From: an uncultured bacterium
GTDB taxonomy: Bacteria; Patescibacteriota; Minisyncoccia; Phycocordibacterales; UBA918
Assembly (NCBI GenBank): GCA_965652925.1
Contig: CBFGXL010000003.1
Span: 9 to 64,008 of the forward strand
Direction of reading: 5' to 3'
Length of the DNA: 64,000 bases
In this document: piece after piece, positions 1-64,000 of the stretch
Layout of the letters: the number at the start of each line of letters is the position of its first letter
Position numbering within the stretch: the first letter of the stretch is position 1
Program-made: the position numbers and the translations under genes
The notes under the pieces: model-generated
What the model saw: the letters and a program-made list of their open reading frames with translations, nothing else
Told to the model about the DNA's origin: nothing
Database searches by the model: none

Positions 1-48
1 GCGTTGCGCTAAAAAACCCGACGTGATTAGTTTTGGTATACTGGGGCA

Positions 49-1221
49 ATGGAGCCACTCGCATCCCAAGTGAGGCCTGCTCGCCTCGATGATTTTGTGG
101 GTCAGGACCATTTGGTTGGGCCGGGCATGCCGCTTCGCATTGCCATAGAAGAGAAACACCTTTTTTCATTCATCCTCTGGGGTCCTCCGGGTGTTGGGAA
201 AACGACGCTTGCTCGGATATATGCCCAGAGTGTCAATGCGTTGTTTTATGAACTCTCAGCAGTATCAGCAGGGAAAGATGATATTCGCAAAATTGTAAAA
301 GAGCGGCCATCCTTGCCGGGGCAACCGAAGATACTGTTTCTCGACGAGATACACCGTTTCAACAAGTCACAACAAGATTTTCTGCTTCCGTATGTTGAGT
401 CCGGTGAGCTGACACTCGTAGGTGCTACAACTGAGAATCCGAGCTTTGAAGTCATTTCGCCTCTCTTATCACGTGCACGCGTATTTGTCCTCCATGAACT
501 CACTACTGCAGAGATGGGTCTCATCATTAAGAATGCGGCAAAGAAAGCAAATATGAAGATAGGTGCAAAGGCGCTTTCTTGGCTGTCTGAGCTTGCCAAT
601 GGGGACGCTCGTCAGGCGCTGTCAATGCTTGAGGCGACGCATCATTTATATGGCACGTTGACTATTGAGCATTTTAAACAGGCATTGCAGGCGAAATTTC
701 TCCGCTATGACAAAAAAGGTGAGGAACATTACAACACCATCTCAGCATTTATAAAGAGTATGCGTGCTTCACAACCTGATGCCGCGATGTATTACCTGGC
801 GCGCATGCTTGATGCTGGGGAGGATCCAAAATTCATTGCACGGAGAATGATTATATTTGCAAGCGAAGATATTGGATTGGCACAGCCCACGGCACTTGTG
901 GTGGCGAATGCAGTATTCGAAGCTGTAGAGAAAGTTGGCCTCCCAGAAGCTGCACTCAATCTTGCCCATGGAGTCGCTTATCTCTCACAGGCAAAAAAAG
1001 ACCGAACAGCAAATGATGCCATTGCGCTTGCTGCAAATGACGTGAAGCAATACGGCAACTTACCCATACCTCTTATGATTCGAAATGCCCCCACCAAACT
1101 CATGAAAGAACTGGGGTATAAAAAGGGATATGAAAAATATACCAAAGAAGATCTACTCCCCGATAAAATCAAAGGCAGGCGATATTTCCCAAAGGGTAAC
1201 ATCAACGACGCAAAAAAATGA
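49..1221 (+). CDS. rarA: Replication-associated recombination protein A (AAA+ ATPase RarA/MgsA)
   Basis: Walker A GPPGVGKTT; Walker B/sensor region LFLDEIHRFNKSQQD; C-terminal MgsA helical and tetramerisation region. Full-length 390 aa. Confidence 0.9.
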   Translation: MEPLASQVRPARLDDFVGQDHLVGPGMPLRIAIEEKHLFSFILWGPPGVGKTTLARIYAQSVNALFYELSAVSAGKDDIRKIVKERPSLPGQPKILFLDEIHRFNKSQQDFLLPYVESGELTLVGATTENPSFEVISPLLSRARVFVLHELTTAEMGLIIKNAAKKANMKIGAKALSWLSELANGDARQALSMLEATHHLYGTLTIEHFKQALQAKFLRYDKKGEEHYNTISAFIKSMRASQPDAAMYYLARMLDAGEDPKFIARRMIIFASEDIGLAQPTALVVANAVFEAVEKVGLPEAALNLAHGVAYLSQAKKDRTANDAIALAANDVKQYGNLPIPLMIRNAPTKLMKELGYKKGYEKYTKEDLLPDKIKGRRYFPKGNINDAKK

Positions 1222-1711
1222 CCGTAAGCGGTACCAGCACGCCGACTGCAAACCCTCCAAGAACCTGGGATACTGTATGCACGCTGATCAACAGACGTGA
1301 ATAGCCTAGGAGTAATCCAAATATAAAAAGTAGCGTGACACAAATAGCAAGGAGGATCGTTTTTTCTTTGGCGTACTTTATTACGAGCCATGAGCACAAA
1401 ACCGCAATAAACATACCTGCCGCAGCATGGCCGCTCGGGAATGCATGTGACGAAAGTTCAACGAGCGCTCCCTCGGGACGGGGTACCGCAAAAATAAATT
1501 TAAGCAACACTACCGCTGCTGTTGTGGCACCAGAAGCATATAAAACCGTAAACGCATCTCTATATTTCTTAAGAGCAAACAGGAACAGCACAACTGCAGC
1601 ACAGAACACCCACAGCAAGGCTGTGGGTGTATAGTCGTGGATCAGCAATCCAAGTTCAGGAGTGAGGAGCATGTACTTATTGCGGAAAAGAGAAAGTGCC
1701 ATTGTTTCCAT
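1202..1711 (-). CDS. PAP2-family membrane phosphatase (lipid-phosphate/undecaprenyl-diphosphate phosphatase-like)
   Basis: Polytopic membrane protein with PAP2 signature motifs KFIFAVPRP, PSGH and SRLLISVHTVSQVLGG. Convergent with rarA, overlapping it by 20 nt. Confidence 0.6.
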   Translation of the reverse strand: METMALSLFRNKYMLLTPELGLLIHDYTPTALLWVFCAAVVLFLFALKKYRDAFTVLYASGATTAAVVLLKFIFAVPRPEGALVELSSHAFPSGHAAAGMFIAVLCSWLVIKYAKEKTILLAICVTLLFIFGLLLGYSRLLISVHTVSQVLGGFAVGVLVPLTVIFLRR

Positions 1712-2609
1712 CTGTTGGCGTGGTCGTTGCTATTTCCTCTGATGAGGTTCCCGTACTCTCTGAAGGGGCAGTATCTGGAGTGAGAACATTCTCTGCTTGT
1801 CTCCTTCCGCCATATTCCTCAACCTCGATGAAACGGAGCGCTTCAGCTACAGCCAATATTGCCCGAGGGAAGTCGTTCTCTTCTACCGCAGGTGCCACAC
1901 GGTTGATATACACTTGCGCATCGTCAACAACCTCATCGTCCAGTTCCGCATTATCAAGCTTCCGTGAGACTTCCTGCAGTTGTTCTGTTATAAATGCATA
2001 AATATTCTCCGGGGTCTCGCGCTCAACGAATCGGTCGACTCTGTCACTGAAGAGGTTTACACTCTCTCGGCGCACATCCTCCATTTCTTCCCCGAGTGAT
2101 TCCAGTCCTTGTGTATTTTCGGTCACACCTTCAATTGCAGCAGCAACACTTGCAAATGAACTCAGTACAAACAGAATGTCCGGAGATGTCATCTTGTTGT
2201 CGGGGAGATTGACCAGTTCAGTGAGTTTTGCCTGGTGCATATATACACGTTGTTTAAAGGCATCAATCTCCTCTTGTGTAACGGTTTCCTTTTCAGAGAC
2301 TTTCTTGATCTCAGCAAGGCGTGTTTCCATTCGTTTTACCTGGTAGGTTGCCTTACTTTTGGCATCGAACTGGACGGATTCCTGCAAACCTTCAAGGAAT
2401 CCTGTTTTCATGCCATACAGCGTTTCACCAGGGAGACTTCGCGAAGCCATAAAACCGATTGCAAGAAGTACGAGGAAAAATATGACAGCTACTAGTGCAG
2501 CTTTCTTTGTTTGTTCAGTAAGCGGCCCGTGTGTCCACCATGCAATAAGGTTGTTCTGTGGAGATTTTGCCTTTGTTGTTTCTCCATCTGTGTGTATTTG
2601 ATTATCCAT
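1677..2609 (-). CDS. Hypothetical membrane-anchored coiled-coil protein
   Basis: Single N-terminal TM helix (ALVAVIFFLVLLAIGFMA) followed by long acidic helical segments. No recognised catalytic motif. Confidence 0.45.
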   Translation of the reverse strand: MDNQIHTDGETTKAKSPQNNLIAWWTHGPLTEQTKKAALVAVIFFLVLLAIGFMASRSLPGETLYGMKTGFLEGLQESVQFDAKSKATYQVKRMETRLAEIKKVSEKETVTQEEIDAFKQRVYMHQAKLTELVNLPDNKMTSPDILFVLSSFASVAAAIEGVTENTQGLESLGEEMEDVRRESVNLFSDRVDRFVERETPENIYAFITEQLQEVSRKLDNAELDDEVVDDAQVYINRVAPAVEENDFPRAILAVAEALRFIEVEEYGGRRQAENVLTPDTAPSESTGTSSEEIATTTPTDGNNGTFSFPQ

Positions 2610-3028
2610 ACAATAGCTGAAATATTATCTTCTGCTTCACACTGCATCTCTGAATGCCTGATCCGTTCAGTTCAGTGTTGAACTCTACTTTATTTCTATG
2701 AAGACATAATGAAGAGCTTGTCTTTATTATATCTTCATCTTGCTTATGTATAAAAGTACTGATGCAGTTTATGAAAGCATTATTCAGTATCCTTCTTGTT
2801 GCGTACACGCTTTATAGGCGTATACGGGTACTGTTTTCTCTATTCAAACGATGATATGGCAATTTTTTTGAAAGTCGTTATTGGTTTCTTTCTGTTCCTT
2901 GTTCTTGCGCTTTTTATCTTGGCGTATCTTGGGCCTGTTCCTGCTCAGAATGATCGTTTCACTCAAAGCTTCATACTTCTTTCACTACGGTAGGACACTA
3001 TAGCAGAGCAGAAGAATTCTAAAGAAAC

Positions 3029-3403
3029 ATGAAACCGACACTACTGAACAAATATGGATACGTTTGGGTGACACTCGTTCTTTTCTTCGGAAGTTTCATT
3101 GGACATTGGTCATTTGCTTGGCTCGCATTCGTGAATGAACAGGCAGTTTTAGGACAACAACCTGATATCGGGGATTACTTTGTTGAGGTAGCACGCGATA
3201 CCTTCGAGAACTGGCAGTCAGAATTTTTACAGCTCATATGGCAAGTTGCTGGGTTGGCACTGCTCTTGTATGTGGGATCGCCGCAGTCAAAAGAAGGGGA
3301 TGACCGTAAGGAAGAGAAACTTGACCACATTCTCCGTGCAGCATATGGGGAAAAAGCACAAAGTATCATCTCCGAACTTGAGAGAAAATATCCCCGGAAA
3401 TAA
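3029..3403 (+). CDS. Hypothetical small membrane protein
   Basis: Two predicted TM helices and a charged C-terminus. Preceded by an AT-rich region. Confidence 0.4.
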   Translation: MKPTLLNKYGYVWVTLVLFFGSFIGHWSFAWLAFVNEQAVLGQQPDIGDYFVEVARDTFENWQSEFLQLIWQVAGLALLLYVGSPQSKEGDDRKEEKLDHILRAAYGEKAQSIISELERKYPRK

Positions 3404-3438
3404 TTGCATACAACTTGCAACAGGTGCATAGTATCAAT

Positions 3439-3825
3439 ATGAAATCCGATCAAGAACTGAAACAGGAGAACCCCGAACTATACCGAATCGCGCGAGAGCA
3501 GGGTACAGAAGCACCTTTTACAGGTGCGTATGTAGAGGAAAAAAGAAGCGGCATATATCACTGTGCAGTATGTGACGCGGCATTATTCTCGTCTGATTCG
3601 AAGTTTGACAGTAAATCAGGATGGCCTTCTTTCACAGATCCTGCTGTTGCACGCGCGGTAACGCTCCATCCTGATGAGTCCCACGGCATGGTTAGAACTG
3701 AAGTACGTTGTGCGCACTGCGGCGCACATCTCGGGCATGTGTTTCCTGACGGTCCAGTGAAAGGCACCAAGACATGCGACCGTTATTGCATCAACAGCGT
3801 GTCGCTGGTCCTTAAAGAAGAATGA
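3439..3825 (+). CDS. msrB: Peptide methionine-(R)-S-oxide reductase MsrB
   Basis: Two CxxC zinc pairs (CAVCDAAL, CAHCGAHLGHVF) and SelR catalytic region RTEVRCAHC. Start moved to the internal ATG (MKSDQEL) by analogy with typical MsrB N-termini. Confidence 0.9.
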   Translation: MKSDQELKQENPELYRIAREQGTEAPFTGAYVEEKRSGIYHCAVCDAALFSSDSKFDSKSGWPSFTDPAVARAVTLHPDESHGMVRTEVRCAHCGAHLGHVFPDGPVKGTKTCDRYCINSVSLVLKEE

Positions 3826-3831
3826 TTACGT

Positions 3832-4320
3832 ATGACAAAGCAAGCATATCTCGCTGGAGGTTGTTTTTGGGGACTCGAAGAGCTGTTTCGGACGCTTCCA
3901 GGAGTGAGTGACACCGAGGCGGGATACACAGGCGGCACAAATGATAATCCAACCTACGAGCATCACCCGGGGCATGCTGAAGCTTTGTGCATTACATATG
4001 ATGCAGATAAAATTTCATACAAGCAGCTGCTCGATTTCTTTTTTCAGATTCACAATCCCACCACGCTTAATAGGCAGGGTAATGATATAGGGAGCTCATA
4101 CCGTTCTGCGATTTTCTTTGCAAATGAGGAGGAGAAAAATATTGCACTAGAGATGATCACTATTGTGAATGCATCGAAGCGGTGGAAAGACCCGGTTGTT
4201 ACAACACTCGAACCGTTCAGCGGTTTCTACAAAGCTGAAGAATATCATCAGGATTATTTACAGAAGCATCCAGGCGGATACACATGTCATGCCATATACT
4301 TCGATAGTTACCTGAATTAG
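3832..4320 (+). CDS. msrA: Peptide methionine-(S)-S-oxide reductase MsrA
   Basis: N-terminal active-site motif AYLAGGCFWGLEE. Lies 7 nt after msrB. Confidence 0.9.
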   Translation: MTKQAYLAGGCFWGLEELFRTLPGVSDTEAGYTGGTNDNPTYEHHPGHAEALCITYDADKISYKQLLDFFFQIHNPTTLNRQGNDIGSSYRSAIFFANEEEKNIALEMITIVNASKRWKDPVVTTLEPFSGFYKAEEYHQDYLQKHPGGYTCHAIYFDSYLN

Positions 4321-4323
4321 CGT

Positions 4324-5547
4324 CTATCGATATTGCGCCAATTCTTCCTTAAGACGGGAGATCTCTTTCTTGAGCTCAATCATTTTCAGTTCACGCTCTA
4401 CCATGAGCTTATTCATTCCCGCCTTTTCTTCGAGGCTCTTGCGCAGGCTCTCATTTGATTCTTTCTCTTTTTGATTGAGCTCCTGCTGTTTCTGAAGTTC
4501 TCGTTCTTCCAACTTCTTGTATTTAGCAAGTTCATCAAACAAATGGTTTATCTGTTCTGCAAGCTTTCCCACATCATCTTTTCCTCCCATATGCACTTCA
4601 GCAAAACTGAGGTTGTCCATCGAAATAGCCCGCATCTCTTTACTTAACTGGGCAAAACGTCGCAAGAGGAGTTTTTCAAGCAGAATCAGTATTGTTCCGC
4701 CAAGTAGCAGGATGGAGACTATTGAGATCAATAAAAATGCGCGTATTGTGTCTTCTCCCTGGGCAGTTATTTCGCGGGGGACATCAATTTTTATGATAAG
4801 TGCAGGTTCACCCATTATGTTGTCGAGCTTAAAATATCCTGCAAGCGTGTCCTTCGAAAGTTTTTGTATAACAGAAGGGGTAACGTCGAGCTGTTGTTGT
4901 GCATATCCAACATCTGCGGGGAGTTCCTGATCTGGGGTAAATGTCTCAATAGATAATTGGGTGACATCCTCAAGCCCTTCCATAAGCTCGTCATCGATAA
5001 ATCTGCCAAATATCAGCGTACCAGCTTTTGGGCCTGAGCCGTCGCTGTATGTAATTGGCTGGGAAACAACAAGCATCGTGCCCTCCTGTAAACTGATGAG
5101 TCCTTGCATCCCTTCTTCGTCCGGAGAAAGAAGGGAGGGGTAACTTAAGATCTGTTGCGTGATTGATGAGGATGGAACATTCACTTCTTCTGCAAGATCA
5201 ACCAGAGTTGAGAAGACAACCTCATTGTTATTGTTGATAAAGGCCATCAGATTGATCTGCAAATTTATCAGTGTTTCATCCGAAAGGTTGGATTCAATGT
5301 ATTCAGTATTGCCGTCGCCTATAAATTGATATGTATCATCCCATTGTGCCCAGTCTGCGAGTTTTATCTGCAGTGAAACTAATTTTTCGTCGAACGAACT
5401 GTGTACTCGGGTAAGGTTCTGCTCCATCTGCGCAGTTTCAATTTTCTCAAAGCTTTTAAGAAGCACGACTTGTGAGATGGTATATATCACCCCTGCAAGA
5501 AGGAGGACACTGGTAATAATTACAGCAATGATTTTAAGTCTGATCAT
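4324..5547 (-). CDS. Kinase-less membrane signal transducer: large extracytoplasmic domain, TM, HAMP, coiled coil, conserved C-terminal RELKMIELKK helix
   Basis: N-terminal TM helix, an extracytoplasmic domain of about 250 aa, a second TM helix, a HAMP-like segment (LLRRFAQLSKEMRAISMDNLSFAEV..GKDDVGKLAEQINHLFDELA), then coiled coil ending MVERELKMIELKKEISRLKEELAQYR. No HisKA or HATPase domain. Confidence 0.65.
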   Translation of the reverse strand: MIRLKIIAVIITSVLLLAGVIYTISQVVLLKSFEKIETAQMEQNLTRVHSSFDEKLVSLQIKLADWAQWDDTYQFIGDGNTEYIESNLSDETLINLQINLMAFINNNNEVVFSTLVDLAEEVNVPSSSITQQILSYPSLLSPDEEGMQGLISLQEGTMLVVSQPITYSDGSGPKAGTLIFGRFIDDELMEGLEDVTQLSIETFTPDQELPADVGYAQQQLDVTPSVIQKLSKDTLAGYFKLDNIMGEPALIIKIDVPREITAQGEDTIRAFLLISIVSILLLGGTILILLEKLLLRRFAQLSKEMRAISMDNLSFAEVHMGGKDDVGKLAEQINHLFDELAKYKKLEERELQKQQELNQKEKESNESLRKSLEEKAGMNKLMVERELKMIELKKEISRLKEELAQYR

Positions 5548-5667
5548 GGTATACGTACATTCTATAATGGATGAGATAAGAAGTTCTGGAGTGTCAGTGT
5601 GTATAGTGACAGTCCTTTGTTATGGTGCGCGTGTGATAATGAGTGAAAGCTAAGTTTAATTAAAATT

Positions 5668-6714
5668 ATGAAATGGATATTGGGTTTAATCGCTGTGCTG
5701 TTAGTGGCAGGAGGTGTTGCCACATACGTACTTTTGTTCCTACAGCCTTCTGATCAAGGTTTGACACAGATAGCGGATGAGGACCGGCTTGTAATAGGCC
5801 TTTCGATGGGGACACTTCGCTCTGAGCGCTGGGTACAAGACCGGGATCATTTTGTTGCTCGCGCCGAAGAATTGGGTGCAGAGGTGATTGTTTTTTCAGC
5901 TAATGAGGATCCAGAAGAACAGAACAGGCAGGCTGAAAATCTTATTCTCCAAGGCGTTGATGTGCTCGTAGTTGTTGCAGAAGACTCACAGAAAGCCTCT
6001 GTAATAGTAGATTACGCACATGCAGCTGGTATTAAAGTTATTGCATATGACCGACTGATCCAAAATCCGTCTCTTGATTACTATGTCACCTTTGACAACG
6101 TCAAGGTGGGCGAATACCAGGCACAGAAAGTCTTGGACGTGGTGCCGGAAGGAGATTTTGCCTATGTGGGTGGATCTCCAACTGACAACAATGCATATCT
6201 GGTGAAGGAGGGTAGTATGAACGTATTACAGCCACTGATCGACGAAGGGAAGGTCAACCTTGTCTTTGACGAGTTTAGTGATGACTGGAAGCAGGAAATT
6301 GCATATCAGAATATAAAAGAATTTCTCACTGAAGGTGGAAGCGTTGACGCGGTTATCGCCGCAAATGATTCTACGGCAGCGGGAGTCATACAGGCTTTGG
6401 AAGAGGCGGATCTTGCAGGAAAAGTTCCCGTGTCGGGACAAGATGCAGCGCTTGGTGCAGTACAGAATATCGTAGCGGGGAAACAGACAGTCAGCATTTA
6501 CAAGCCGATTAAGGAACTTGCCTATAAGGCTGCCGAAATCGCAGTTGCTGTTGTTAAGGAGGAGCCATTTATGGTGAATTATCATACTGAAAATGGCGAT
6601 TCAACCACTCCATCTTTCCTACTGGATGTAGTTCCGGTGACAAAGGACAATATCGATGAAACCGTCATCAAAGATGGTTTCCACAAGCGAGAAGAAGTTT
6701 ACTTTGGACAATAG
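5668..6714 (+). CDS. Membrane-anchored periplasmic-binding-protein fold I (sugar-binding-type) substrate-binding protein
   Basis: N-terminal TM or signal anchor; type I periplasmic binding protein fold resembling ribose/xylose-binding proteins (VIGLSMGTL..RW, VDVLVVVAED, GIKVIAYDR). No ABC permease or ATPase gene nearby; it sits immediately upstream of the HAMP transducer. Confidence 0.7.
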   Translation: MKWILGLIAVLLVAGGVATYVLLFLQPSDQGLTQIADEDRLVIGLSMGTLRSERWVQDRDHFVARAEELGAEVIVFSANEDPEEQNRQAENLILQGVDVLVVVAEDSQKASVIVDYAHAAGIKVIAYDRLIQNPSLDYYVTFDNVKVGEYQAQKVLDVVPEGDFAYVGGSPTDNNAYLVKEGSMNVLQPLIDEGKVNLVFDEFSDDWKQEIAYQNIKEFLTEGGSVDAVIAANDSTAAGVIQALEEADLAGKVPVSGQDAALGAVQNIVAGKQTVSIYKPIKELAYKAAEIAVAVVKEEPFMVNYHTENGDSTTPSFLLDVVPVTKDNIDETVIKDGFHKREEVYFGQ

Positions 6715-6720
6715 AACTGT

Positions 6721-7671
6721 ATGAGCATACGACAGAAAATATTCCTTTCTTCTGTTGTTGTTGTATTCCTGATGTTTATTGCTCTTGCCAGCTTCTTTTT
6801 TTTCCACCGTGTAGCCATTGTCGAATATAAGACCATATCCGAGAATCTCATTCTTGAAAATGAATTGGCACAAAAAGTAAATGTACTTGTTGAATCATAC
6901 AATGCCATTGTTATTGCCCCATCAAGTCAGGAGAGGAAGGAGACCTATAAGGCCAATTACGAAGATATAGCTCGTATCATACGCACGCTTGATGAGGCAG
7001 TTGAAAGTGAAGACAGTAAAGTTGCGTATGCTGGGCTCAGACGCATTGTGCTCCTTCTTCTTGAGGATTGTCAAAATGGTATAACCGCACTTGAAAGTGG
7101 TGACACGACAGTTGCGCTCGAATATTACAATGATGCGCAGCACAAGCTTGGCTTCGTCCTTTCAAATACCACCTCGTTTTTGCTCACCGAGATACAGCAC
7201 CTGCATGAGGTGCAAGAGAGGATAGAGAAGCGTTACAGCCAACAGCTGTGGGCAACAGCTTTGTGGACACTCCTTTTGGTCTTTGGTGCTGTTTTGTATG
7301 CACTTATCTTTGCTCGCAGGATCACTTCACCGGTTAATATGCTCTCACATATTTCTGCAAAAGTTTCTGAAGGCAACTTCAATCAGCAAATTCCACAAGA
7401 ACTTCTCAGCCGTTCTGATGAGGTCGGAGGTTTTGCACGCTCATTTCACGTTATGCTCGAGAAACTTAACCACAAAATTAACCAGGTAGAGACAGCAAAT
7501 GAGACGATCCTCAAAACTCAAGAGGACCTAACAGTGCGTAATCAAGAACTTGAAAAATTCAATCGTATGGTTGTTGGCCGAGAGTTGAAAATGATCGAGC
7601 TTAAAGAACGTATTGCAACACTTGAAGAGAAGCTCAAAGATTGCGATCAGGCGAAGTTAAAAAGCGAATGA
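6721..7671 (+). CDS. Kinase-less membrane signal transducer: periplasmic domain, TM, HAMP, coiled coil, conserved C-terminal RELKMIELKERI helix
   Basis: TM1 (VVVVFLMFIALASFFFF), periplasmic helical domain of about 150 aa, TM2, HAMP (ARRITSPVNMLSHISAKVSEGNFNQQIP..DEVGGFARSFHVMLEKL), coiled coil ending MVVGRELKMIELKERIATLEEKLKD. No kinase domain. Convergent with the downstream histidine kinase, overlapping it by 38 nt. Confidence 0.65.
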   Translation: MSIRQKIFLSSVVVVFLMFIALASFFFFHRVAIVEYKTISENLILENELAQKVNVLVESYNAIVIAPSSQERKETYKANYEDIARIIRTLDEAVESEDSKVAYAGLRRIVLLLLEDCQNGITALESGDTTVALEYYNDAQHKLGFVLSNTTSFLLTEIQHLHEVQERIEKRYSQQLWATALWTLLLVFGAVLYALIFARRITSPVNMLSHISAKVSEGNFNQQIPQELLSRSDEVGGFARSFHVMLEKLNHKINQVETANETILKTQEDLTVRNQELEKFNRMVVGRELKMIELKERIATLEEKLKDCDQAKLKSE

Positions 7672-9676
7672 CAAAAGTGGTGTCGCCGTGTTCATTCTTG
7701 GCTGCGGTGATAGTTCCATTGTGCAGCTCGACGATTTTTTTGCTGATGGCCAATCCGAGACCTGTGCCCTTAATTGAGCTTGTGGTATGCGTCCGATAGA
7801 AACGCTCAAAAATGTGGGGCAGGTCAGTTGTGTCTATACCGAGTCCGTTATCTGTAATTTGAATTTGTATCGCGTCATCTTTCATGGAGAGAGAAAGAGA
7901 AATAAATGGTTTGCTTTTCTTGGGATCGCTGTATTTGACCGCATTGCTCACCAGATTCGTAAGCAGTTCACGAATCTGTGGTACATCGCATGAAAAGAAA
8001 ATATTCCGCTCGATATTTTTTTCAAATGCTATGCCCTGATGCTGTGCCATCACTTCAAAGTATTCAACAAGTTCTTGCAACAAATCACTGAGATTACATT
8101 TTTTCTTCGCTACTATTTTTTCACCCGCATTTTCAAGCTGTGCAAGATGCAAAAGATCGTATACAAATGCAGATATGTCATCAATAGTACGCTCAAATAA
8201 ATTAAATGTGTCATCTTGGGGCAAATGTTTCCGCAACAATGCAAGCTGTGATTTAACCACGGTTAAGGGGCTTTGCAATTTGTGTGAAATATCGAGTAAG
8301 ATTTGCGCCTGATGATCTTGCATGTCGCGTATTTGCTGCGTACGCTGTGCAACGCGCGCCTCAAGGTCTTTCGAATATGCCTGCACTTCGCTATAGAGTC
8401 TCGCTTTTTGGAATGCTGATGCGATCTGGTGCGAAAAGGTCCTGATAAGGACCAAATCCTCATCAGTGTACGGATCGCCTGACTTTTTCGTACCCATGAA
8501 GATCCCGCCAATGGCATTTCCCTCAAAGATAATAGGGACATTGAGTGTGACCCTCTTTTCGTTTTTTGTGTCGTCATTGAACTGATCTAGTTCATTTTCG
8601 TTTACAAACTCGACTCTCACGAGGGTGGTTTTAAGGATCCTTCCAAGGGTTTCTTCAGTGAGTTGTTGAATGTCTTTAAGAAGAACACTCTTATGTATCT
8701 TCTCGCTCAGCTCGTAGAGAGCATCAGCATAGTTGTACGTATCCTTGAAGAAAAACCTGTCAGTTTTTTTGCGCAGATACCGGTCTATGTGCGGGACGGA
8801 GAAAATACCAAGCACAGTGGTGATACCGGCATTTACCATAATTGCCGTAAGAGTCATCTGTTGCAGGAAAAAGCTTGTCAGTGTGATGATCGATAGATAA
8901 AAACTTACGATAAAGGCAAACAGCAGAGAATAAATAATTCCTCGCTGTACTACAATGCGAATATCGAAGAGTTTGTGTTTCAGGATCGCGTATGCGGTTG
9001 TAATTGCTAAGATCACTGAAAATTGTGGCGCGACGTTAAAGAAACGCAATTCACCCAGAAGCGGAAGGATGATCCCAAACGTAACCCCACCAAAAAATAA
9101 AGCGAGGAACCCAATGGTGATATAGAGAGTTTGCAGCTTTCTCTCCCCGGTTGCCTTTTTAAAGAGACGTAGTAGCCGTGATAGAACATACAGCAGTCCG
9201 CCGAAAAGAAAAACGAGATAGAAATAATATTGAACTCCAGGAATGATCTGCGCTGGTTCGCCTTCGGGGAATGCAGTGCCTAATATCGCATAGTCAGAGA
9301 AAGAAAAAATGGCAAACAAGGCACTTGGGAGGGCATAAAAAACAAGGCGCTGAAAAGATGGCAGACGCCCGTCGACGAATGTGTCAACAAATATGAGAAA
9401 GAAGGTAACTATAAATGCGCTTGCAGTAAATGCAATGCCGCTCCATATAATAAGCGGGGTAGGCGACGTTGAGATATCAGCGGCGGCGTTCCCTCCTATC
9501 CATAAAGCATCAGCAAGAATGTAGAGAATGAAGACATGGGTAAGCGGATCTTTTTTACCCTTTACGAAAAGAAAAACTGCAATACCGACCGAAAGGACCG
9601 TCAGTATTGCAGCTGTGTAGGTAAAGAGAAACATATGTCTATATCGTTGAGAAGTCGGAAGCAAGGAAAGCTCCAT
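7634..9676 (-). CDS. Sensor histidine kinase (N-terminal multi-TM sensor domain, GAF-like region, HisKA, HATPase_c)
   Basis: At least 8 predicted TM helices at the N-terminus. H-box ISHKLQSPLT; N box NLVSNAVKYS; G1 DNGLGI; G2 GTGLGLAISKKIV. Confidence 0.85.
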   Translation of the reverse strand: MELSLLPTSQRYRHMFLFTYTAAILTVLSVGIAVFLFVKGKKDPLTHVFILYILADALWIGGNAAADISTSPTPLIIWSGIAFTASAFIVTFFLIFVDTFVDGRLPSFQRLVFYALPSALFAIFSFSDYAILGTAFPEGEPAQIIPGVQYYFYLVFLFGGLLYVLSRLLRLFKKATGERKLQTLYITIGFLALFFGGVTFGIILPLLGELRFFNVAPQFSVILAITTAYAILKHKLFDIRIVVQRGIIYSLLFAFIVSFYLSIITLTSFFLQQMTLTAIMVNAGITTVLGIFSVPHIDRYLRKKTDRFFFKDTYNYADALYELSEKIHKSVLLKDIQQLTEETLGRILKTTLVRVEFVNENELDQFNDDTKNEKRVTLNVPIIFEGNAIGGIFMGTKKSGDPYTDEDLVLIRTFSHQIASAFQKARLYSEVQAYSKDLEARVAQRTQQIRDMQDHQAQILLDISHKLQSPLTVVKSQLALLRKHLPQDDTFNLFERTIDDISAFVYDLLHLAQLENAGEKIVAKKKCNLSDLLQELVEYFEVMAQHQGIAFEKNIERNIFFSCDVPQIRELLTNLVSNAVKYSDPKKSKPFISLSLSMKDDAIQIQITDNGLGIDTTDLPHIFERFYRTHTTSSIKGTGLGLAISKKIVELHNGTITAAKNEHGDTTFVIRFLTSPDRNL

Positions 9677-10364
9677 ACCCTCGGCTTTTCGGATCCTTCA
9701 TCAAGTTGGGGATGACGCATATAAGCCCCGCCCGCAAAGACTCCGTGCTGAACCTCAAAAGAGAGTCCGGCCGGCGGAGCTTCGGCAGATCAAGCACCGG
9801 TTGTGGGGCAGATGCTTCCCATGTTGTTGTCTGGTGGAGGAGTTTCATGCTCTCATGGGCATACCAGAGTGCAATATCCTCTTCTTTGTAGGGAAGTGTG
9901 CCGCCATTCTCTCTCTCAACCGTGCGTAGATAACGGTCGAGATTGACCAACCGCGGAGCTCCGATGAAGTATACCATTTCTCGTTTTTGGAGCAGTATCC
10001 GCAATTCTTTGTTGAGTGCAGCTCCTGCTTCCGATGAACGTTGGACCACATTCACGGCATAGACGGTTTTTGCTGATGGATCATGAGTATGGATACTCCA
10101 CCCATGTCCTGTCTGTGCTTCAGGCGCGGTGTGTTTACTGATCTCATCGAAGGAGAAATGCACTTGAATTGCATAATAGAAGCCGTCGAGGCGCCCTCCT
10201 TTCTCGGCTACGAGGAAAAAGGGAGAATGAACGTCGTACCACTCTTTGAGAGTGGCGTAAGTGAGGATCTCGGTGCCTTCACGTTCCCATCGGGCCTGTT
10301 CGATCTCAACGAGAGTTGGCAAATCTTCTTCTCTGACATTTCGGACTGTGTAGCAGTCGAACAT
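9639..10364 (-). CDS. Hypothetical protein, weak GNAT-acyltransferase-like N-terminal half
   Basis: N-terminus VRNVREEDLPTLVEIE and FFLVAEKGGRLDGFYYAIQV resemble the GNAT beta-strand core, and RSSEAGAAL is a possible motif A. The C-terminal 100 aa are unassigned. Sits in an operon between the decarboxylase and the kinase. Confidence 0.3.
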   Translation of the reverse strand: MFDCYTVRNVREEDLPTLVEIEQARWEREGTEILTYATLKEWYDVHSPFFLVAEKGGRLDGFYYAIQVHFSFDEISKHTAPEAQTGHGWSIHTHDPSAKTVYAVNVVQRSSEAGAALNKELRILLQKREMVYFIGAPRLVNLDRYLRTVERENGGTLPYKEEDIALWYAHESMKLLHQTTTWEASAPQPVLDLPKLRRPDSLLRFSTESLRAGLICVIPNLMKDPKSRGYGAFLASDFSTI

Positions 10365-10404
10365 TGTTTCTTTCTCCTATGTAAGGAACTCGTCTCTGCA
10401 TGCC

Positions 10405-10827
10405 CTAGACGTATGTCCGGGCATTCTTTTGTAGAGATGAGAGTGAGGTGTTGTGAAATCGCTTTCCTCTGATAAGTAGATTCGTTTCAAAAGCTTGGAT
10501 ATTGAATACTTCACTTATGAGTTTTGTGGTTTTTTGAGCGTCGAAGGTTTTGCAGGAATACACATCCGCAGTGACAAACCCCCGTTCTTCATAGGTGTGG
10601 ATACTGATGTGTGATTCCATGATAAAGACGAATCCTGAAAGGCCGCGTATTCCTGGCTCATCAACTTTAATGATGTGAGGGAAACCAACTCTGCGCATAC
10701 CAATGTGCGCCGGGAGTTCCATGAGCAATTTGTACAGATTATCGACGCTCCCGCAGAGTTTTGCATTCGCTGCGTATCCGTCGAGTGTCAGCTGCAGCCC
10801 GTAGGCTGTATTTTTCTCTTTTTCCAT
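10405..10827 (-). CDS. Pyruvoyl-dependent S-adenosylmethionine-decarboxylase-fold proenzyme (SpeH/SpeD class 1-like) with deviant motif
   Basis: Small (about 140 aa) AdoMetDC-like protein with self-cleavage and pyruvoyl-forming motif FIMESHISIHTYEE; the canonical form is ..ESH(L/I)..HTWPE. Start set at the internal ATG (MEKEKN), 1 nt after the stop of the upstream methyltransferase. Confidence 0.7.
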   Translation of the reverse strand: MEKEKNTAYGLQLTLDGYAANAKLCGSVDNLYKLLMELPAHIGMRRVGFPHIIKVDEPGIRGLSGFVFIMESHISIHTYEERGFVTADVYSCKTFDAQKTTKLISEVFNIQAFETNLLIRGKRFHNTSLSSLQKNARTYV

Positions 10828-10828
10828 A

Positions 10829-11572
10829 TTACTTCGTGATGATAGGAGCAACGATCGTGTTGCTCTTCCAATACTGGCAATTCTCAGGGGGAACCACCGG
10901 ACAGATACTGAGGTCGATATGTCTAAACCCAGCCTGCTTCAATTTGTGCATATGTGCATCAGAAAAAGAATCTATCTCATCTGAGTAGTAGGTGAGCACC
11001 CCGCCATCTTTGAGCATGCGGAAGGCTTCTTCAAAGAATGTAAAGTGGTTTTGGTGGATCTCATCCTCGCTTAAGGGGTAGGTGTCAAATAATATCCCTG
11101 AGATGCTTCCGTCAGGGATAACTTTGGCAATGTCCTGCCAGAATCCGTATAGGGGAATAATCGGGTGAGCACTTTCCTGTGCAAAAGTCACGAGAGTATC
11201 GAATACATCATTATTGGCCTCGATAATGTAGTGTGAATCAATAGCGTGCGATTGAATATATTGCGCTGAGATACCCATGCCAAAGCCTACTTCAAGCACT
11301 GTTCCTCCTTGTGAAGCGGCGATTCTCGCGAGCTCTTGCATGTATGGGTCTTCCCAGCGTTCCATAACTGGATGTCCCTGTATCACCAATTCATCTTGCG
11401 TAAGCGTTGCTTTTTCCTGCTTCCACATGTGGTAATCCGATAAGAAACCGATATCACGTCGTGACTGATACGTAACCTCACGTATGTCATCAAATTTTTT
11501 GTTTTGGATCATCTTAAAAAAGTTATTGATTAACTTTTTTAGTCTACAAAACAGAGGATAAACTTCCCTCAA
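10829..11572 (-). CDS. GAMT/Rmt2-family (guanidinoacetate N-methyltransferase-like) SAM-dependent methyltransferase
   Basis: Core closely matches the remembered GAMT sequence: HPVMERWEDPYM, VLEVGFGMGI, IIEANNDVF, IIPLYGFWQD, LPDGSISGILFDTYPLSED, GGVLTYYSD. The true start may be the internal M (MIQNKK). Confidence 0.75.
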   Translation of the reverse strand: MREVYPLFCRLKKLINNFFKMIQNKKFDDIREVTYQSRRDIGFLSDYHMWKQEKATLTQDELVIQGHPVMERWEDPYMQELARIAASQGGTVLEVGFGMGISAQYIQSHAIDSHYIIEANNDVFDTLVTFAQESAHPIIPLYGFWQDIAKVIPDGSISGILFDTYPLSEDEIHQNHFTFFEEAFRMLKDGGVLTYYSDEIDSFSDAHMHKLKQAGFRHIDLSICPVVPPENCQYWKSNTIVAPIITK

Positions 11573-11622
11573 AGAAAAATTAAATTTTATTTCACAAAAA
11601 AATAAACTGTACAGCGTGCAGC

Positions 11623-12294
11623 TTATGAGTGGTCAAATCTATACCCAATCCCCGGTACTGTCTGTATAAGGCGTGCATGGCGTTCTGAATCAAGCTTTCG
11701 GCGGAGTGTCATGATATGCGTTTCTATTGTGTTTGAAAAAGGATCGGCGTTCATGTCCCATACATGCTCCAGTATCATGCCGCGTGAAAGAACCGTGCCG
11801 CGATTTCTCATGAGATACTCAAGGAGTAGGAATTCTTTGCGTGTGAGATATACCTCTTGTCCATTTTTCTTCACAATATGTCGTTTGCAGTCGAGTTCAA
11901 GATCTCCAATTTCAAGAATGTCTGACTGGAGTTCTTTCGGGCGGCGCAAGAGTGCTCGAATGCGCGCAAGAAGCTCTTCAAATGAAAACGGTTTTGTGAG
12001 GTAATCGTCAGCACCGGCATTGAGGAATCCTATCTTATTTACGGTTTCTGATTTAACAGAAAGTCCAATTATCGGCGTTTTAATGTTGCGTGTTCTGAGT
12101 TCTTTGCATATATCAAGTCCTGTATTGCGAGGCAACATGAAGTCTAGAATGATCACGTCGTAATCATTGGTCGTACCCAAATATACTCCTTCTTCACCAT
12201 CAAATGTTGTGTCGACAACAAAATATTCTGATTCCAAACTGATCTTCAGAAATTCATTAATTTTTGGGTCGTCTTCAACTACAAGGATGCGCAT
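11623..12294 (-). CDS. OmpR/PhoB-family response regulator (REC plus winged-helix DNA-binding domain)
   Basis: REC domain MRILVVEDDP..D..ILDFMLP..GL..K..PIIGLS; Trans_reg_C region LTRKEFLLLEYLMRN.G.VLSR..I...VW with ending GIGYRF. First gene of the minus-strand operon. Confidence 0.9.
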   Translation of the reverse strand: MRILVVEDDPKINEFLKISLESEYFVVDTTFDGEEGVYLGTTNDYDVIILDFMLPRNTGLDICKELRTRNIKTPIIGLSVKSETVNKIGFLNAGADDYLTKPFSFEELLARIRALLRRPKELQSDILEIGDLELDCKRHIVKKNGQEVYLTRKEFLLLEYLMRNRGTVLSRGMILEHVWDMNADPFSNTIETHIMTLRRKLDSERHARLIQTVPGIGYRFDHS

Positions 12295-12482
12295 ATGAGC
12301 TACAGGGACAGTGGTATTGAGAATATATCTTTTTAGTACAAATACTTGATAAATATTTTATCTTAAATTTGCAATCATGTATATGCAAGTTCATTAGCAT
12401 ACAGATGAGTTTACTTATCTACTGCACAAGATATGTATACGCACTGTGCTCAAGATATACTGAAGATATCTGAGGTGTGTGA

Positions 12483-13658
12483 ATGATCTCTGCAATCAGT
12501 AATTTATATATTGTTATGCATATTGAGCAGAAACTTTGGACACAGCGCGATGGATGGCAAAGCAAAAGTGAGCCTCTCCAGCACACCCCACAGCTCGTGT
12601 TTGTATTTGGCGGCAGAGCAGAGGTCCAAAAGCAGGAGTATTTTGCTGAGATAAAAAAAATGTATCCCGACTCGAACATTCTCACCTGTTCTACTTCGGG
12701 TGAAATTCTGGGAACACGTGTCTATGACCACTCTTTGTGCGTTACTGCAATTCACTTTGAAAAAACAAAAGTGTCGTTTGCTCAGACAACTATTGCAAGT
12801 ACTGATGAAAGTGAAGCGAAGGGGAAGATACTTGCTGAATCTCTACCGCATGACGATCTCGCTCATGTGCTGGTCTTTTCTGATGGGCTTATAGTAAATG
12901 GCACTGCGTTAGTTGATGGTCTGACAGCTGCACTGCCAAGCACTATTTCTGTTACTGGCGGGTTGGTGGGGGATGGAGCTGATTTTAAACATACTGTTGC
13001 GGGGCTCAATGAAGCTCCCAAGGAAAATAACATTATTCTCATTGGATTGTATGGAACCGACATTAACGTTGGGTACGGATCGCTCGGAGGATGGGATACC
13101 TTCGGTCCCGATCGAACTATTACTCGTTCAAAAGGAAATGTGCTCTATGAGCTCGATGAACAACCTGCGCTTGAGCTTTACAAGGAATATTTAGGTGAAC
13201 TTGCTTCAGAGCTTCCTGGGTCAGGACTCTTGTTCCCGATGCGATTGCAGTACATTTCTAAAAATGGAGAAGTCGAGGTGGTTCGTACGCTTTTGGGTAT
13301 AAATGAAGAAGATCAAAGCATGACTTTTGCCGGTGATATGCCGGAGGGGGTTACAGCTACCCTTATGCGGGCAAACTTCGAACGATTAGTTGATGGAGCA
13401 CAAGGGGCAGCGAAGATGAGTATTGAAAACAGTGGAAAAGAGGTTGAATTCGCTTTACTTATCAGTTGTGTGGGAAGGAAGCTGGTTCTTAAAGAACGAA
13501 TTGAAGAGGAGACTGAAGCAGTCCAGTCGGTTGTCGGGGAAAAAACAGTGATGGCAGGATTCTATTCGTATGGAGAGATCTGCCCTATTGCACCAACAGA
13601 AAAACAATGCCGTTTGCACAATCAGACCATGACCATAACAACGTTGAGCGAAAAGTAA
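12483..13658 (+). CDS. FIST-domain sensor protein (FIST_N plus FIST_C)
   Basis: Pattern LVFVFGG...ILTCSTSGEI and GGLVGDG..F.HT..G matches the FIST N/C architecture of cytoplasmic small-ligand sensors. First gene of the plus-strand signalling operon. Confidence 0.65.
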   Translation: MISAISNLYIVMHIEQKLWTQRDGWQSKSEPLQHTPQLVFVFGGRAEVQKQEYFAEIKKMYPDSNILTCSTSGEILGTRVYDHSLCVTAIHFEKTKVSFAQTTIASTDESEAKGKILAESLPHDDLAHVLVFSDGLIVNGTALVDGLTAALPSTISVTGGLVGDGADFKHTVAGLNEAPKENNIILIGLYGTDINVGYGSLGGWDTFGPDRTITRSKGNVLYELDEQPALELYKEYLGELASELPGSGLLFPMRLQYISKNGEVEVVRTLLGINEEDQSMTFAGDMPEGVTATLMRANFERLVDGAQGAAKMSIENSGKEVEFALLISCVGRKLVLKERIEEETEAVQSVVGEKTVMAGFYSYGEICPIAPTEKQCRLHNQTMTITTLSEK

Positions 13659-13659
13659 C

Positions 13660-14322
13660 ATGCATAGGACCCTGGTTCGACAACTCGATAAGTATGCTGA
13701 CCTCACTCCAGAGAGTGTTGTGTCTCCATGGAAAGAGTTGCTGTCTGCGGTCAGTACTACCTATGATGATTTTGACCGGGATAAACAGCTTATTGAGCGT
13801 TCGCTTGAAATAAGCTCACACGAACTGCGTCGCCTCATTTCCACACTGCAGGCGACACTTGATGCCACCAATGAAGGTATTCTTGTTATGGATGACAAAG
13901 GAAGGATGGCTAATCACAATAAAAGATTTACAGAGATTTGGAGCATCCCTGATGACATCATGAACACCCATGATGCAACAAAGGCACTTGAGTATGCTAT
14001 GCAGCTTGTACTCAATCCGGTGCCGTTCCGCGAGAGTGTGGAAGAAGCACTGAATAAAAACGATAAAGAGACTGTGTATGTTGTACACTTTAAGGATGGG
14101 AGAGTAATAGAACTTCGATCCAAGCCACACTTTCTTGACGGGGAGAGTGCGGGTACGATCTGGAGTTCTCGTGACATCACCCAGAGTGTTAAGGCTGAAG
14201 AAGATCTGAAAGCAAAGCTCGCAGCTCTTGAATTACTTAACAAGTCGATGGTTGATCGAGAGTTAAAGATGATTGAGCTCAAGAAGAAGATCGCAGAATT
14301 GTCGAAGGACAATACCTTATGA
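13660..14322 (+). CDS. Kinase-less cytoplasmic PAS-domain transducer with conserved C-terminal RELKMIELKKKI helix
   Basis: PAS-like core (LDATNEGILVMDDKGRMANHNKRFTEIWSIP...) then coiled coil ending MVDRELKMIELKKKIAELSKDNTL. The stop overlaps the start of the downstream kinase by 4 nt (ATGA). Confidence 0.65.
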   Translation: MHRTLVRQLDKYADLTPESVVSPWKELLSAVSTTYDDFDRDKQLIERSLEISSHELRRLISTLQATLDATNEGILVMDDKGRMANHNKRFTEIWSIPDDIMNTHDATKALEYAMQLVLNPVPFRESVEEALNKNDKETVYVVHFKDGRVIELRSKPHFLDGESAGTIWSSRDITQSVKAEEDLKAKLAALELLNKSMVDRELKMIELKKKIAELSKDNTL

Positions 14323-16469
14323 AAAAAAGCGAACGTTTTACATACGGAATACAACTGAAGTTTATCCTCTTCAGGTTGTTTAATACTCTCATTATCATCC
14401 TGCTTGGAGCATTCTGTATCTACATGATCACAGATGCAGGGAAGAGTTCTTCGAGTGTTGTGGAGAACAGATTGCCAAAGCTCGATGCCGTCCAAGAAAT
14501 ATACTCAGCTGTTTTCTCTTCAGGTCTATATGGTGCTGCTGTACTTAATGATCAGGACAGACTCGGTGGAGAAGATCAGTACACGCGTGAGCTTGAGGAA
14601 AGTTTCAAGAGGGCACATCTATATTTAGACGCGCTCATCTATGGCACAGAGACCGAAACATTTGAAAAATTGCACGGACGGGATATGAATGATCTGGGTA
14701 TTGAATCACTCAGTATAGTAAATCCTTCAGAAGAGCTGGTTGAATCTGTGACAGAAGTGAAGATGGAAGTCGAAAAATTCGAAGAGTCACTGCGCACTGC
14801 AATAACTGCTCGTGAGGCTTCTACGGCGGATGCGTCAGAGGCAACTACGAGTGCTCTGCTGCAGCAGGATACCTACGAATTGCAACGTGTTGCCTTTACC
14901 TCACATACCGACAGCATCGCTCAGGCTCTCGATGAAGTGCAGACCTTGCTTGATACGCAGATTAATACAGGGATCGAACAAGTAAATGAAAACAATAAAA
15001 CCAGGGTAGTTCTTGTTTTTCTTGTCGTGCTATTGGCAGCAACTGTAGCGCTCTTTGGAGGGCTTTTATTCTCTAACCATGTAATACTCGGACCGTTACG
15101 CTCACTCACACAAACAGCAGAGGAGATGGCTGAAGGGAAACTTTCACGCCGAGTGAAAATCACATCCAAGGATGAAATTGGAAAACTTGGTTATACATTC
15201 AATAAACTCGCAAGCAGACTTCAGTCATCGTATGACGATCTGGAGAAGATAGTTAAAGATAAGACCGATGCTCTCTCTTCGGTACTTCAGCAGTTTGAAT
15301 CGAAAAATGACGACCTTGAAAAGTCGCAGATGGCAACCATCAACCTTTTGGAAGATCTTGAGGAGGAGAAACGTGCTGTTGAGCAAAGAGTCAAGGACAG
15401 AACTGAAGAGCTTGAGCGTGAAAAAAATAAACTTCTCCAAGTGACGAGCAACATGAAAGGAGGAGGTATCCTTCTTGATAAGGAAGGCAATGTTGTATTC
15501 ACTAATGAAGCAACATTTAAAATGCTCGACATAAAAGAGGGAGTAAGTTCCAAAGAGATTCTTGAGCATTTTCTTTCTTACTTTGATGAGTCTTCTATCC
15601 GACAGTACTTCAAGCGATGCATCGCGGGGGAAACTTTTCATGTGGAAGAGATCAGCGGCCATGGCAGGGTGTACGAGATGTTCTTCCATTATTTGAAGAA
15701 TGATGAAGTGAAAGGATCAGAAGGCTACTTTATCTTGTTCTTCGATATAACTGACGCGAAGCTCCTCGAACGCTCAAAAAGCGAACTGGTTGCTGTTGCA
15801 TCACATCAGTTACGTACACCACTTACCGCTATGCGCGGAAACGTAGAAATGCTTATTGACGAAAGTTTTGGAAAGCTTAACAAAGAACAGCATGAGCTTC
15901 TTGATGATGTTGAGGTTTCGACCATACGTCTCATTACTATGGTCAATGAGATGCTTGATATAACAAAGATAGAAAAAGGTGATCTGGAGATGCAGATTGA
16001 GGAACTTAACCTCAAAGAGATTGTCGACTCTGTCATTGATGACCTTAGTTCTTATGCGAAACGGCACGAGTTCGACATTGACCGGAGCGATCTTTCTGCC
16101 AACGTCATGATTGCAGGAGACAAAGTGCGAGTACGGCAGATCTTCCAGAACCTTATTGATAACGCCATCAAATACAGCAATCATCCCGGTCTGCTCCGCA
16201 TATCAACCAATGTACAATCTGATATGGTTGAGATCGTTTTCAAAGACAATGGCATTGGTGTTCCTAAAAATGAACAGCCGAAGCTCTTTGAACGATTTTA
16301 TCGGGCTTCAAACACGGCAAAGACTGCAAGTAGCGGTTCAGGTTTAGGACTCTATATTGTAAAATCAATTGCACGACAGCTTGGTGGAGACATCCGTTTC
16401 GAATCTGAAGAGGGAATAGGGACAACCTTCTTTGTTACCTTGCCATTGTTTGCTAAACATAAAGCATAG
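14319..16469 (+). CDS. Sensor histidine kinase (TM, periplasmic domain, TM, HAMP, coiled coil, PAS, HisKA, HATPase_c)
   Basis: HAMP PLRSLTQTAEEMAEGKLSRRVKITSKDEIGKLGYTFNKLA; H-box VASHQLRTPLTAMRG; N box NLIDNAIKYS; G boxes DNGIGV and GSGLGLYIVKSI. Confidence 0.9.
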   Translation: MKKSERFTYGIQLKFILFRLFNTLIIILLGAFCIYMITDAGKSSSSVVENRLPKLDAVQEIYSAVFSSGLYGAAVLNDQDRLGGEDQYTRELEESFKRAHLYLDALIYGTETETFEKLHGRDMNDLGIESLSIVNPSEELVESVTEVKMEVEKFEESLRTAITAREASTADASEATTSALLQQDTYELQRVAFTSHTDSIAQALDEVQTLLDTQINTGIEQVNENNKTRVVLVFLVVLLAATVALFGGLLFSNHVILGPLRSLTQTAEEMAEGKLSRRVKITSKDEIGKLGYTFNKLASRLQSSYDDLEKIVKDKTDALSSVLQQFESKNDDLEKSQMATINLLEDLEEEKRAVEQRVKDRTEELEREKNKLLQVTSNMKGGGILLDKEGNVVFTNEATFKMLDIKEGVSSKEILEHFLSYFDESSIRQYFKRCIAGETFHVEEISGHGRVYEMFFHYLKNDEVKGSEGYFILFFDITDAKLLERSKSELVAVASHQLRTPLTAMRGNVEMLIDESFGKLNKEQHELLDDVEVSTIRLITMVNEMLDITKIEKGDLEMQIEELNLKEIVDSVIDDLSSYAKRHEFDIDRSDLSANVMIAGDKVRVRQIFQNLIDNAIKYSNHPGLLRISTNVQSDMVEIVFKDNGIGVPKNEQPKLFERFYRASNTAKTASSGSGLGLYIVKSIARQLGGDIRFESEEGIGTTFFVTLPLFAKHKA

Positions 16470-16473
16470 TTGT

Positions 16474-16899
16474 ATGGAAAAAATCACAGAATCAAAGCCA
16501 TTGAAAGACAGGAAGATACTCATCGTTGAGGATGATCATTTTATTTCACGAATCTATGAAAAATGGCTCACTGCTGCTGGAGCTCATATTCTGATTGCGC
16601 ACGATGGTGTGCAAGGGCTGCGTACGCTTGACGAAGAAGAGGTCGATCTTGTGCTTCTTGATCTCGGTATGCCTGGACTTGATGGCTACCAGACGCTGCT
16701 GCAACTGCGCGAGCGTCCGAAGTTGAAGGAATTGCCAGTTATTATTCTCAGTAATACGACCATGAATGAGAATCGTGATGGCTTTGCAGATATAAAAAGG
16801 GCAGGGGTTAAGGATGTGCTCCGCAAATATGAGATATCGCTTACCGAGATAGTGAACTGTATCAGCGCATATTTCCCTAAAGAGTTAAAAACCCAATAA
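16474..16899 (+). CDS. Single-domain response regulator receiver (CheY-like)
   Basis: KILIVEDD..D, LVLLDLGMPGLDG and a conserved Lys region. No output domain. Start set at ATG (MEKITESK) just after the kinase stop. Confidence 0.85.
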   Translation: MEKITESKPLKDRKILIVEDDHFISRIYEKWLTAAGAHILIAHDGVQGLRTLDEEEVDLVLLDLGMPGLDGYQTLLQLRERPKLKELPVIILSNTTMNENRDGFADIKRAGVKDVLRKYEISLTEIVNCISAYFPKELKTQ

Positions 16900-16908
16900 A
16901 TTTATTCT

Positions 16909-17301
16909 ATGAGTACACCACACAAAATATTATTGGGGGAAGATGAAGAGTTTGTTGCTCGTTCTTACATCCGGAAACTCCAGGTAGAGGGCTATGAAGT
17001 TGTGCACGCGCACAATGGAGAAGAGGCCCTTAAACTTATGGAGGTTGAGAAACCGGACCTAGTTATACTTGATCTCATGATGCCGGTGAAAACTGGGTTT
17101 GAGGTTCTGCAAGAAATAAAATCAGGAACAAATGAAGCGCTGAAAAAGCTGCCGATTATTGTAGCATCTAATCTTGGTCAGAAAACAGATATTGATACCG
17201 CACGTTCGCTCGGTGCAATTGATTTCCTCATTAAATCAAACATATCGCTGAAGGAGCTTGTGGCAAAAGTGCAGGAGCATCTACCTGCGCAAAAAAAGTA
17301 G
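16909..17301 (+). CDS. Single-domain response regulator receiver (CheY-like), second copy
   Basis: KILLGEDEEF, LVILDLMMPVKTG, PIIVASNLG. No output domain. Immediately upstream of pilB. Confidence 0.85.
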   Translation: MSTPHKILLGEDEEFVARSYIRKLQVEGYEVVHAHNGEEALKLMEVEKPDLVILDLMMPVKTGFEVLQEIKSGTNEALKKLPIIVASNLGQKTDIDTARSLGAIDFLIKSNISLKELVAKVQEHLPAQKK

Positions 17302-17306
17302 TCGTC

Positions 17307-18986
17307 ATGGAAATTTCCACTGATAATTTAGAAGAAATGCTTGTCCCGCCGGGACATATTACTGAAGAGCAGCTTCTTGCTGCAGTGACCGCTTCGGAGT
17401 ACAAACGTATTCCCTTAAAGGAAGAGCTCATTGAAGAAGGTCTGGTCACGGATGTTAATCTTGGGAGAACCATTGCTGATTTCTTCGACTGTCGGTTCAT
17501 CGACCTTGCTGAACTTTTGCTGAAAGATGAATATCTGCCGTATATTCCTGAAATAGTTGCTCGTGCGCAAAGAGCTGTCGTGTTCGGTGTGACTGATACA
17601 TCTGTTCAAGTTGCTACAGAGAATATCGACAACTATGAGTTCTTCAGACTTTTGGAGAAGAAGACAGGAAAAGAGGTGGATGTGTATTACGCAACCACTC
17701 GTGGGTTAGATCGCGCCCTTAAGCATTATAAAGGTGATCTCAATGGAAAGATCATTTCTCTTATACAGACCAGTTTACAAGACCAGCAGGATGGAGATAT
17801 TGTGCGGCTCGTGGATCTTTTCCTTGAATACGCAAGCGACAATCGCGCCTCAGACATTCATATTGAGCCGCTTGAAGAGGAGATACTCATACGGTTCCGT
17901 GTTGACGGCATATTGCACGAGGCTGTGCGGTATCCTAAAGTGCTGCATGAAAAGGTCATCTTCCGCATCAAGATTATGGCACATATGCAGACAGACGAGC
18001 ATGCTGCAGCACAAGACGGACGTTTTGAATACAAAGGTGCTGACAGTATATTTGATGTTCGTGTTTCTATATTGCCTATAACAGACGGTGAAAATGTGGT
18101 TATGCGTCTTTTGGACTCGCGTACACATCGTTACTCGCTTGAGAATCTTGGTCTTGGTGAAAGTGACTATAACAAGATCATCAATGCTATTGAAAAGCCT
18201 CATGGCATGATCATGGCGGTAGGACCAACCGGCTCCGGCAAGACCACTGTGCTGTACACCATACTGGAGAAACTCAACAGCAGTGAGGTCAATATCATGA
18301 CCATTGAAGACCCGGTTGAGTACGATATCGAAGGCGTGCAACAAACACAGGTCAACCCTAAAAAGAATCTCACGTTTGCAACCGGTTTGCGATCGATCGT
18401 CCGGCAAGACCCGGACATCATCATGGTGGGAGAGATCCGTGATGAGGAAACAGCTGACATTTCAATCAACTCGGCGCTTACCGGACATTTGGTCATTTCA
18501 ACATTGCACACGAATGATGCTGCAACTACCTTTCCGCGACTTATGGAAATGAATGTGGAGCCATTCCTCATTGCGTCATCAGTTAATGTCATTATTGCGC
18601 TCCGACTGGTGCGAAAGATATGCACTCACTGTAAGGAGAGTTACTTGCCGACTAAAACAGAGCTGCAGCTTTTGCAGCTTGATGACCATATTGTGGAGTT
18701 CATCACTCGTATTGGCGGTAGCAAGGATCTGACCAAACTACGATTGTACCGGGGTGTCGGCTGCAAGATGTGCCGCAATTCAGGCTTCAGCGAGCGGGGA
18801 GGTATTTTCGAGGTACTCGAAGTTGATGAGGACATACGCCTCCTTATAACGCAAAAGGCATCGGCAGAAATGATCAATCAAAAGGCAATAGAAAAAGGAA
18901 TGACCACGCTGTTGTACGACGGCATTGTTAAAGCCCTTAATGGTACAACAACGCTTGAAGAGGTAATGAAGGTGGCACGCACATAA
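17307..18986 (+). CDS. pilB: Type IV pilus assembly / type II secretion ATPase PilB/GspE
   Basis: T2SSE_N-like N-domain; Walker A GPTGSGKTT; Asp and His boxes; tetracysteine motif CTHC...CKMCRNSGF. Confidence 0.9.
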   Translation: MEISTDNLEEMLVPPGHITEEQLLAAVTASEYKRIPLKEELIEEGLVTDVNLGRTIADFFDCRFIDLAELLLKDEYLPYIPEIVARAQRAVVFGVTDTSVQVATENIDNYEFFRLLEKKTGKEVDVYYATTRGLDRALKHYKGDLNGKIISLIQTSLQDQQDGDIVRLVDLFLEYASDNRASDIHIEPLEEEILIRFRVDGILHEAVRYPKVLHEKVIFRIKIMAHMQTDEHAAAQDGRFEYKGADSIFDVRVSILPITDGENVVMRLLDSRTHRYSLENLGLGESDYNKIINAIEKPHGMIMAVGPTGSGKTTVLYTILEKLNSSEVNIMTIEDPVEYDIEGVQQTQVNPKKNLTFATGLRSIVRQDPDIIMVGEIRDEETADISINSALTGHLVISTLHTNDAATTFPRLMEMNVEPFLIASSVNVIIALRLVRKICTHCKESYLPTKTELQLLQLDDHIVEFITRIGGSKDLTKLRLYRGVGCKMCRNSGFSERGGIFEVLEVDEDIRLLITQKASAEMINQKAIEKGMTTLLYDGIVKALNGTTTLEEVMKVART

Positions 18987-18989
18987 CAT

Positions 18990-20039
18990 ATGCTCGGTTC
19001 AATTTCTATTCAGCATCGCGTCGATTTTGCCAAAAACTTGGCAATTATGCTTCGTAGCGGTATAGCCATCAATGATGCGCTTACTTCATTGGGAGAGCAG
19101 AGTGAATCTTCGCGCCTGCGCAGGATTATTTTTAAGGTTCGTGACGATATCGAAAATGGGACATCGCTGTCTGCCGCCTTCGCGAAGGAGGTGCATGTTT
19201 TTGGGCAGATATTTGTCAGTATGATCAAAGCCGGAGAGCAGAGCGGTACGCTGCAAGGGAATCTGCAATTCCTCTCAGACTGGCTTTCACGGAGTGCAGA
19301 TCTCAAACGTGAGGTTTCAGCAGCGACACTGTATCCAAAAATGGTCTTTGGCGCGTCGGTTGTCCTTGGTGGGGGGCTTGCGGTATTCATACTTCCCATG
19401 CTTGTGCCACTGTTTACCGGTCTTGATGTGGAGCTTCCACTGCTTACACGAGTATTGCTTGCCTTGTCTTTGTTTGTGCAGGAATACTGGTTCTGGTGCA
19501 TTGTCGGCACAATTGCCGCGATCGCTGCGCTCATTTACAGCAATACCTTTGCGCCGGTGAAATTCCTCTTTCATCTTTTATATATTCGTATGCCGTTCCT
19601 TGGGAAACTCATGCGCCAGTATCAGCTCGCACTTATCACACAGTTGTTTGCAACACTGCTCAAAAGTGGCTTATCGCTCAATGAGTCTGTTGAGATCGTC
19701 TCTCAAGCAGCAACGAATGTGCATTATCAAAATGCGCTCCGTGAGGTCAAGTCTGCAACTGAAAAAGGGACGACGTTGTCAGAGACCATGCGTGACTTCC
19801 CACAGATGTTTCCGGTGATCGCTGTTAATATCATTGCCATTGGCGAAAAAAGTGGAACGCTATCGAATTCACTCGATTATCTTTCGGATTTTTATACCAA
19901 AGAGGTGAATGTGCAGGCACGCAAACTGCCGACCATCATTGAGCCGCTGTTGCTTATTTTTATTGCGGTTATCGTCGGTTTTGTTGCGCTTGCGATCATC
20001 ATGCCAATCTATGAGCTTACCGGAAATATCTCACGTTAA
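18990..20039 (+). CDS. pilC: Type IV pilus inner-membrane platform protein PilC/GspF
   Basis: Two T2SSF-like repeats with conserved segments (AIMLRSGIAINDAL, ATLLKSGLSLNESV) and three TM regions. Confidence 0.85.
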   Translation: MLGSISIQHRVDFAKNLAIMLRSGIAINDALTSLGEQSESSRLRRIIFKVRDDIENGTSLSAAFAKEVHVFGQIFVSMIKAGEQSGTLQGNLQFLSDWLSRSADLKREVSAATLYPKMVFGASVVLGGGLAVFILPMLVPLFTGLDVELPLLTRVLLALSLFVQEYWFWCIVGTIAAIAALIYSNTFAPVKFLFHLLYIRMPFLGKLMRQYQLALITQLFATLLKSGLSLNESVEIVSQAATNVHYQNALREVKSATEKGTTLSETMRDFPQMFPVIAVNIIAIGEKSGTLSNSLDYLSDFYTKEVNVQARKLPTIIEPLLLIFIAVIVGFVALAIIMPIYELTGNISR

Positions 20040-20460
20040 AGGATTCACACTCGCCGAACTTCTTGTGGTTGTTGCGCTTATGCTTGTTGTGGGCATGTTC
20101 ATGTTTCCGCTTGGAATACAGTTCTACCGTTCACAGATGCTCAATGAAAGTTCTGAGGGTATTTCTTCGGCATTGCGTCGCGCTCAGCATCTATCTCGAA
20201 CAGGTGCATATGACAGTACCTTCGGCGTGCGTGTGATTGATGGCGGCTACGTGCTCTTTTCTGGCGAGACCTATGATTCAAGAGATGTCACCCAAGATGA
20301 ATCACATTCGCTCCCCGCAACTATAAGCATCACTGGGTTGCAGGAGGTGTCATTTGAACTGTTTACCGGCAATCCCTCAGCAACCGGCACCCTTACTGTG
20401 CAGACAGATACCGCTGAAGCCTCAGTGACTGTTCAGGATTCAGGCTTTATTGTGCAATAA
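20011..20460 (+). CDS. Prepilin-type N-terminal cleavage/methylation domain protein (pseudopilin/minor pilin)
   Basis: Class III signal peptide ..HVKGFTLAELLVVVALMLVV with Glu at +5. Start set at the ATG overlapping the pilC 3' end by 29 nt; the upstream part of the six-frame ORF looks non-coding. Confidence 0.6.
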   Translation: MSLPEISHVKGFTLAELLVVVALMLVVGMFMFPLGIQFYRSQMLNESSEGISSALRRAQHLSRTGAYDSTFGVRVIDGGYVLFSGETYDSRDVTQDESHSLPATISITGLQEVSFELFTGNPSATGTLTVQTDTAEASVTVQDSGFIVQ

Positions 20461-20466
20461 ATAGTT

Positions 20467-21261
20467 ATGCTTTATGAACGCCACAACCGCGGACAGTCAC
20501 TTATAGAAATGCTTTTTGCCGTTGCAGTCTTCACCATTGGGGTGGTGACCATTGGGTATCTCGTCTTTGATTCTTTTACTTCATTACGCTTCGGGAAAGA
20601 AACGATGCAGGCACGCCTTCTGGCGAGTGAGGGTCTTGAAGCGGTGCGCACGATCTATGAAGATGATTTTGCGCTGCTTGAGAGTGGGACGTATGGACTT
20701 GCACTCCAAAATGGTGTTTGGGAATTTTCGTCCTCAACAGAGGAGATCGGTATTTTTACACGCACAATTGTTATCACAGAAAGAGATCAAGAAATGAGAG
20801 ATGTTACAGCAACGGTTGCATGGGGAGAGGCCCCACGAGAAAAAAGTTTTGCACTGTCAACTATATTTACCAACTGGGAACAAGAAAGCGAAGACGCGGC
20901 CTTTCTTGAAGTTGATATAAACAATGCTTCTCTTATTTCCTCAAGCACTGTGCTTACAGGGGTAGCTTTGCGCAATACAGGAGCAGAAGATGTCATTGTT
21001 ACACAAATGAAAGCACAATGGGGAAATGAGGAGACTTTTTCAGACATAGTCATCAGAGGAACAACCGTCATGTCTGCCTCAACCTCTCCTGCAGCGGTTT
21101 CAGATGAGACCGTAAATATCACTGACTATGTGGTAGGTTCGGGCACAGGGTATCATTTGATCGACAGCATGGTCTTCAGTGGCGACATGTCGGAGACTAA
21201 TCTTCTTCTGACATTTATACTCGCTGACGGCAGTAAAAAACACGCATTTGTCGTATGGTAA
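20467..21261 (+). CDS. Prepilin-type N-terminal domain protein (minor pilin, large C-terminal domain)
   Basis: N-terminus RGQSLIEMLFAVAVFTIGVV, a GxxxE-type prepilin leader with a hydrophobic helix. Confidence 0.6.
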   Translation: MLYERHNRGQSLIEMLFAVAVFTIGVVTIGYLVFDSFTSLRFGKETMQARLLASEGLEAVRTIYEDDFALLESGTYGLALQNGVWEFSSSTEEIGIFTRTIVITERDQEMRDVTATVAWGEAPREKSFALSTIFTNWEQESEDAAFLEVDINNASLISSSTVLTGVALRNTGAEDVIVTQMKAQWGNEETFSDIVIRGTTVMSASTSPAAVSDETVNITDYVVGSGTGYHLIDSMVFSGDMSETNLLLTFILADGSKKHAFVVW

Positions 21262-21776
21262 GTTTCATGCACAGAGTACCTCAAAAAAAAGGATTTACGC
21301 TTATTGAGTTTCTGCTCTATATTGCGCTTTCATCCTTGATGATTATTGTGCTCGGCGGTATCGGTATGCATGTTCTTGCTAGCCGCGCGAAGGCACATGC
21401 ACAGGTGGAACTCCAATACAGTGCGGAATTTGCTATGGAAGAATTAGCTTCGCTTGTCGCTGCTTCCGAGTTAATAAATGACCCTGCTGTGGGAAACGAA
21501 GGGGAAAGTCTTACACTTTCTTTTGCAGAAACGGCACTTGATCCAACAATCGTATATGTGGAGAATTCTCGTTTGTATGTACAACAAGGTGCTTCAGACC
21601 CAGTGCCCCTTATCGATGGATCGGTCTTTGTTGCAGCGCATACGTTTACAAACGTTACTCGCACAGACGGCGCTGGCGCAGTGAGACTATTCCTGCAGCT
21701 TGAAACTTCTGGTGAAGGTGACAGAAATGCAGAATTCGGCAGTTCAACGTTTTATACGACGTTTAGTATAGAATAA
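21255..21776 (+). CDS. Prepilin-type N-terminal domain protein (minor pilin)
   Basis: N-terminus QKKGFTLIEFLLYIALSSLMIIV. Overlaps the previous gene by 7 nt. Confidence 0.65.
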   Translation: MVSFMHRVPQKKGFTLIEFLLYIALSSLMIIVLGGIGMHVLASRAKAHAQVELQYSAEFAMEELASLVAASELINDPAVGNEGESLTLSFAETALDPTIVYVENSRLYVQQGASDPVPLIDGSVFVAAHTFTNVTRTDGAGAVRLFLQLETSGEGDRNAEFGSSTFYTTFSIE

Positions 21777-21781
21777 ATACC

Positions 21782-22177
21782 ATGGGCAATATTCGCGGAT
21801 TCATAGCACTTACATCGGTATTGATACTCTCTGCAATTTTCCTATCCATCACTATAAGTATTGCTTCGCGAGCAATATCATCTTCATCAATACAGATCGC
21901 ATTCCAAGAACGCGACAATGCAAAATATAATGCAGAAGGCTGTCTGTCTTACGCACTAATGGAATTGCAACGGACCTTCGAATATGTGGGTGATGAGGGT
22001 ATACTGGTGGGCAACGGTACCTGCAATATTCTGTCTCTGTCAGAGGATGCTACCCAGCCTCGGACTGTACAGGTAGAAAGTACTGTGGGGAATCATACAT
22101 ACCGGCTAGAGGCAGATATTGCTGAAGTGGCACCACAGGTATATGTCACTTCAATTGAACGGGTTGAGACTTTTTAA
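21782..22177 (+). CDS. Hypothetical pilin-like protein with atypical leader (RGFIALTSVLIL)
   Basis: N-terminal hydrophobic helix after Gly, but no Glu at +5. Position within the pilus gene run suggests a minor pilin or pilus-tip component. Confidence 0.35.
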   Translation: MGNIRGFIALTSVLILSAIFLSITISIASRAISSSSIQIAFQERDNAKYNAEGCLSYALMELQRTFEYVGDEGILVGNGTCNILSLSEDATQPRTVQVESTVGNHTYRLEADIAEVAPQVYVTSIERVETF

Positions 22178-22178
22178 T

Positions 22179-23474
22179 ATGAAACATACACGGTTGATCG
22201 GAGTAGATATAAGCGACGCATCACTGAAGGTTCTTCAGCTGAGCAATGATGGAGTCATACTTGCATATGGTACTGCCTTGGTTCCTTCAGGGGTGATTGA
22301 GAACGGACGTATCGTCAATAAAGAAGCATTCGCAGCAGCGCTGAAGGGCTTGCTTCAACAGACCAAACCAAATGTGTTGCTCGATGGAAACAGTATTATC
22401 CGCACCGTCTTGTGTCTGCCGGAGTCAAAGCTGTTTACGCATTCACTTGTGATACCTGAAGGAACAAAAAGAAATGACATGCGCAGAGTGGTTGAAGAAG
22501 AGGCACGGAAGATCATTCCATATGAATTAGAACGGATGTACTGGGATTTCCACACTGCAGTCAAACTCGGGAAGACCTTCGCTACCTTTGTGGGAGTGGC
22601 AAAGTCTGATCTTGATAACTTTGTTGAAGCTTTCAGTTCTGCCCATGCACAGCCTGCGTTTATTGGAGGCGAATTGTTTGCGCTCGGACACGCTCTTCTC
22701 GAGGATCAGTTCAAAGGAAATTGCATCGTTGTTGATATGGGTCAGCACAGTACAACCATTGGTTTGTTTGCAGCAGATGTGATGCCAGACATGTCGGTGG
22801 TAGTCCCGTGTGCCGGAGATTCATTTACCCAGGCGATTGCAACAAAACTCGGTGTGGGTATGGAGGAAGCGGAGAAACAGAAGCGTATGTACGGGGTGCT
22901 CAGTGCACATGAGAAAACTGGCGTACCTGGTGAGCTGCGCACTTGCCTCAAGCAGATTACCGATGAGGTCAAGGCTATGAAATCCTTTTTTGAAAAACGA
23001 TATGAATTGTCAATTGATCATATCGTCCTTTCGGGAGGTTCGGCCCTTCTGCCGGGAATTGTGGAGCTGATGCAGGAAGAGACAGGGATTGCGTCGTACT
23101 TGGCTGATCCGTTAGTGAAAGTCAAAGGCCATGAAGTACTCGGTTCAGGAACCCCAGGCATTCTTTTTGCAAATGTCATTGGTCTGGCGCTCTATGCAAA
23201 GCAAAAACGAAGAGGCGACATCAACCTTCTTGGAAATTACCGGTATGAAGAAGGGGAAGCAAAAAAGGAACTGCCAAGCATTCAGGATATTCGATCCTTG
23301 GGTGATTTGTACTATTTTTTGTATAGCAATATCCAGAATATCAGGAATTTTCTCGATGATCGGAGTGATTCATTTAAAAAAAAGGTCACTATACCTGTTC
23401 AGCTCATACTGAGTCTGCTGTTTCTTGCAGCAACGCTCGTATTTCTTGGTTGGGTTATGCTCACTTACATGTAA
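22179..23474 (+). CDS. pilM: Type IV pilus assembly protein PilM (actin-like ATPase fold) with C-terminal TM segment (PilM-PilN-like fusion)
   Basis: N-terminus LIGVDISDASLKVLQL and the overall fold-signature pattern of PilM/FtsA-like proteins. C-terminal extension of about 80 aa ending in the TM helix VQLILSLLFLAATLVFLGWVML. Start set at the internal ATG (MKHTRL). Confidence 0.7.
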   Translation: MKHTRLIGVDISDASLKVLQLSNDGVILAYGTALVPSGVIENGRIVNKEAFAAALKGLLQQTKPNVLLDGNSIIRTVLCLPESKLFTHSLVIPEGTKRNDMRRVVEEEARKIIPYELERMYWDFHTAVKLGKTFATFVGVAKSDLDNFVEAFSSAHAQPAFIGGELFALGHALLEDQFKGNCIVVDMGQHSTTIGLFAADVMPDMSVVVPCAGDSFTQAIATKLGVGMEEAEKQKRMYGVLSAHEKTGVPGELRTCLKQITDEVKAMKSFFEKRYELSIDHIVLSGGSALLPGIVELMQEETGIASYLADPLVKVKGHEVLGSGTPGILFANVIGLALYAKQKRRGDINLLGNYRYEEGEAKKELPSIQDIRSLGDLYYFLYSNIQNIRNFLDDRSDSFKKKVTIPVQLILSLLFLAATLVFLGWVMLTYM

Positions 23475-23479
23475 AATAT

Positions 23480-23944
23480 ATGCATATGCCAATATCCACA
23501 CACAGAGGGTTTACACTTATTGAAGTGCTTTTGGTGATCGCTATTTTGGCAATACTTGCGGCTATCGTTATCATTGCCATTAATCCTGCAAAACAGTTTG
23601 CGAGCGCACGTGATGCGCAGCGCCAGAGCGACGTTTATTCTATTATGAATGCGCTTCATCAGTACGCGCTCGATAATGAAGGAGCATTTCCTGATGCCCT
23701 TACTACTGAGGAACTTGAGATTTGTCGAACTGACAGTGAGTCGTGCACAGACCTGTATGATCTCTCAGAACTTACTGATGGTCAGATCTATCTGGTTTCG
23801 ATGCCACTTGACCCGCAATGTCCATCTTCAAGCGCCAACTGTGCGGAGAACGGCACGGGGTATTTTGTCGGCCTTACAGACGGAGGCCGTGTAACGGTCA
23901 GCGCGTACGGCGCCGAGGATGGGGATATAAGTATTACTCGCTAA
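23480..23944 (+). CDS. Type IV major pilin (PilA-like), paralog 1
   Basis: Leader ..HRGFTLIEVLLVIAILAILAAIVIIAINP, a classic type IVa prepilin; C-terminal globular domain with 4 Cys. Start at the first in-frame ATG (MHMPIS); the six-frame ORF begins at an upstream TTG. Confidence 0.8.
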   Translation: MHMPISTHRGFTLIEVLLVIAILAILAAIVIIAINPAKQFASARDAQRQSDVYSIMNALHQYALDNEGAFPDALTTEELEICRTDSESCTDLYDLSELTDGQIYLVSMPLDPQCPSSSANCAENGTGYFVGLTDGGRVTVSAYGAEDGDISITR

Positions 23945-24014
23945 ATAAGGGGATAATGCTCATTGCCTCAGGTCGCGGGAGCTTATATACTTCAATAGTT
24001 ACTTTTTACTCGAA

Positions 24015-24503
24015 ATGTACATGACTACACCTCGTGCGTTTTTAGCCCGCAGATCATCAGGATTTACACTTATTGAAGTGCTTTTGGTGATCGCTATTTT
24101 GGCCATTCTAGCTGCTGTGGTTATTGTTGCTATAAATCCGGCAAAACAATTCGGAGAAGCTCAGAATGCACAGCGAAGAAGCGATGTCCGTTCAATACTT
24201 GATGCGGTGCACCAATACAGTATTGATAACTATGGATCACTGCCATCTGAGGAGATCCCATCTGGTAGCACTTGTTCTGTTGACGGAGCAGAAATATGCA
24301 TCGCCAACATTAGCTGTGCCGGGGTCAGTCTTGATGAACTAGTCAATGATGAGATTTATCTCACCAGCATTCCGACGGACCCGTCAGGGGCAACCGATGA
24401 AGGAACTGGTTATTACATCATGGAGAATGGAAGTGGGCGGGTCTCAGTATGTGCTTCAGCTTCCTCAACGTACGGAAATATTGATATAAGCGTAACACGT
24501 TGA
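24015..24503 (+). CDS. Type IV major pilin (PilA-like), paralog 2
   Basis: Leader ..SSGFTLIEVLLVIAILAILAAVVIVAINP, near-identical to the N-terminal helix of paralog 1. Divergent C-terminal domain with 4 Cys. Confidence 0.8.
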   Translation: MYMTTPRAFLARRSSGFTLIEVLLVIAILAILAAVVIVAINPAKQFGEAQNAQRRSDVRSILDAVHQYSIDNYGSLPSEEIPSGSTCSVDGAEICIANISCAGVSLDELVNDEIYLTSIPTDPSGATDEGTGYYIMENGSGRVSVCASASSTYGNIDISVTR

Positions 24504-24892
24504 TACAGGGCATGATCGGCAATGTGCTAGCAAAAATACTTTCACTTGCTCTTGTTATTACAGCCTGCATGCTGGTTCTTTCTTTTAGTGTGCACTCACT
24601 TCAAGTAGAACACATACATCCAGGCGGAGATGCTCATACTCAGGGGAAGGTTGAGGTACTTGGGGAATACATGCACGTAGCAGAGAAAAAGTTATTTTTC
24701 TATACGATTTTGGGCTTCTTGCTTTTTGGAACGTTTTTACTTACTGATACAAAGAGCAATGCGAAGGCAATGTTACATTTTATAACGCTTCATGTCTTCA
24801 AATATAGATTCCTTGTTTTTGTTGGCTTGCGACTCTTCAGTTACTTCCGTCTTCTCCTCATGCGTGGCATTTTGAATCCAAAACTATTTTAA
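24500..24892 (+). CDS. Hypothetical membrane protein
   Basis: Three predicted TM helices; no recognisable motif. Follows the pilin genes. Confidence 0.3.
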   Translation: MIQGMIGNVLAKILSLALVITACMLVLSFSVHSLQVEHIHPGGDAHTQGKVEVLGEYMHVAEKKLFFYTILGFLLFGTFLLTDTKSNAKAMLHFITLHVFKYRFLVFVGLRLFSYFRLLLMRGILNPKLF

Positions 24893-24955
24893 CGTTACAA
24901 AACTCTCCACAGAAAGAAGTTTCTTTATAATCGTTAAAATAATTCAATTAAATAT

Positions 24956-25561
24956 ATGCCTACCACACTTACCTTACGTGTTTTAACTGTAACTTTACTC
25001 TTGTCTTTTGCTTTTCTCGTGACTGTACCTTTAGTTTTTGCTGACCATGGTGATACTGAAGAGTCTGTAAGTCATGCGACAACAGCTCACGATCATGACG
25101 AAGATGAGACAGAGGATAGTGATCCAAAGCTTGTTGCAATGAAGGCTCAGCTTGAAGTCCTCCGTCAGGTCGTCGCACAGCTTGTTGCAGCTGCGCAAGG
25201 TAACAGCTCAGTCGAAGCTGAACATTCCCATGATGAGTTGTACGAAATGGATGAAAATATCCCTACACTTGAGATAGAAATCATTCCCGGTAAAGTTGGC
25301 TATGCGGTGCACGCAGAGACTACAAACTTCACTTTTTCTCCCGAACATGCGGATGGAACTCATGTAGATAATGAGGGTCATGCGCATATTTATCTCGATG
25401 ACGTTAAGATCAGCCGAATGTATGGACCTTGGTTTTATCTCGGAGAGATAAAAGAAAAAGGAGCTCATACAGTGCGTGTAGAACTTTCGACCAATGACCA
25501 CCATGCGTATGGCCATGATGGAGAGAAGATAGATGATTCAGTTGTAATTGAAGTAAAATAA
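24956..25561 (+). CDS. Secreted His/Asp-rich putative metal-binding protein
   Basis: Signal peptide (..VPLVFA/DHGD); His-rich acidic stretch SHATTAHDHDEDETEDSD; several HxH and H-x-x-x-H pairs in the C-terminal beta-rich domain. Directly upstream of the YcnI-like gene. Confidence 0.45.
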   Translation: MPTTLTLRVLTVTLLLSFAFLVTVPLVFADHGDTEESVSHATTAHDHDEDETEDSDPKLVAMKAQLEVLRQVVAQLVAAAQGNSSVEAEHSHDELYEMDENIPTLEIEIIPGKVGYAVHAETTNFTFSPEHADGTHVDNEGHAHIYLDDVKISRMYGPWFYLGEIKEKGAHTVRVELSTNDHHAYGHDGEKIDDSVVIEVK

Positions 25562-25562
25562 T

Positions 25563-26240
25563 ATGCAAGTAGTTTTCTTGAGAACCGTACCCGTTATTCT
25601 CCTGTTATTGTTGCTGTTGCCGATGTATGCGTCTGCACATGAGACTCGGATGTACGATATCAACGGTGTGGAGTATGAGTTTGTTGTTGGCTCACTTAAT
25701 GAGCCGGTTATTGTTGATGATAAAACGGGTGTGTCTGTTGAAATTGTGCGTGATGGAGCTTTTCTTGTTGGTGCGCAGGACATGCTTCAGGTTGAAATGA
25801 TAGCAGGCGATAAAAGCAAAGTAGTAAGTCTCAGCCCAGTGTACGGATACGAAGGACAATATAAGTCAAATTTCATTGCAACAGTTCCAACTACGCTTAC
25901 GTATCGAGTATTCGGAACTCTTGAGAACACTCCTGTTGATCTTTCGTTCACTTGCAACCCTGCCGGCCATCCGCAATCTGAAGAAGACACAAGCCGTACA
26001 GAAATAAGTGATAATGTCTTCCAGACACTCAAGCGCGGTTCATTTGGCTGCCCACAACCTAAAGAAGCGTACGGATTCCCTGAAGAAACACCAAGTTCAT
26101 TCGAGATACAACAGGCAGTTGCACAAACAGCACAAGATCAAAGCGAAACAAAAACAGACGAATTTCCGTTTACCACACTAGCGGTACTACTCTCTGTGTT
26201 GGCCTGCACGATCTCAGTGTTCACTCTCCGCAAAAAATAA
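25563..26240 (+). CDS. YcnI-like (DUF1775) extracytoplasmic copper-binding protein with C-terminal TM anchor
   Basis: Signal peptide cleaved to expose an N-terminal His (..YASA/HETR), as in histidine-brace copper proteins. C-terminal TM helix TLAVLLSVLACTISVF matches YcnI topology. Sits 21 nt upstream of the CopC-CopD fusion. Confidence 0.55.
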   Translation: MQVVFLRTVPVILLLLLLLPMYASAHETRMYDINGVEYEFVVGSLNEPVIVDDKTGVSVEIVRDGAFLVGAQDMLQVEMIAGDKSKVVSLSPVYGYEGQYKSNFIATVPTTLTYRVFGTLENTPVDLSFTCNPAGHPQSEEDTSRTEISDNVFQTLKRGSFGCPQPKEAYGFPEETPSSFEIQQAVAQTAQDQSETKTDEFPFTTLAVLLSVLACTISVFTLRKK

Positions 26241-26260
26241 CAGCATATAATCAAACAATT

Positions 26261-28354
26261 ATGTGGTTCAGAAAAGTAGGGGTATATGCCGCCGCAGTTA
26301 GCGTCGTTATGTTGCTGCCGATGTTTGCGTTTGCTCACGCAACGCCGGTTTCATATACTCCTGCTGCTTCTGCCACAGAATTGGAAACTCCTACATCGAT
26401 TTCAATACGCTTTACGGAGCGTATTGAGGTGGGTGCGAGCAGTTTGAAAGTATATGCACCAGATGGCACGGAGGTAAATGAAGGCAAAGGTACCCTTGAC
26501 CCTTCAGACGAGCGTGTCCTATCTGTGCCAGTGCGTGATGAAGGGGAAGGGGTGTACGCGGTGTCATGGCAGGTGGTGTCAGTAGATGATGGACACTTTA
26601 CCAAAGGCGCCTATTCGTTCCTCGTGGATGCAGCTGGAAAAGAGTACGAAGGGGGAGAGGGGGGAGTAGAGATATCATACAGCTCGAAAATGCCTGATGC
26701 AGTCTTTTCTTTCTTCAATCTTGTGGGTGAAAGTATCTTTATTGCGGTCTTAGTTTTTCTGTTCTTTTTAGTTCCGAGTGTACGCAAGAAGTTACCTGTA
26801 CTGAATGAAACCGCGCTTGATCTGAAGACACCGTTTCTCCACCTCCTGACATTCGGGTACCTCTTTTTTATAGCTGGAGGAGTTCTTGCGGTCTTCCGCA
26901 AAAGCGCAGAACTGGCTGCTTTGCAAAACATCCAGATGTTTGAGAGCATCATGGTCTATCTCGCTTCTTCGGTTGGGACCTATGCGCTCCTGAAGATACT
27001 TGCTGCCACAGCGTTCTTCTTGATCTTCGCACTAATTCTGAAAAAAAGAAGGCAACCAATTGGACGTGTGTACATTATTCTTCTGTGTGTATTGCTTGCT
27101 TCAATACTCTATGCGCAATCCTACATCAGCCATGCTGCTGCTTCTTTGTTCCTTCCAGAATTGAGTATTGCCGTTACACTTGTTCACCTCGTCGTTAAAG
27201 AATTTATCGTAGGAGCGATCATTTTGTTGTCGGTATTGTTCTTTATTTTGTACAAAAAGGGAGCACTTGCCGCGTTTTCTGCCTTGAGCTCACGTTTCGA
27301 CCTTTACTTTGCCGTTGCCCTGGGATGTGCAGTTGCATCAGGGGCATTCATCACGTGGCTTCACCTTAAACACGGGGCCAATCTTTTGGCAACCGAGTGG
27401 GGAGTGCGGTTTATTGCATTACTTGGCGCAACCATGTTATTTGGCGCATTGAGACTATTCCACCAGTTTATTGCCGTGCCAAAAATCGCACAGCCCTCCT
27501 TGCAGAAGGCGATGTTCTTCACTTTGCCGTTTGAAGTAGTCATTGCTTTGTGTGTCCTTTTCTTTTCCGGGTATATCTCACTTACGACCCCGCCATTTAC
27601 TGTAGAGCAATATGATTTTGCACAGGAGCAGATTTCGGAAGGTGTTCGGATTGCTGTACAGGTTCATCCGCATGAACACTCAGCAATGCTTATCTCGTTT
27701 GTTGAGGCTGAAACAGGGCAACCGTTTGATCCAAAGCATCTGACAGTAATAGCGCTCAACGAAGAAAAAGGTGTGGGTCCTAACCAGTTGGTTCTTGTTC
27801 AACGTTCTGAAGGCAGATACGTATTTCCACTCGCTGACCTGGCTCCTGCGGGCCGCTGGGAGATCGGAGTAAGCGCCGGGCAGACAGAAGGCTATGATGC
27901 ACACGCTGAGTTCACCTTTACGTACCCTCAAGATATTGTTTCGAGCAAAGGGTCTGATGAAGTGCGCTCTTTCGATACGTTTGGACGTGTTGTCTTTGCA
28001 GTAGGGCTGGCCATGCTCGTGTTCGCAGTTACGCTGTTCTGGTCTAGTAAAATGCGCTGGAAGCGTGTGGCCTCTGCAGCTATAGCGTCCGTGCCATGTG
28101 CACCAAAATGGGCAATCGTTTCATTCTCTCTATCCGCAGCTCTTGTTATCTTTGGCATATCGGCTTTGGAAATGAAAGGAATCAGTGCTTTCCAGTGGAA
28201 GTGTGTTGACGATGGGTTTGCCTGGCGCCAGGCGTTTCCTGCCCGAGACTTTGAAGCCACTGCACCTAATGCTGTCCTCGGTTGCACCGTTCACGATGGG
28301 CACTACCACTTTGCAGATGAGGAGGAATATGATTTCTTCATAAAAACTCAATAA
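26261..28354 (+). CDS. CopC-CopD-YtkA fusion copper-uptake membrane protein (YcnJ-like) with extra C-terminal Cys-rich segment
   Basis: CopC domain with mature N-terminal His (..FAFA/HATPVSY..) and W..V.S.DGH..G.Y.F; CopD-like polytopic membrane region (about 8 TM); YtkA-like domain (VQVHPHEHSAM..GRWEIGV); then a further TM and a Cys/His-rich tail (CAPKW..CVDDG..CTVHDGHYHF). Confidence 0.75.
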   Translation: MWFRKVGVYAAAVSVVMLLPMFAFAHATPVSYTPAASATELETPTSISIRFTERIEVGASSLKVYAPDGTEVNEGKGTLDPSDERVLSVPVRDEGEGVYAVSWQVVSVDDGHFTKGAYSFLVDAAGKEYEGGEGGVEISYSSKMPDAVFSFFNLVGESIFIAVLVFLFFLVPSVRKKLPVLNETALDLKTPFLHLLTFGYLFFIAGGVLAVFRKSAELAALQNIQMFESIMVYLASSVGTYALLKILAATAFFLIFALILKKRRQPIGRVYIILLCVLLASILYAQSYISHAAASLFLPELSIAVTLVHLVVKEFIVGAIILLSVLFFILYKKGALAAFSALSSRFDLYFAVALGCAVASGAFITWLHLKHGANLLATEWGVRFIALLGATMLFGALRLFHQFIAVPKIAQPSLQKAMFFTLPFEVVIALCVLFFSGYISLTTPPFTVEQYDFAQEQISEGVRIAVQVHPHEHSAMLISFVEAETGQPFDPKHLTVIALNEEKGVGPNQLVLVQRSEGRYVFPLADLAPAGRWEIGVSAGQTEGYDAHAEFTFTYPQDIVSSKGSDEVRSFDTFGRVVFAVGLAMLVFAVTLFWSSKMRWKRVASAAIASVPCAPKWAIVSFSLSAALVIFGISALEMKGISAFQWKCVDDGFAWRQAFPARDFEATAPNAVLGCTVHDGHYHFADEEEYDFFIKTQ

Positions 28355-28374
28355 TAATAGGGTATTATAGTGAT

Positions 28375-29319
28375 ATGAAAAAAATAGTTTTTGTCGGGGC
28401 TGTGCTCATTGTTGCACTAGCTTTAGTGTATTTTTTTGTTAATCGGAATATTCAGGAACCAGCAGTACCATCTGAAGACATAAAAACGGACGATGAAACG
28501 TCTACGAAGCAAGAAGAGACCGCATACGGCTTCTCATATGAGTATGAGATGGGGGAAAATGGTTATACACTCCACATACCACCTGACGCGGTGCGAGGAG
28601 ATCTCGTCTTTACCCAATCAGTCTTTGACAGTACTGATTATGCAGACTTGCAGGAAGGGAATGTTCCCCGGGAGGCACCGGCTTCGCTCACTATGGAAGT
28701 ATACCGTAATCCATTGAATCAGGATGTCCGGGAATGGATCACAAGCCAAGAACGTTCGAATTATCATCTGAGCCCTAACGGAACAATTTCGACAGTAAAA
28801 AAAGGTGTTACTGATTTTCTGACATATCAGTATGACGGACTGTACAGGACTGACGCATATGTCTATGGCAAAGACGGGTATATCTATGTCTTTGCAAATA
28901 TGTGGGACAACCCTGAAAGCGCTATGAAGCTCGATATGGAAAGATTGCTTGAAAGCATTAGGTGGAGCACTCCACAGATACTGGCAAGCATTGCACACGG
29001 TGATATAAGCATCAGTGCACCAGAGCCAAATTCAGTCATTGTTTCACCACTTACCATAGAGGGGGAAGCGCGCGGCTTCTGGTTCTTTGAGGCATCATTT
29101 CCTATGACACTTGTGGATTGGGACGGAAAGATCATTGCTGAAGGGATTGCAACTGCAGAAGAAGAGTGGATGACTGAAGACTTCGTACCATTCAGCGGAG
29201 AGTTGGTCTTTACCAAGCCTCCACAAGGTGAGACAGGTTCGCTTATTTTGAGGAAAGACAATCCTTCAGGAATCCCTGAAAATGATGATGCTATAGAAAT
29301 ACCCGTGAGGTTTGAATGA
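28375..29319 (+). CDS. Membrane-anchored secreted protein with C-terminal Gmad2-like Ig-fold domain
   Basis: N-terminal anchor. The C-terminal 110 aa (SPLTIEGEARGFWFFEASFPMTLVDWDGKII..FSGELVF) match the Gmad2 pattern. Confidence 0.5.
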   Translation: MKKIVFVGAVLIVALALVYFFVNRNIQEPAVPSEDIKTDDETSTKQEETAYGFSYEYEMGENGYTLHIPPDAVRGDLVFTQSVFDSTDYADLQEGNVPREAPASLTMEVYRNPLNQDVREWITSQERSNYHLSPNGTISTVKKGVTDFLTYQYDGLYRTDAYVYGKDGYIYVFANMWDNPESAMKLDMERLLESIRWSTPQILASIAHGDISISAPEPNSVIVSPLTIEGEARGFWFFEASFPMTLVDWDGKIIAEGIATAEEEWMTEDFVPFSGELVFTKPPQGETGSLILRKDNPSGIPENDDAIEIPVRFE

Positions 29320-29498
29320 TTTGTTTTTATGCTTCATTGGGTCAGCCTAAGGTATTTTCTTATTATAAAGACCCCGTGAGAGTTTGAGGCAGTTAGTTTG
29401 GGCTGCACTACATAAAGGTCCGCGGGTTTGTGGCGGTTTTTTGTGCCGGGATGAACTGTGATACCATACAAAGGACTTGTAAACATAATGATGATTTC

Positions 29499-30008
29499 AT
29501 GAAAACCATATACATTCTTATTGCAGTATTACTATTTATGGGTGGGGGTGCATTTGCATATTTTTCTTTTAACACTCCACAGGAAGAGTCAATTCCAGAT
29601 GGCTACCACCGCATGGAAGATGGAACACTCATGCGGAATGATATGGGCATGGAAGGCATGGGAGCACTTGATGATATTCGTGCAAATGAGATGACTACGG
29701 AAGAGGAAGACACTTCTTCAGCCGTCGACCCTAATGCCCGTGTCTTTGAAGTACGTGGGGTCAATTATGAGTATGATGTAAAGGAAATACGAGTGAAGAA
29801 GGGTGAAACTGTGGTCATAAATTTTGAAAGTACTGATGGATTTCATGATTGGGTAATTGATGAGTTTGATGTGCAGACAGATCGTGTGCAGCCTGGCACA
29901 AAGACCTCGGTTACTTTTGTCGCAGATGAAGCGGGCACATTCGAATACTACTGTTCAGTGGGAAGCCACCGATCGCATGGAATGGTAGGCACACTCATTG
30001 TTGAATAA
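29499..30008 (+). CDS. Membrane-anchored cupredoxin (type 1 blue-copper protein, plastocyanin/amicyanin-like)
   Basis: N-terminal TM anchor. T1 copper ligands His in GFHDWV and C-x-x-x-H-x-x-x-x-M in YYCSVGSHRSHGM. Start set at the internal ATG (MKTIYIL). Confidence 0.75.
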   Translation: MKTIYILIAVLLFMGGGAFAYFSFNTPQEESIPDGYHRMEDGTLMRNDMGMEGMGALDDIRANEMTTEEEDTSSAVDPNARVFEVRGVNYEYDVKEIRVKKGETVVINFESTDGFHDWVIDEFDVQTDRVQPGTKTSVTFVADEAGTFEYYCSVGSHRSHGMVGTLIVE

Positions 30009-30037
30009 TAATAGTAACCAAAGCCACCACATTACAT

Positions 30038-30709
30038 ATGAAAAAACACACATGGAAGATCGTCTTTGTTGTTGCGGCGTTACTCATGGGAGCTTCATTC
30101 TTCTATGCGAACTATGCGAGCAATAAAGCAAATGAAGGGGTTGTTATCAAAGAGTATACAAAAGGGAATGAGAACGCCGCTGTCACCCTTACGGAATATG
30201 CTGACTTTCAGTGTCCGGCATGCGGTCAGTTTTATCCGATCATGAAAGAAGTTGAAACGCAGTATGGAGATAAGATCAAGATCGAATTCAAGCATTTTCC
30301 GCTCGTGACCATTCATCCGTTTGCTATGCCTGCGGCCAAAGCTGCTGAGGCGGCAGGACAACAGGGCAAATTCTTTGAGATGCATGATAAGTTGTTTGAG
30401 AATCAGAGTACCTGGTCGCGATCATCAGCTCCACAGGCATATTTTATCCAATATGCTGAGGAACTAGGTCTCGATATTGACCGTTTCAAGACCCACATGA
30501 AGTCCTCGCTTTTACAGGACCGTATTGAAGAGCAGTTTTATGAAGCTCAAGAGCTTGGCCTGACTGGGACACCCTCTTTCTATCTCAATGGGGAGAGGCT
30601 TGAATTTCAGACATTTGAGGAATTTTTTGGTGCGCTTGATGCGGCTCTCGGTTTGACACCTGCTACAGCAACAACAAGTCCACAGAACCAGGTGGAGTTT
30701 GGCATCTAA
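30038..30709 (+). CDS. DsbA-family thiol:disulfide oxidoreductase
   Basis: N-terminal TM anchor; thioredoxin fold with CPAC active site (YADFQCPACGQFYP); DsbA-like helical insertion. Confidence 0.8.
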   Translation: MKKHTWKIVFVVAALLMGASFFYANYASNKANEGVVIKEYTKGNENAAVTLTEYADFQCPACGQFYPIMKEVETQYGDKIKIEFKHFPLVTIHPFAMPAAKAAEAAGQQGKFFEMHDKLFENQSTWSRSSAPQAYFIQYAEELGLDIDRFKTHMKSSLLQDRIEEQFYEAQELGLTGTPSFYLNGERLEFQTFEEFFGALDAALGLTPATATTSPQNQVEFGI

Positions 30710-32051
30710 GCACGTAATGAGTACATCCATCGATTCGGATTGGTACCGGCAGCTTGCACCTTTGAGCATAGAAGTTCTGCGGTACCTTAAGAGTGACCTT
30801 CAGGGATTGCAACAGCAGAAAGATTCCTTTTTTGCCGGCGAGTCTCGTGTGCCATTTTTCAACTATGCACATATAGAGATCGAACAGATCAAAGAGAAGG
30901 TCCTAGGCTTGCAGCGCTTGCGCGAGCGAATTATTGCACAGGAGGAGCTTGCTGTGGTTGCCGAACTCTATACGGCGAAGATCGATGAATATCTTGCGAA
31001 TGCACTATTGTTGCAGTCTTCTTATGATGCTTCGGTTGCACCGCATCGTGCGGCTGCTGCGATGGCTGATTTTAAAAAGGTGAACACGTATCTGTACGGG
31101 GAAATAAATCCAGATATGTTCAACCTCACCCTCCGTACGCTTCGTAGAAAACTTCAAAAAGTTCCGCAAGAGTTAAAGACCCAGCATCCAGAGGCGGCAG
31201 AGCGTCTTGAATATTTGGTGCGCGAGCTTCCTTCTGAAGGCGACTCCTACGTGTTTGCGATAGAGAAACACCCAGTTGAACAGACAGAGATTATTAAAGA
31301 CATTGTTGAGATAACAGATATGTTCCAGAAGGCGCTTCTGGAACGAGGGCTGGCGGATAGGTGGAAGGTCAGGGTAGACACCACAGGACAGTTGCATACA
31401 TTTTCAGTGATCAATCACGAGCAGGTTATCGCAATTCCTGGACAGCAGTTCTTTTTGGAAATGCATGAAGGATATTCACTTGCAAAACTCAATGGCTTGA
31501 TTGCGCATGAGATTGATACACATATAATCCGCAGACATAATGGGAGAAGATCCCAGCTCCGTTTGCTCGGAGCAGGCCTCGATCGCTATCACAGAGGTGA
31601 GGAGGGTATTGCTACGTATCGGGCTCAGAGAGAGAAAGGATCCCGTTCATTTGCTGGTTTCTTGGGCTATCTTTCACTCGGGCTGGCGCTTGGAATGGAA
31701 CCACACGGCCAGCCGAAAGATTTTGCAGGACTCTATGAGATTCTCTACGCGTATTTTTTATTGGTAGGTCGGTTTGAAGAACAGATGGCGCATCAGCGTG
31801 CATGGCACGCCTGCTGGAGGGTTTTTAGAGGAACTACATGTTCTGAAAAAGGAGTTGTATTCATGCGCGATGCCACATACAGACAAGGCAATATTCTCAT
31901 TCATCAGTTGCTCCATACGTATCCTCAAGCGGAAGCTGATTTTGATGTGGGGAACTTTGATCCGACGCAAAAATCGCATATCAGTGCGCTGCTAAAACTC
32001 GGTTTGCTTCCTGAGCATCCGTGGAAAGCAATCGCTGCGGATACAGTTTAA
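30699..32051 (+). CDS. Hypothetical protein, possibly DUF1704 (QEGLA-motif) family
   Basis: HEIDTHIIRRHNG and GEEGIATYRAQ resemble the HExxxH and QEGLA-like signatures of DUF1704 proteins. Weak assignment. Confidence 0.35.
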   Translation: MASKHVMSTSIDSDWYRQLAPLSIEVLRYLKSDLQGLQQQKDSFFAGESRVPFFNYAHIEIEQIKEKVLGLQRLRERIIAQEELAVVAELYTAKIDEYLANALLLQSSYDASVAPHRAAAAMADFKKVNTYLYGEINPDMFNLTLRTLRRKLQKVPQELKTQHPEAAERLEYLVRELPSEGDSYVFAIEKHPVEQTEIIKDIVEITDMFQKALLERGLADRWKVRVDTTGQLHTFSVINHEQVIAIPGQQFFLEMHEGYSLAKLNGLIAHEIDTHIIRRHNGRRSQLRLLGAGLDRYHRGEEGIATYRAQREKGSRSFAGFLGYLSLGLALGMEPHGQPKDFAGLYEILYAYFLLVGRFEEQMAHQRAWHACWRVFRGTTCSEKGVVFMRDATYRQGNILIHQLLHTYPQAEADFDVGNFDPTQKSHISALLKLGLLPEHPWKAIAADTV

Positions 32052-32058
32052 GGAGCGT

Positions 32059-32832
32059 CTACACGCCTGATGGTCGGAAGATCGTTTCAACTGACAACAA
32101 GTGCGGATATTTTGTAACTTGGATGTATTTTCCGAGCGAAGCTTCAGTACAGATAAGATAAGCTTGTGTTATTGCCCGTCCTTCTTGAGGCTGCTCCAAC
32201 ACGAATGCGTCGAGTGTTGCGGTGTCGGTATCAAACGTCAGTGTTTCCAATGGGGCAGAGGGAATCATCGCACTGCATCCGATTGAGAGTTTGAATGCTG
32301 CGAGTCCGATATAGGAATTGATGCCGTAAGGGTTGCGATCTCTACCGTGTGAGAGTTTGCTCAGTCCACGCTGGTGCGCGTGCTTATTTATGAGATATTC
32401 AGTATAAAGTGATGGATTTGCTTGCAGCACTACTGTAGACCATTTGTGCGGGTAAATACGGTACGCAATAGAGAGAACTGTTTTTCGCTCAGAAAATATT
32501 GTTGCACCTATACGTTCACCATTCTCGTACAGTATTAAAGCGTAATAGGTGTATGGAGATTCTTTCCCAAGGGTGGTGCCGTAGATATCTGAGACTTTTG
32601 GATTTGATTTGTTTGATATCTCCTGTGTGTAGAGTGGAGTGAACCACTGAAGAATATCTTCGGTGAGCACTTCGATGCTGTAGGTGATGCAAGAAAGGTC
32701 TTCGTGCCTGAGTGTTGAACGCAACTGAGCCTGATTGCTTTTCCCCATCAGCAATAAGGGGTCCTCAACCACTTTTTTGTACCAAGCATGTTCGGGAATG
32801 TAACTGATTTTCATAAAAATAGAGTATACCAC
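32059..32832 (-). CDS. Hypothetical protein (possible FemAB/GNAT-like acyltransferase fold)
   Basis: No clear motif. Size and segmental similarity to Acetyltransf_6/FemAB-like proteins only. Divergent from the ATP-grasp gene. Confidence 0.25.
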   Translation of the reverse strand: MVYSIFMKISYIPEHAWYKKVVEDPLLLMGKSNQAQLRSTLRHEDLSCITYSIEVLTEDILQWFTPLYTQEISNKSNPKVSDIYGTTLGKESPYTYYALILYENGERIGATIFSERKTVLSIAYRIYPHKWSTVVLQANPSLYTEYLINKHAHQRGLSKLSHGRDRNPYGINSYIGLAAFKLSIGCSAMIPSAPLETLTFDTDTATLDAFVLEQPQEGRAITQAYLICTEASLGKYIQVTKYPHLLSVETIFRPSGV

Positions 32833-32950
32833 TATTTCGAAGGCTCTCTTTTGCGACTTGAAAATGGGAGCTATTTTTAGTATGATACCAACATATTAGA
32901 TTCTGACAGATACCATTCAGAACGCACTACCTGGCGATGACGCCATTTTT

Positions 32951-34228
32951 TTGTCCAAACCTTTACTTATGCACCAGAAGAAAAATATCGTTGTCTTTGT
33001 GGAGCAGTACATACCACAGGCAGTGAAAAGCGTACGGAAACATTTTAAGGATGTTGAGGTACTCCTTTTGCGTGATATCAAGGATAAGACCAAGGATAAT
33101 GGGAGGGTCTTTAGTGTCGACCACCTTGCCTATGTTGATTTCAACAAACCCTTGAAGATTGCGGAGGCGCTGTTGCCGTTTCAAGAACGCTTGCTGTGCA
33201 TAACCGCGCGAGGCGAGGGGGGTGCTAATAAGCTCAAGGAAGTAATTCCCCATGTGCCGTACCTGCGAACTCCAACCCGCGAGTCACTTGACTGGGCCAC
33301 CGACAAGTACGAGATGCGCAAGCGCATGAAGCTGTTCGATCCGAAGAACACTCCTCGTTTCACCAAAATTAGTGAAAATTCAAAAAAAGAGCGAAACCGC
33401 GTTATTGAAAAGGTCGGCTTTCCGCTCGTGATCAAACCTGCCAATCTGCAGGAAAGCCTTTTGGTGACTATCTGCTTCCACGCAGAAGAATTTGAAAAAG
33501 CACTCGGCAATGTTTTTCGTAAACTCCGCAAAGAATACCAGCGTATAGGACGTTCCCAGTTGCCGACAATCATGGCTGAGGAATTTATGGAGGGTGATAT
33601 GTATTCCATTGACTCATACGTTAATTCCCGCGGGGAGATATTTCACTGCCCGCTGGTTCGGGTGATGACCGGACGCAATATTGGTCGAGAAGATTTCTAT
33701 AACTACAAGCAGACTTCACCAGCCTTGCTTAAGAAAGAGACGATAGAAAAGGCACAGAAAGTTGCTGAGACTGCTATACATGCGCTTGGTCTGCGTAGTA
33801 TCACTGCACACGTTGAACTTATGAAAATGGATGATGATTGGAAGATCATCGAGGTCGGCCCTCGTGTAGGAGGCTTCCGTCCGCTTTTGTATGAGCTCAG
33901 CTGTGACATCGACCATTCTTTGAATGATGTGCTTGTGCGCATACCACGCAAACCGATCATTCCTAAAAAGTGCAAGGGATTTGCAACGGCTATGAAGTGG
34001 TTTGCTGACAAGGAAGGGAAGATCGTGGAAATGAAAGGAATTAAGAAAATAGAGTCATTGGAATCTTTTCACAGCATAGCGATGAACAAAAAGATCGGCG
34101 ACCGGGCAACATTTGCTAAAAACGGAGGCATCTCCATCTTTAACTTGTTTCTCTACAACAATGATCGCTCGAAACTCCTTGCTGACATCCGCCGGGTGGA
34201 ACAGCTTGTGAAGATAAAGATCGGTTAG
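32951..34228 (+). CDS. ATP-grasp domain protein (carboxylate-amine ligase-like)
   Basis: Central region VGFPLVIKPA, EEFMEGDMYSIDSY and HVELMKMDDDWKIIEVGPRVGG fits an ATP-grasp B/C-domain. Confidence 0.55.
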   Translation: MSKPLLMHQKKNIVVFVEQYIPQAVKSVRKHFKDVEVLLLRDIKDKTKDNGRVFSVDHLAYVDFNKPLKIAEALLPFQERLLCITARGEGGANKLKEVIPHVPYLRTPTRESLDWATDKYEMRKRMKLFDPKNTPRFTKISENSKKERNRVIEKVGFPLVIKPANLQESLLVTICFHAEEFEKALGNVFRKLRKEYQRIGRSQLPTIMAEEFMEGDMYSIDSYVNSRGEIFHCPLVRVMTGRNIGREDFYNYKQTSPALLKKETIEKAQKVAETAIHALGLRSITAHVELMKMDDDWKIIEVGPRVGGFRPLLYELSCDIDHSLNDVLVRIPRKPIIPKKCKGFATAMKWFADKEGKIVEMKGIKKIESLESFHSIAMNKKIGDRATFAKNGGISIFNLFLYNNDRSKLLADIRRVEQLVKIKIG

Positions 34229-34285
34229 CCCCGTTTTCCTTCAAACACCCGCTTTTTCTCTGTTGCTTTTTGGTATGATACACCA

Positions 34286-35089
34286 ATGATACGGACCCGG
34301 GATCTTTTTGTTTTTATCGCAACTTTGTTTGCGCTTTTGGTAGGTATCGCCCTAACGCTCTCTTCTGATATCCTGAAGATGTCCCAAGATGTCGCGACTT
34401 TCTTTGCTCCAGGCGAAGAAAGTGTTGAATTTACTGCTGAGGCGCCGCAGGAAGAAATCAACAGAGAAGATATTATTTCACGCCTGCGTAATGCGCTTGC
34501 TTTGCATGAGAGCTCTATCGAACCGCAGCCGAGCGTGGAAGAGGACGCTGTTGAAGAAACTGAGATTATGAGTGAGGTCTCTACATCTATCGGTGTAGAA
34601 CGTTGTGCCGGAGGAGATGATGCGGTTGCCTATGCTAAATCGTGGCCGCTTGCCGGGGTTTCTGTCCAACAAAACGGGACTTTACGTACGGTTGTTCACG
34701 AAGAAACAAATATCGGTCTGACATCTTCTTCGGCCGCTTCTTCCACTGGTTCGTCTACGGCCGCATCGGTGAATACCGTACTGCTTACGCTTCCTGTTTC
34801 CCCGTATGCATCAGCCGAGCCCCACTGTGTGCCGAGCGACATAATAGGTGTTACCACTTCAGGTTCACTTATGTTCAATAATGACGCTGCTTTTTATCGT
34901 GGGTACGGCTCTGAGTATCTTATTGGTTATGCGCGGGATGGCTACCCAATCTATGGCTATTATGAGGGAGTACTTGATAACTGCGGAGGCTACATGCATG
35001 CGCAGGGATACCGCTATTCGGTTTCAGCAACCAAAGATCACTTGCTGAGCTGTTTTACAGCTGCCCCGGCTTCTTTTAGCGGACTATAG
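34286..35089 (+). CDS. Hypothetical secreted protein with degenerate YHYH-like C-terminal motif
   Basis: N-terminal TM/signal; acidic linker; C-terminal DNCGGYMHAQGYRYS resembles the D.CGGH...GYHYH motif of YHYH proteins but with substitutions. Confidence 0.3.
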   Translation: MIRTRDLFVFIATLFALLVGIALTLSSDILKMSQDVATFFAPGEESVEFTAEAPQEEINREDIISRLRNALALHESSIEPQPSVEEDAVEETEIMSEVSTSIGVERCAGGDDAVAYAKSWPLAGVSVQQNGTLRTVVHEETNIGLTSSSAASSTGSSTAASVNTVLLTLPVSPYASAEPHCVPSDIIGVTTSGSLMFNNDAAFYRGYGSEYLIGYARDGYPIYGYYEGVLDNCGGYMHAQGYRYSVSATKDHLLSCFTAAPASFSGL

Positions 35090-35096
35090 ACTATCC

Positions 35097-35825
35097 ATGG
35101 CTACACTCATCTTTGACATTGAAACGGTCGGTGAGGATTGGAATACACTTGATCCGACCACACAGGAGTCGCTTACGCGCTGGATACGTAAAAATGCCCG
35201 CGACAAAACTGAACAGGAGTCGTTACTTCAAGATTTAAAAGAAGGGTTAGGTTTTTCACCGCTAACAGGGATGATCGTAGCTCTGGGTCTCTATGATCTG
35301 GAGCGCAGGCAAGGGGCTGTGTATTACATTGGCCCGTCCGACGAAGGAGATATTCCCCATGATGATTTCGTTTTCAAACAGCGTTCAGAAAAGGAGATGC
35401 TGCAGGAATTTTGGGAGGGTGCAAAAAGTTATGATACGTTTGTAACTTTCAACGGCAGAGAATTTGATGTTCCGTTTATATTGCATCGCTCAGTTGCTCA
35501 GGGGGTTGTGCCCACTTGTCCGCTGATGGAAGGGAGGTACCTCCATCAGCAGAAGACGGTACGTCATGTGGACCTTCAGGACCAGCTCACTTTTTACGGG
35601 GCAGTGCGCCGCAGGCCGAGCCTCCATTTGTTTTGTCGTTCCTACGGCATTGCAAGTCCGAAAGTGCATGGGGTGGGTGGAGATGATATTGCGGAACTTT
35701 TTGCGCGCAAAAAATTCCGCGATATTGCTTTGTATAATGCCCGTGATGTAGAGGCAACAGTACAACTGTACGAAAAATGGCTGACGTATCTTGCACCACA
35801 GTCTTTTTTAACTATTGATTTTTAG
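35097..35825 (+). CDS. RNase H-like 3'-5' exonuclease (PolB-exonuclease-related, YprB-like)
   Basis: Exo I motif LIFDIETVG; second acidic motif region FNGREFDVPFI; C-terminal YNARDVEAT (Exo III-like Y..D). Confidence 0.65.
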   Translation: MATLIFDIETVGEDWNTLDPTTQESLTRWIRKNARDKTEQESLLQDLKEGLGFSPLTGMIVALGLYDLERRQGAVYYIGPSDEGDIPHDDFVFKQRSEKEMLQEFWEGAKSYDTFVTFNGREFDVPFILHRSVAQGVVPTCPLMEGRYLHQQKTVRHVDLQDQLTFYGAVRRRPSLHLFCRSYGIASPKVHGVGGDDIAELFARKKFRDIALYNARDVEATVQLYEKWLTYLAPQSFLTIDF

Positions 35826-35862
35826 GTATTTTGTGGTATAGTATGCTGACTGAAAAAGGAGA

Positions 35863-36459
35863 TTGCGCATGTACCGCATCTTGCCACTTTTGTGCGATGC
35901 CGGTTTAGGCATCCTCGTTTTCATTGTCGTGTCGCGCGTGTATGGTGTGGATGAACCGCTTTGGATGTTTTCCATCCTCTGCATCTTCCTGCCAGATCTG
36001 GACTCTCTTTCGCAACTGCGTTCCAAAGGCTATGTGGCTGCGAGTGCAGAGGATCCAATTGACCACCGGGAGTTCCTGCACAAGCCGATTTTTTGGCTCG
36101 TGCCAGCGCTTCTTGTGTGGATCGGCTTTGGATATCCCGGCGCACTGCTGTTCTTTCTGTTCCTTGCTCACTTTCTCCATGATTCGGTGCTTGTGGGCTG
36201 GGGCGTTCCCTGGCTTTCGCCTTGGAACCGCACCCGCATCAAGTTCTTTGTCGATCAGTCGAACCATGAATCGCTGCGCAGAGAAGACTGGGTGCGTACG
36301 TGGGATCCCCATGAACTCACTAAAAAAATACAGCAGCATGGCAATGAGCATTGGATACAGGATATCTATCTTCGACTCACGCCTGCGTCAGTCATTGAGT
36401 ACTCCATCTTTAGCATAGGGGTGCTCGTGCTGATCCTGACCCTCTTCACATCCGTGTGA
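35863..36459 (+). CDS. Hypothetical membrane protein (possible membrane-bound metal-dependent hydrolase, DUF457/YdjM-like)
   Basis: Four TM helices; His/Asp-containing motifs LPDLD and HFLHDSVL. Confidence 0.3.
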   Translation: MRMYRILPLLCDAGLGILVFIVVSRVYGVDEPLWMFSILCIFLPDLDSLSQLRSKGYVAASAEDPIDHREFLHKPIFWLVPALLVWIGFGYPGALLFFLFLAHFLHDSVLVGWGVPWLSPWNRTRIKFFVDQSNHESLRREDWVRTWDPHELTKKIQQHGNEHWIQDIYLRLTPASVIEYSIFSIGVLVLILTLFTSV

Positions 36460-36560
36460 GGAGGGTTCTTTGTTATTGGGTATACTAAATGGATGTCACA
36501 ATGGCCAACACACAAGATTCACGACGCACTCTCTGAGCGAACAAGAAAACGGATGAGCAT

Positions 36561-37808
36561 ATGAAAAAAACACAAAAAGCTAACGAATCTAAAAAGTTCC
36601 CTGATGGTTTTTTCTGGGGAGCGGCCACAGCCTCGTACCAGGTTGAAGGCTACAATGAGAATTGTGACTGGGCACTTGCTGCACGTTCGGGAAAGGTTCC
36701 TCAGGCGGGCCGACTTGCAGATCACTATCATCGCTATGAAGAGGATTTTGATATCGCCAAGAAACTCGGGCATACCGCACATCGTTTTTCTATTGAATGG
36801 GGCAGGATCGAACCAAAAGAAGGAGTATTCGATCAAGATGAAATAGAGCACTACAAGCAAGTTTTGCGCGCCCTTAAAAAAAGAAACATTACTCCATTTA
36901 TTACACTGTGGCACTTCACCCTTCCGGTATGGCTCGCACAGTCGGGAGGATTTGAACGGCATGATATACCGGAGATATTTGCACGTTATTGTGCAAAACT
37001 TGTCTCGGAGTTTGGCGATCTGTGCGTGTATTACTCGACTATAAACGAGCCGAACGTATACGCCACACACTGTTACTTGTACGGCGCGTGGCCGCCATTT
37101 AAACGCGCTTCAATTTTGTGGAAGAAGATAGGCAAGGAAGATGGCACCTCTGAACGCACTGGTGCTGTTGCCTCCTTTTGGAATATTTTAGCGTATCTTC
37201 GGGTGGTCAATAACCTCGCGCGCGCTCACAATGCAGCTTATGATGCTATAAAGAAAATCAATCCTCAGGCACAGGTGAGTGTGGTAAAGCACGTGCACCA
37301 TTTTGATACCAATCGCAAACTGCTAAACCGGGTGCGTGCAAAGCTCATGACATATTTCCAAACCTATGCCTTCATGAATAAAGTACAGCATCACTTGGAT
37401 ATGATCGGTCTGAACTACTATCGTCATACAAAATATGGCGATAATCTCAACTATCTTTTGACCGACATGAACTGGAACATTCATCCCAATGGGATATATG
37501 GTGCACTTATGATACTGCACCGTTATAAGAAGCCAATCATAATTGCAGAAGCAGGCATAGCAGACCGCAGTGATATGTTTCGTGCTCATTATATCCAACT
37601 GCAGGTGAGTGCTGTACACAAAGCTATTGAAGACGGCGTTGATGTCCGTGGCCACATGTACTGGTCACTCCTTGATAACTACGAGTGGGCTCTTGGCATT
37701 GAAAAACGTTTTGGTCTTGTGGAAATCGACTACCAGACACTTAAGCGCACGATTCGTCCTTCTGCACACTACTACAAGAAAATCATAGAAAAGAATGCAA
37801 TACTGTAG
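36561..37808 (+). CDS. Glycoside hydrolase family 1 beta-glucosidase-like
   Basis: N-terminal FPDGFFWGAATASYQVEG; acid/base NEP motif TINEPNVYA; nucleophile region IIIAEAGIAD, where the canonical form is I(T/V)ENG. Confidence 0.8.
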   Translation: MKKTQKANESKKFPDGFFWGAATASYQVEGYNENCDWALAARSGKVPQAGRLADHYHRYEEDFDIAKKLGHTAHRFSIEWGRIEPKEGVFDQDEIEHYKQVLRALKKRNITPFITLWHFTLPVWLAQSGGFERHDIPEIFARYCAKLVSEFGDLCVYYSTINEPNVYATHCYLYGAWPPFKRASILWKKIGKEDGTSERTGAVASFWNILAYLRVVNNLARAHNAAYDAIKKINPQAQVSVVKHVHHFDTNRKLLNRVRAKLMTYFQTYAFMNKVQHHLDMIGLNYYRHTKYGDNLNYLLTDMNWNIHPNGIYGALMILHRYKKPIIIAEAGIADRSDMFRAHYIQLQVSAVHKAIEDGVDVRGHMYWSLLDNYEWALGIEKRFGLVEIDYQTLKRTIRPSAHYYKKIIEKNAIL

Positions 37809-37817
37809 GCATTACGT

Positions 37818-38750
37818 ATGGGTTGGATATTGCTCGCTACTGCTGGACAGTTCATCAATGCGATCGTAGCGATTCTTGATAAGTATATCGTCACGGACAA
37901 AAAAGCATTGCCGCGGCCTTTTGTGTATGCTTTTTACTCCTGTTTGGCAACAGGTTTTTGGGTAGTTATATTCATTGCCGGGTTCATACCTGGTTTGAGT
38001 TCACTCGGAGTGCCCAGTTTTTCAAATGTACAGATGCCGAGTATAGAAGTCGTGGCGATGTCGTTCTTTGCAGCGTATACCTTCTTCATGGCACTTGTTT
38101 CGATGTATGACTCATTAAAAAGCGCCGATGCATCTGACATTATGCCAGCTGTCGGGGCGATTGCTGCCATCTCTTCATTTGGTTTATCGTATGCTTTTTT
38201 GGGTTCTACACTGACTGCAAATTTCATCTGGGGCGTAGCTTTCTTAAGTGTCGGTACATTTCTTCTTTCCAAAGTTCGCTTTACCCGTCACATAGTATTG
38301 CAGATACTTCACAGCGGTCTATTTTTTGCGCTCCACTACATAGCAATGAAAGGCCTATTCACAGAGACCAGTTTCGATGATGGATTCTTTTGGTCGCGCC
38401 TGGCACTGGTGCTGTTTGCTCTCTCTTTGCTCCTGGTTCCGAGCTATTATGAAAAGATCACACAGCAGACCAAAAGCACAAGCAAAAAAACAGGTCTGCT
38501 CGTTTTGTTTACGAAGATACTTGCGGGTATCGCAGCATTTATGCTCTTAAAAGCAACCGATTGGGGCGATGTTACTGTAGTGCAGGCACTTGATGGTCTT
38601 AAATTTGTATTTATTATCCTGATCAGTCTTTTATTTGGACGATTCATACCTCATGAGGCAGGCGAAAATAATTTTGGATTCAAGACAGTTATCCGAAAAT
38701 GCCTGTACGTGGCAATAATAGCTGTTGGCTTCGTGATACTATTTATTTAA
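37818..38750 (+). CDS. Polytopic membrane protein (transporter-like, about 10 TM)
   Basis: Hydrophobicity pattern only. Confidence 0.35.
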   Translation: MGWILLATAGQFINAIVAILDKYIVTDKKALPRPFVYAFYSCLATGFWVVIFIAGFIPGLSSLGVPSFSNVQMPSIEVVAMSFFAAYTFFMALVSMYDSLKSADASDIMPAVGAIAAISSFGLSYAFLGSTLTANFIWGVAFLSVGTFLLSKVRFTRHIVLQILHSGLFFALHYIAMKGLFTETSFDDGFFWSRLALVLFALSLLLVPSYYEKITQQTKSTSKKTGLLVLFTKILAGIAAFMLLKATDWGDVTVVQALDGLKFVFIILISLLFGRFIPHEAGENNFGFKTVIRKCLYVAIIAVGFVILFI

Positions 38751-39748
38751 TGAGTCTTTTGCGAAAAGTGCTGCTCGGGCTCCTTCTTTTGTTCGTATTG
38801 CTGGCGTTTTTGCTGTTCCTCATGGCGAGAAAAGAGAAACCGCAGGAGATCATATACGGAATGTCGTTCAATACAGTGTACGCACGCGAACTAGGGCTGG
38901 ATTGGAAAGAAGTTTACGAGGCAATACTCGGCGATTTGGGGGTCCGACACCTTCGGCTTGCAGCACATTGGCCGATGGTCGAGCCAATTGATGATATCTA
39001 TAACTTCACAGAACTTGATTATCAAATCCGGCGCGCCGAAGAGGAAGGAGCAGAGGTCATTTTAGCTGTGGGAAGACGACTGCCACGCTGGCCTGAATGT
39101 CATGTACCAAAGTGGGCGGAGTCACTGACGTGGGAAGAACAACAGGAGGAAATACTGCAGTACAGTACCGTGGTCATTAATCGCTATAAGGACAGTGAAG
39201 CAATCGCCTATTGGCAGATTGAGAACGAGCCCTACCTTGAGGTCTTTGCCAAGGATCATTGCGGGGAGTTTGATGAGGCCTTTTTCGAACGGGAAGTTGC
39301 ACATTTCAGAAGCCTTGATGATTCCCGTCCATTCTTGATAACTGACAGCGGCAATATGGGAACATGGGCAGGTCCTTACAAACATGGCGATGTTTTTGGG
39401 ACAAGTGTTTACATTCACTTCTGGAATCCTGAGCTGGGGCAGTTCAGGACAGTTCTTCCTCCTTGGGCTTATCGTGTGAAAGAGACATTGATGCAACTTA
39501 TGTATGGTGAAAAACCCACATTCCTCATTGAATTGTCTGCTGAACCATGGCTGCTTGAACCAATCACTGATGTTGACATTGAAACTCAATATTCGCGCAT
39601 GGATATTGATAAGATAGATGATATCCTTGCATATGCAGAAGCTACTCGTTTCGAACGGCAATATCTCTGGGGAGCTGAATGGTGGTATTGGCTGAAAGAA
39701 AGAGGGCATTCAGAAATATGGGAGCGGGGGGAAACACTTTTCAGGTAA
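38750..39748 (+). CDS. Membrane-anchored putative glycoside hydrolase (TIM-barrel GH-like)
   Basis: N-terminal anchor; conserved acidic and aromatic motifs (HWPMVEP, WQIENEP, LIELSAEPW) reminiscent of clan GH-A hydrolases with NEP and E nucleophile. Start at ATG overlapping the upstream stop (TAATG). Confidence 0.4.
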   Translation: MSLLRKVLLGLLLLFVLLAFLLFLMARKEKPQEIIYGMSFNTVYARELGLDWKEVYEAILGDLGVRHLRLAAHWPMVEPIDDIYNFTELDYQIRRAEEEGAEVILAVGRRLPRWPECHVPKWAESLTWEEQQEEILQYSTVVINRYKDSEAIAYWQIENEPYLEVFAKDHCGEFDEAFFEREVAHFRSLDDSRPFLITDSGNMGTWAGPYKHGDVFGTSVYIHFWNPELGQFRTVLPPWAYRVKETLMQLMYGEKPTFLIELSAEPWLLEPITDVDIETQYSRMDIDKIDDILAYAEATRFERQYLWGAEWWYWLKERGHSEIWERGETLFR

Positions 39749-39773
39749 ACATCCCCAATGCAATTAGAACACT

Positions 39774-40055
39774 ATGGAAAAGGACATTACACAATCGACA
39801 CTCGATACAGTGGAAACGACAATCAAAACGGTTGAACGTACCGTTGAGTCGTATGCCAAACCGATGCGGAAAAATATTTTGAAACGTTTTCCCGTGTTCT
39901 TCAGTCTTTTCGTTACCTTTGGTGTTGCAGCTGTATTCTTTGGCTTTGAACGCCTTCTGGAGGATATTGCGTTTCTCAATGAGCGACCATTCTTTATCCT
40001 TGTGGTAGGGATCGCCGTGCTTGCTATCACAGGGACACTCTATAAAAAATTATAA
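39774..40055 (+). CDS. Hypothetical small membrane protein
   Basis: Two TM helices. Confidence 0.3.
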   Translation: MEKDITQSTLDTVETTIKTVERTVESYAKPMRKNILKRFPVFFSLFVTFGVAAVFFGFERLLEDIAFLNERPFFILVVGIAVLAITGTLYKKL

Positions 40056-40375
40056 TGACACTCTTTCAATTCATTTTCTCATTTCTGTATGTTCGCAACT
40101 GGTATTCAGGGGAACTTGAGCTGTCATTGCCGCGTGTGGCCCTGTTTTCAGCAATGCTTTTTTTGATTCTTCTCGGGATCGCCATTGCCAGTGTCCTCCA
40201 AACACCTGTTGAGTATGTCCGCTGATCAAAAACTTTTTCTTTTGATAAGTGCATTGATTTTATGCCTTTCACTTTGTCTGGTTTTTGGTACCTATATCCT
40301 CGTTCAGTCCTTCTCCGTACAGGAGGATGAGGTTGTGGACATAATGCTGAAAAAAGCGCAAAATGAATTAATTGT

Positions 40376-41491
40376 ATGAAAAAGATAGCTCAAATAGTCT
40401 TATTGTTGGCTATATTCCCATTATGCGCACAGGCAGAAACGGTATTGCGTATTGGTGAGAATGTGTCCGTTGACGCTGATCAGATCGTAGAAGGGGATTA
40501 TTATGTTTCAGTAGGTCCGTTCGGGGACACCGCAATGTCCGGTTCTGTTAAGGGTGATATGTATGCATTTGGCGGTTCTGTGGATGCTAACGGTTCAATA
40601 GGAAGCGACTTGACTATTGTTGGAGGAACCACTCAGCTTCATGCGACGGTAACTGACGATGTGCGCATTATCGCTGGCGAGGCCACTATTGCTGATCATG
40701 TGGGGGGAGATCTCTTCGTGATCGGTGGCGTACTCCATGTGCTTTCATCCGCAACCATTGATGGAGATGTTATTTTCTTTGGAGGAGACGCTGAGATAAA
40801 CGGCATGGTCAAGGGTTCCATACTCGGTACCTCTGAACGTATCCGCATTGATGCCAATGTCGGTGGCAATGTTGATATTAAAACAGCAACAACGCTTACT
40901 CTTGGGGAGAAGGCCGCTATTGCCGGCTCGGTAAAATATGCAAGCCCTGAACCGTTGGTCCGAGCACAAAACGCGAGCATTGAAGGTGAGGTTGTGCAGA
41001 ATAAATACTCATCAGTTTCCTCTACCGAACCGCAAAATCTACGCACGGTGCTCATCCCACTTTTCGTTGTGCTTTTTGCAAATTTGACCCTGTACCTTTT
41101 GTTCCGCAAGGAGCTGCAACAGCTGGTGCAGTATCTTCTGTTGCATCCGCTTAAAAGTGCAGCAGTAGGGTTGAGTATTGCAGTGTTGGGTCCAGTACTG
41201 TCTATTATTCTTATACTCACAGTTCTCGGTGCTGTTGTTGGTGTAGCCGGATTATTCTTTGTACTGCTTATGTATGCGCTTTCGCTTTCGCTCTGCGGCG
41301 TTGTCCTTGGGGCATTTATATCGCGCCTTGTGACAAAAAAGATCCAAGTTTCTCTTCTGTGGATTATAGTGGGCACGTGTGTTTTATACGCTCTTCTTTA
41401 TATCCCTATTGCAGGCACGCTTTTGTACATGACCCTTTTTGTGATGGCGCTTGGAACTATCGCTCTTTCTCTATACAGACTCATCTCTTAA
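40376..41491 (+). CDS. Membrane protein with bactofilin-like beta-helical repeat domain
   Basis: Signal peptide; about 200 aa of degenerate repeats (G.V.GD.., e.g. SGSVKGDMYAFGGSVDANGSIGSDLTIVGG..) typical of bactofilin/DUF4097-type beta-helices; C-terminal 4-TM region. Confidence 0.35.
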   Translation: MKKIAQIVLLLAIFPLCAQAETVLRIGENVSVDADQIVEGDYYVSVGPFGDTAMSGSVKGDMYAFGGSVDANGSIGSDLTIVGGTTQLHATVTDDVRIIAGEATIADHVGGDLFVIGGVLHVLSSATIDGDVIFFGGDAEINGMVKGSILGTSERIRIDANVGGNVDIKTATTLTLGEKAAIAGSVKYASPEPLVRAQNASIEGEVVQNKYSSVSSTEPQNLRTVLIPLFVVLFANLTLYLLFRKELQQLVQYLLLHPLKSAAVGLSIAVLGPVLSIILILTVLGAVVGVAGLFFVLLMYALSLSLCGVVLGAFISRLVTKKIQVSLLWIIVGTCVLYALLYIPIAGTLLYMTLFVMALGTIALSLYRLIS

Positions 41492-41492
41492 G

Positions 41493-42161
41493 ATGACGGA
41501 ATCAAAGAAAAAGGAAAGAGTGGCTCGTGTAAAGAAGCTCAATGCCATCCTCACAAAACTGTATCCTGAAGCAAGGATTGCACTCAATTACTCGAACGAT
41601 TTTGAATGCCTCGTTGCTGTTGAGCTTTCTGCTCAGTGTACTGATAAGCGCGTTAATCTCGTCACAAGGGATCTTTTTCTAAAATATAAAACAATTGATG
41701 ATTACGCAGAAGCTACACAGTCTGAACTGGAGAAAGACATATTTGCCTGCGGCTTTTATCGAAACAAGGCACGCAATATCATTGCCGCAGCGAAGATGGT
41801 GCGGGATGAGTTCAATGGTGAACTCCCTCATACCCTTGCAGAGATGACGACCATTCCTGGGGCAGCACGTAAGACGGCTAACGTCGTTCTTTCTTCGCTC
41901 TACGACATTCATGAAGGAATCGCCGTGGATACGCACGTACGCCGGTTTGCTATCAGGTTTGATCTGAGCGATTTCACGGATCCGACCCGTATTGAGCGAG
42001 ATTTGATGGAGATCATGCCGCGCTCAGAATGGTGGGGGTTCAACCACAGACTGGTGCATTATGGCAGGGAAATCTGTAAGGCTCATAGGCATGACTGTTT
42101 GGAACATCCGCTTACGCATGTCTATCCTGAAGCAAATGAAATATGGCCTAAAAGCAAGTGA
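41493..42161 (+). CDS. nth: Endonuclease III-like HhH-GPD DNA glycosylase with atypical C-terminal metal site
   Basis: HhH-GPD core (LVAVELSAQCTD, helix-hairpin-helix with IPGAARKTANVVL, catalytic region GIAVDTHVRR). The C-terminus has C-x6-C-x2-H-x3-H (CKAHRHDCLEHPLTH) where the [4Fe-4S] loop is normally C-x6-C-x2-C-x5-C. Confidence 0.75.
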   Translation: MTESKKKERVARVKKLNAILTKLYPEARIALNYSNDFECLVAVELSAQCTDKRVNLVTRDLFLKYKTIDDYAEATQSELEKDIFACGFYRNKARNIIAAAKMVRDEFNGELPHTLAEMTTIPGAARKTANVVLSSLYDIHEGIAVDTHVRRFAIRFDLSDFTDPTRIERDLMEIMPRSEWWGFNHRLVHYGREICKAHRHDCLEHPLTHVYPEANEIWPKSK

Positions 42162-42164
42162 TTA

Positions 42165-43040
42165 TTGTTCAATCGCTACTTCTCACATCTCTCAAATGGT
42201 ATAGTTATCTATATGCGGGTATTCTTGGCAGTCATTGAGGACCTTTACCATTTTGCAACAGAACCCCTTTTCTCATTGTTCCAGAACGACAAAAATTCTC
42301 TCAACGTGTTGCCGGCTCGAACACGAACACCACAAATACCTTTGCTGCCCGGCTTTGATGCACATGCGTACGACTCGGCACGTACGCATGACCATTCCTC
42401 AGGAGTAATATATTTTATTGGAGAGGAGGGCGTTCAGCTCTATGCTGACCCGGTGGTGGCATTTGATGTTGTTATCATGGATATCCCGTACGGAGAAGAA
42501 GTGAGATTGCAAAAACTTGGCGGTCGATGGGGGAACGTTCGTTATAAAGAAACTGAGGGTTGGGTATTCAAGGACGTGCTCCGCGATCAGTCGCGTGATG
42601 TGTCACCGATTCTTGAAGAGGGGATCGTGTACGATGCACAAAATGAAGAGACCAAAAAACTTCGTTTGCAGATACACGATATATTCTGCGGTGGCAAAGC
42701 ATCTTTATTACTCACTGATGCGGAGTATGTGACCTACAGATTACACAAGAAAGGCCATTCCATTGTGTGGAGTGCAGAACGTCCGCGTACACCTGGGACA
42801 TGGCAGAAGATACTACGCGGCAACAACAGTGTTCATCTGGGTATTCATCCCAAAACAGACTCCGTTATGGAATACAGTATAGATGATGTTGGGTTTGTTG
42901 CGTTTGTCGAGGCGGTGTTCCCTGATGATTCGATCAAAGTAAGCGGTATCGGTCTTTCCGAAGATGGCATGTACAGTGAGCGAATGCTCAGTAAAGATGA
43001 GTGGAAGGAACTGCGGCCCGTTTTTATCGAGGTTTATTAA
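42165..43040 (+). CDS. Hypothetical protein
   Basis: Coding-like ORF tightly spaced after nth; no motif recognised. Confidence 0.35.
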   Translation: MFNRYFSHLSNGIVIYMRVFLAVIEDLYHFATEPLFSLFQNDKNSLNVLPARTRTPQIPLLPGFDAHAYDSARTHDHSSGVIYFIGEEGVQLYADPVVAFDVVIMDIPYGEEVRLQKLGGRWGNVRYKETEGWVFKDVLRDQSRDVSPILEEGIVYDAQNEETKKLRLQIHDIFCGGKASLLLTDAEYVTYRLHKKGHSIVWSAERPRTPGTWQKILRGNNSVHLGIHPKTDSVMEYSIDDVGFVAFVEAVFPDDSIKVSGIGLSEDGMYSERMLSKDEWKELRPVFIEVY

Positions 43041-43044
43041 TGAT

Positions 43045-43731
43045 ATGAAACAAAAAGTTGCATTTTTTGATATTGATGGAACGGTCTTTCGATCAAGTTT
43101 ACTTATTGAACTTGTTGAGAAGCTCATCGATGAAGGGGTATTCCCAACTCAGACAAAGGATGGATATGTCGACACATACCGAAAATGGCGTGACCGCGAG
43201 GGGTCTTATGGAGATTACATCAAGGCAGTGGTAGCGGCGTACATGGAAAACATCAAAGGAGTACATTATGGGGAACTTGCTGATATCGGCAAGATCGTCA
43301 TAGCGGAACAGAGCAAGCATGTGTATCGGTACACGCGCGATCTTATCCGTGATCTTAAGCGTCAGGGGTATTATATTGTTGCTATATCACAGTCCCCCAA
43401 GACTATTCTTGATGAATTTTGCAGAGCGTATGGATTTGATAAGGTGTATGGACGCATCTATGAGATCGGTCCCCAGGATCGCTTCACTGGTGAGATGACC
43501 GATGTGCATTTGGTGGAGAATAAGGCAAATATCATAGCCCGGGTGGTGGAGAAAGAGGATGTGACGCTTGAAGGCTCGGTGGGAATAGGAGACACTGAAG
43601 GTGACATACCCCTTCTGGAAAATGTAGAAAAGCCTATTTGTTTCAACCCAAATCTTGCACTGTACACACATGCACAACGTATGGGCTGGGCTGTTGTGGT
43701 TGAGCGCAAAGATGTGATCTATACATTATAA
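43045..43731 (+). CDS. HAD-superfamily hydrolase (subfamily IB, phosphoserine-phosphatase-like)
   Basis: Motif I FFDIDGTV; motif III K..; motif IV GIGDTEGD. Start at the internal ATG (MKQKV). Confidence 0.7.
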   Translation: MKQKVAFFDIDGTVFRSSLLIELVEKLIDEGVFPTQTKDGYVDTYRKWRDREGSYGDYIKAVVAAYMENIKGVHYGELADIGKIVIAEQSKHVYRYTRDLIRDLKRQGYYIVAISQSPKTILDEFCRAYGFDKVYGRIYEIGPQDRFTGEMTDVHLVENKANIIARVVEKEDVTLEGSVGIGDTEGDIPLLENVEKPICFNPNLALYTHAQRMGWAVVVERKDVIYTL

Positions 43732-43739
43732 TAAGGGTC

Positions 43740-43976
43740 ATGAAACGTTTATATCGAAGCAGAACTAATAAAATACTCGGCGGCGTGCTTGCAGGCTTGG
43801 CTGAATACTTCAACCAGGACCCGACACTCTGGCGCTTGGGATTCATTGTGGTGTTGTTTATTACCGGGCTTATGCCGTTTATGCTTGTGTATCTCATTGC
43901 ATGGATCATCATTCCTGAAAGTCCGCTTATAGAACCGGTCCAAAAAGGAAACTACACAGTATCTGAAGATGAATAA
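43740..43976 (+). CDS. PspC-domain membrane protein
   Basis: RSRTNKILGGVLAGLAEYFNQDPTLWRLGFIVVLF is the canonical PspC-domain pattern. Confidence 0.7.
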   Translation: MKRLYRSRTNKILGGVLAGLAEYFNQDPTLWRLGFIVVLFITGLMPFMLVYLIAWIIIPESPLIEPVQKGNYTVSEDE

Positions 43977-44781
43977 AAAAGAGGCAGTGTTCGTCCGTGT
44001 CGTATGGGATTTCTTCACGAAAGAGGGGAGGCACACGCTTCCATGGAGAAAGACTAGCAATCCGTACCGGATTCTTGTGTCCGAAATAATGCTGCAGCAA
44101 ACACAGGTGGACCGGGTGCTGCCAAAATATAAGCAGTTTATACAGCGCTTCCCGACGGTTGATATCTTGGCGCAGGCCTCTTTGGCGGAAGTGCTCGCTG
44201 TGTGGCAAGGGTTGGGGTACAATCGTCGAGCAAAAATGCTCCATGCGTGCGCTATAGAGATCGTTAATACACATAAGGGCAAATTTCCCCGCACAGTTTC
44301 TGAGCTCGAAGCGCTTCCTGGGGTAGGTCCCTACACTGCCGCAGCAGTTATGGCGTTTGCTTTCAATGAGCCAATTCCGCTTATTGAAACCAATGTTCGG
44401 TCAGTTTACCTGCATCATTTTTTTAAGGAGAAGACACAGGTGTCTGACAAGGAGATTCTTCCAATTATCGAACACACCATGGACAAAAAGCGTATCCGGG
44501 AATGGTACTGGGCGCTTATGGATTACGGAGCATGGATCAAAAAAACTCATGGCAATCCGAACTCCCAAAGCAGCAGCTACACGCAGCAGGGAACATTCAA
44601 AGGCAGCAATCGGCAGTTACGCGGAGAAATCATACGTCACCTTTTGCAGGGTGGGCAGACGCGTATGACGCTTGTGCGAAAACTTAAGCAATTTGAAACA
44701 GATCGGGTGGACGCACAGCTTTATCAGCTTCTTGGAGAAGAGATGATCATCAAGAAAGAAAGAAGATTTTATCTCCCTTGA
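43969..44781 (+). CDS. MutY/EndoIII-family HhH-GPD DNA glycosylase lacking Fe-S cysteines
   Basis: MutY-like N-terminal pattern W.K.GRHTLPWR..NPYRILVSEIMLQQTQV..V..Y..F; HhH (LPGVGPYTAAAVMAFAF). No Cys cluster and a short non-NUDIX C-terminus. Confidence 0.65.
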   Translation: MNKKEAVFVRVVWDFFTKEGRHTLPWRKTSNPYRILVSEIMLQQTQVDRVLPKYKQFIQRFPTVDILAQASLAEVLAVWQGLGYNRRAKMLHACAIEIVNTHKGKFPRTVSELEALPGVGPYTAAAVMAFAFNEPIPLIETNVRSVYLHHFFKEKTQVSDKEILPIIEHTMDKKRIREWYWALMDYGAWIKKTHGNPNSQSSSYTQQGTFKGSNRQLRGEIIRHLLQGGQTRMTLVRKLKQFETDRVDAQLYQLLGEEMIIKKERRFYLP

Positions 44782-46053
44782 TTACTTACTGTCTTTAAGC
44801 ACCAGGGTAAAGAAGATGCCAGGAATCATAAGTACTCCAAGCAGAATGAACATGAGGTTGAAATCCATATACAATAGCCCGATGCTTCCGATCACGGTGC
44901 CCAAAATTGATGAAAGTGGCCGCGCCATACGGAATAGACTCATTTTGTCCGTATCGCCACTTTGCGTGTGTCTGAAGAAATAGGATTCTGAGGTTGAGTC
45001 AACCAAGCTTGCACCCGTTCGAGTGAGGAATGTTGCTATCATCCACAGCACCAATGCACCTGCAGGCAAAAAAGCAAACCAGGAGACAGAAAGAGCAATG
45101 ATAAAGAAGCCAAATGCCATCATCTCCTTCTCTCCGATGTATTTGTCAGCAATTATACCCACCGGGTACTCAAAGAGAACATATGCCAATAGTCCAACGA
45201 AGAGTATGTAGCCGATCTCGGTCCATGTGAATCCTGCAACTCTTGAGAGATACAGTGGGATGTAGATAACCGTCCAAGTAAAAAATAGTTGGAGGAATAT
45301 CTGAACGCAAAAAATGCTACGGGTGACCTTGTCTTGCAGAAAGAGTGCGATCAGTTTTTTTAAGTTGAGTGGTGAATAGGAAGCATCCTGAAAGTCTTTG
45401 AAATAGAGGGTGATTATGAACAAAAAAGGAAGTAGCAAAACCGCACTCCCGATATAGACTGTCTGGAATGACTGTTGCACCCCTCCAGCTCCTGCGGGGA
45501 TAAGAATGCCGGTAATGAGGGGCGCAACCGCGGAGGCAAGGCTCAAGATAGCAAGGTAGAGGCCTCTGATGCTGCCGGTTTTCTGTTCAGATGCTCCAAC
45601 GATCCGCTCGATGAATATATCGAGGCAAAAGAGTATGAGCGGTACGCTTACAATATGGATAAGGAAGAACAAAGCAGCAAAAAAGAATGATGATGTGACT
45701 GCCATTCCTAACAGGGCAGTTATCTCAAGCAAGGTGAAAAAAACCGCAAGCCGGTAGTTGCCGAATTTCTGTAGCAAAGATGGCAAATACAGATACGGTA
45801 CAAGCGACAATACTGCCCCCATAGTAAACAGTGCGCTGATCTTCGCATCACTAAAGAATTCTCCCAAAAATGATGCATTGATATACACCACAAGCGACCA
45901 GTGGAGCGATAAGATCACCAAAGCCACATACAGTGTTTTCAGCCCATGCTCTTTCTTTCTGCTGAAATAACTGAATGTTTGGAATAGTGCTTCAAGCATA
46001 GATAGTCTTATTGTACTAGATGAAAGTATACAGGTGGATTGTATGTCGGGCAT
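44782..46053 (-). CDS. MFS-type transporter
   Basis: 12 predicted TM helices; MFS-like loop motifs. Confidence 0.65.
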   Translation of the reverse strand: MPDIQSTCILSSSTIRLSMLEALFQTFSYFSRKKEHGLKTLYVALVILSLHWSLVVYINASFLGEFFSDAKISALFTMGAVLSLVPYLYLPSLLQKFGNYRLAVFFTLLEITALLGMAVTSSFFFAALFFLIHIVSVPLILFCLDIFIERIVGASEQKTGSIRGLYLAILSLASAVAPLITGILIPAGAGGVQQSFQTVYIGSAVLLLPFLFIITLYFKDFQDASYSPLNLKKLIALFLQDKVTRSIFCVQIFLQLFFTWTVIYIPLYLSRVAGFTWTEIGYILFVGLLAYVLFEYPVGIIADKYIGEKEMMAFGFFIIALSVSWFAFLPAGALVLWMIATFLTRTGASLVDSTSESYFFRHTQSGDTDKMSLFRMARPLSSILGTVIGSIGLLYMDFNLMFILLGVLMIPGIFFTLVLKDSK

Positions 46054-46103
46054 AAGAAATGCCGGAGGAGCGTACGCTCCTCCGGCATTTCCATGTGTTT
46101 TTT

Positions 46104-48062
46104 CTAAATGCCGATAAGTACGGGGATGACCATAGGATTTTTTCTTGTGCGCTGCAGAAGGAACGCACTTACCGTGTCAGACAATTCTTCTTTCACGATA
46201 TCAAGGTCGATCGGATGCATTTTCTCTGTATTCTTTTCAACTGTTTTCTTGATCAAGACACGCGCTTCAGACAAAAGCTGCTGGCTTTCACGGAGGTAGA
46301 CGAAGCCACGTGAGATGATGTCGGGAGATTTACGCAGCTTGCCGGTTTTGGTATTGATGGTTGCAATAATAACGAACATGCCGTCTTCAGAGAGCGACTG
46401 ACGATCGCGGAGAACCACCTCCTGCTGGGCACCTACGGTAAAGCCATCTACCAGTACCAGATCGTTTGGAGCCTTCTCTTTTTGTACAGTGAGTTCAGTT
46501 CCATTTTTGATGTCAATGATGGTACCGTTGTCGGGTACAACGATGTTTTCTCGAGGGAAACCGTTCTCAACAGCCATATACATGTGGCTCTTGAGGTGGT
46601 AGTGGTGTCCATGAACCGGTATAAGGAATTTCGGCTTCACTGCTTGGTTCACCCATACAAGTTCAGAGGCGTTGCCGTGTCCAGAAGAGTGCACTGCTGC
46701 TGAGCGGTAGTTTACTACACGCACATTGCGTCGGTAGAGATTGTCTTTAAGCTTCTGCACCGCAACCTCGTTTCCAGGAATAACTGATGAAGAGAGGACG
46801 ATCGTATCACGCTCATTAAGCGAGATGAATTTGTGCTTGTCGGTTGCCATGCGCATTAAAGCTGCATGTTCCTCACCCTGAGCTCCCGTAGACAAAATGA
46901 CAATACGGTCATTCGGGTAATCGCTCATGTCTTGAGCAGAGATAAATGTCTTTGGATCAACAGTCAAAAGTTTTGCCTCCAGAGCAATATCAATATTGGT
47001 CTTGATACTCCTTCCTTCCATGACAACCTTTTTGCCCTGTGCCTCGCAGGCTTTGATGATACTCGTAAGACGGTCGAACTGTGAAGCAAACGTTCCGATT
47101 ATCAGGCGTCCGTGTGCATTTTTTATGATGTCTTCGAGACTGCGCAGCACAACGCCTTCGGGCGCAGAGAAACCTGTCTGGTCAGCGTTGGTTGAGTCGC
47201 AGATGAGCGCGATGTTCTTGTTCTGTCCAACCTTCTCCCATTCCTCTCGTTCTTCAACTTCAACAACACCATTCTCATGCTTGAGCTTGATGTCTCCAGT
47301 GATAACAACGTCGCCGTGTTTTGTCTCAACACTTACACCCATAGCGTCTGGTATCGAGTGCGTGACTGGAAATGTCTTGATACGAGTATTACCAACCATA
47401 AATGTGTCACCTTCTTTAATGACATGTATGGTAACTGGTTCCAAGTGTGGAAATTCTTCCTGACGTTTGAGGATCATGAGGGAAGTGAGGAATTGCGTAT
47501 AGATCGGCGGATTGCCGATACGTTCCATGACAAAAGGAATACCGCCGATGTGGTCGAGGTGACCGTGCGTGACAATAAGTCCTTTGATCTTGTGCTTTCG
47601 CTCCTCAAGATATTGCGTATTGGGAAGAATATAGTCTACTCCCGGAGTGTTGCTTTCAGGCGATACGAACTGGAATCCAATGTCGAAGATGAGAATATCA
47701 TCTTTAGTCTCGACGATGGTCATATTGCGGCCAATCTGTTCAACACCTGAAGCTGGGATGATGCGGACAGTATCTTCGTCGGTGACCTCGGGGAAACTTG
47801 AGACGATCTTCTCGTCTTTGATATTCATGCGATGTTTCAATGCCGGATTGGTCATTGAGCGTCGTCCGCGGTCGTTGCGCCGATTGCGTCCGCCGCGTTT
47901 CGGCTTATTTTCAGTTCGGTTTCCACTGCTGTTTGCACTGCGCTGTGGCCGGTTTCTTTGTGCACCACTCGGCCGCTGGCCGCTGATGAACCGCCGTCTT
48001 TGGCTCTGCCGTGGCTTTCCTTGAGTCGTTCCTTGTGTGTTTTCGTTTTGTTGTGTGTTCAT
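46104..48062 (-). CDS. rnj: Ribonuclease J (metallo-beta-lactamase/beta-CASP) with N-terminal Arg/Gly/Asn-rich extension
   Basis: HxHxDH motif LIVTHGHLDHIGG; beta-CASP and C-terminal domains; about 80-aa disordered basic N-terminus (..RQSQRRRF..RNRPQR..RGGRNRRNDRGRR). Confidence 0.9.
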   Translation of the reverse strand: MNTQQNENTQGTTQGKPRQSQRRRFISGQRPSGAQRNRPQRSANSSGNRTENKPKRGGRNRRNDRGRRSMTNPALKHRMNIKDEKIVSSFPEVTDEDTVRIIPASGVEQIGRNMTIVETKDDILIFDIGFQFVSPESNTPGVDYILPNTQYLEERKHKIKGLIVTHGHLDHIGGIPFVMERIGNPPIYTQFLTSLMILKRQEEFPHLEPVTIHVIKEGDTFMVGNTRIKTFPVTHSIPDAMGVSVETKHGDVVITGDIKLKHENGVVEVEEREEWEKVGQNKNIALICDSTNADQTGFSAPEGVVLRSLEDIIKNAHGRLIIGTFASQFDRLTSIIKACEAQGKKVVMEGRSIKTNIDIALEAKLLTVDPKTFISAQDMSDYPNDRIVILSTGAQGEEHAALMRMATDKHKFISLNERDTIVLSSSVIPGNEVAVQKLKDNLYRRNVRVVNYRSAAVHSSGHGNASELVWVNQAVKPKFLIPVHGHHYHLKSHMYMAVENGFPRENIVVPDNGTIIDIKNGTELTVQKEKAPNDLVLVDGFTVGAQQEVVLRDRQSLSEDGMFVIIATINTKTGKLRKSPDIISRGFVYLRESQQLLSEARVLIKKTVEKNTEKMHPIDLDIVKEELSDTVSAFLLQRTRKNPMVIPVLIGI

Positions 48063-48088
48063 ACTAATACGTTAATAAAATTAAATAA

Positions 48089-49855
48089 TTAATTCGTGTT
48101 TGAAAAAATGGGCCAAAGGTTGTTCGATTTCGTGTGCCAGTTCGAAATGTTGGCGAACCGTTCACTCTGCTTGCTTATTCGTACAAACGGGGAAGCGGTA
48201 ACCTGTTTGTCGAGAACATAGGCAAACGTCGGGACAAAAAGGAATATCGCAGGCTGGTCCTCCATAATGATGCGTTCCGCATGCCTCAAGTCCTCCATCT
48301 GTATTGCTGCATCCTTTTCTGTGCGTATACGCTGCAGAAGCGCGTCGACATCGATATTGGTGTACTGTGCGATATTGAGTCCAGGGTCGTTCTTCTGTGA
48401 AGAATGCCAGAATGGATAGAGGTCTGGTTGGCGTCCGGTCTCTGCTCCATACAACAGTGCCTCAAAGTCGCGTGGTCGGATAATGGACTGAACCAAGTCT
48501 GCTTGCTCAAACTGTGAGACATTCACCTCCACTCCGAGAGTCTTCCATGTTTCAGCGATGTACGTCGCTGTTTGGTCGAACAGCGGCGTATTGGCTGTAG
48601 AGAGTGATACCGAGAGCACAACGGGGCTCTTGTCTATTTCTTTTTCCCACGTCCCGTTCTCTTTTCTGGTCCATCCGCCTTCTTCAAGAAGTGCTGTTGC
48701 GTGTTGTATTCCTGAAATGCTTGTTGAACTACTGTGTGTCGAACTAGACGATTCTACAGGAAGAAATCCTTCAGGCACAGGTGAGTCTGTGGGAATGCCG
48801 TATCCATGTAGTACCTGCCCAACAAGCTCGTCCTTGTTGAGGGCAGCATTGAGGGCTTTGCGTACACTTTTGTCGCGCAATGCCGCAGATTTATTTTGGT
48901 TGAAATAGACTGCGAAGTTGCGTGGAAGCGGTGTCTCTATAACCGCGTACGTATCTGTGTTGACCTGCGCGAGCCTTTCGGCAGAAAGACTTGGCGTACT
49001 GGCAATATCCTTGTTATTGAGCGCCTCAAGAAGCTCGTCTTCGTTCTGATAAAAATTGAATACCACGGTTGTGATGTTTGGGTCAAGATTTGAAGAAGCG
49101 AATGCACTGAGCTTATATGCATAAATCAGTCCCGATTTATTGCGCAGTACATCTGAAACCATGTACGGTCCGGTACCGATCGGTTCGGTATTATTCTGGC
49201 TGAACGGTATCTGTTCGATAGGCAGCTCGTCCCAGAGCTCCCGAGGGAGGATGCCAACCGTGAGATTCTCCATAAACGGAGCATGCGCTTCTTCGAGTGT
49301 GATATTGAGCTCGTGTTCACCCACTTCCTCGATGGCAACCCCATCCCAGTTGCCGCGAAGCGGACTTTTCAGATCAGGATTCTGTATGAGCGCTATGGTG
49401 AACGCAACATCGCGCGAGGTGAGCTCGCTTCCATTATGGAAGCGCACATTAGGACGGATCTTCACATGATAAGTTTTGCCATCTTCTGACACCTCAACAG
49501 ACTCTGCAAGGTCGGGCACAAGATTGCCTTGCTCGTCTATTTTCATGAGACCGCTGTATACCAACGCAACCATGTCGTGGTCTGCGCGCGTGATAGCAAG
49601 AACAGGGTTCACAAAACGCGGAGTGCCGACGATACCTTCGACAATGGTCCCGCCTTGGCTCGGCACTGCAGTGAGATACCGATTGTTGGCTTCGGTTAGA
49701 GCATAGAATGAGGTACACACCACCGCGATGATAGCCAGATTGAAAAGGAATCGGTCACTTAATTTGCGCCGTTCCAGGAAATTAAAATAGCTGGTAAACA
49801 GGGAGAAACGTCTGCCCTTTGGTTCTGAAGCCATAGTAAGAGAGTGCATATGCAC
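48089..49855 (-). CDS. ABC-type family 5 (peptide/nickel) substrate-binding protein, orphan
   Basis: N-terminal anchor; SBP_bac_5 pattern (GTPRFVNPVLA..D....LVYSGLMKID..G.LVPDLAES). No permease or ATPase genes adjacent. Confidence 0.75.
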   Translation of the reverse strand: MHMHSLTMASEPKGRRFSLFTSYFNFLERRKLSDRFLFNLAIIAVVCTSFYALTEANNRYLTAVPSQGGTIVEGIVGTPRFVNPVLAITRADHDMVALVYSGLMKIDEQGNLVPDLAESVEVSEDGKTYHVKIRPNVRFHNGSELTSRDVAFTIALIQNPDLKSPLRGNWDGVAIEEVGEHELNITLEEAHAPFMENLTVGILPRELWDELPIEQIPFSQNNTEPIGTGPYMVSDVLRNKSGLIYAYKLSAFASSNLDPNITTVVFNFYQNEDELLEALNNKDIASTPSLSAERLAQVNTDTYAVIETPLPRNFAVYFNQNKSAALRDKSVRKALNAALNKDELVGQVLHGYGIPTDSPVPEGFLPVESSSSTHSSSTSISGIQHATALLEEGGWTRKENGTWEKEIDKSPVVLSVSLSTANTPLFDQTATYIAETWKTLGVEVNVSQFEQADLVQSIIRPRDFEALLYGAETGRQPDLYPFWHSSQKNDPGLNIAQYTNIDVDALLQRIRTEKDAAIQMEDLRHAERIIMEDQPAIFLFVPTFAYVLDKQVTASPFVRISKQSERFANISNWHTKSNNLWPIFSNTN

Positions 49856-49912
49856 CCGTTCAAAACGATAGTTATTTGCTAATTGCCGAAAACAACAGTC
49901 TATGCTGTTGTT

Positions 49913-50155
49913 TTAGTAGATCACAGTGATAAGTGCAGAGAGCACAAAGAGAATCGCTATCGCAATAGAAATGCGGAATAGGAAAAGCTCTCCTCCACGT
50001 CGTTTGTGAAATGTTGCGCTGAAATTATCGCCTCCGAAAGCACCACCAAGACTCGATCCGCGTTGTTGTAGCAATATTGCTGCTATAAGTAGGATGGAGA
50101 GGATGATCTGTACGAATGGTAGTACTGGAAGCACCACTGACTGTATAAATTCCAT
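49913..50155 (-). CDS. secG: Preprotein translocase subunit SecG
   Basis: 80 aa; two TM helices and the LLQQ.GS.LGGAFGG motif. Confidence 0.8.
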   Translation of the reverse strand: MEFIQSVVLPVLPFVQIILSILLIAAILLQQRGSSLGGAFGGDNFSATFHKRRGGELFLFRISIAIAILFVLSALITVIY

Positions 50156-50268
50156 GTCGAGAAGATAGTAGCAGAAAGTAAGGACCGGGGCAAGAGGGGA
50201 TACTGGAGGACGCTAGATTGCTTCATTTTTGTAAATCATGCACACGATCATCAGCAATACTTACTTCT

Positions 50269-50622
50269 TTAATCGATCAATATCTCAATTAGGGATTTCA
50301 ATCCCGTTAGGTCGCCAATCATCATCCCTGTATCCATGTTATGTATTTCCAGATCGAGGAGTTCGTTTACCAATGCTTCGATATCAGCACGGAGCCTCTT
50401 TAGATCCTCCTCATTTATCGAAGACTGTTCATTTTTTTCCCAATATCTAGTGTCATGGGAGTCATTGAGCACAATGTATTTGGAACCGCTAAGCACCTCT
50501 AAACATTCTATCCGCTTTTCAGTTATTCTTTTGCGCAGTATCTCCAGTTGAGCCATTTTAGAGTCGACGTTTTCTGTATTGTCTTGTGCGCCCGGTTCTT
50601 GTTTTTTAAAACTCTCGAACAT
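50269..50622 (-). CDS. Hypothetical coiled-coil protein
   Basis: Acidic helical ORF; no motif. Confidence 0.35.
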   Translation of the reverse strand: MFESFKKQEPGAQDNTENVDSKMAQLEILRKRITEKRIECLEVLSGSKYIVLNDSHDTRYWEKNEQSSINEEDLKRLRADIEALVNELLDLEIHNMDTGMMIGDLTGLKSLIEILID

Positions 50623-50809
50623 GTGATGTAAGGTTAAAAAGTAATTGAAGAAATATCTATGATAATCCTATCACAATGCAATCCATCCCCATTCTTCTTG
50701 ATTGTGTGATGTGTGGAATTATCTATAACTTTACAGTCGAGTGCGCTATCGTATAATGGCGGCTACCAGACGCTTGCGTCTGAGTTGTTACTACTTAAAT
50801 ATTGAGATC

Positions 50810-51121
50810 ATGTCAGACTTAAACATTCAACCACTTGGAGATCGTTGTGTGGTTCGGCCGCTTACCGATGAAGAGGCAGGGACTGTTTCTGCTTCCGGCA
50901 TTATCATTCCTGATACGGTGAACAAAGAGAAGCCTGGACAGGGCATTGTTGTCGCTGTCGGTACGGGCAAATGGGATGAGGATGGAGAAAAGCGCATTCC
51001 CATGGAAGTGAAGGAAGGGGACAAGATAGTGTTTTCAAAATACGGATATGATGAACTGAAGGTTGGCGACAAAGAATACTATATTGTCGGAGAATCAAGC
51101 ATTTTGGCAATTTTGAAATAA
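50810..51121 (+). CDS. groES: Co-chaperonin GroES
   Basis: IQPLGDRCVVRP...GIIIPD...G.VVAVG. Start at the internal ATG (MSDLNIQ). Confidence 0.9.
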   Translation: MSDLNIQPLGDRCVVRPLTDEEAGTVSASGIIIPDTVNKEKPGQGIVVAVGTGKWDEDGEKRIPMEVKEGDKIVFSKYGYDELKVGDKEYYIVGESSILAILK

Positions 51122-51135
51122 CATTTAACAGATAA

Positions 51136-52794
<1,659 letters not shown>

Positions 52795-52827
52795 TTGGCC
52801 TCTGCATATCATCTATAAAGACAAAGC

Positions 52828-52860
52828 AGCGCACGACAGACAACGTGCGCTATTTTGTTT
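52828..52860 (+). terminator. Rho-independent terminator after groEL
   Basis: Stem agcgcacg / cgtgcgct with 8-nt loop, followed by attttgttt. Confidence 0.55.
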
Positions 52861-52903
52861 GTGCTAACATTAAAAGATCAATTAGTTAACATAATAAGCA
52901 TCT

Positions 52904-53467
52904 ATGTTTGAGAGCTGGAAGAAAAAGACACAGGAGCAAGTGAAGACTGAGTATGTTGGCGAGGATGACCCAACCAAATCAGATATTGCACGGCATGCTG
53001 ATGCCATTAAGGAAGGTAGATCGCTGCCGACTTCGTATGGCATGGAGGATGCGGTCATACAGGAGGCTCTTCGAGAACGAATTAAAGCAATGAGCAATGA
53101 AGAGCTTGAGCACTTTATTGATGATGTGTATGAACACATTGTTCAGAATCTTCAGCCTGAGTATCGTGAGGTCTTTGAAAGAGCAGTCAATGGTGACGAA
53201 GAAGCGTATCGGGAGATGCAGCGATTCACTGCTCCTGATTTCGCAGGCGTTATAACCGCAATCAATGGAGGATTAACGGCTGGATTGTCAAAATTAAATT
53301 TGATATTAGAGCCTAATAACACAAATTCACAAATGCTCATAGGAGCGGGTATTTTTTTCATGATCGTTGGAACTGCATATGGCGCTGCGCGGTTCGCTGA
53401 GAGAAGTCAAGCAAGAAGGCGTCTCCAAATGCTTGAAAGAATATCCCAGTTTTCACCTGCTGCTTAA
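52904..53467 (+). CDS. Hypothetical protein
   Basis: Acidic N-terminal helical half; C-terminal TM-like segment. Confidence 0.35.
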   Translation: MFESWKKKTQEQVKTEYVGEDDPTKSDIARHADAIKEGRSLPTSYGMEDAVIQEALRERIKAMSNEELEHFIDDVYEHIVQNLQPEYREVFERAVNGDEEAYREMQRFTAPDFAGVITAINGGLTAGLSKLNLILEPNNTNSQMLIGAGIFFMIVGTAYGAARFAERSQARRRLQMLERISQFSPAA

Positions 53468-53571
53468 TAGAGCAATTTGCCTGTGGTTACATACAAATCT
53501 CAGGTGTTGATTCTCATTTCAGGGGGTATACTATAGTGGCATTACGAACCGTAACTAAAAAAGCGACCATC

Positions 53572-54156
53572 ATGAACATCACGTACATTATTCTCGCCAT
53601 CCTGGCAGCAATCGTTGTCTGGGCGATACTTGCTTACAACAACTTTATAAAGCTCATCCAGCGAACCAAGGAGGCGTGGGCAGACATAGACGTGCAGCTC
53701 AAGCGCCGGTATGATCTTATCCCTAACCTCATTGAAACAGTCAAAGGATATGCAGCGCATGAGCGTGCGGTATTTGACGAAGTGACAGAAGCCCGCGCAA
53801 AAGCTACACAAATACATGTTGATCCTGCAAATATCACTCCTGAGCAGATAGCCGCAATGTCGGGCGCTGAATCTGCACTTACTGCATCGCTCGGCAAACT
53901 TCTTGCAGTTGCAGAAGCCTACCCAGATCTGAAGGCAAATCAGAACTTCGCTCAACTGCAGACTGAACTTTCTGACACGGAAAACAAGATCCAGGCTGCA
54001 CGCCGCTTCTACAACGGCAATGTGCGTGATCTGGCTATTGCACTGCAGTCGTTCCCATCAAATGTTATTGGCAATCTGTTCGGTTTCAAAGAGGAGAAAT
54101 ACTTCGAATTGGAAGAAGACAGTGTCGAGCGCGAAAATGTTAAGGTGAGCTTCTAG
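53572..54156 (+). CDS. lemA: LemA-family protein
   Basis: N-terminal TM then the conserved LemA core (AYNNFIKLIQRTKEAWADIDVQLKRRYDLIPNLIETVKGYAAHE...EVTEARA). Confidence 0.8.
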   Translation: MNITYIILAILAAIVVWAILAYNNFIKLIQRTKEAWADIDVQLKRRYDLIPNLIETVKGYAAHERAVFDEVTEARAKATQIHVDPANITPEQIAAMSGAESALTASLGKLLAVAEAYPDLKANQNFAQLQTELSDTENKIQAARRFYNGNVRDLAIALQSFPSNVIGNLFGFKEEKYFELEEDSVERENVKVSF

Positions 54157-54161
54157 TATCT

Positions 54162-54533
54162 ATGGAAAAGATCTACTATAACAAGCTTTGCCGGGATAAG
54201 ATCCCTGAAATTATCAAGAATAAGGGCTTTGACTGTCACGTGCGGGTTGTGGACCACGATGAATACAAGCGTGAGATAGTCCGTAAGGTGTTTGAAGAAG
54301 CAAGCGGTGTTCGGAACAATTCAGGCCATGAGGACCTGGTTGCAGAACTGGCCGATCTTATGATCACCATCGACGCAGTCAAGAAAGAGTTTGGCGTTTC
54401 AGATCTTGAGGTCTCTGCCGCTATCCAAAAGAGTCTTGATGAGAAAGGAGCATACGATGAGCGACTATACCTCTCTTGGTCATCGGATACAGAATATAGC
54501 TCAAACGAGCGAGGTCAGGGCTTTGATGATTAG
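54162..54533 (+). CDS. Small all-alpha MazG-like NTP pyrophosphohydrolase-fold protein, paralog 1
   Basis: N-terminus YYNKLCRDKIPEII and conserved Glu/Asp positions (EE..E, ELADL) typical of MazG/HisE-like all-alpha NTP-PPases. Confidence 0.5.
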   Translation: MEKIYYNKLCRDKIPEIIKNKGFDCHVRVVDHDEYKREIVRKVFEEASGVRNNSGHEDLVAELADLMITIDAVKKEFGVSDLEVSAAIQKSLDEKGAYDERLYLSWSSDTEYSSNERGQGFDD

Positions 54534-54536
54534 GAT

Positions 54537-54911
54537 ATGAAGAAAGTTTTCTATAACAAGCTTGTTCGCGACAAAATTCAGGAAAAGATAGAAAAAAATG
54601 GGGAAGCGTGCGAAGTGCGGGTTATAGAAGACGATGATGAGTTTGAACAAGAGCTCTTCAAAAAGATAAAAGAAGAAGCTGACGCTCTTGCGTCGGTTTC
54701 TTCACGAGAAGAATTTCTTAAAGAATACGCCGATTTAATGGTTGTCCTTGATGCACTTACGCATCATATGGAGTTCTCAGAAGCCGATATTAAAACTGCC
54801 ATCGAGGAAAATGTTGCAAAAAAAGGCCTCTACAAGTTCCGGCATTTTTTGCATTGGTCAGACGAAGGAACATACAAAAGCAATGAAACACCTCAAGGTA
54901 TTAAGTCATAA
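54537..54911 (+). CDS. Small all-alpha MazG-like NTP pyrophosphohydrolase-fold protein, paralog 2
   Basis: N-terminus FYNKLVRDKIQEKI plus EYADLMVVLDAL. Tandem paralog of the previous gene, 3 nt apart. Confidence 0.5.
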   Translation: MKKVFYNKLVRDKIQEKIEKNGEACEVRVIEDDDEFEQELFKKIKEEADALASVSSREEFLKEYADLMVVLDALTHHMEFSEADIKTAIEENVAKKGLYKFRHFLHWSDEGTYKSNETPQGIKS

Positions 54912-57248
54912 CTCTCTCTTCTTTCTTCTTTGTGCCGCGTTTTTTCTCATCGGACCGTCTTTTGTCTCTGCGGAGACCATCCAATCTTTCAGTACTGATA
55001 TTAAGCTCAATCAGGATGGGAGTTTTGTTGTTGAAGAGACAATTGTATACGACTTTGGGAATGAGGAACGTCACGGTATTTTTCGTTTTATTGAAAAGAA
55101 ACATCCACAGGAGGCATCTTCATTCCTGAAAGAGAGATTTACTGAAATCACGGTGGAAGACGTAACTATGGACCAGAAGCCGGTCCCGTATGACATACAT
55201 GATTCAAAAGAAAACCTTGAGATAAAAATTGGCGACCCCTATTCGACCATAACTGGGGCTCATCAATTTATAATTACCTATGAAGTTGTTGGAAATTATG
55301 CGTACTTTGATGATGGTACTGCTGAGATCTACTGGGATGTAACTGGTACGCAGTGGAATGTTCCTATACAGAAGGTTACAGCATTGATACATACTGCAGA
55401 CATTCCATTGCTTGAACGCGTAGCTTGTTATAAAGGGCCAGAAGGATCCAACACCCCGTGTGACAGTATCCAGACAGAAGACACCGGTAGTGTGCACTTT
55501 TTTGCCAGCAACCTTGCTCCTTATGAAAACCTGACCATCGCTCAATCATTTGACGCGGCAGTGCCGCGTTTTTTCTCATCGGACCGTCTTTTGTCTCTGC
55601 GGAGACCATCCAATCTTTCAGTACTGATATTAAGCTCAATCAGGATGGGAGTTTTGTTGTTGAAGAGACAATTGTATACGACTTTGGGAATGAGGAACGT
55701 CACGGTATTTTTCGTTTTATTGAAAAGAAACATCCACAGGAGGCATCTTCATTCCTGAAAGAGAGATTTACTGAAATCACGGTGGAAGACGTAACTATGG
55801 ACCAGAAGCCGGTCCCGTATGACATACATGATTCAAAAGAAAACCTTGAGATAAAAATTGGCGACCCCTATTCGACCATAACTGGGGCTCATCAATTTAT
55901 AATTACCTATGAAGTTGTTGGAAATTATGCGTACTTTGATGATGGTACTGCTGAGATCTACTGGGATGTAACTGGTACGCAGTGGAATGTTCCTATACAG
56001 AAGGTTACAGCATTGATACATACTGCAGACATTCCATTGCTTGAACGCGTAGCTTGTTATAAAGGGCCAGAAGGATCCAACACCCCGTGTGACAGTATCC
56101 AGACAGAAGACACCGGTAGTGTGCACTTTTTTGCCAGCAACCTTGCTCCTTATGAAAACCTGACCATCGCTCAATCATTTGACGCGGCACCTGTAGAGAA
56201 AGTCATCCTTGAGCGGTATCGATGGATAATTTTCGCTGTTATATTTTTCCCTGTTCTGATTTTAGCAATGATTTTCTTTGGGTATCGATACCGAACACAG
56301 TACAAAACAGGAAATCCAATCGTTGCACAGTATGAACCTTTTGAAGACTTTAAGCCTATGTATGCGGGTATGCTGTTTGATGGTAGGCTTGATCCTCGGG
56401 ACATTACCGCTGGGATTGTATACCTGGCCGAACAAGGATATCTCAAGATACGAAGAATAGAGCGGAAGGTTTTGTTTGTGTTTGAAGTCGATGACTACGA
56501 AATAACACTTATGCGCAGTGTTGCAAGCATACCCAACGATTTTTTGAGAGACATAGTATTACTCATGTTCGAATTACATGACACAGCAGGAAGAATAGTA
56601 TCCCTCGATGAGCTTAAGCAAAAAAGCATAAAACAAAGAGAAAATTTCACACGATTGCAGAAATTAAAGCGTGACCTCAAAGAGGATATGAAAAACAATG
56701 GTTTTTATCAAACATTCCCTGTTATTGGTTATCTGGTCGGTTCAATTGCCATACTTTTTTTCATTCTTATATTGCTCGTCGAGATATATCCTCTTCTAAC
56801 TATATTTGGCGTGTGTGTATTGCTGGCTGTTGCTGGTATCTTTGCATTTGTCATGAGCGAACGCCGAACTCGCAGAGGGTATGAAGCACTTGATCATCTC
56901 AAAGGATTTAAACTTTTCTTGTCAGTGACAGACGAGGAACGTTTCAAGTTTCATAATGCTCCACAAAAAAGCCCGGAACAGTTTATGGAGTATCTGCCGT
57001 TTGCGATAGCCTTTGGTGTAGAAAAGCAATGGGCAAAAGCATTTGAAGATATTACGATCCCAAATCCTGATTGGTATGACGGTGGGAGTGTGGGTAGTTT
57101 TTCGGCAATGAATTTCACTTCCAGCATCGGCGCATTCTCATCTTCAATTGCGTCGTCGTCTGTCTCGAGTTCGTCAAGCAGTGGTGGAAGTAGTGGCGGT
57201 GGTTTTTCAGGCGGAGGAGGTGGAGGCGGCGGTGGTGGATCGTGGTGA
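54883..57248 (+). pseudogene. DUF2207-family membrane protein gene disrupted by a frame-shifting 629-bp internal tandem duplication (annotated as two ORFs, 54883..55758 and 55782..57248)
   Basis: Signal peptide and extracellular domain, then TM and cytoplasmic domain ending in a Ser/Gly-rich tail (..SSSGGSSGGGFSGGGGGGGGGGSW) typical of DUF2207. The exact 629-bp direct repeat shifts the frame at its junction (..QSFDAA/VPRFFSSDRL..stop). The second ORF restarts inside repeat copy 2. Confidence 0.6.
54932..56189 (+). repeat. Perfect tandem direct duplication, 2 x 629 bp (54932..55560 and 55561..56189)
   Basis: Identical sequence read in both copies (gtgccgcgttttttctcatcggaccgtc ... tcaatcatttgacgcggca). 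The two pairs of six-frame minus-strand ORFs it produces are also identical (113 aa and 61-67 aa). Confidence 0.9.
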
Positions 57249-57287
57249 TTCTTGCAACTATCGCAATTGGCCCTACAATGTAGTCAT

Positions 57288-58184
57288 ATGGCTACATTGT
57301 ATACGCATCAGGGAAGTAATATCGCAAAGACATGGTTTCTGATGGCCATGTTCTTCGCAATCGTCATTGCTATAGGTTATGCAGTTTCTTGGTATTTAGG
57401 TGACTCAAGTATTTTGTATATTGCAATCATATTTGCACTTGTTATGAATGTGGGAAGCTACTGGTTCTCCGACAAGCTCGTGGTCTCCATGACAGGCGCA
57501 AAACCTGCAACACGGGAAGAATATCCAGACCTTTGGAATGTTGTTGAGAATCTTTCGATCACCGCAGGGCTGCCGATGCCGAAGGTGTATGTAGTTAATG
57601 ACCCTGCGCCCAATGCTTTTGCAACCGGCAGAGACCCAAAACATGCAGTTGTTGCTGCAACCACCGGCCTCTTGCAGATACTCGATCGAACGGAGCTTGA
57701 AGGGGTGATGGCACATGAGCTTTCGCATGTAGGAAACAGGGACATGCTTGTGTCGACTGTTGCGGTTGTGTTGGCAGGATTTGTTGCCATTCTTTCAGAC
57801 ATTTTCCTGCGTGCAACGATGTTTGGCGGGGGAGATGATCGCAAGCACCCCATTTTCCTTATTCTAGCTGTGGTAGGCATCGTTCTTGCACCAATCGCTG
57901 CCTCACTTATCCAAATGGCTATTTCCCGCAAAAGAGAATTCCTTGCGGACGCTTCGGGTGCCTTGCTTACGCGCTATCCGGAAGGATTGGCTTCTGCGCT
58001 TGAGAAAATATCAACGTATGGCCGTCCAATGGTACGCGCGAACAATGCAACCGCGCATCTGTTCATTGCTGATCCGTTTGGTCCCGGCAAGGGGTCACTT
58101 ACAAAGAAGATTGCAAACTGGTTCCAAACGCATCCTCCGGTAGAGGATCGGGTGCGCATTCTCAGAGGAATGGATGTTCAGTAA
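57288..58184 (+). CDS. htpX: Zinc metalloprotease HtpX (peptidase M48)
   Basis: HEXXH in GVMAHELSHVGNRD; downstream Glu (EFLADA); 4 TM helices. The upstream in-frame ATG at 57252 is an alternative start. Confidence 0.85.
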   Translation: MATLYTHQGSNIAKTWFLMAMFFAIVIAIGYAVSWYLGDSSILYIAIIFALVMNVGSYWFSDKLVVSMTGAKPATREEYPDLWNVVENLSITAGLPMPKVYVVNDPAPNAFATGRDPKHAVVAATTGLLQILDRTELEGVMAHELSHVGNRDMLVSTVAVVLAGFVAILSDIFLRATMFGGGDDRKHPIFLILAVVGIVLAPIAASLIQMAISRKREFLADASGALLTRYPEGLASALEKISTYGRPMVRANNATAHLFIADPFGPGKGSLTKKIANWFQTHPPVEDRVRILRGMDVQ

Positions 58185-58194
58185 AGGATGTATA

Positions 58195-58227
58195 TAAAAA
58201 AACCGCAGCGGAGGCTGCGGTTTTTTT
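58195..58227. terminator. Bidirectional rho-independent terminator
   Basis: A-run, stem ccgcagc / gctgcgg with gga(g) loop, then 7 T. Lies between convergent htpX and the minus-strand small genes. Confidence 0.7.
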
Positions 58228-58432
58228 AGAGGAGTCCCTCAAACGAACTCAGGTACGAACTGATCAGGTAAGGAACCACGAATGCTCCGATGATAAGCGG
58301 CAGTACAAGCATTACGATGGTAAACCACAGCGAGAAAAGCATGTACTTCTTCATCTTTCCAACTGTTGCGCTGAGCTCGTCAATTTTCTTCGATTGTTCC
58401 TCAAGTTTTTCTAGAATGGTATTATCCATGAC
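58226..58432 (-). CDS. Hypothetical small membrane protein
   Basis: The 3' part of the 127-aa ORF (MDNTILEKLEE...C-terminal TM helix) looks coding. Trimmed to the internal ATG to avoid overlap with the DoxX-like gene. Confidence 0.3.
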   Translation of the reverse strand, partial: VMDNTILEKLEEQSKKIDELSATVGKMKKYMLFSLWFTIVMLVLPLIIGAFVVPYLISSYLSSFEGLL

Positions 58433-58449
58433 GTTCAGTATACCAGAGT

Positions 58450-58800
58450 CTATTTTCTGTGGAGTATGCACAGCGCGATAGCCATGAGCAGGATAGGGAC
58501 GTCCCGAAATAGCACATCCATTTGCGTGATATTCAAAAGCACAATGCTCGCGAGCATAAGTACTGCAATTGCAGAGGGAATGAATATACGCTTGCCTGAA
58601 AGTACCCACAATCCTATGGCAATCTCAACTACACCAAAAATGTGGAGGAGAAGAAGCATATCCAACCCTGTATCACTTATGAACACTGGAAAATATCCTA
58701 CCCAGGAATATGGATTGAAAAAAGCTGAGATTGGCGGATACAAAAAAGAGAACGCTACGCCGATACGAAGCAGGAGTTCAACGTGTTTGTCTGTCTGCAT
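58450..58800 (-). CDS. DoxX-like small membrane protein
   Basis: Four TM helices with a DoxX-like pattern. Confidence 0.4.
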   Translation of the reverse strand: MQTDKHVELLLRIGVAFSFLYPPISAFFNPYSWVGYFPVFISDTGLDMLLLLHIFGVVEIAIGLWVLSGKRIFIPSAIAVLMLASIVLLNITQMDVLFRDVPILLMAIALCILHRK

Positions 58801-58806
58801 GATTTG

Positions 58807-59265
58807 TTAAAGAGTTTTGATGTAAAAACCTTCGCTTCCGTAGAGGGTGTACGTACCATCGCTGTTGTCCTGCGCGTAGACTTCAACTTTCTGTCCGATT
58901 GATGCTTCCAGACCGCCAATCCCATCGACTCCGATAATCGAGCCAGCTGTCTCCTGTGACCATCCCATGATCAGGGTAATGTGTTTGCCGTCAACCACTG
59001 CAAAGCACTCTCCATCTGCAAAGCAGCCAGTGTCAACCTGTTCCAAAGTTCCAGTGAACGTATCTGCTTTGAGCTTTACTTGTGATTGTGGATTGTCTCC
59101 TGCATGAATTTCATCTTCTTCAAGGACTGTATTTTCGTTTGTTGTTTCAGATTGAAATTCTTCCTCTACTTTGTCCTGTACTGTGTCACGGTCTTGCGGC
59201 AACAAAAAATATAATGCCAACAATGCCACAATAACTCCTGCTCCAATGATGACCAAATTTTTCAT
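58807..59265 (-). CDS. Hypothetical membrane-anchored protein
   Basis: Start set at the internal ATG (MKNLVIIGAGVIVALLALYFLL); acidic linker then a small C-terminal domain with 2 Cys. Confidence 0.35.
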   Translation of the reverse strand: MKNLVIIGAGVIVALLALYFLLPQDRDTVQDKVEEEFQSETTNENTVLEEDEIHAGDNPQSQVKLKADTFTGTLEQVDTGCFADGECFAVVDGKHITLIMGWSQETAGSIIGVDGIGGLEASIGQKVEVYAQDNSDGTYTLYGSEGFYIKTL

Positions 59266-59526
59266 ATTGTCATTAATAATACCATTACAAACAGTAATGA
59301 ATTTGTCCTTTTTGTGCTGTGTAGGAATGAGAAGAGAATACTTGGAGCTTCGCAAGATCTTTTGTGCTTCAGCCAAAAGGTATACAGCTTCTGTAAGAAG
59401 GGGGATTCGATTCTTACAGAATCTGTTCAGGTTGTAGGAAATTTTTTGCAAAATTTCGACAACCTTTTGGAATCCCCACATAGAAACTAAAAAAACCAGG
59501 AATAAATCCTGAATTTTCTAGTTTTG

Positions 59527-59613
59527 CGGAGAGAGGGGGATTCGAACCCCCGAGGAGCTTTCACCCCTGCCGCCTTTCCAAGGCGGTACATTCAACCGCT
59601 CTGCCATCTCTCC
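59527..59613 (-). tRNA. tRNA-Ser (anticodon GGA)
   Basis: Reverse complement reads GGAGAGA..AGCGGTTGAA.. with anticodon stem-loop CCGCC-TTGGAAA-GGCGG (GGA). Long variable arm (AGGGG/CTCCT), T-arm GGGGG-TTCGAAT-CCCCC, discriminator G. CCA not encoded. Confidence 0.85.
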
Positions 59614-59669
59614 GTGAGGCACCATAATACCGTACCTGTGCCGTTCTGCGAAGTTGGTTTGATATACTG

Positions 59670-60251
59670 ATGCGTATGACAGGAAGACTCTATTTTATAC
59701 TTGGTTCGACCTTCTTTATGGGCGTGTTTGCTGGTGTGTATTTGTATGTTTCTGCTTTTGCGCCCACACACCAGGAAGGTGTTGCAGATGACCAGGTGGA
59801 TGATGATGCGATCGTCCTTGAGGGTCAAATGTATGGCGGGTGCAGTCGTACAGAGTCATGCGCATCTTTCAGGCTCATTGATGGCAGAAAGTATAACTAC
59901 CTGGAAACCACTGGTGAAGAAGTGAAGAAAGGGATTTTGCCGAAAAGTATACGTGAAGACCTTGAGGGAGTGTTTGATGACGTGTCATTGCAGCGCTATG
60001 CACAGAAGGTTGGAAATACGTCGTGCACTTCGTATGTTGATGGCGTGGACTTTATGTACACCATCTCTAAAGATGGTGAGCGCTACTTATGGGATACGTG
60101 TACGACGTGGCTTTCACAAGATACGGGTTTACAAGAAGTATTTCGCAGTGTCTGGTATGCAATGGAAAATCCGGATGAAAACAAGGAAATAGATTTATTT
60201 GAAAAGAACATTTTTGATATCTTCTGGGACCGTTTCCACCAGCGATCATAA
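59670..60251 (+). CDS. Hypothetical secreted/membrane-anchored protein
   Basis: N-terminal TM anchor; 4 Cys. Confidence 0.35.
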   Translation: MRMTGRLYFILGSTFFMGVFAGVYLYVSAFAPTHQEGVADDQVDDDAIVLEGQMYGGCSRTESCASFRLIDGRKYNYLETTGEEVKKGILPKSIREDLEGVFDDVSLQRYAQKVGNTSCTSYVDGVDFMYTISKDGERYLWDTCTTWLSQDTGLQEVFRSVWYAMENPDENKEIDLFEKNIFDIFWDRFHQRS

Positions 60252-60379
60252 AATACTGCGATGATGATGAAATAACAGGACAGCCTGTGCCGTAGTAATG
60301 CAAGAAGCTGTACCAATGAAAGAACGTACCGCAGCTTCATTCATGCTGTTCAACCATTATCACTGTAATTATTGTACCT

Positions 60380-60898
60380 ATGCAGGCAAAATCATTACTT
60401 ATACCAATCGCAGCGTTTGCGCTTTCAGCAACTGGAGTAAGCGCTTTTAACAGCGATATTTTACAAAAGGCAGGACTTACCCGAGAGCAGATCAGTGCGT
60501 TTGAAGAGGCACGCGAGTTGCGGAAAGAAGGTGATGTGCAAAAAGCTCGGGAAGTGCTGGAAGATGCGGGTATCGATCTTAAGACCATGGAGTCGGTTCG
60601 CGAGGCCATGCATGCATACAAGCAAGGACTCCATACAGCCATTGATGAAGCAATTGAGGCATATGATTATGTTGCTTTTAAAAAGACTATCGCAGATACA
60701 CCCCTTGCAGACATCGTAACCACAGAAGCGGATTTCGAATTATTTGTGCAGGCGCACCGTCTTCATAAGGAAGGGGAGCATGCACAGGCACGAGCTCTGA
60801 TGGACGAACTGGGTATGGATGATCTCCATAAAAACATGCACACTCCACACATGAACCATATGCTTTTCGGTCATCATCCTCCGTTTTTATCGGAGTAG
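60380..60898 (+). CDS. Hypothetical secreted helical protein
   Basis: Signal peptide (..SATGVSA/F); helical; His-rich C-terminus (HKNMHTPHMNHMLFGHHPP). Confidence 0.35.
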   Translation: MQAKSLLIPIAAFALSATGVSAFNSDILQKAGLTREQISAFEEARELRKEGDVQKAREVLEDAGIDLKTMESVREAMHAYKQGLHTAIDEAIEAYDYVAFKKTIADTPLADIVTTEADFELFVQAHRLHKEGEHAQARALMDELGMDDLHKNMHTPHMNHMLFGHHPPFLSE

Positions 60899-60934
60899 GT
60901 GCCGAAAGACGAACACATAATTGCCAAACATATA

Positions 60935-60966
60935 CAAAAAACAGCCGTAGGCTGTTTTTTGTTTTC
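60935..60966 (+). terminator. Rho-independent terminator
   Basis: A-run, stem acagcc / ggctgt with gta loop, then T-run. Confidence 0.65.
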
Positions 60967-61061
60967 TTTGAGAAAATATATGTACTTATGCAATTGGCTT
61001 AATTGCTGAAAGAAAAGCGAAGGTTATACTATAAAATTGAAGTAAGGCCTAATATATTTTC

Positions 61062-62213
61062 ATGAGAAATTTTCTTGTTTTCGTTAATGTTGTTTTCGCA
61101 TATGTTTTCATGAGAAAAATTTTTGTTTTCGTTATTGTTGTTTCCGTACTTGCATTAAGCGCATATGTATTTAGGGACTATATCGATCTATCTCTATTTA
61201 ATAGGGTAGAGATTGAAGAGTCCAAAAAAGCTGAGCCACTTGTTGAGAAATTGAACTCAGAATTGCTCGATCAGGTCAGAAATGTCCCTGATGAACTCGC
61301 ACAAGAATTGCGCTCGACGCGTCTGTATCTCATGCTTCGCGGGAACAATCAAAACGTGACCAAATCTTATGTGTTTGAGAATGGGGCGTTTGCAACGGAC
61401 CATTCTCAAGGCATCGTGGATTATTTTTATTCGTTCGCAAACGATGGAAGCAAACTGACCTTCTTCGCTGTTCCTCACGAGACTGAAGAAGGGTCCGGAG
61501 GATGGGCTGAAAATGCAAAGCTTTTTGTTGCAAGTTCAACAGAGGTGGCAAGTACGCCTTTCCCTCTTTTGGCTAACAGCATGGTATTGGACGAGTCAAC
61601 GATCAAATACAAGCAGCATCCTAGGATCTCAAACGCGGGGGATGTGCTCTTCGTTGGCTGGGATCAAAGTTGGGAGCCTATTGTTGAAAATGTCGATGAC
61701 TGGTCAATATATTCAGTTGTTGACGGCAAAGCTCAGTTCTTAACCAATGGTTTCATGCCAAAGTGGCTTAATGACGATGAGTTCATCTATCTTAAAAACG
61801 ACGGTCTTTACATAAGCAATAAGGATAACTCCGAAGTTGTCCAACTCTACGAAGTTCCTGAAGGCAAAATTATTCAAAATAATAACAATTTTGACATCTC
61901 TCCAAATGGCGACCAGATCGCTTGGATCCAGCCCGATAATGGCCAAGTCGTATTGTTCACACTAACTGAAGACCGTGAACTCATTGAAGAAGCCACTTTC
62001 AAAGCAAAAGGCTTTTGGGTGACCTTCTCCCCAAGCGGCAAGTACTTGGCAGCTCAGACGATCTCCGAAAGCGCAACAGGAATGGAAGCAGATCCTCAAG
62101 CGAAGATAGAATTCTTTGATACTGAAACAAAGATGAAGATCTCAGAATTGGAGATCGCGCTGAGCGATTTCAATCAATTATTCATGTTCATAAACGACTG
62201 GGTAACACGATAA
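61062..62213 (+). CDS. Hypothetical membrane-anchored protein with beta-propeller-like (TolB/WD-like) repeats
   Basis: N-terminal hydrophobic segment duplicated (MRNFLVFVNVVFAYVF / MRKIFVFVIVVSVLALSAYVF). C-terminal repeats such as ISPNGDQIAWIQPDNGQVVLF and FSPSGKYLAAQ. Confidence 0.35.
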   Translation: MRNFLVFVNVVFAYVFMRKIFVFVIVVSVLALSAYVFRDYIDLSLFNRVEIEESKKAEPLVEKLNSELLDQVRNVPDELAQELRSTRLYLMLRGNNQNVTKSYVFENGAFATDHSQGIVDYFYSFANDGSKLTFFAVPHETEEGSGGWAENAKLFVASSTEVASTPFPLLANSMVLDESTIKYKQHPRISNAGDVLFVGWDQSWEPIVENVDDWSIYSVVDGKAQFLTNGFMPKWLNDDEFIYLKNDGLYISNKDNSEVVQLYEVPEGKIIQNNNNFDISPNGDQIAWIQPDNGQVVLFTLTEDRELIEEATFKAKGFWVTFSPSGKYLAAQTISESATGMEADPQAKIEFFDTETKMKISELEIALSDFNQLFMFINDWVTR

Positions 62214-62217
62214 AAAT

Positions 62218-62790
62218 ATGAAAAGCAAAATCAACGTTTTCGATGCGGCTAATTGGGGACCCTGGGAAACTTTTCTACTGGCGGGTGTGTTATTTATAGC
62301 AATATTTTCCCCTGCTCCTGCGAATGCGAGCCATAGAGATGGCCATAACTACAACCCTGCAAATGACCCTTCATATGGTGTTCCCTGTCCCAATATCTAC
62401 AATACAAGCAGTTATTCTCAAGGCAGCTATTCTACGTACGCTCAAGGCAGCTATTCTACGTACGCTCAGGGTAGTTACTACACCCAGGGCCAGTACTACA
62501 GTCAGAGCCAATACTATGTCCAGGGCGCATACATCAATTCACCTGAGCTCAGAGTTCTGCCTAAATTGGTGGAAAAGGACTCCACAACCACTCTGACGTG
62601 GGATGGGGGAAATGCAGACTCGTGCAGGCTCACCGGAGGAAAATTCAACAACTCTTCTGTTTCTGTTATCGGTTCAGCTGATGTTGTGATAACCGGTGAG
62701 ACTACCTTCACTATAGAATGTTTCCTCGGTCCGCAACAAAGCACCCATAGTGTTACCGTTAAGGTCGTCCCTGAGATAGAGGAAACTTAA
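62218..62790 (+). CDS. Secreted protein with Tyr/Gln/Ser-rich low-complexity repeats and C-terminal Ig-like domain
   Basis: Signal peptide; SYSQGSYSTYAQGSYSTYAQGSYYTQGQYYSQSQYYVQGAY encoded partly by a 24-bp tandem DNA repeat (62417..62464); C-terminal beta-rich domain with 2 Cys. Confidence 0.4.
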   Translation: MKSKINVFDAANWGPWETFLLAGVLFIAIFSPAPANASHRDGHNYNPANDPSYGVPCPNIYNTSSYSQGSYSTYAQGSYSTYAQGSYYTQGQYYSQSQYYVQGAYINSPELRVLPKLVEKDSTTTLTWDGGNADSCRLTGGKFNNSSVSVIGSADVVITGETTFTIECFLGPQQSTHSVTVKVVPEIEET

Positions 62791-62837
62791 GCAGAGATCA
62801 CTTTTTTGCTGGATGGCTGTTCTGCTATTATTATTCT

Positions 62838-63461
62838 ATGCCAGCGTTGATCATTTCCGTGTTGTTGCTCCCAATAGTGGTGTGGGCTGACTCCGATATA
62901 GTGGTTGGACCGCAAAAAGCAAGCGATGTACTTACGCTTGATCCTTCCTCTGCAGATCTTTTCGGCAGGCTTGAAGGATTCCCACATACTTTTGAGTTTG
63001 ACGTGAGAGAGACACTCCCACTGGAAGCGGTTGTCTTTGTCCACGATACCAAAGATCAGAAGAACGACGCATCTATCATCGTTGTAAAAAAGGAACGTCG
63101 TGGTGTTAGTGAAATAGGGAGAACAAAAGCGAAAGAATCTCCCTGGACCTCTTCAAAAGATATGATTTTAGTTGAATCGTTCAGACAAGGTGGGGTTCTT
63201 GATGCATCGCTCGAACCTGGGTCATATATTTTGGAAGTAAGCTCGCCTAATAATGATGCGAAGTATCGTCTTACAGTAGGAAATCCTGACCGTGGCTATT
63301 TCGAAAACCTCAAAGCTTTATTTCAGTTGAAAAAACTTTATGGAACATCGTATCTGAGCGCCGTGCTATCACCGCTCCTCTATATACCGTTGTCTATTAT
63401 CTTCACAGTCGCGCTGATGTTCTTTTCTTGGAAAAAGAAACAATGGCTTCTAAAAAAGTGA
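62838..63461 (+). CDS. Hypothetical secreted protein with C-terminal TM anchor
   Basis: Signal peptide; C-terminal TM helix (LLYIPLSIIFTVALMFF). Confidence 0.3.
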   Translation: MPALIISVLLLPIVVWADSDIVVGPQKASDVLTLDPSSADLFGRLEGFPHTFEFDVRETLPLEAVVFVHDTKDQKNDASIIVVKKERRGVSEIGRTKAKESPWTSSKDMILVESFRQGGVLDASLEPGSYILEVSSPNNDAKYRLTVGNPDRGYFENLKALFQLKKLYGTSYLSAVLSPLLYIPLSIIFTVALMFFSWKKKQWLLKK

Positions 63462-63757
63462 AAAAGATCTCCGTAGAAAAAACCAAACAACCATGGTTTG
63501 TCTATATGATGCAATGTGCCGATGCTTCGCTGTATACGGGTATTACCATAGATCTCGAACGCAGGATGCGCGAACATAACGATATACGCAAGGGGGCAAA
63601 ATATACCCGTGCGCGGCAGCCCATTGTACTTGCTTATACTGAGTCTGCAGAAAACCGAAGTGCAGCTTTAAAGCGTGAAGCTGCGCTCAAAAAACTTCCC
63701 CGGAAAGAGAAGCTTCTCTTGATCCACAAGGAGTCTAGACAAAAGGATATTTTATAG
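63428..63757 (+). CDS. GIY-YIG nuclease-superfamily small protein (UPF0213-like)
   Basis: [29 protein letters not shown]...GAKYTR matches the GIY-YIG core. About 100 aa with no extra domain. Confidence 0.75.
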
Positions 63758-63810
63758 GTATTCTGTTGCTCTTATTACGGCGTTGCGAAGCGCCATTTTT
63801 TAATGAACAC

Positions 63811-64000
63811 ATGAGCCAAGAAATACGAAACATTGCAATTATTGCCCACGTAGACCATGGGAAAACTACACTTACTGATGCTCTTATGGAGCAGACTGGT
63901 TTTCGTGAAGCAAATCAGACAATGGACAGCAATGCGCTTGAGCTTGAACGCGGGATCACTATCTACGCAAAGAACACCTCCATTGAATATAAAGGGACGA
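63811..64000 (+). CDS. typA: Translational GTPase TypA/BipA, 5' fragment truncated by window end
   Basis: [22 protein letters not shown] (G1) and [14 protein letters not shown] (G2 region). More TypA-like than LepA-like. Confidence 0.8.

Follow-up and report, generated by a model that had tools for sequence, protein, structure and literature searches.

A very large, unnamed family of sensor-only proteins with a conserved C-terminal helix, encoded upstream of histidine kinases, suggests that separately made sensors and kinases snap together

Three proteins encoded in the window (the whole 64,000-nucleotide stretch of DNA that was analysed) end in the same short peptide, and each resembles the input half of a sensor kinase. 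On what do such proteins act, and does their shared C-terminus connect them to a kinase?

Three sensors with a common C-terminus

The three open reading frames were found as the initial annotation had described them, coordinates included. They and their copies of the shared peptide, here termed motif A, are listed below.

4324..5547 (-), TM-CHASE4-TM-HAMP-A protein, 407 aa; CHASE4 at residues 52-201, HAMP at 292-340
6721..7671 (+), TM-sensor-TM-HAMP-A protein, 316 aa; two TM segments, HAMP at residues 197-250
13660..14322 (+), PAS-A protein, 220 aa; N-terminal helical module, PAS_7 at residues 67-181, long C-terminal helix with motif A
4336..4434 (-), motif A copy 1 (..AGMNKLMVERELKMIELKKEISRLKEELAQ), local HMM score 51 bits; regular-expression match 4369..4404
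7537..7638 (+), motif A copy 2 (..ELEKFNRMVVGRELKMIELKERIATLEEKL), local HMM score 58 bits; regular-expression match 7567..7605
14215..14313 (+), motif A copy 3 (KLAALELLNKSMVDRELKMIELKKKIAELSKDN), local HMM score 53 bits; regular-expression match 14248..14283

A six-frame scan of the 64 kb with the pattern M[IVL]x(1,2)RE[LIVM][KR]M[IVLA]ELK confirmed the shared peptide, returning exactly three matches where one chance match is expected at about 1e-7 per window. Nine residues, RELKMIELK, are identical in all three proteins, and the stop codon lies 9-23 residues beyond them. The corresponding DNA reads CGTGAACTGAAAATGATTGAGCTCAAG, CGAGAGTTGAAAATGATCGAGCTTAAA and CGAGAGTTAAAGATGATTGAGCTCAAG; since synonymous sites vary among the copies, the motif is conserved at the protein level and is not a recent DNA repeat, in keeping with the earlier claim. 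Domain annotation likewise bore out that none of the three has an output domain, detecting no HisKA, HATPase_c or other such domain, while the description of each protein as stopping where a DHp domain would begin held only loosely. The stops themselves are genuine, because exact full-length versions of each protein are recorded on 21-25 contigs, independent samples show the same gene structure, and the PAS-A orthologues (40-56% identity) all terminate at 217-231 aa, with motif A as their best conserved segment.

Beyond the window, motif A (consensus ELERFNxLxVGRELKMIELKKEI) defined a family of approximately 14,000 protein clusters (50% identity) from bacteria and archaea, with R, E, K and G near-invariant from DPANN archaea to Proteobacteria. 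Among the best 150 of the 13,963 clusters, nearly all had the motif at the C-terminus, and a stop codon followed 9-34 residues past it in 88 of 88 genomic occurrences, drawn from 80 loci in many phyla. Domains detected in 79 carriers were PAS (46), HAMP (20), dCache (17), GAF (7) and REC (4), with HATPase_c in a single protein. Motif A is a C-terminal hallmark of output-less sensor proteins, and its family is a very large, unnamed one. This recurrence at the C-termini of so many output-less sensors is not a matter of chance coiled-coil similarity; nor is the peptide ubiquitous in unrelated coiled coils, as the initial annotation had allowed, its local HMM scores falling into two groups, of at least 26 bits and of at most 8 bits.

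No Pfam or NCBIfam model covers motif A, and our literature search found no paper that describes it. It is absent from solved structures, and comparison of the profile with PDB chains gave nothing above chance, the designed CC-Di and K-coil peptides appearing as weak matches to its C-terminal half. The HAMP model (PF00672) did not match the motif A tails; in the two HAMP-containing window proteins, HAMP (residues 292-340 and 197-250) precedes the motif.

Motif A genes and kinases with motif B

The genes around the three sensors, and a second conserved helix, motif B (consensus QRAxLN[ILM][LM]ED), are as follows.

5668..6714 (+), periplasmic binding protein (Peripla_BP_4), 6 nt upstream of 6721..7671
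12483..13658 (+), FIST_N/FIST_C protein, opening the FIST / PAS-A / kinase operon and separated from PAS-A by 1 nt
14319..16469 (+), histidine kinase, 716 aa; TM, extracytoplasmic region, TM, HAMP, coiled coil with motif B, PAS, HisKA, HATPase_c
15303..15398 (+), motif B, proposed socket, in the HAMP-PAS interval of this kinase; core ATINLLEDL at 15333..15359, 31 bits
16432..16899 and 16909..17301 (+), two single-domain response regulators downstream of the B kinase

Two of the sensors had been described as lying immediately beside a full histidine kinase. This stood for kinase 14319..16469, which carries the sole motif B of the window and whose ATG overlaps the PAS-A stop (TTATGA). Kinase 7634..9676 lies on the opposite strand, convergent with 6721..7671 and overlapping it by 38 nt, and motif B was not found in it; for want of that motif it is doubtful as a partner, and it is probably not the kinase on which the neighbouring TM-HAMP-A protein acts. 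The FIST protein is probably an input partner, and FIST also adjoins an A gene in locus L033. Similarly, the Peripla_BP_4 protein is likely to be the ligand-binding partner of the TM-HAMP-A protein, solute-binding proteins adjoining A genes in loci L012, L024 and L065. The B kinase is likely to phosphorylate the response regulators, which are followed by a type IV pilus cluster.

Motif B sits in the coiled coil that enters the kinase core, and 77 of 84 carriers contain both HisKA and HATPase_c, placing the motif at the entry of kinase cores. Many B kinases consist of one to seven tandem B repeats and DHp-CA with nothing else, and so lack a built-in sensor; such kinases begin 60-250 nt beyond the end of an A gene. 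Motif B also occurs inside sensor proteins, preceding a PAS domain, which counts against a docking role and means that B might be a linker feature of one PAS/kinase lineage.

The arrangement of A and B genes was directional. A same-strand downstream gene lay no more than 60 nt away for 55 of 80 A carriers, often with a 4-nt overlap, and HisKA kinases made up 25 of these 55 tightly linked downstream genes versus 4 of 35 upstream. Of the proteins encoded downstream, 18 of 80 contained motif B, as did 1 of 64 encoded upstream and none of the 80 A proteins. When loci were searched with the HMMs, the order was always A...A then B on one strand, with one to six A genes per locus. Among loci fetched by A with at least 3 kb available downstream, B followed on the same strand in 42 of 68; approximately one-third of A loci had no B within the DNA available, which also counts against docking. 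Reciprocally, a B-only DNA pattern fetched 97 metagenome loci, and 70 of these carried a same-strand A upstream, as did 26 of the 32 with at least 3 kb available upstream; the 23 spurious matches to the B pattern yielded one A altogether. An opposite-strand partner motif was never seen in the 68 A-fetched or the 97 B-fetched loci. Thus, A genes lie 5' of B genes in the same orientation, many of them just upstream of a B-bearing histidine kinase. The two motifs also occur within single chains: the fusion P0153 consists of PAS, A, a 26-aa Pro/Gly linker, B and then PAS, and adaptor proteins of the forms B-PAS-A and B-A were found.

A sensor kinase split across two proteins

We favour, with some reserve, a reading in which motif A is a C-terminal plug that docks on a motif B socket, the sensor kinase being divided between two proteins. 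The three window A proteins would then be sensor halves made as separate polypeptides. Motif A, a helix of approximately 35 residues, would extend the output coiled coil of the sensor and dock on motif B, an acidic helical unit of approximately 21 residues in the input coiled coil of the kinase, and the resulting hetero-oligomeric helical bundle would carry movement of the sensor helices into the DHp-CA core. From the observed genetic link we infer direct A-B binding and this geometry of the complex. PAS-A, translationally coupled to 14319..16469 and preceded by FIST, would be the dedicated partner of that kinase. The CHASE4-HAMP-A and binding-protein-linked TM-HAMP-A proteins (copies 1 and 2) would feed the same single B site, so that three inputs would converge on one kinase, which would phosphorylate the two receiver proteins encoded ahead of the pilus cluster. 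Two features of the window count against docking: only one of the three A proteins, PAS-A, is encoded next to the B kinase, and that kinase has one B unit for three A proteins. The initial annotation had proposed that the helix plugs detached sensors into partner kinases; this agrees with genes directly upstream of kinases, with the reciprocal A-B link and with the candidate socket in 14319..16469, and fails for 7634..9676.

An AlphaFold2 (AF2) model of the PAS-A protein (20-sequence alignment, pLDDT 84) showed a single continuous helix (residues 174-219, 46 residues) projecting from the PAS core, with pLDDT above 90 over motif A. Motif A is basic (net charge +2.9) and motif B acidic (-1.7). 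When heptads were assigned by hand, the invariant residues of A (R15, E16, L17, K23) and of B (A12, N15, E18, D19) point away from their own dimer seams, as the residues of a partner-binding surface would be expected to do. Covariation between A and B was no higher than that between A and a control DHp segment (0.284 versus 0.288); its absence fits a generic plug and socket, yet provides no positive support. One natural A-linker-B fusion was modelled, with an unusable result (pLDDT 43).

It is unlikely, in our judgement, that motif A instead serves homodimerisation or capping alone, stabilising the output coiled coil of free-standing sensors, and that B, unrelated to A, is a linker feature of the kinase lineage in question; the sensors would then act on the co-operonic kinase through other surfaces (e.g. 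PAS-PAS contacts) or on other targets. The absent covariation, the presence of B in sensors ahead of a PAS domain, and the likeness of the C-terminal half of A to canonical dimeric coiled-coil heptads, seen in the weak CC-Di and K-coil matches, are all consistent with this explanation. A plain dimer helix, however, needs no near-invariant R, E, K and G across such distant lineages, and it leaves unexplained the strict A-then-B gene order, the reciprocal enrichment, and the sensor-less kinases that carry only tandem B repeats N-terminally and directly follow an A gene.

Docking of motif A on another common partner, such as a receiver domain, a pilus ATPase or another conserved cellular protein, is improbable. 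The window operon does run on into two receiver proteins and the type IV pilus cluster, and the A proteins away from the B kinase would fit; but across 200 loci the recurrent neighbour of A was the B-bearing kinase, not pilus genes, the further neighbours (solute-binding proteins, FIST, CheR) being input-side partners, and members of the family come from lineages that have such pili as well as from lineages that lack them. No finding implicates the pilus motor, which had been suggested as a common target.

More improbable still is that motif A is a degenerate first DHp helix (VSHELRTPL to VGRELKMIEL) acting as a decoy that heterodimerises with the kinase DHp. VGRELKM and VSHELRTP are superficially similar, the position of the phospho-acceptor His in the H-box being taken by the invariant Arg of A, and A proteins end roughly where a DHp domain could start. 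Against this, hhalign of the A profile with an alignment of 25 neighbouring DHp domains gave a probability of 0.2%, over a stretch that was not the H-box; Pfam HisKA (PF00512) did not match any of 57 motif A tails even at E <= 10; and, by eye on the consensus strings, the REL triplet of A lies one residue farther from the conserved Phe than does the HEL triplet of the H-box. Nor is A, at most 34 residues from the stop, followed by a helix-turn-helix hairpin and HATPase_c, and its identification as a HisKA/DHp domain was rejected. Finally, truncation of kinase genes by frameshift, assembly error or pseudogenisation is refuted: a kinase does follow PAS-A in another frame, but its gene is intact and encodes N-terminal TM, sensor and HAMP regions of its own, which leaves no out-of-frame kinase remnant, and the identical proteins recur on 21-25 contigs from several samples with the stop kept in orthologues and in all 88 distant homologues.

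Should motif A dock on B as we favour, the orphan PAS, HAMP and Cache proteins of this family, annotated as 'hypothetical' or 'PAS domain-containing', would gain a function and many sensor-less kinases an input, and the sensor-transmitter junction, normally a covalent coiled coil, could be a non-covalent interface. This would bear on signal transmission through coiled-coil linkers, account for the integration of several stimuli by one kinase, and could improve prediction of signalling wiring from metagenomes; as short conserved helices, A and B may also be of use in engineering, as a means of coupling new sensors to kinases. A bolder extension, which we regard as quite possible while leaning slightly against it, is that A and B form a universal, largely promiscuous plug and socket, one to six tandem A sensors converging on one kinase with one to seven B sockets and B-PAS-A adaptors daisy-chaining between them. 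Prokaryotes, especially small-genome CPR bacteria and DPANN archaea, would then assemble sensor kinases from separately encoded parts, in a non-covalent assembly line for signal integration that has no described counterpart in two-component signalling.

Comparison with known systems

In polyketide synthase (PKS) docking domains and non-ribosomal peptide synthetase (NRPS) COM domains, a short C-terminal helix on one chain pairs with a coiled coil at the N-terminus of another, the product of the following gene, and a multi-module protein is thereby made as several chains in fixed order. Gene order and terminal positions are alike for A and B, whose pairing is inferred, and the B-PAS-A proteins would correspond to chainable middle modules. 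The cargo differs, being a tethered intermediate in PKS/NRPS and a conformational signal here, and no Pfam docking family matched the 57 A tails at E <= 10, indicating no sequence relation.

Like short LOV and other effector-less PAS proteins, PAS-A, alone among the three window proteins, has a PAS core, an N-cap helix, a long C-terminal J-alpha-type helix and no effector (AF2, Foldseek); PpSB1-LOV, PpSB2-LOV, PF5-LOV and the YtvA LOV core were among the best Foldseek matches to its model. LOV domains carry the flavin-binding cysteine motif NCRFL (GxNCRFLQ). PAS-A reads NHNKRF at the corresponding strand and thus lacks the Cys; given that the A profile had no above-chance PDB match, no solved short LOV protein carries motif A.

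The conserved C-terminal pentapeptide NWETF of chemoreceptors also recruits a partner enzyme to a sensory protein. It is an unstructured tether for the globular enzymes CheR and CheB, whereas A, a helix of 35 residues, is proposed to pair with another helix. Hik36 and Hik43 of Synechocystis reportedly share a kinase function between two polypeptides that must associate. CheA3 and CheA4 of Rhodobacter sphaeroides likewise provide one kinase function over two associating polypeptides, with the phospho-acceptor part cut apart from the catalytic part (PMC3591291). Unlike CheA3 and CheA4, B kinases keep HisKA and HATPase_c together, and the cut would fall between sensor and transmitter.

The S-helix, described for multi-domain signalling proteins (Anantharaman, Balaji and Aravind, 2006; PMC1592074), resembles motif A in being a conserved stretch of coiled coil that follows HAMP, PAS or GAF sensors on their output side. 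It lies between sensor and output domain, whereas A was terminal in every genomic case, and that paper makes no mention of stand-alone or extreme C-terminal forms. The 'ERT' signature of the S-helix, a coiled coil of roughly 40 residues, is absent from the A and B profiles (GRELKMIELK, LNILED). S-helix-like 'RTxEL' units often adjoin the two motifs, preceding A and following B, and lie within neither.

Three sensor proteins with a shared C-terminal helix

The initial annotation held that three sensor proteins without an output domain end in a common peptide. ORF calls and Pfam searches bore out the three reading frames:

4324..5547, minus strand: CHASE4-HAMP-A protein (Pfam CHASE4 and HAMP, no output domain)
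6721..7671, plus strand: TM-HAMP-A protein (Pfam HAMP, no output domain)
13660..14322, plus strand: PAS-A protein (Pfam PAS_7/PAS_4, no output domain)

A six-frame regular-expression scan of the 64 kb matched the shared peptide exactly three times, at the positions claimed for it. The string RELKMIELK, which marks the helix called motif A here, is identical in all three proteins and is followed by the stop 9–23 residues later. Because the DNA copies of motif A differ at synonymous sites, its conservation is at the protein level, as had been proposed, and a DNA repeat or recombination site is ruled out.

The annotation had also raised the possibility that the peptide is the start of a HisKA domain truncated by a frameshift, and neither part of this was upheld. 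The exact full-length proteins are recorded on 21–25 contigs each, with the gene structure repeated in several samples, and PAS-A orthologues at 40–56% identity all end at 217–231 aa, with motif A conserved above the PAS core and the tail beyond it variable. Contig recurrence, the multiple samples and the stops retained in both orthologues and distant homologues rule out a frameshift or pseudogene origin; the stops of the three window proteins are genuine. When the motif A profile was compared by hhalign with an alignment of 25 neighbouring DHp domains, the probability was 0.2%, and motif A has no Pfam match, which excludes a degenerate H-box, DHp helix 1 or truncated HisKA. Nor is motif A a HAMP domain, since HAMP matches fall upstream of it, or an S-helix as defined, since the S-helix links two domains and bears an ERT signature (PMC1592074); stand-alone or extreme C-terminal forms are unmentioned in that paper.

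Distribution of motif A and its linkage to motif B

A first profile, built from the three window tails, had hundreds of matches among short proteins and protein fragments of ANME-2 archaea, Berkelbacteria, Patescibacteria, Bacteroidetes and Actinomycetota, with the consensus ELE(R/K)FN(K/R)Lx VGRELKMIELKKEI xxL. As these matches were all ≤90 aa, motif position was taken instead from an exhaustive search and from genomic ORFs. The exhaustive HMMER search (57-sequence profile A3 against 1.84 billion representatives) matched 13,963 clusters at E ≤ 1e-3, of which 570 reached E ≤ 1e-10. In the top 150 of the 13,963 clusters, which contain proteins of 40–1221 aa, motif A almost always lies within ~45 residues of the C-terminus, and the exceptions mostly have two motif copies or a longer post-motif tail. 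Scanning a single genome for each species gave >600 RELKMIEL stretches. Eighty loci were kept (proteins of ~100–1715 aa); in these, the motif lies 9–34 residues before the stop in 88/88 occurrences, and local HMM scores are bimodal, with 117 matches at ≥26 bits and the rest at ≤8 bits. These loci come from CPR/Patescibacteria, DPANN archaea, Methanobacteriota, Thermoplasmata, Proteobacteria, Omnitrophota, Nitrospirota, Bacteroidota, Ignavibacteria, Planctomycetes, Chloroflexota and Spirochaetes. HATPase_c was found in one of 79 carriers, which otherwise comprise input modules (PAS 46, HAMP 20, dCache 17, GAF 7, REC 4, 7TM 3, CHASE4 2). In many A proteins, above all those of archaea and Proteobacteria, an additional conserved tail, 'LG.EP(R/K)Y.I(V)', lies 10–15 residues past the A helix (for example the homologues P0008, P0014, P0047 and P0085); the window copies do not have it, although copy 1 ends in ..LAQYR.

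A same-strand gene follows within 60 nt in 55/80 motif A cases, and the two genes often overlap by 4 nt (ATGA), as they do in the window. HisKA kinases make up 25/55 of these tightly linked downstream genes vs 4/35 tightly linked upstream genes, and Pfam detected HisKA in 29/76 downstream neighbours overall. Solute-binding proteins, FIST and CheR are among the non-kinase neighbours, the first two also being partners of A genes in the window.

Inspection of the downstream kinases revealed a second motif, B, (Q/R/K)xAxLN(I/L/M)(L/M)ED(L/V/A/F), an acidic unit in the input coiled coil. It is present in 18/80 downstream proteins, 1/64 upstream proteins and 0/80 A proteins. With local HMMs, every motif A locus reads as 1–6 A-ending genes and then one B-bearing protein on the same strand, with no A or B match on the opposite strand; motif B was found downstream in 42/68 A loci with ≥3 kb of downstream DNA. 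The sole B in the window is:

14319..16469, plus strand: B kinase; motif B KSQMATINLLEDLEEEK, core 15333..15359, between HAMP and PAS

It is absent from the second window kinase, 7634..9676(-).

For a reciprocal test, 120 metagenome loci were retrieved by a degenerate DNA pattern that encodes only B (A-[TIM]-L-N-I-L-E-D-hydrophobic). Genuine B was present in 97 of these. In 70 of the 97, A lies upstream on the same strand, as it does in 26 of the 32 B loci with ≥3 kb available upstream; an opposite-strand A was found in 0/97. The 23 spurious matches to the pattern, serving as a control, yielded one A in total. In the commonest layout, the A helix is followed by 1–14 residues, a stop, and a new gene encoding 1–7 tandem 21-residue B units at its N-terminus and then DHp-CA. 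Segments from B onward contained HisKA and HATPase_c in 77/84 cases, the others including two HisKA_2/HWE kinases, one HD-GYP, one GGDEF and three B-PAS-A adaptors. Many B kinases, in which tandem B units lead directly into DHp-CA, thus lack a built-in sensor; their sole candidate input is the A protein of the preceding gene.

Kinases with 2–7 N-terminal B repeats occur in the fetched loci L080 (6120..7688), L198 (2714..3895), L121, L075, L076 and L078. CheR-type methyltransferase genes directly follow some A genes (2/76 downstream neighbours; for example L016, 6113..6961). CheR-like methylation of a signalling helix reportedly occurs in Bacillus cereus RsbK/RsbM (PMC4574943), and the Glu-rich B segment could be a substrate of such methylation.

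Predicted structure and proposed contact between A and B

An AF2 model of the PAS-A protein (alignment of 20 orthologues, pLDDT 84) shows a pair of N-terminal helices, a PAS core and an unbroken helix spanning residues 174–219, with pLDDT >90 over motif A. Short LOV proteins, YtvA and FixL PAS dimers, all of them PAS cores with projecting helices, are among the closest matches of known structure. The first 60 residues of PAS-A (13660..13840) and of its orthologues P0285–P0304 make up another conserved module without a name, 'MHKTL.RQ...W.ELL.AVS.TY..FD.DR.LIERSLEISS.EL'. Among orthologues at 40–56% identity, 16 of its residues are invariant; AF2 places helices at residues 3–13 and 22–67, and it has no Pfam match. 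As it adjoins the FIST gene in the window, the module may be a FIST-contact region.

Profiles built from 113 segments of A and 114 of B showed that A is basic (net charge +2.9) and B acidic (-1.7), and a hand-assigned heptad register gave a normal a/d seam in both. The invariant residues V13, R15, E16, L17, I20 and K23 of A, and A12, L14, N15, I16, E18 and D19 of B, are predicted to occupy outward-facing or flanking positions, as expected of homodimeric coiled coils that each present a second surface for binding a further helix, which makes a four-helix A2B2 bundle plausible. Covariation between A and B in 62 non-redundant operon pairs equalled that of an A-versus-DHp control, which fits a generic interface and is not positive evidence.

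Rare single-chain versions of A plus B also exist. The homologue P0153 has the order PAS, A, 26-residue Pro/Gly linker, B, PAS, PAS, A, and the linker would be compatible with a hairpin as well as with a parallel, HAMP-like arrangement; the single-sequence AF2 model of its A-linker-B region (residues 415–770) has a pLDDT of 43 and is usable only for its helix-loop-helix secondary structure. P0159 has the order HAMP, A, a 180-residue region that by eye looks PocR-like, a segment that weakly resembles B and scores under the HMM threshold, and A. In L149, a 7TM-PAS protein has B running straight into A. The proteins of L145 (two genes), L196 and L149, which have B upstream of PAS and A at the C-terminus or, in one case, the direct B-to-A run, could act as chainable adaptor modules.

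Taken together, A and B are very likely to be functionally linked, and they probably, with distinctly less assurance, bind each other directly.

The window operon and comparison with known systems

The B-kinase operon continues directly into a pair of receiver genes and then a type IV pilus cluster (16432..23474):

12483, plus strand: FIST gene, first in the operon
13660, plus strand: PAS-A gene, second
14319, plus strand: B kinase gene, third
16432 and 16909, plus strand: two single-domain receiver (REC) genes, directly after the B kinase
17307, 18990, 20467 and 22119: PilB, PilC/T2SSF, N-methyl pilin and PilM of the type IV pilus cluster, after the REC genes

This continuity suggests that the system controls pilus function. 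In the mechanism we propose, PAS-A, possibly under FIST control, would dock via A on the kinase B segment between HAMP and PAS and thereby modulate autophosphorylation. The CHASE4-HAMP-A and binding-protein-coupled TM-HAMP-A proteins, which lie 6.6 and 9.8 kb away, would share that B socket, providing competitive or combinatorial input to one pathway, which would probably control the type IV pilus via the two receiver proteins.

The A/B system appears to be a two-component sensor kinase with a non-covalent sensor–transmitter junction. The two motifs that mark this junction are unnamed and occur very widely. Neither motif matched a named family in Pfam, NCBIfam or a PDB sequence search, and no description was found in the literature by motif string or concept; a report on Beggiatoaceae TAACTGA repeats proved irrelevant. 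The closest functional analogue is the PKS/NRPS docking-domain pair; structurally, one member, PAS-A, comes closest to the short LOV protein; and the closest named motif is the S-helix, S-helix-like RTxEL units flanking both A and B. The 'split kinases' of the literature are cut between the phospho-acceptor and catalytic parts (PMC3591291), unlike the A/B systems, which are cut between sensor and transmitter. The sequence-level hallmarks that define PKS/NRPS docking domains, short LOV proteins, S-helices and split kinases were all absent.

Elsewhere in the window, the TM-HAMP-A gene (6721..7671, plus strand) and the second kinase (7634..9676, minus strand; 7TM-GAF-HisKA-HATPase_c) are convergent, their 3' ends overlapping by 38 nt (7634..7671). 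Two minus-strand ORFs with no Pfam match, 9639..10364 and 10829..11572, sit between this kinase and an OmpR-type regulator (11623..12294). ORF 30699..32051 has a Pfam match to MATCAP (microtubule-associated tyrosine carboxypeptidase; E=1.4e-14), which is unexpected in a prokaryotic window.

Follow-up and report, generated by a model that had tools for sequence, protein, structure and literature searches.

What might a two-component system have to do with the enzyme-like genes that lie between its regulator and its kinase? This question is raised by a five-gene unit on the minus strand (7634-12294) of a 64,000-nucleotide stretch of DNA from an uncultured member of the Patescibacteriota, which is called the window.

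Organization and recurrence of the unit

The unit starts with the gene for an OmpR-family response regulator (11623..12294), in which Pfam revealed the domains Response_reg and Trans_reg_C (each E about 3e-27). An AT-rich spacer of 110 nt, read from the sequence (11513..11622), is followed by the genes for a GAMT-family (PF27704) SAM-dependent methyltransferase of 227 aa with a putative guanidino target (10829..11512), an AdoMetDC-fold pyruvoyl proenzyme of 140 aa (10405..10827), a protein of 241 aa with a predicted GNAT fold of the CurA/GphF/SxtA-like subfamily (9639..10364), and a sensor histidine kinase of 666 aa (7634..9634). The kinase contains an N-terminal 7TM region (HisKA_7TM, E=3.6e-13), GAF, HisKA (3e-6) and HATPase_c (8.6e-28), the GAF_2 match (4.8e-6) being slightly under gathering. 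All five open reading frames were found on the minus strand where an earlier note had placed them, and the single nucleotide that it had read between the stop codon of the methyltransferase gene and the start of the decarboxylase gene was verified, the junction being TAA-t-ATG. Two starts had to be moved according to gene callers on identical contigs. The methyltransferase gene extends to 11572 only as the longest open reading frame (TTG), whereas its called start is the ATG at 11512; likewise, the 38-nt overlap of the kinase gene applies only to the longest frame (start at 9676), whereas the called ATG at 9634 lies 4 nt past the stop of the 241-aa protein. The spacer contains one weak promoter-like match (11613-11584), which carries no statistical weight because the scan of the region yielded 7 sites versus 9.9 expected from shuffles.

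The recurrence of the unit was analysed with a sample of 80 species-representative genomes/loci. The gene order regulator-methyltransferase-decarboxylase-X-kinase, designated type A, was present with the same orientation in 17 of them, almost all from CPR bacteria (Patescibacteria; L010-L016, L018, L019, L021, L023, L025, L026, L029, L030, L033, L038). It was also found on independent metagenome contigs, and it is not due to chance. In 14 of the 17 type A loci the gene that immediately precedes the methyltransferase is an ortholog of the regulator (49-65% identity); type A modules end with orthologs of the kinase (31-45% identity). The methyltransferase and decarboxylase genes are separated by a few nucleotides or overlap, and in P0043, P0062, P0063, P0075, P0079, P0226 and the loci L018 and L030 they are fused, with the methyltransferase at the N-terminus. 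Proteins closely related to the decarboxylase (52-56% identity) are always encoded next to the methyltransferase, with or without a two-component system, and methyltransferase, decarboxylase and X occur as a trio without such a system in Thermoanaerobaculia and in L091. The genome-neighbourhood check of the GAMT-like/AdoMetDC-like pair that had been suggested in the earlier note thus yielded co-occurrence in 17 species-level genomes plus fusions, and the retained order together with the fusions showed that these genes are a genuine functional unit that has been conserved. In 9 complete loci, methyltransferase distances were not significantly correlated with decarboxylase distances (Mantel test, r=0.12).

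The methyltransferase and its gene contexts

The methyltransferase matches the solved human GAMT (3orh, E=3e-51) as well as rat GAMT (E=1e-49). Over 202 columns its identity to the human enzyme is 47% (E=3e-63), and its precomputed Pfam assignment is PF27704 (GuanidinoAc_N-MeTrfase). The nearly motif-for-motif likeness to the animal enzyme that had been noticed earlier was borne out, since both proteins contain HPVMERWE.PYM, VLEVGFGM, DTYPLSE and GGVLTY. In GAMT an acidic Glu/Asp pair (in ERWE and DTYPL) holds and deprotonates the guanidino group, D134 being the catalytic base; E45 and D134 correspond to E54 and D143 of the window enzyme, which are invariant across 20 homologs. The enzyme is a member of the GAMT family with a retained acidic pair. 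In other lineages the same methyltransferase family adjoins an amidinotransferase (E=5e-95 to StrB1, 1e-62 to AGAT), and amidinotransferases are another source of guanidino compounds. The GAMT match, the acidic pair and these neighbours suggest that a guanidino group is the target of the methyltransferase. Nothing in its sequence is specific for agmatine, because the active-site consensus is nearly identical across all architecture types.

At 47% identity, a level that often preserves enzyme function, the enzyme might still use guanidinoacetate itself. It would then be a genuine guanidinoacetate N-methyltransferase that converts imported or host-derived guanidinoacetate to creatine, and the decarboxylase and the GNAT-fold protein would have a separate polyamine role. 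The AGAT-like amidinotransferases beside some prokaryotic homologs are consistent with a creatine-like bacterial route, but an amidinotransferase is absent from the window and from all type A loci, and the fusion to the decarboxylase argues for one shared pathway. In addition, a 13-residue segment of animal GAMT (CNLTSWGELMKSK) is missing in all prokaryotic homologs compared; presumably it contains L170 and T171, which are reported by Komoto et al. 2004 to bind the carboxylate of the substrate. Creatine formation is therefore regarded as very unlikely.

In CPR bacteria the association of the methyltransferase with multi-TM histidine kinases is more constant than that with the decarboxylase. 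The multi-TM kinase family F1 is its most widely conserved neighbour there (36 of the 80 loci), and the link holds without any decarboxylase in L037 and in type B, so that the decarboxylase may be accessory to the methyltransferase-kinase pair. This would also fit an Rmt2-type protein-arginine methyltransferase that modifies the kinase, the regulator or another protein involved in signalling, with the decarboxylase as a frequent passenger only, and GAMT and Rmt2 indeed form one family. However, the methyltransferase-decarboxylase fusions in several lineages and the trio without a two-component system speak against protein methylation, and so do the neighbours, which include amidinotransferases and amino-acid decarboxylases. 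Some clusters add an NNMT/PNMT-type small-molecule amine N-methyltransferase, EamA transporters or a GNAT/FeeM acyltransferase, and these additions were counted in favour of a small-molecule pathway. A protein substrate is thus likewise highly improbable.

In type C clusters, which are equivalent in other respects, the place of the decarboxylase is taken by this pyruvoyl enzyme (L022, L028) or by an AR-fold PLP decarboxylase (L041, L062, L069, L070, L084). The more constant kinase link and the pairings with PLP decarboxylases and amidinotransferases in other lineages form a wider picture that was absent from the earlier note.

The decarboxylase and the proposed pathway

The decarboxylase matches Pfam AdoMet_dc (E=3.7e-19, above gathering) and retains the catalytic Ser, His(+5) and Cys; its self-cleavage site is predicted to be the Glu-Ser in MESHISIHTY. 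It could be a true SAM decarboxylase (SpeH/SpeD), in which case the GAMT-like enzyme would use decarboxylated SAM, e.g., as an unconventional aminopropyl/methyl transferase that replaces SpeE. AdoMetDC is classically found beside SpeE, a partner with a class I methyltransferase fold. As had been claimed before, SpeE was not found in the window, a result that covers the 20 mid-sized open reading frames scanned and the annotated flanks and does not extend to the remainder of the genome. However, against TIGR03330, the NCBIfam SAM_DCase equivalog, the protein scored 62.1 bits, below the cut-off of 75.65, and the proline of HTWPE, reported as invariant in true AdoMetDCs (Li et al., J Biol Chem 2023, PMC10407285), is replaced. 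Many SpeDA proteins are devoid of this proline, and SpeDA is difficult to distinguish from true AdoMetDC by its sequence (Li et al. 2023, PMC10407285). Since P0205 and the decarboxylases of types B and C retain the proline, and since the two enzymes are so hard to separate, the proline criterion is not decisive.

The gene contexts also bear on the substrate. The AR-fold PLP decarboxylase, whose fold has no known activity on SAM, occupies the same slot in the sister clusters. P0205, the nearest relative outside the decarboxylase clade (40% identity), has saccharopine-dehydrogenase-like, Orn_DAP_Arg_deC and arginase-family genes as neighbours, an agmatinase and carboxyspermidine context that implies an arginine decarboxylase and has no need of decarboxylated SAM. 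The SAM-binding motifs of the methyltransferase are equal with or without a neighbouring decarboxylase, which argues against decarboxylated SAM as its substrate, and the comparison of these two groups of homologs revealed no aminopropyltransferase-type Asp in the glycine-rich SAM motif. Because of the score below the cut-off, the lost proline, the PLP replacement and the context of P0205, the protein is probably an amino-acid (arginine) decarboxylase, and a role in SAM decarboxylation is quite unlikely. Several independent lines thus suggest the neofunctionalisation of the AdoMetDC fold that had been proposed earlier, with arginine as the most plausible candidate substrate.

Alternatively, ornithine or lysine could be decarboxylated, and the methyltransferase could N-methylate the resulting diamine and not a guanidino group. 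AdoMetDC-derived enzymes that decarboxylate ornithine are common among CPR bacteria, one of them being from Kaiserbacteria, and in five type A decarboxylases the cleavage site is Thr-Ser, the same as in SpeDC. The PLP replacements, which belong near the Lys/Orn/Arg decarboxylases, are closest to lysine/ornithine and not to arginine enzymes (Lys/Orn decarboxylase 5gjm, E=8e-49, and ODCs), so that the amine could be putrescine or cadaverine. In contrast, the SpeDC ornithine-decarboxylase signature is absent from the window enzyme, and 0 of 23 neighbouring decarboxylases carry the remaining diagnostic residues of SpeDC (Gln, Phe after His, Tyr). The invariant guanidino-binding pair of the methyltransferase and its pairing with amidinotransferases elsewhere also make a methylated diamine unlikely.

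For the 241-aa protein the label GNAT-like agrees with the predicted fold. The acylation that had been considered is doubtful, because the protein is more similar to GNAT-type decarboxylases (CurA, GphF, SxtA) than to N-acyltransferases, and such decarboxylases reportedly lack acyl transfer. Judged by the secondary-structure register, the invariant His on beta5 (the place of CurA His389) does not seem to be present.

Taken together, the preferred reading, with a probability of about 45%, is that an operon-like module found mainly in CPR bacteria couples an agmatine-methylating small-molecule pathway to its own two-component system. Its substrates, product and signal are our deduction from the observed protein families, module conservation, fusions and neighbour substitutions. 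The AdoMetDC-fold protein would cleave itself at Glu-Ser to generate the pyruvoyl cofactor and would decarboxylate a basic amino acid, the best candidate being L-arginine, which would yield agmatine. The GAMT-family enzyme would then use SAM to methylate a guanidino nitrogen of this amine, possibly the substituted, internal one by analogy with GAMT and Rmt2; the two steps could be swapped and would lead to the same product. The GNAT-fold protein might N-acylate the free amine or catalyse a decarboxylation. The OmpR-type regulator and the 7TM-GAF kinase could activate the pathway when a cue arrives from the membrane or from outside, or they could sense the product itself. The enzyme families are already known; in agreement with the earlier note, no described pathway that pairs both families was found in the literature searched. 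The recurring kinase-linked cassette thus suggests that many ultra-small bacteria have a small-molecule pathway that has so far not been described and that is connected with signalling.

Comparison with known systems

Animal GAMT (EC 2.1.1.2) acts in creatine synthesis together with AGAT. The window enzyme shares with it PF27704, the identity over the whole catalytic domain, the SAM motif VLEVGFGM and the Glu/Asp pair of ERWE/DTYPL. Unlike animal GAMT, it lacks the 13-residue loop, is partnered by a decarboxylase instead of an amidinotransferase, and is encoded inside a two-component operon, and its family is sometimes fused to the decarboxylase.

SpeDA and SpeDC are AdoMetDC homologs that were neofunctionalised to pyruvoyl arginine and ornithine decarboxylases (Li et al., J Biol Chem 2023, PMC10407285). 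Like them, the window decarboxylase has the class 1b AdoMetDC fold with conserved Ser, His and Cys, has no SpeE partner, and belongs to a group frequent in CPR bacteria; like many SpeDA it has lost the AdoMetDC proline, and its nearest outgroup lies in a cluster of the kind used to predict SpeDA. The described genes are found in polyamine clusters (SpeY, HSS, SpeB, CASDH/CASDC, SpeE), whereas the window clade lies beside, or is fused to, the GAMT-like methyltransferase, a pairing absent from Li et al. 2023 (PMC10407285). As in the speD-speE operon, translational coupling links an AdoMetDC-fold gene to a class I methyltransferase-fold gene, but here the second gene encodes a true member of a methyltransferase family, whose SAM motif is unmodified, and not an aminopropyltransferase, and the decarboxylase fails the SpeD equivalog test. 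Compared with CurA GNAT_L, GphF, SxtA and malonyl-CoA decarboxylase, the 241-aa protein is free-standing, without an ACP or PKS context, and only 15-18% identical.

Enzyme genes within two-component operons are exemplified by CqsA/CqsS and LqsA/LqsS, which combine a signal synthase with its sensor, and by pmrCAB and vanRS-vanHAX, in which envelope-modifying enzymes are encoded with their regulators. The window module has different enzyme families, but like these systems it unites biosynthetic genes, a membrane kinase and an OmpR-type regulator in a conserved unit.

Gene organization of the cassette and its surroundings

On the minus strand, five genes had been described in an earlier note, and an ORF check of the window confirmed their presence and head-to-tail arrangement (7634-12294). 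The first gene encodes an OmpR-type response regulator (11623-12294, Pfam). It is followed by the genes for a methyltransferase, an AdoMet_dc domain protein (10405-10827; Pfam, E=3.7e-19), a protein of 241 aa and a histidine kinase (7634-9676), for which Pfam revealed an N-terminal 7TM region and GAF, HisKA and HATPase_c domains. The local copy of Pfam yielded no match for the methyltransferase or the 241-aa protein, and with NCBIfam the 241-aa protein had no match and the methyltransferase an insignificant one. The decarboxylase gene indeed starts 1 nt past the methyltransferase stop codon, and every methyltransferase motif that had been quoted was retrieved. On identical contigs, gene callers placed the start of the methyltransferase at an ATG at 11512 and that of the kinase at an ATG at 9634, four nt past the stop codon of the 241-aa gene. 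The proposed 38-nt overlap of the kinase gene thus holds for the longest ORF and is lost with the start at 9634. Promoter and terminator scans gave numbers of sites that were below or similar to those in shuffled sequence.

The regulator, with receiver and winged-helix domains, is encoded together with a HisKA/HATPase kinase, as is expected for an OmpR/PhoB-type system. As no NCBIfam equivalog cut-off was reached, the pair does not correspond to a named two-component system by orthology.

Apart from a tRNA-Ser(GGA) gene (59526-59613, minus strand), the window contains genes for type IV pili/T2SS and few for metabolism. This gene content and the relatives are the basis on which the window is assigned to the Patescibacteria. 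A series of genes for signalling and pili (12483-21261, plus strand) is divergent from the cassette and encodes a FIST protein, a PAS protein, a HAMP histidine kinase, two single-domain response regulators, a T2SSE ATPase, a T2SSF platform protein and a pilin with an N-terminal methylation motif. On both sides of the cassette, three proteins with sensor domains (CHASE4, HAMP, PAS) are encoded that have neither a kinase nor any other output domain (4324-5547, minus strand; 6721-7671 and 13660-14322, plus strand). All three share a tail of roughly 25 residues with the motif N-x-MV-x-RELKMIELK-x-x-I-x-x-L, which is located 12-21 residues before the stop and might provide a common partner with a docking or coiled-coil element.

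Conservation of the module and related clusters

A profile scan for the methyltransferase with one genome per species yielded 186 matches, and 80 loci were retrieved. The window genome is not among the species representatives, and its best methyltransferase match there had 61% identity. The earlier note had proposed to search genome neighbourhoods for the GAMT-like and AdoMetDC-like pair, and this search was successful: 17 of the 80 loci had the decarboxylase gene after the methyltransferase gene and then a 7TM-type kinase gene, all on one strand (type A), and the two enzymes were fused in several lineages. The OmpR-type regulator was found upstream in 14 of the 17 type A loci, and likewise 14 had a homolog of the 241-aa protein between decarboxylase and kinase. 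The labels of these genomes read Parcubacteria, Paceibacterota, Yanofsky-, Falkow-, Doudna- and Uhrbacteria or are generic MAG labels. The regulators were 49-65% and the kinases 31-45% identical to the window proteins, and the five genes were also found in unchanged order on contigs unrelated to the window. The arrangement of the cassette is thus more than chance. Fusions with an N-terminal methyltransferase and a C-terminal decarboxylase were present in the proteins P0043, P0062, P0063, P0075, P0079 and P0226 and in the loci L018 and L030. A Mantel test with nine complete loci revealed no significant correlation between methyltransferase and decarboxylase (r=0.12); for decarboxylase and kinase the same nine loci, a sample too small to use, gave r=0.42 (28 of 2000 permutations).

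Decarboxylase relatives with 52-56% identity again adjoin a methyltransferase, in one case (L091) without a two-component system, and in a Thermoanaerobaculia genome the methyltransferase, the decarboxylase and the third protein are encoded without a kinase. This indicates a metabolic unit of enzymes that can be separated from the two-component system; their link is a feature of genomes of the candidate phyla radiation. L091 and L027, both from outside this radiation, have the methyltransferase-decarboxylase pair without a two-component system. The pair in L091 has TrwB-like and serine-recombinase genes nearby, a hint that it was transferred horizontally by a mobile element.

No neighbour of the methyltransferase is conserved more widely than a family of multi-TM histidine kinases (F1), which was present in 36 of the 80 loci; one locus (L037) consists of regulator, methyltransferase and kinase only. 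Type C clusters encode a GAF kinase, a small protein, a multi-TM protein, the methyltransferase and a convergent decarboxylase. The latter is a pyruvoyl enzyme in two genomes (L022, L028) and a PLP enzyme with an alanine-racemase fold in five (L041, L062, L069, L070, L084), an apparent non-orthologous displacement in equivalent clusters. The closest solved relatives of the PLP enzyme are lysine/ornithine, ornithine and viral arginine decarboxylases, and we know of no enzyme with this fold that acts on SAM. In type D clusters, a 7TM-GAF kinase, a GNAT/FeeM-type acyltransferase, a small membrane protein, a PLP decarboxylase and the methyltransferase are encoded, and the acyltransferase is a homolog of N-acyl amino acid synthase. 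Five further loci (L050, L054, L055, L059, L067) were grouped with these clusters.

Type B clusters contain genes for a PurD-like ATP-grasp enzyme, a membrane protein, the methyltransferase, a multi-TM kinase and a regulator. A third recurrent cluster was observed in L040, L043-L045, L049, L051, L052, L056-L058, L060, L065, L066 and L074, and it encodes a small Cys-rich protein, a multi-TM protein, a PurD-like ATP-grasp enzyme (434 aa), the GAMT-like methyltransferase, a multi-TM kinase without GAF domain and a regulator of roughly 270-300 aa; L057 and L058 additionally have an AdoMetDC-fold gene. Some clusters include EamA transporters or an extra amine N-methyltransferase of the NNMT/PNMT type. 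Such an NNMT/PNMT/TEMT-family gene (E=3e-21) adjoins the fusion protein in L004/L018 (9155-9985) and was also found in L028 and L041, suggesting a second N-methylation of the amine. The recurring theme is a small methylated amine, which in some clusters is attached to another group by an amide-forming enzyme and is perhaps exported; a membrane kinase, which may sense this amine or only control its synthesis, is always encoded in the vicinity.

Predicted activities and substrates of the enzymes

The window methyltransferase matched the solved structures of human (3orh, E=3e-51) and rat GAMT (1xcj, E=1e-49), and it was 47% identical to human GAMT over 202 columns (E=3e-63). PF27704 (GuanidinoAc_N-MeTrfase) was precomputed on an identical protein in a public collection. 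As judged from these similarities, the protein is a member of the GAMT family (PF27704; EC 2.1.1.2). E45, D134 and motif I of the rat enzyme correspond to its motifs ERWE, DTYPL and VLEVGFGMG; E45 binds the guanidino group, and D134 is the catalytic base that takes the proton off the guanidino nitrogen. The equivalents of E45 and D134 and the glycine-rich SAM motif were invariant in 20 diverse homologs and in every architecture type. The SAM-binding motif did not differ between homologs that have a decarboxylase and those that lack it, which argues against decarboxylated SAM as donor. In an exhaustive search, very long proteins of 1000-3500 aa (P0332 with 3030 aa, P0370 with 3546 aa, P0336, P0363, P0275 and others) were also found to carry GAMT-like domains at their very C-terminus, and there were GAMT-like proteins of 330-600 aa with N-terminal extensions.

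The window enzyme and every prokaryotic homolog lack 13 residues of the animal enzyme (CNLTSWGELMKSK). According to the GAMT alignment numbering, this segment includes L170 and T171, the backbone amides of which reportedly bind the carboxylate of guanidinoacetate. Its deletion weakens the conclusion from 47% identity that the substrate is the same as that of animal GAMT. The deletion was rejected as a marker for the replacement of guanidinoacetate by agmatine as substrate, because it is also found beside amidinotransferases; being universal in the prokaryotic members, it does not single out agmatine. Specificity-determining positions were likewise discarded, as the consensus sequences of all architecture types were nearly identical and gave no signal.

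Amidinotransferase genes were absent from the window flanks and the type A loci. They were found near the methyltransferase only in five genomes of other lineages (L036, L048, L068, L079, L085), with similarity to StrB1 (E=5e-95) and human AGAT (1e-62). In each of these loci the GAMT-like gene is located at about 7001-7650; the hosts are Desulfamplus, a Bacillota MAG, Desulfobacterales, Thioploca and Oscillatoria, and two of the five loci also have a short-chain dehydrogenase gene. They look like a prokaryotic combination of AGAT and GAMT, i.e., a creatine-like pathway. For the cassette, genuine creatine synthesis would have to use imported guanidinoacetate, and with the GAMT similarity on one side and the deleted segment on the other it is considered highly improbable. 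Across lineages the partners make guanidino compounds or could make agmatine, which fits a guanidino N-methyltransferase. The alternative that arginines in proteins of the signalling system are methylated would agree with the neighbouring two-component genes and less well with such partners, and it is similarly improbable.

The match of the window decarboxylase to PF02675 (AdoMet_dc) reached 69.5 bits at a cut-off of 25. Its residues ME-S-HISI-H-TY...YS-C-K align with S63, H68 and C83 of the Thermotoga maritima enzyme, and thus the pyruvoyl-forming Ser, the His five residues further on and the catalytic Cys are all kept, making it probably an active pyruvoyl enzyme. In five type A decarboxylases encoded just downstream of the methyltransferase (L016, L021, L025, L033, L038), the predicted cleavage site is Thr-Ser (VTSHISIHTY) instead of Glu-Ser; these proteins keep His and Cys and lack the rest of the signature of SpeDC, the AdoMetDC-derived ornithine decarboxylases. 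With 62.1 bits, the window protein remained below the cut-off of the equivalog TIGR03330 for SAM decarboxylases (SAM_DCase_Bsu, 75.65). To our knowledge, there is no positive sequence signature for SpeDA, the AdoMetDC-derived arginine decarboxylases, which are recognised by their context with agmatine-using enzymes. SpeDA proteins are hard to tell from AdoMetDC by sequence (Li et al., 2023, PMC10407285). All true AdoMetDCs have a proline after H-T-(W/F), and many of the arginine decarboxylase derivatives have lost it (PMC10407285). The window protein has HTYEE where the T. maritima enzyme has HTWPE, and the proline is also absent from most type A relatives. The proline is useful but was rejected as a decisive diagnostic, as some relatives with an arginine decarboxylase-like context, including P0205, keep it.

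The core of SpeDC reads Q-LIETS-xxSGHF-...Y-D-FSC, with the Gln, the Thr before Ser, the Phe after His and the Tyr as diagnostic residues (PMC10407285). At this position the window protein has FIMESHISIHTY...ADVYSC; the full SpeDC residue set was absent from it and from all 23 neighbouring decarboxylases. An ornithine or lysine decarboxylase combined with methylation of the diamine, which the relatives of the type C PLP enzyme would allow, is an unlikely alternative in view of these residues.

P0205 is the nearest relative outside the methyltransferase-linked clade (40% identity to the window decarboxylase). Its gene is surrounded by saccharopine-dehydrogenase-like, Orn_DAP_Arg_deC and arginase-family genes, which is the context of a carboxyspermidine pathway plus agmatinase; there, an arginine decarboxylase is needed and decarboxylated SAM is of no use. 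Together with the guanidino methyltransferase as partner, this outgroup would fit a candidate SpeDA protein. The shortfall with TIGR03330, the lost proline, the PLP substitution in type C clusters and the context of P0205 argue that SAM is probably not the substrate. A true SAM decarboxylase, to which the fold would be suited, would have to be combined with an unconventional transferase, since a SpeE gene was found neither in the annotated flanks nor among 20 scanned mid-sized ORFs of the 64-kb window, and this combination is regarded as rather unlikely. Agmatinase and agmatine deiminase genes were also absent from these ORFs and flanks. Phage relatives, at most 36% identical, were uninformative. 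A distant AdoMetDC-fold homolog (L093, 3952-6356; 36% identity) is encoded between an EamA transporter gene and a gene for LPG_synthase_C, the C-terminal domain of an aminoacyl-phosphatidylglycerol synthase, and thus in a further unusual neighbourhood for a protein of this fold.

The GNAT-like label of the 241-aa protein proved correct at the level of the fold, which includes the beta4-alpha3 pyrophosphate-binding loop. GNATs bind the pyrophosphate of CoA at this segment, and the glycine-rich stretch between beta4 and alpha3 is conserved in the 241-aa family. The closest structural neighbour is the CurA subfamily, which has catalytic His389 and Thr355 in a V-shaped cleft, decarboxylates malonyl-type thioesters and reportedly lacks acyl transfer; acylation by the 241-aa protein is therefore less certain. 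The family has a conserved Ser/Thr at position 101. Judged from the secondary-structure register, an invariant His is absent from beta5 (128-150), where His389 of CurA would be expected. A profile search of the family against PDB sequences gave only marginal N-terminal matches to ordinary GNATs, and profile comparison detected no relationship to the two alternatives in the third-gene slot, the family F78 and the GNAT/FeeM protein family F25.

Proposed pathway and comparison with known systems

The preferred model is that the AdoMetDC-fold enzyme would decarboxylate arginine to agmatine, that the GAMT-like enzyme would methylate a guanidino nitrogen before or after this reaction, that the GNAT-fold protein would add a further step, and that the flanking two-component system would govern the whole pathway. 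A probability of about 45% is assigned to this model. The predicted product is a methylated guanidino amine, e.g., N-methylagmatine, which is not known from bacterial primary metabolism. The bacteria of the candidate phyla radiation have tiny genomes and very little biosynthesis, and three enzymes for one small molecule with a dedicated sensor are thus likely to be important toward hosts or neighbours. It is tempting to speculate, though doubtful, that the cassette is a self-contained signalling system, in which a diffusible methylated agmatine-type amine, possibly acylated, is made by the enzymes and detected by the cassette's own 7TM-GAF kinase, with autoinduction of the operon by the regulator. 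Such a signal would represent a new class of autoinducers in episymbiotic bacteria, and the sister clusters with PLP decarboxylase, FeeM-type acyltransferase, ATP-grasp ligase or EamA exporter would be chemical dialects. Due to the fusion proteins and the compact operon, the preferred model of a methylated agmatine pathway is cheap to test in Escherichia coli.

If true, it would provide the first functional context for a large prokaryotic GAMT branch, whose members share about 50% identity with the human creatine enzyme, and would extend the recent finding that AdoMetDC was repeatedly converted to amino-acid decarboxylases by a new downstream use of the product. The claim that a pairing of GAMT-like and AdoMetDC-like enzymes had not been described was upheld by full-text literature searches; the pairing is absent from the paper on AdoMetDC neofunctionalisation (Li et al., PMC10407285) and from a 2026 paper of the same laboratory. 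Taken together, known enzyme families appear to be combined in an undescribed, widely conserved, kinase-linked pathway. N-methylagmatine units are contained in the antibiotic saskemycin; they are made via a SznE-type arginine methyltransferase, which is unrelated to the GAMT-like enzyme.

Follow-up and report, generated by a model that had tools for sequence, protein, structure and literature searches.

The window analyzed here, a stretch of 64,000 nucleotides from the MAG of an uncultured, ultra-small bacterium of the Patescibacteria or CPR (class Paceibacteria), carries a type IV pilus operon together with its own two-component system. The conserved core of this system consists of the kinase core and a single-domain receiver, REC2; a FIST protein with its PAS adaptor, and a second receiver, REC1, are accessory. 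We observed the gene content, the domain content, the linkage to pilus genes, the sharing of motifs and the intact phosphorylation residues directly. The two-component system probably lets the bacterium switch its pili in response to signals. We give about an even chance to a more specific mechanism, in which the kinase module and REC2 are fed by sensor add-ons and phosphorylated REC2 (REC2~P) acts on the pilus machine.

The six open reading frames encoding the FIST protein, the PAS adaptor, the kinase, REC1, REC2 and PilB were re-read from the sequence and lie on the forward strand where the preliminary description had placed them. They run head to tail in this order, as had also been claimed, with gaps of -4 to +9 nt: 1 nt separates the FIST and PAS genes, the PAS and kinase genes overlap by 4 nt (ATGA), and gaps of 4, 9 and 5 nt precede REC1, REC2 and pilB, respectively, followed by 3 nt between pilB and pilC. 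No terminator-like site was found in the intergenic gaps of the cluster, and the number of such sites was not above that in shuffled sequences. The gene order is identical on at least 22 independent metagenome contigs. The divergent region upstream of the FIST gene is likely the promoter region of the forward-strand operon, and it includes a promoter-like site at 12317-12346 (weak evidence).

The pilus genes encode an extension ATPase, a platform protein, PilM and prepilins with N-methylation motifs, the set expected of the secretin-less CPR type of pilus; neither a secretin nor PilT was found among the ORFs scanned in the window. The pilB product matches the NCBIfam PilB and GspE models, under their equivalog cut-offs, and is 78% identical to PilB of a Ca. 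Paceibacteria MAG and 71-74% identical to those of Kaiserbacteria MAGs.

Table 1 Features of the signalling-pilus cluster and of the transducer genes upstream (positions in the window).
Feature	Position	Strand	Basis
CHASE4-TM-HAMP transducer, output-less, C-terminal helix MVERELKMIELKKEI	4324..5547	-	Pfam CHASE4 3.5e-38, weak HAMP match
Periplasmic-binding-protein sensor (Peripla_BP_4), partner of 6721..7671	5668..6714	+	Pfam 9.5e-58
2-TM HAMP transducer, output-less, C-terminal helix VVGRELKMIELKERI	6721..7671	+	Pfam HAMP 1.2e-6
Divergent intergenic region, 188 nt	12295..12482		No other sizeable gap precedes FIST
Stand-alone cytoplasmic FIST_N + FIST_C protein, NosP-like auxiliary sensor	12483..13658	+	Pfam FIST_N 6.7e-44, FIST_C 3.3e-35
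Adaptor: N-motif (residues 1-65), PAS_7, C-helix (residues 177-220, DNA 14188-14319)	13660..14322	+	Pfam PAS_7 2e-10, profile search
Membrane kinase: TM1, ~185-aa extracytoplasmic domain, TM2, HAMP, coiled coil/S-helix, PAS, HisKA (His496), HATPase_c	14319..16469	+	Pfam HAMP 1.5e-12, HisKA 1.4e-18, HATPase_c 4.9e-31, PAS_4 weak (3.9e-4); TM scan
REC1, accessory single-domain receiver	16474..16899	+	Pfam Response_reg 5e-20
REC2, conserved pilus-linked single-domain receiver, phospho-acceptor Asp55	16909..17301	+	Pfam Response_reg 1e-20
A AAA AAG heptamer in the REC2 frame, abutting the stop codon TAG; pilB reads in the -1 frame	17292..17298	+	Sequence
PilB-type extension ATPase	17307..18986	+	Pfam T2SSE 8.6e-122 + MshEN
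PilC platform protein	18990..20039	+	Pfam T2SSF 3.7e-57
Four small (pseudo)pilin-like genes: 20011-20460, 20467-21261, 21267-21776, 21782-22177	20011..22177	+	N_methyl motifs, gene calls on identical contigs
PilM, actin-like pilus assembly protein, 431 aa	22179..23474	+	Pfam PilM_2 4.2e-27
Two pilin genes: 23486-23944, 24015-24503	23486..24503	+	N_methyl 3.7e-8, 1.5e-8

The features of a classical two-component system are all present: an H-box His (in the motif ASHQLRTPL), a HATPase_c domain, and an intact acidic pocket, phospho-acceptor Asp, Ser/Thr and Lys in both receivers (read from the sequence for REC1). The kinase has two hydrophobic segments, at about residues 10-42 and 226-257; by the same TM scan the FIST protein, the PAS protein, REC1 and REC2 have none. 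From the coiled coil to the C-terminus the kinase core is conserved in all pilus-linked kinases, and its DHp/PAS core is nearly identical across loci. The N-terminal sensors of these kinases vary (4-helix-like, MCP-like PDC, dCache, PAS and NAD_binding).

REC2 stands out as the best conserved of the cluster's proteins, with a conservation no lower than that of PilB. Its orthologues are 62-85% identical, a value equal to or above that of PilB wherever both were compared; in L025, for example, identity is 74% for REC2, 56% for PilB, 52% for PilC and 28% for PilM. An alignment of 41 orthologues contains 26 invariant columns, including D12, D55, S87 and K109. We prefer the ATG start at 16909 (130 aa) to the TTG at 16933 (122 aa) chosen by some gene callers, because the conserved beta-1 strand (ILLxEDEE) begins at residue 7 and the orthologues are 125-131 aa long. 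The best 120 REC2 homologues consist of a Response_reg domain only (120/120), which bears out the earlier statement that the regulators have no DNA-binding output. REC1 is found only in the window and in L007, L008, L014 and L025, with identities of 43-68%, below those of REC2.

The proposal that the signalling genes are tied to the pilus held in every related locus examined, where the kinase core and REC2 lie beside pilB-pilC-pilin-pilM. REC2 orthologues adjoin the pilus operon, upstream or downstream, in 12 of 12 other loci, WWE3 included, and the kinase-REC2 cassette stays linked even where it has moved to the opposite end of the operon. The loci anchored on PilB show the orders HK-REC1-REC2-pilB (L007, L008), pil operon-HK-REC2-FIST (L009, L011, L012), pil operon-HK-REC1-REC2 (L014) and HK-REC2 downstream (L013); two WWE3 MAGs, with PilB just 45-47% identical, have HK-REC2-pilB with a 1-nt gap. 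All three loci anchored on REC2 (L023, L024, L025) are pilus-linked, as is L020, anchored on FIST. Among 32 control loci of at least 10 kb each around unrelated receivers, a PilB-like gene occurs in one, and PilC and PilM in none (Fisher p = 1.5e-4 when the three unbiased loci anchored on REC2 are compared, 6e-10 with all loci). In half of the loci, REC2 is found at the opposite end of the operon and not next to pilB, so that being next to pilB is not in itself what is conserved.

The FIST protein is 60-75% identical across many CPR lineages, with His128, Cys329 and Cys376 invariant and His379 nearly so. The best PDB fold match of its AF2 model (pLDDT 89.6) is the FIST domain of FBXO22; a solved bacterial FIST structure was not found by sequence or fold search. 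Its designation as an amino-acid sensor goes back to an old prediction and is not supported; the only characterised stand-alone FIST proteins, the NosP proteins, are binders of haem/NO that regulate a kinase of the same operon (PMC12570481, PMC8846402). Against the NCBIfam NosP equivalog the FIST protein scores 60.9 bits, far below the cut-off of 450, and haem/NO binding by such a protein in a CPR organism is questionable.

By sequence, the adaptor downstream carries two motifs that appear to be previously undescribed, a "FIST-partner" motif at the N-terminus and a helix at the C-terminus. The N-motif is present in every gene directly following a FIST gene; in the window this gene encodes a kinase-less PAS adaptor, but in L021 and L065, from other phyla, the same motif heads a real histidine kinase. 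A stand-alone FIST_N + FIST_C protein shares its operon with a histidine kinase in the window, as it does in L008, L020, L021, L024 and L065. The FIST-PAS pair lies outside the conserved core, being absent or replaced in L007, L014, L023 and L025, in one relative by a binding protein and a HAMP transducer.

The C-terminal helix (RELKMIELK) is indeed common to three output-less transducers in the window, none of them encoded more than 10 kb upstream of the kinase; the 6721..7671 protein matches the C-terminus of the PAS protein with 53% identity over 38 aa (BLASTP, E = 3e-8). Beside the pilus two-component system, the helix occurs in L007, L008 (two copies), L013, L020, L024 and L025, and in L007 a Peripla_BP_4 and HAMP transducer pair lies directly upstream of the pilus kinase. 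The helix was absent from 734 kb of control loci, which are mostly not CPR, so that the enrichment is confounded by taxonomy.

In the explanation we favor, the conserved core is a module of coiled coil, S-helix, PAS, HisKA and HATPase together with REC2, both inherited with pilB-pilC-pilins-pilM. The kinase would combine its own extracytoplasmic domain with signals from detachable inputs, namely FIST with the PAS adaptor, the binding protein with the HAMP transducer, and the CHASE4-HAMP transducer. The shared C-terminal helix of the output-less transducers most likely docks on the kinase, and FIST may act on the adaptor through the adaptor's N-motif, as NosP-type FIST proteins do on their own kinases. 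The kinase would then phosphorylate REC2 at Asp55. Because REC2 has no output domain, REC2~P would alter pilus activity by binding the pilus machine, with PilB as first candidate and PilM or PilC as alternatives. REC1 would be an accessory receiver, probably competing for phosphate as a sink or antagonist. We infer all the protein-protein contacts in this scheme and the direction of regulation.

Contact of REC2 with PilB, PilM or PilC, and direct control of the motor, are purely a proposal, for which known output-less receivers offer precedents: EmvR (with ColS) of Xanthomonas oryzae (PMC11973254), DrdR of X. campestris (PMC13507683) and PixE/PixG/PixH of Synechocystis (PMC11181946, bioRxiv 10.1101/2021.06.11.447907). 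Phosphorylated by a sensor kinase, these receivers bind PilB (and PilT or PilC) and alter ATPase activity or localisation, and we propose this mechanism for REC2. They are orphans or Che-like and encoded outside the pilus operon, whereas the genes of the CPR system lie within the operon and have been conserved vertically along with the pilus.

REC2, and REC1 with it, could instead be a relay intermediate, a phosphate sink or the heterodimer partner of a DNA-binding regulator, so that the output would be pilus gene expression and not motor activity. We consider this doubtful, though the strongest of the alternatives. The REC2 receiver is most like those of the OmpR/PhoB family; among named proteins, the transcription factors RpaB, YycF and PhoB have the receivers nearest to it, and the top NCBIfam and PDB matches of the receivers are OmpR-family proteins, RssB, CheY and Spo0F. 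An OmpR-type regulator (11623-12294) is encoded divergently right upstream of FIST, another lies next to REC2 in L013, and established two-component systems of pili, PilS-PilR for instance, control transcription. However, neither an Hpt protein nor a DNA-binding regulator is conserved with the cassette, whose minimal set is HK-REC2 beside the pilus genes. The divergent OmpR gene forms a separate operon with a 7TM-GAF kinase of its own, and this whole block is absent in L007. In addition, the very high conservation of REC2 fits a conserved protein target.

A related question is whether the sensor add-ons belong to the pilus kinase at all. FIST and the PAS adaptor might be a separate unit that shares just the transcript, with the C-helix acting on a different, more general partner. 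The pair is missing from several pilus-linked loci and occurs without the pilus kinase in L022, where a C-helix transducer has no kinase nearby; in the profile search the helix turned up in over 10,000 protein clusters of many phyla, where it almost always forms the very C-terminal end. Its partner may thus be more general than the pilus kinase. Against this, the N-motif proteins following FIST in L021 and L065 are themselves histidine kinases, which implies that the ancestral output of the FIST module is a kinase. The pilus kinase also has FIST-PAS or another C-helix transducer as a neighbour in the window and in 6 of the 12 related loci, and two further ones break off within FIST. Overall, we regard the separate unit as unlikely.

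The junction of REC2 and pilB raised the possibility that REC2 and PilB are to some extent made as a single fused chain by -1 frameshifting or slippage, which would tether the receiver to the motor and give the junction peptide ...PAQKKVVVMEISTD.... The 3' end of REC2 reads caA AAA AAG TAG, so that a slippery heptamer in the right frame abuts the stop codon, and the -1 frame is open into pilB with no intervening stop. A small hairpin starting 5 nt downstream of the heptamer covers the pilB AUG, and pilB has no Shine-Dalgarno sequence of its own. On one contig (L001), an A7-to-A8 change creates a 684-aa REC2-PilB fusion, but 18 contigs have separate genes and the fusion may therefore be a sequencing error. 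Moreover, the heptamer and its frame relation are not conserved in L007, L008, L015 and L016, no receiver domain occurs in the best 120 PilB homologues (0/120), AAAAAAG is found 48 times in the window, and the hairpin is weak (fold z-score -1.8). The site resembles a dnaX-type site in its identical heptamer in the 0 frame, the nearby downstream hairpin and an upstream AGGAG; it differs in being unconserved in relatives, in its weak structure and in giving a fusion instead of a truncation. The resemblance is probably a coincidence, and a fused product seems quite improbable to us.

Least credible of all is the PilG/PilH-type chemosensory label given in the preliminary description, that is, a Pil-Chp system. 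Two single-domain receivers do adjoin the pilus genes, and paired antagonistic receivers are a hallmark of Pil-Chp and of cyanobacterial Tax1 (PMC11181946). However, the domain content contradicts this label: the kinase is of the HisKA type, with WalK, PnpS and PhoR as its best NCBIfam matches, and REC2 is OmpR/PhoB-like; the ~60 ORFs scanned with Pfam in the window contain no CheA, CheW, MCP-signal, CheR or CheB domain, and the related loci have no MCPsignal, CheW, CheR or CheB match. REC2 alone is conserved, REC1 being missing in most loci. The cluster shares with Pil-Chp of Pseudomonas and relatives (PilG/PilH, ChpA, PilJ, PilI) pilus-dedicated, receiver-only regulators that may form an antagonistic pair, but it has a classical HisKA sensor, one conserved receiver and no CheA-type kinase, MCP, CheW or adaptation enzymes.

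Among known systems, the nearest counterparts are NosP-NahK for the FIST-kinase side and EmvR or PixE for a receiver that binds PilB. In NosP-NahK/NosK-NosR (Pseudomonas, Legionella, Burkholderia), a FIST auxiliary sensor controls a co-operonic histidine kinase. In the window, likewise, a stand-alone FIST gene directly precedes the gene of its signalling partner, and a kinase and a receiver belong to the same operon; the adaptor N-motif is that of the kinases following FIST in other phyla. Unlike in NosP-NahK, the partner is a PAS adaptor without a kinase domain, the membrane kinase being encoded separately after it, and the output is a receiver-only protein beside pilus genes, not a c-di-GMP enzyme. 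Another two-component system specific to type IV pili, with its genes close to those of the pilus, is PilS-PilR, but PilR belongs to the NtrC-type sigma-54 activators and has a DNA-binding domain, REC1 and REC2 have no output domain, and PilS has 6 TM segments, against 2 TM, HAMP and PAS in the kinase described here.

Type IV pili have a central place in how CPR/Patescibacteria live, serving host attachment, motility and DNA uptake. A targeted literature search found nothing on pilus regulation in these bacteria. The two-component system described here accompanies the pilus operon in Paceibacteria as well as WWE3; it is the obvious candidate for the host- or environment-sensing input and offers concrete proteins to work on (the kinase, REC2 and PilB). 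The analysis also brings to light two conserved motifs of signalling proteins that carry no annotation, namely the FIST-partner N-motif and the RELKMIELK helix. A bolder and tentative idea, which we think unlikely to hold, is that the RELKMIELK-helix transducers are an undescribed class of plug-in receptors. Several of them, with different sensors (FIST through the N-motif, a periplasmic binding protein through HAMP, and CHASE4), would dock by the shared helix on a single classical histidine kinase, and in CPR this kinase would drive a receiver-only switch of the pilus motor, giving these episymbionts a host or environment input to attachment. If true, many receptors would feed one kinase, a layout comparable to chemoreceptor arrays and built without CheA, CheW or MCP, and the wide spread of the C-helix would mark a general, unrecognised form of sensor-to-kinase coupling. 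If the helix is a kinase-docking element, this would account for the way in which many "PAS-only" or "HAMP-only" sensors pass on their signal.

The six open reading frames (ORFs) that the preliminary description had laid out in one run, from the FIST gene to pilB, were all confirmed from the ORFs, their Pfam matches and the junctions read from the sequence. The genes are tightly packed, with 1 nt between FIST and the PAS gene, a 4-nt overlap between the PAS gene and the histidine kinase (HK), and gaps of 4 nt (HK/REC1), 9 nt (REC1/REC2), 5 nt (REC2/pilB) and 3 nt (pilB/pilC). Downstream of pilC, Pfam identified pseudopilins, PilM and two pilins. The sole real gap in this gene run is a 188-nt divergent region 5' of FIST; no terminator-like site was found inside any intergenic gap, and consensus scans scored no higher than shuffles. 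At least 22 contigs of independent samples carry the genes in this same arrangement; source samples include ERZ27245830 and SRR32277371. Co-transcription of the genes from FIST to pilB is likely, judging from the sequence. In the kinase, an extracytoplasmic region of ~185 aa lies between two hydrophobic segments, and the FIST protein, the PAS protein and both receivers are soluble. The window PilB is 78% identical to that of a Candidatus Paceibacteria MAG and 68-74% to those of Kaiserbacteria and Nomurabacteria MAGs, and the named homologues are from Patescibacteria.

Signalling and pilus features with their coordinates. C-helix, the RELKMIELK helix that ends transducers without an output domain; N-motif, the N-terminal motif of the protein encoded after FIST. 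Positions are those of the window unless a related locus is named.
Feature	Position	Strand	Basis
CHASE4-HAMP protein without output domain, C-helix end	4324-5547	-	sequence
HAMP transducer without output domain, C-helix end	6721-7671	+	sequence
FIST protein (FIST_N, FIST_C)	12483-13658	+	Pfam
PAS protein (PAS_7) without output domain, C-helix end	13660-14322	+	Pfam (PAS_7); sequence (C-helix)
N-motif, window	13660-13860
N-motif, L021	10155-10340
N-motif, L065	2237-2420
N-motif, L022	10157-10350
Kinase (HAMP, HisKA, HATPase_c, weak PAS_4)	14319-16469	+	Pfam
REC1 (Response_reg alone)	16474-16899	+	Pfam
REC2 (Response_reg alone)	16909-17301	+	Pfam
Junction peptide expected of a REC2-PilB fusion, PAQKKVVVMEISTDNLEEM
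PilB (T2SSE with MshEN)	17307-18986	+	Pfam
PilC (T2SSF)	18990-20039	+	Pfam

Related loci (L numbers) were annotated with the window proteins and with precomputed Pfam tables; a scan of the genome collection with PilB yielded 10 loci only. The order sensors-HK-REC1-REC2-pilB is found in the window, L007, L008/L010 and L025. Two WWE3 MAGs (L015 and L016), whose PilB is just 45-47% identical, have the order HK-REC2-pilB and a gap of 1 nt. The order pilB...pilins-HK-REC2, often followed by FIST-PAS, is carried by L009/L012, L011, L013, L020, L023 and L024, and pilB...pilins-HK-REC1-REC2 by L014. As the cassette stands at either operon end across these four arrangements, it has shifted between the ends of the pilus operon, and in these loci it has never been parted from it. 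Loci anchored on REC2 instead of PilB were pilus-linked in three of three cases. When metagenomes were scanned with the REC2 alignment for further orthologous loci, generic receivers alone came back (31-44% identity); these served instead as a negative control, comprising 80 loci around those unrelated receivers, of which the 32 of at least 10 kb were counted. Among these 32 loci, one had a PilB-like gene and none had PilC or PilM, and against them pilus linkage gave a Fisher p of 1.5e-4 for the three unbiased loci and 6e-10 for all twelve. The cassette was missing from three more distant PilB loci (~40% identity). L021 has a FIST-kinase operon but no pili, and its receiver, at just 39% identity to REC2, thus belongs to a different system.

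Identity to the window copy in L007, L008, L025 and L013, respectively, is 85, 76, 74 and 62% for REC2, 82, 78, 56 and 69% for PilB, and 48, 47, 28 and 38% for PilM. By these values, conservation of REC2 appears at least level with that of PilB, and we rank it top in the cluster; REC1, found in five loci, is less conserved (43-68% identity). An alignment of 41 REC2 orthologues contains 26 invariant columns, and since these include D12, D55, S87 and K109, REC2 is expected to be phosphorylated. The orthologues bear the signature ASNLGQ...KSNISL, and all of the best 120 REC2 homologues are receiver-only. The receiver is closest to those of RpaB, YycF and PhoB and the kinase to WalK, PnpS and PhoR, which suggests that both derive from an OmpR-family pair whose regulator dropped its DNA-binding domain. 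The pilus-linked kinases of the window and of L007-L025 share a near-identical core, consisting of the coiled coil NxLEDLxEEK, an S-helix, a PAS domain, the H-box and the ATPase domain, onto which N-terminal sensors have been swapped between lineages (an unassigned 2-TM domain, MCP-like PDC, dCache, PAS and NAD_binding, that is, NAD_binding_1).

REC2 ends in ...CAA AAA AAG TAG, followed by tcgtc and the pilB ATG, with a dnaX-type heptamer A AAA AAG in frame (17292-17298) and pilB in the -1 frame. In L001 (14757-14830), the tract is A8 instead of A7 and creates a 684-aa REC2-VVV-PilB fusion, present on one contig versus 14 + 2 + 2 with separate pilB. For the A8 fusion, the probable explanation is an error or rare variant, and there is a small chance of real frameshifting at A AAA AAG; the heptamer AAAAAAG is common in this genome and the hairpin downstream of it is weak. 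Conservation of the slippery heptamer was rejected, because four relatives lack it and differ in frame relation, and REC-PilB fusions were likewise rejected as a Rosetta-stone argument, the best 120 homologues of the fused sequence being all PilB-only and nearly all ~560 aa long. At the same junction (17265-17325), the pilB ATG has no nearby Shine-Dalgarno sequence, the nearest AGGAG lying 29 nt upstream within REC2, and a small hairpin spans the start codon. These two features suggest that pilB is translated by coupling to REC2.

The FIST protein is 60-75% identical over many CPR lineages. Among PDB structures, only the FIST domain of human FBXO22 is clearly related to its confident structural model (pLDDT 89.6), and searching the PDB by sequence yielded no match to either the FIST or the PAS protein. 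Of the named families, NosP comes closest, with a score (60.9 bits) well short of the cut-off of 450. Members of NosP are FIST proteins that sense haem/NO, bind a kinase encoded in the same operon and control it (PMC12570481, PMC8846402). In 55 CPR FIST sequences, His128, Cys329 and Cys376 are invariant and His379 is near-invariant, making them candidate cofactor or metal ligands. To our knowledge, CPR bacteria usually lack haem synthesis, and a NosP-like haem site in their FIST proteins is therefore uncertain.

All genes located after a FIST gene open with the N-motif, MH-x-x-L-x-RQ...VS-x-TY-x-DFD-x-D...ERSLE-x-SS-x-EL, which has no Pfam annotation. In L021 (Daviesbacteria) and L065 (a non-CPR soil contig), it heads a real PAS-HisKA-HATPase kinase or hybrid kinase; the window, L008, L020 and L024 have it at the head of a kinase-less PAS adaptor ending in the C-helix; and in L022, it heads a 124-aa protein made of N-motif, coiled coil and C-helix, and nothing else. 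The N-motif is a likely FIST docking site. In the simplest reading, FIST would act on the N-motif and the C-helix would dock on a kinase in trans, replacing a covalently attached one.

All three window transducers share the C-helix consensus N-x-x-M-V-x-RELKMIELK-x-x-I. A profile search at E <= 1e-3 retrieved 10,637 representative proteins, 147 of them with E <= 1e-10. The proteins are ~50 to 1,600 aa long, and almost all of the best 150 matches carry the helix at their very C-terminus; among regular-expression matches, 119 of 133 have at most 30 residues after the motif. Of ten C-helix proteins scanned, none carries an enzymatic output domain for signalling; seven are multi-domain sensors (PAS, GAF, PocR, Cache or SBP) between 700 and 1,600 aa long. 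Such sensors (PAS, GAF, PocR, Cache, SBP, HAMP) span many phyla, with examples among high-GC, non-CPR sequences. No Pfam family covers the C-helix, at E <= 10 the C-helix and N-motif segments had only chance coiled-coil matches in Pfam, and the string RELKMIELK is absent from the indexed literature. The pilus two-component system has C-helix genes next to it in L007, L008 (two copies), L013 (immediately 5' of pilB), L020, L024 and L025; none occurs in 734 kb of control loci, a taxonomically confounded control. Two readings of the C-helix were rejected. A degenerate DHp helix 1 (H to R) did not fit, as hhalign of 133 C-helix segments against the pilus-kinase DHp left the motif not aligned to the H-box, and the idea that the C-helix and the kinase NLLEDL coiled coil are two halves of a motif contiguous elsewhere failed, as both occur in just 2 of 133 proteins. 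The best profile match, the 251-aa P0249, combines a partial PMSR domain, HAMP and C-helix, and could be either a genuine fusion or a gene-calling error. In the window, msrB and msrA (3415-4320) and the CHASE4 transducer gene are arranged tail to tail.

The accessory transducers vary, some pilus loci carrying the FIST-PAS pair and others not. In L007, a periplasmic binding protein and a HAMP transducer fill its place directly upstream of the kinase; the window has the same pair 6.6 kb further upstream (5668-7671). A divergent operon (7634-12294, minus strand) encodes an OmpR-type regulator, a guanidinoacetate-N-methyltransferase-like protein, S-adenosylmethionine decarboxylase, an unknown protein and a 7TM-GAF histidine kinase. 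Since this block and FIST-PAS are missing from the otherwise syntenic L007, they represent an insertion or deletion between close relatives. Directly downstream of the pilus genes, a copper/redox cluster (26261-30709) encodes a CopC-CopD fusion, a Gmad2 Ig-like protein, a cupredoxin and a DsbA-like thioredoxin; the pilus operon of L007 is also followed by parts of this cluster. A 450-aa protein (30699-32051) matches Pfam MATCAP (microtubule-associated tyrosine carboxypeptidase; E = 1.4e-14), a family unexpected in CPR.

The preliminary description had proposed a PilG/PilH-type chemosensory input to the pilus motor. This is not a Pil-Chp system, as the ORFs scanned across the window include no CheA, CheW or MCP. 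A secretin and PilT were likewise not found there. The MshEN-like N-terminal domain of PilB (17307-17520) appears to be missing the Arg and Gln residues expected of a c-di-GMP-binding motif, and no GGDEF, EAL or PilZ genes were found among the same ORFs; receiver-based control may replace c-di-GMP control in this pilus system. Our model proposes that the extracytoplasmic domain of the kinase and the plug-in transducers would set its kinase/phosphatase balance, and that REC2, phosphorylated at Asp55, would act through binding to the pilus machine, as it has no output domain, with REC1 serving as a sink or antagonist. The target we favour is PilB, in analogy to EmvR, which represses the ATPase of PilB, to which it binds (PMC11973254), and to DrdR (PMC13507683) and cyanobacterial PixE, PixG and PixH (bioRxiv 10.1101/2021.06.11.447907; PMC11181946), analogues for receivers acting on PilB. 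The main rival to this direct binding is an indirect, transcriptional route, in which REC2 would act through another partner.

Literature searches on FIST and pili, and on CPR, pili and regulators, found nothing relevant. Compared with NosP, the FIST front end is similar but split by an adaptor, and the output is receiver-only, like EmvR and PixE. The newest by-product of the analysis is the C-terminal helix family. As read from its genes, the system comprises a NosP-like FIST front end, a classical kinase and a receiver-only output, embedded in and inherited with the CPR pilus operon.

Follow-up and report, generated by a model that had tools for sequence, protein, structure and literature searches.

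The window, i.e., the whole stretch of 64,000 nucleotides that was analysed, carries a gene for a DUF2207 membrane protein that is split in two by a perfect tandem copy of its own internal segment. The gene starts at ATG 54883. It lies downstream of its cluster partner, a LemA-family gene, from which it is separated by two small paralogous genes, and the second of these overlaps the DUF2207 start by 29 nt. Directly downstream is an HtpX-like M48 peptidase gene preceded by its own promoter-like site (57252–57279, promoter scan). The coordinates of these genes and of the features described below are listed in Table 1. The remaining window is ordinary chromosome, with a type IV pilus cluster, two-component systems, and copper resistance genes. 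The GroEL protein is 83–86% identical to sequences of named Parcubacteria, Nomurabacteria, and Paceibacterota, and a clear intrinsic terminator follows groEL (52828–52851, −19.3 kcal/mol).

Table 1. Genes and sequence features at the DUF2207 locus (positions are those of the window).
Feature	Position	Strand	Remarks
LemA-family gene, upstream cluster partner	53536..54156	+	Pfam PF04011, E = 4e-58
Two small paralogous genes, 123 and 124 aa	54162..54911	+	Between LemA and DUF2207
ORF1, 291 aa	54883..55758	+	Signal peptide and ectodomain (226 native aa), then 65 out-of-frame residues
Inverted repeat, left arm, 9 bp, GTGCCGCGT	54932..54940	+	At left breakpoint
Copy 1 of the 629-bp unit	54932..55560	+	Identical to copy 2; DUF2207 codons 17–226
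Junction hairpin GACGCGGC-AGT-GCCGCGTT and T-run	55552..55575	+	Predicted by terminator scan; duplicated allele only
Copy 2 of the 629-bp unit	55561..56189	+	Identical to copy 1
T TTT TTC heptamer	55569..55575	+	In phase with the shifted frame, 8 nt past the junction
ORF2, 488 aa from GTG 55782	55782..57248	+	483 aa from ATG 55797 in public annotations
Inverted repeat, right arm, ACGCGGCAC	56182..56190	+	Final C belongs to the right flank, as its first base
HtpX-like M48 peptidase gene	57288..58184	+	Directly downstream; Pfam PF01435

A self-comparison of the window showed that the two copies are identical over 629 nt (0 mismatches) and that they are the sole long perfect repeat in the 64 kb. 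The identity extends 0 nt past the edges of the unit on both sides, so the breakpoints are unambiguous and direct-repeat microhomology is absent from them. The unit, which runs from base 2 of codon 17 through codon 226, contains the second half of the signal peptide and the whole all-beta (beta-sandwich) ectodomain. We considered that it might be a mobile element with terminal inverted repeats, and rejected this because it encodes the conserved ectodomain and all orthologues have it. No transposase or recombinase was found in the 64-kb window.

Since 629 = 3 × 209 + 2, the reading frame shifts at the border between the copies (55560/55561), and ORF1 passes from native to out-of-frame residues and a stop (..SFDAA/VPRFFSS..HLHS, stop). 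ORF2 comprises, by the predicted topology described below, the last 130 residues of the ectodomain, the first transmembrane helix, the cytoplasmic domain, the transmembrane hairpin, the C-terminal domain, and the Gly-rich tail; it lacks a signal peptide. When one copy was deleted in silico, a single open reading frame of 578 aa was obtained. The first-pass annotation of this DNA had described a perfect tandem copy, a frameshift at the copy junction, two resulting ORFs of 291 and 488 aa, and a single frame of about 579 aa upon removal of one copy, and all of this was borne out, the restored frame being 578 aa long and encoding DUF2207 domains.

Both domains of the restored 578-aa protein pass the Pfam gathering scores that we used as the domain threshold: the DUF2207 N-terminal domain (PF09972) at residues 32–220 (83.3 bits, cut-off 24.4), and DUF2207_C (PF20990) at residues 272–511 (123.9 bits, cut-off 33). 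In the AlphaFold (AF2) model of this protein (pLDDT 86), the signal peptide is followed by the all-beta ectodomain (strands at residues 32–224, pLDDT ~96), the first transmembrane helix (238–261), a cytoplasmic alpha/beta domain, a transmembrane hairpin (403–447, helices 403–424 and 428–447), a helical C-terminal domain, and a disordered Gly tail (553–578). This matches the layout expected of a DUF2207 protein: signal peptide, beta ectodomain, transmembrane helix, cytoplasmic domain, transmembrane hairpin, and Gly-rich end. The 578-aa form is collinear from end to end with 52 orthologues (552–584 aa, 44–60% identity). None of these aligned orthologues is duplicated (0/52), indicating that the single copy is the ancestral state, and no split gene occurs among the best 120 homologues. 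A fold search against the PDB gave a generic beta-sandwich likeness, to the N-domains of M1 aminopeptidases and to an OST subunit (TM ~0.2), on which we base no functional call; a search of the literature on DUF2207 and LemA function returned nothing useful.

Both forms of the gene are on record in public assemblies. By exact-sequence look-up, the exact split pair of proteins (P0122, 291 aa, and P0001, 483 aa) was found in 10 contigs in NCBI and ENA, and the exact reconstructed 578-aa protein (P0121) in 24–27 contigs in ENA and Logan. A check at the DNA level showed two perfect units and the junction in contigs L001/L012, L013, L014, L033, and L036, which come from five ENA samples, and one unit with no junction in contigs L002–L011, L021, and L029–L032. 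The flanks of the two alleles are 99.9–100% identical, and four of the single-copy contigs match the window at 100% identity over 7–8.6 kb. Of the 23 longest contigs of the strain that include the upstream gene, the duplication is present in 10 and a single copy in 13; the samples come apparently from one or a few related studies, which limits their biological independence. Neither the junction nor the left boundary has an exact match among the GTDB species representatives, where the species has no representative, and neither the junction nor the right boundary has a match in JGI metagenomes. One contig, L019, carries a +1 T frameshift that could be taken for a second independent knock-out. 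We did not rely on it, as +1 T variants of this kind are also seen at other homopolymers in low-coverage assemblies.

The contigs of Logan provide evidence from a second assembler. They are built from a de Bruijn graph with k = 31 in which loops are not resolved, so a tandem duplication should break them at fixed places: the left contig should end at 54961 and the right one should start at 56160, each k − 1 = 30 nt inside the unit, and the contig of the right flank should open with a 362-aa partial product. The right-hand break (56160, 362 aa) was predicted before the data were seen, and the left-hand one (54961) follows from the same k − 1 rule. Contig SRR32277373_1701, found in four samples, begins at 56160 and opens with a partial gene of 362 residues, and contig SRR32277375_65516 ends at 54961. 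The contigs of SRR32277359, 363, 366, and 367 run unbroken through one copy. The broken contigs were found via neighbouring genes; an exact-sequence look-up of the predicted partial proteins (209, 362, 370, and 34 aa) found none on record. Two ways into the start of the unit and two ways out of its end make a topology that signifies a duplication, as opposed to a deletion. A deletion allele was rejected as the source of the breaks, since with it the left contig would end at 54931 and not at 54961.

The allele seen in a contig follows the sequencing depth. The SPAdes coverage, as given in contig names, was 7.8, 8.0, 9.0, 9.4, and 9.6 for duplicated contigs (n = 5) and 3.9–6.1 for single-copy contigs (n = 11), and the chance of such a complete separation between the alleles is 1/4368. 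One fit to this split is that the duplicated lineage may be dominant wherever the organism is more abundant. At least as likely, the junction is subclonal everywhere and passes graph cleaning only above a depth threshold, so that the allele recorded in a contig may reflect the coverage filter of the assembler and not a fixed difference between samples. If the junction is subclonal, both alleles are present within samples, as is expected of an unstable duplication. The higher coverage of all duplicated assemblies thus hints at mixed populations, and it is this coverage-threshold pattern that suggests the coexistence of both alleles in the same sample. What the assemblies fix is the junction, as distinct from the true copy number (2 or more) and from the allele fraction within a sample.

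The breakpoints coincide with the outer edges of a 9-bp inverted repeat. In the window, this 9-mer is confined to the starts of the unit and, as its reverse complement, to the right boundary, and an inverted repeat of at least 9 bp was found at random 629-bp intervals with an empirical frequency of ~3e-4 (with ±2 nt slack). Orthologues show no conservation of the residues that the arms specify (C17-A-A-F and D224-A-A-P). We worked through template-switch and hairpin models that start from the inverted repeat, and rejected each of them, because each gave an inverted and not a direct junction.

Because the unit is bounded by the inverted repeat, the junction can form a GC-rich hairpin that is followed by a T-run. 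The junction reads ACGCGGCA-G-TGCCGCGT, then TTTTTC, with the copy boundary at ACGCGGCA/GTGCCGCG, and the predicted hairpin has 8 pairs (6 G-C) and a loop of 3, followed by TTTTCTC. The folding energy of the junction RNA is −13.0 kcal/mol, versus −1.1 and −3.6 for the two parental boundaries and −7.6 ± 2.3 for shuffled sequences (z = −2.4). A GC-rich hairpin directly before a U-tract, by which intrinsic terminators are recognised, is found at the junction, and the hairpin was flagged by the terminator scan. As judged from the sequence, it looks like a putative terminator that is present in the duplicated allele only. The T TTT TTC heptamer lies close behind the junction, and we mention as a speculative reading that a −1 slip on it, or a +1 T mutation, would return translation to the native frame and produce a 788-aa protein with two ectodomains. 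No stimulatory RNA structure was found 3′ of the heptamer (z = 0.08).

Taken together, these results make it quite probable that a genuine, recent 629-bp duplication in the DUF2207 gene segregates with the intact allele in one repeatedly sampled Parcubacteria (CPR) population. It would have originated in a single event, by a rare illegitimate, homology-free joining that copied the segment for the ectodomain. The resulting allele is a predicted null, and the function could be lost by two routes: transcription would stop at the new hairpin, the predicted terminator, or translation would proceed for 65 codons out of frame to a stop, leaving a membrane-anchored remainder with no signal peptide. 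Termination at the hairpin and the frameshift may also each silence the allele. In enteric bacteria, RecA-dependent recombination and replication slippage act efficiently on perfect direct repeats, and either process, acting between the perfect 629-bp repeats, would regenerate exactly the wild-type gene. As the repeats are direct and perfect over 629 bp, we infer that the duplication is unstable, that it often reverts, and that the knock-out is reversible and not permanent. Its persistence at a detectable frequency could be due to a very recent origin together with a bottleneck, or to an advantage of losing the protein.

It could also be that the locus is a programmed, phase-variable one, i.e., that the inverted repeat guides recurrent duplication, recombination removes the extra copy, and the two together are an evolved switch of a surface protein in which the junction of the "off" state acts as a terminator. 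Several of the above observations fit this explanation: the two alleles are found in many samples with no difference in background (10 contigs have the duplication and 13 a single copy, i.e., both states in one clonal population), the breakpoints lie at a unique 9-bp inverted repeat (p ~3e-4), the junction makes a hairpin with a T-run, and the coverage pattern suggests mixtures within samples. Additionally, the duplicated allele occurs both with and without a 17-bp indel located ~2 kb upstream (52990–53006), which could mean that the duplication has recurred. However, only three of the four indel–duplication haplotypes were seen, and the contigs are consensus sequences of possibly mixed populations, which makes the linkage unreliable. 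Moreover, there is no sign of a conserved switch in relatives, as the arm codons are not conserved and 0/120 of the best homologues are split; direct microhomology is absent, no mechanism is known by which an inverted repeat would produce a direct duplication, and there is no recombinase or transposase nearby. We therefore consider a programmed switch unlikely. It is similarly doubtful that the inverted repeat, in directing recurrent duplication, makes the locus a self-contained switch, or that the duplicated allele is an evolutionary intermediate, from which a −1 slip on the heptamer or a T6-to-T7 mutation would yield the 788-aa double-ectodomain protein.

The chromosome might instead be single-copy, with the junction coming from a 629-bp circle, e.g., an excision product, or the locus might be a longer array, in either case with the loop being threaded once by the assembler. 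A de Bruijn graph cannot separate a tandem duplication from a single copy accompanied by a circle of the unit, the 629-bp unit probably exceeds the insert size, which leaves the copy number unfixed, and the Logan breaks attest to the existence of the junction only. On the other hand, dilution would remove a circle that does not replicate, and a duplicated parent would be needed to produce it; at least 10 SPAdes assemblies and at least 5 Logan runs retain the junction after graph cleaning, and the unit consists of ordinary conserved coding sequence rather than of a mobile element. This makes a circle or an array a very unlikely source of the junction.

It is extremely unlikely that the junction is absent from the cells and arose from chimeric reads or an assembler error, as the zero divergence between the copies, the low coverage throughout (4–10×), and the dependence of the allele call on coverage might suggest, because it is base-exact in at least five listed samples and in 10 contigs of differing length and coverage, SPAdes-style contigs cross it and Logan k = 31 contigs break at it, a 9-bp inverted repeat is far below any k used and cannot merge graph nodes, and random chimeras would not recur at one position. 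The agreement of two assemblers over many samples excludes a one-off misassembly, and it is implausible that a library chimera would arise in more than ten libraries at precisely the same position. Thus, the check proposed in the first-pass annotation, the presence of both alleles in population data, gave a positive answer, with P0121 as well as P0122 and P0001 on record and the flanks nearly or fully identical; of the two origins that it had offered for the identical copies, a recent real duplication is supported by the junction shared across samples and by the breaks in the second assembler, and an assembly artefact is largely excluded by the record of both alleles and by those same breaks. 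For the reversible on/off switch that it had also raised, the loss of a copy is to be expected from recombination between perfect 629-bp repeats, and repeated re-formation of the duplication is hypothetical.

A genuine recent duplication of this kind provides a clean natural case, in an uncultivated CPR bacterium, of a gene turned off by an intragenic tandem duplication with the intact allele persisting alongside. It also indicates that perfect internal repeats in metagenome-assembled genomes are not necessarily artefacts, and that public assemblies made by different assemblers can decide the question of an artefact with no recourse to reads. Should the loss of this conserved, LemA-linked envelope protein be selected, e.g., as an escape from phages or a change in the interaction with a host cell, the duplicated allele would provide a handle on DUF2207 function. 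Two curious features, the inverted repeat that borders the unit and the junction resembling a terminator, might, in turn, inform how homology-free duplications form.

Tandem duplications of enteric bacteria, known from the work of Roth, Andersson, and others, are lost frequently by RecA-dependent or slippage-type recombination, form mixed populations, and persist only under selection. The DUF2207 duplication shares with them the instability of direct repeats. However, enteric duplications usually comprise entire genes, arise between IS, rrn, or REP repeats, and raise gene dosage, whereas the DUF2207 duplication is intragenic, homology-free, and gene-destroying. Phase variation by simple-sequence repeats, which depends on slipped-strand mispairing, likewise toggles a surface or envelope gene by a reversible frameshift, but its repeat unit is 1–10 nt long and its rates are high in both directions, whereas here there is a single 629-bp unit and the forward step is probably rare.

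Short inverted repeats at breakpoints, as seen here, are also a feature of ODIRA, the inverted-repeat-mediated amplification described in yeast (PMC11790251), and of the tandem inversion duplications of Salmonella. In contrast to the present case, in which the copies are direct and the arms lie at opposite ends of the unit, those systems produce inverted triplications with head-to-head junctions. With intrinsic (Rho-independent) terminators, the DUF2207 junction shares a GC-rich stem of 7–8 bp, a 3-nt loop, and a T-run. Unlike them, it was made by a rearrangement, lies inside a coding region, and has only 4–5 U after the stem, and we regard it as a predicted terminator only.

Most similar to the DUF2207 case are the intragenic duplications of pneumococci, which reportedly measure 11–239 bp, and among which we know of no counterpart to an inverted repeat at the breakpoints or to a terminator-like junction. 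In the pneumococcal genes cap3A, cap8E, and tts, such duplications act as reversible knock-outs (Waite et al. 2001, 2003, as cited in PMC11163986 and PMC4243769). We regard this capsule phase variation as the closest precedent, since a spontaneous, perfect tandem duplication within the ORF is the "off" state, the precise loss of one copy restores the "on" state, and the two states coexist. The pneumococcal duplications are shorter and reportedly form and revert in culture at rates that could be measured, whereas the one described here is 629 bp long and resides in an uncultivated organism, in which reversion is probable and recurrence hypothetical. The duplicated DUF2207 allele thus appears to be a natural intragenic knock-out of a known type, probably a reversible one, and not a new type of system.

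The SPAdes coverage read from the contig names of L001-L036, the public contigs of the same strain, split the two alleles of the DUF2207 gene: it was 7.8–9.6 (n = 5) in assemblies carrying the 629-bp duplication versus 3.9–6.1 (n = 11) in single-copy assemblies, with no overlap of the ranges. The split may arise because a subclonal junction is detected only above a certain coverage; alternatively, allele and abundance may be genuinely linked.

A slippery heptamer, T TTT TTC, lies just past the duplication junction, in phase with the shifted frame (see the table). Judged from the reading frames, a −1 shift at this heptamer, or a T6-to-T7 mutation, would bring back the native frame and give a double-ectodomain protein. 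A search downstream of the heptamer found no stimulatory structure. As for the translation of ORF2, the downstream part of the split gene, recognisable Shine-Dalgarno sequences were absent from almost all of about 15 genes whose upstream regions were inspected (window 51–63 kb). Since such sequences are rare in these genes, their lack before ORF2 is no argument against its translation. A promoter-like TTGCAA-16-TACAAT before htpX ends 8 nt upstream of the ATG, and an htpX mRNA started from it would be near-leaderless.

A 17-bp deletion polymorphism was observed at 52990–53006 (contigs L033 and L034). The segment, ACGGCATGCTGATGCCA, which contains a small hairpin, GGCAT-GCTG-ATGCC, is missing in ERZ27320629 NODE_517 and ERZ27245830 NODE_13, and its loss leads to a stop codon after 29 codons of a 187-aa gene. 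Like the duplication 2 kb away, this second structural variant causes a frameshift. Contigs break at 53007 in ERZ27245830 and ERZ27245939, suggesting that these samples hold the deleted and the undeleted alleles together. Additionally, in low-coverage assemblies, T5 or T7 homopolymers carried an extra T (+1 T) at three sites. Sequencing or assembly error probably accounts for these variants; the one in the DUF2207 gene could conceivably be a second knock-out allele.

Features of the window that accompany the duplicated gene
Feature	Position	Remarks
PilB/T2SSE	17307	type IV pilus cluster
PilC/T2SSF	18990	type IV pilus cluster
PilM	22119	type IV pilus cluster
Two pilin-like paralogues in tandem	23450–24503	N_methyl motif
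187-aa gene	52904–53467	holds 17-bp polymorphic site; directly upstream of LemA
Adjacent small paralogues	54162–54533, 54537–54911	123 and 124 aa; between LemA and DUF2207
T TTT TTC heptamer	55569–55575	
+1 T variant	50432	L003/L031; splits 117-aa gene
+1 T variant	55079 (equivalent)	L019 (ERZ27320632); DUF2207 frameshift at codon 67
+1 T variant	58221	L021
Octamer, non-redundant sites	3575, 11778, 27268, 40128, 42815, 52595, 54933, 55553	
Short tandem repeats	61052–61143, 62417–62516	in or near hypothetical genes, right end of window

The octamer TGCCGCGT occurs 10 times in the window (8 without the duplicated copies) versus 1.4 expected from dinucleotide shuffles; its sites there show neither strand bias nor a common extended context. 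The short tandem repeats have units of 48 nt (×1.9), 24 nt (×2.2, perfect) and 18 nt (×2.3). The two pilin-like genes, which belong to the pilus cluster, share 72% identity over a stretch of 186 nt.

The small paralogues beside DUF2207 have the N-terminus M-x-K-[IV]-[YF]-YNKL-x-RDKI in common and gave no confident Pfam family, only a weak DUF7342 match; the second has a 29-nt overlap with the start of DUF2207. DUF2207 itself is just 54–57% identical in relatives on contigs of 107,862 and 263,719 bp, whose GroEL identity is 92–95%; the ectodomain and the TM hairpin region show much of this divergence. These identities point to fast evolution of the DUF2207 protein for a conserved single-copy gene.
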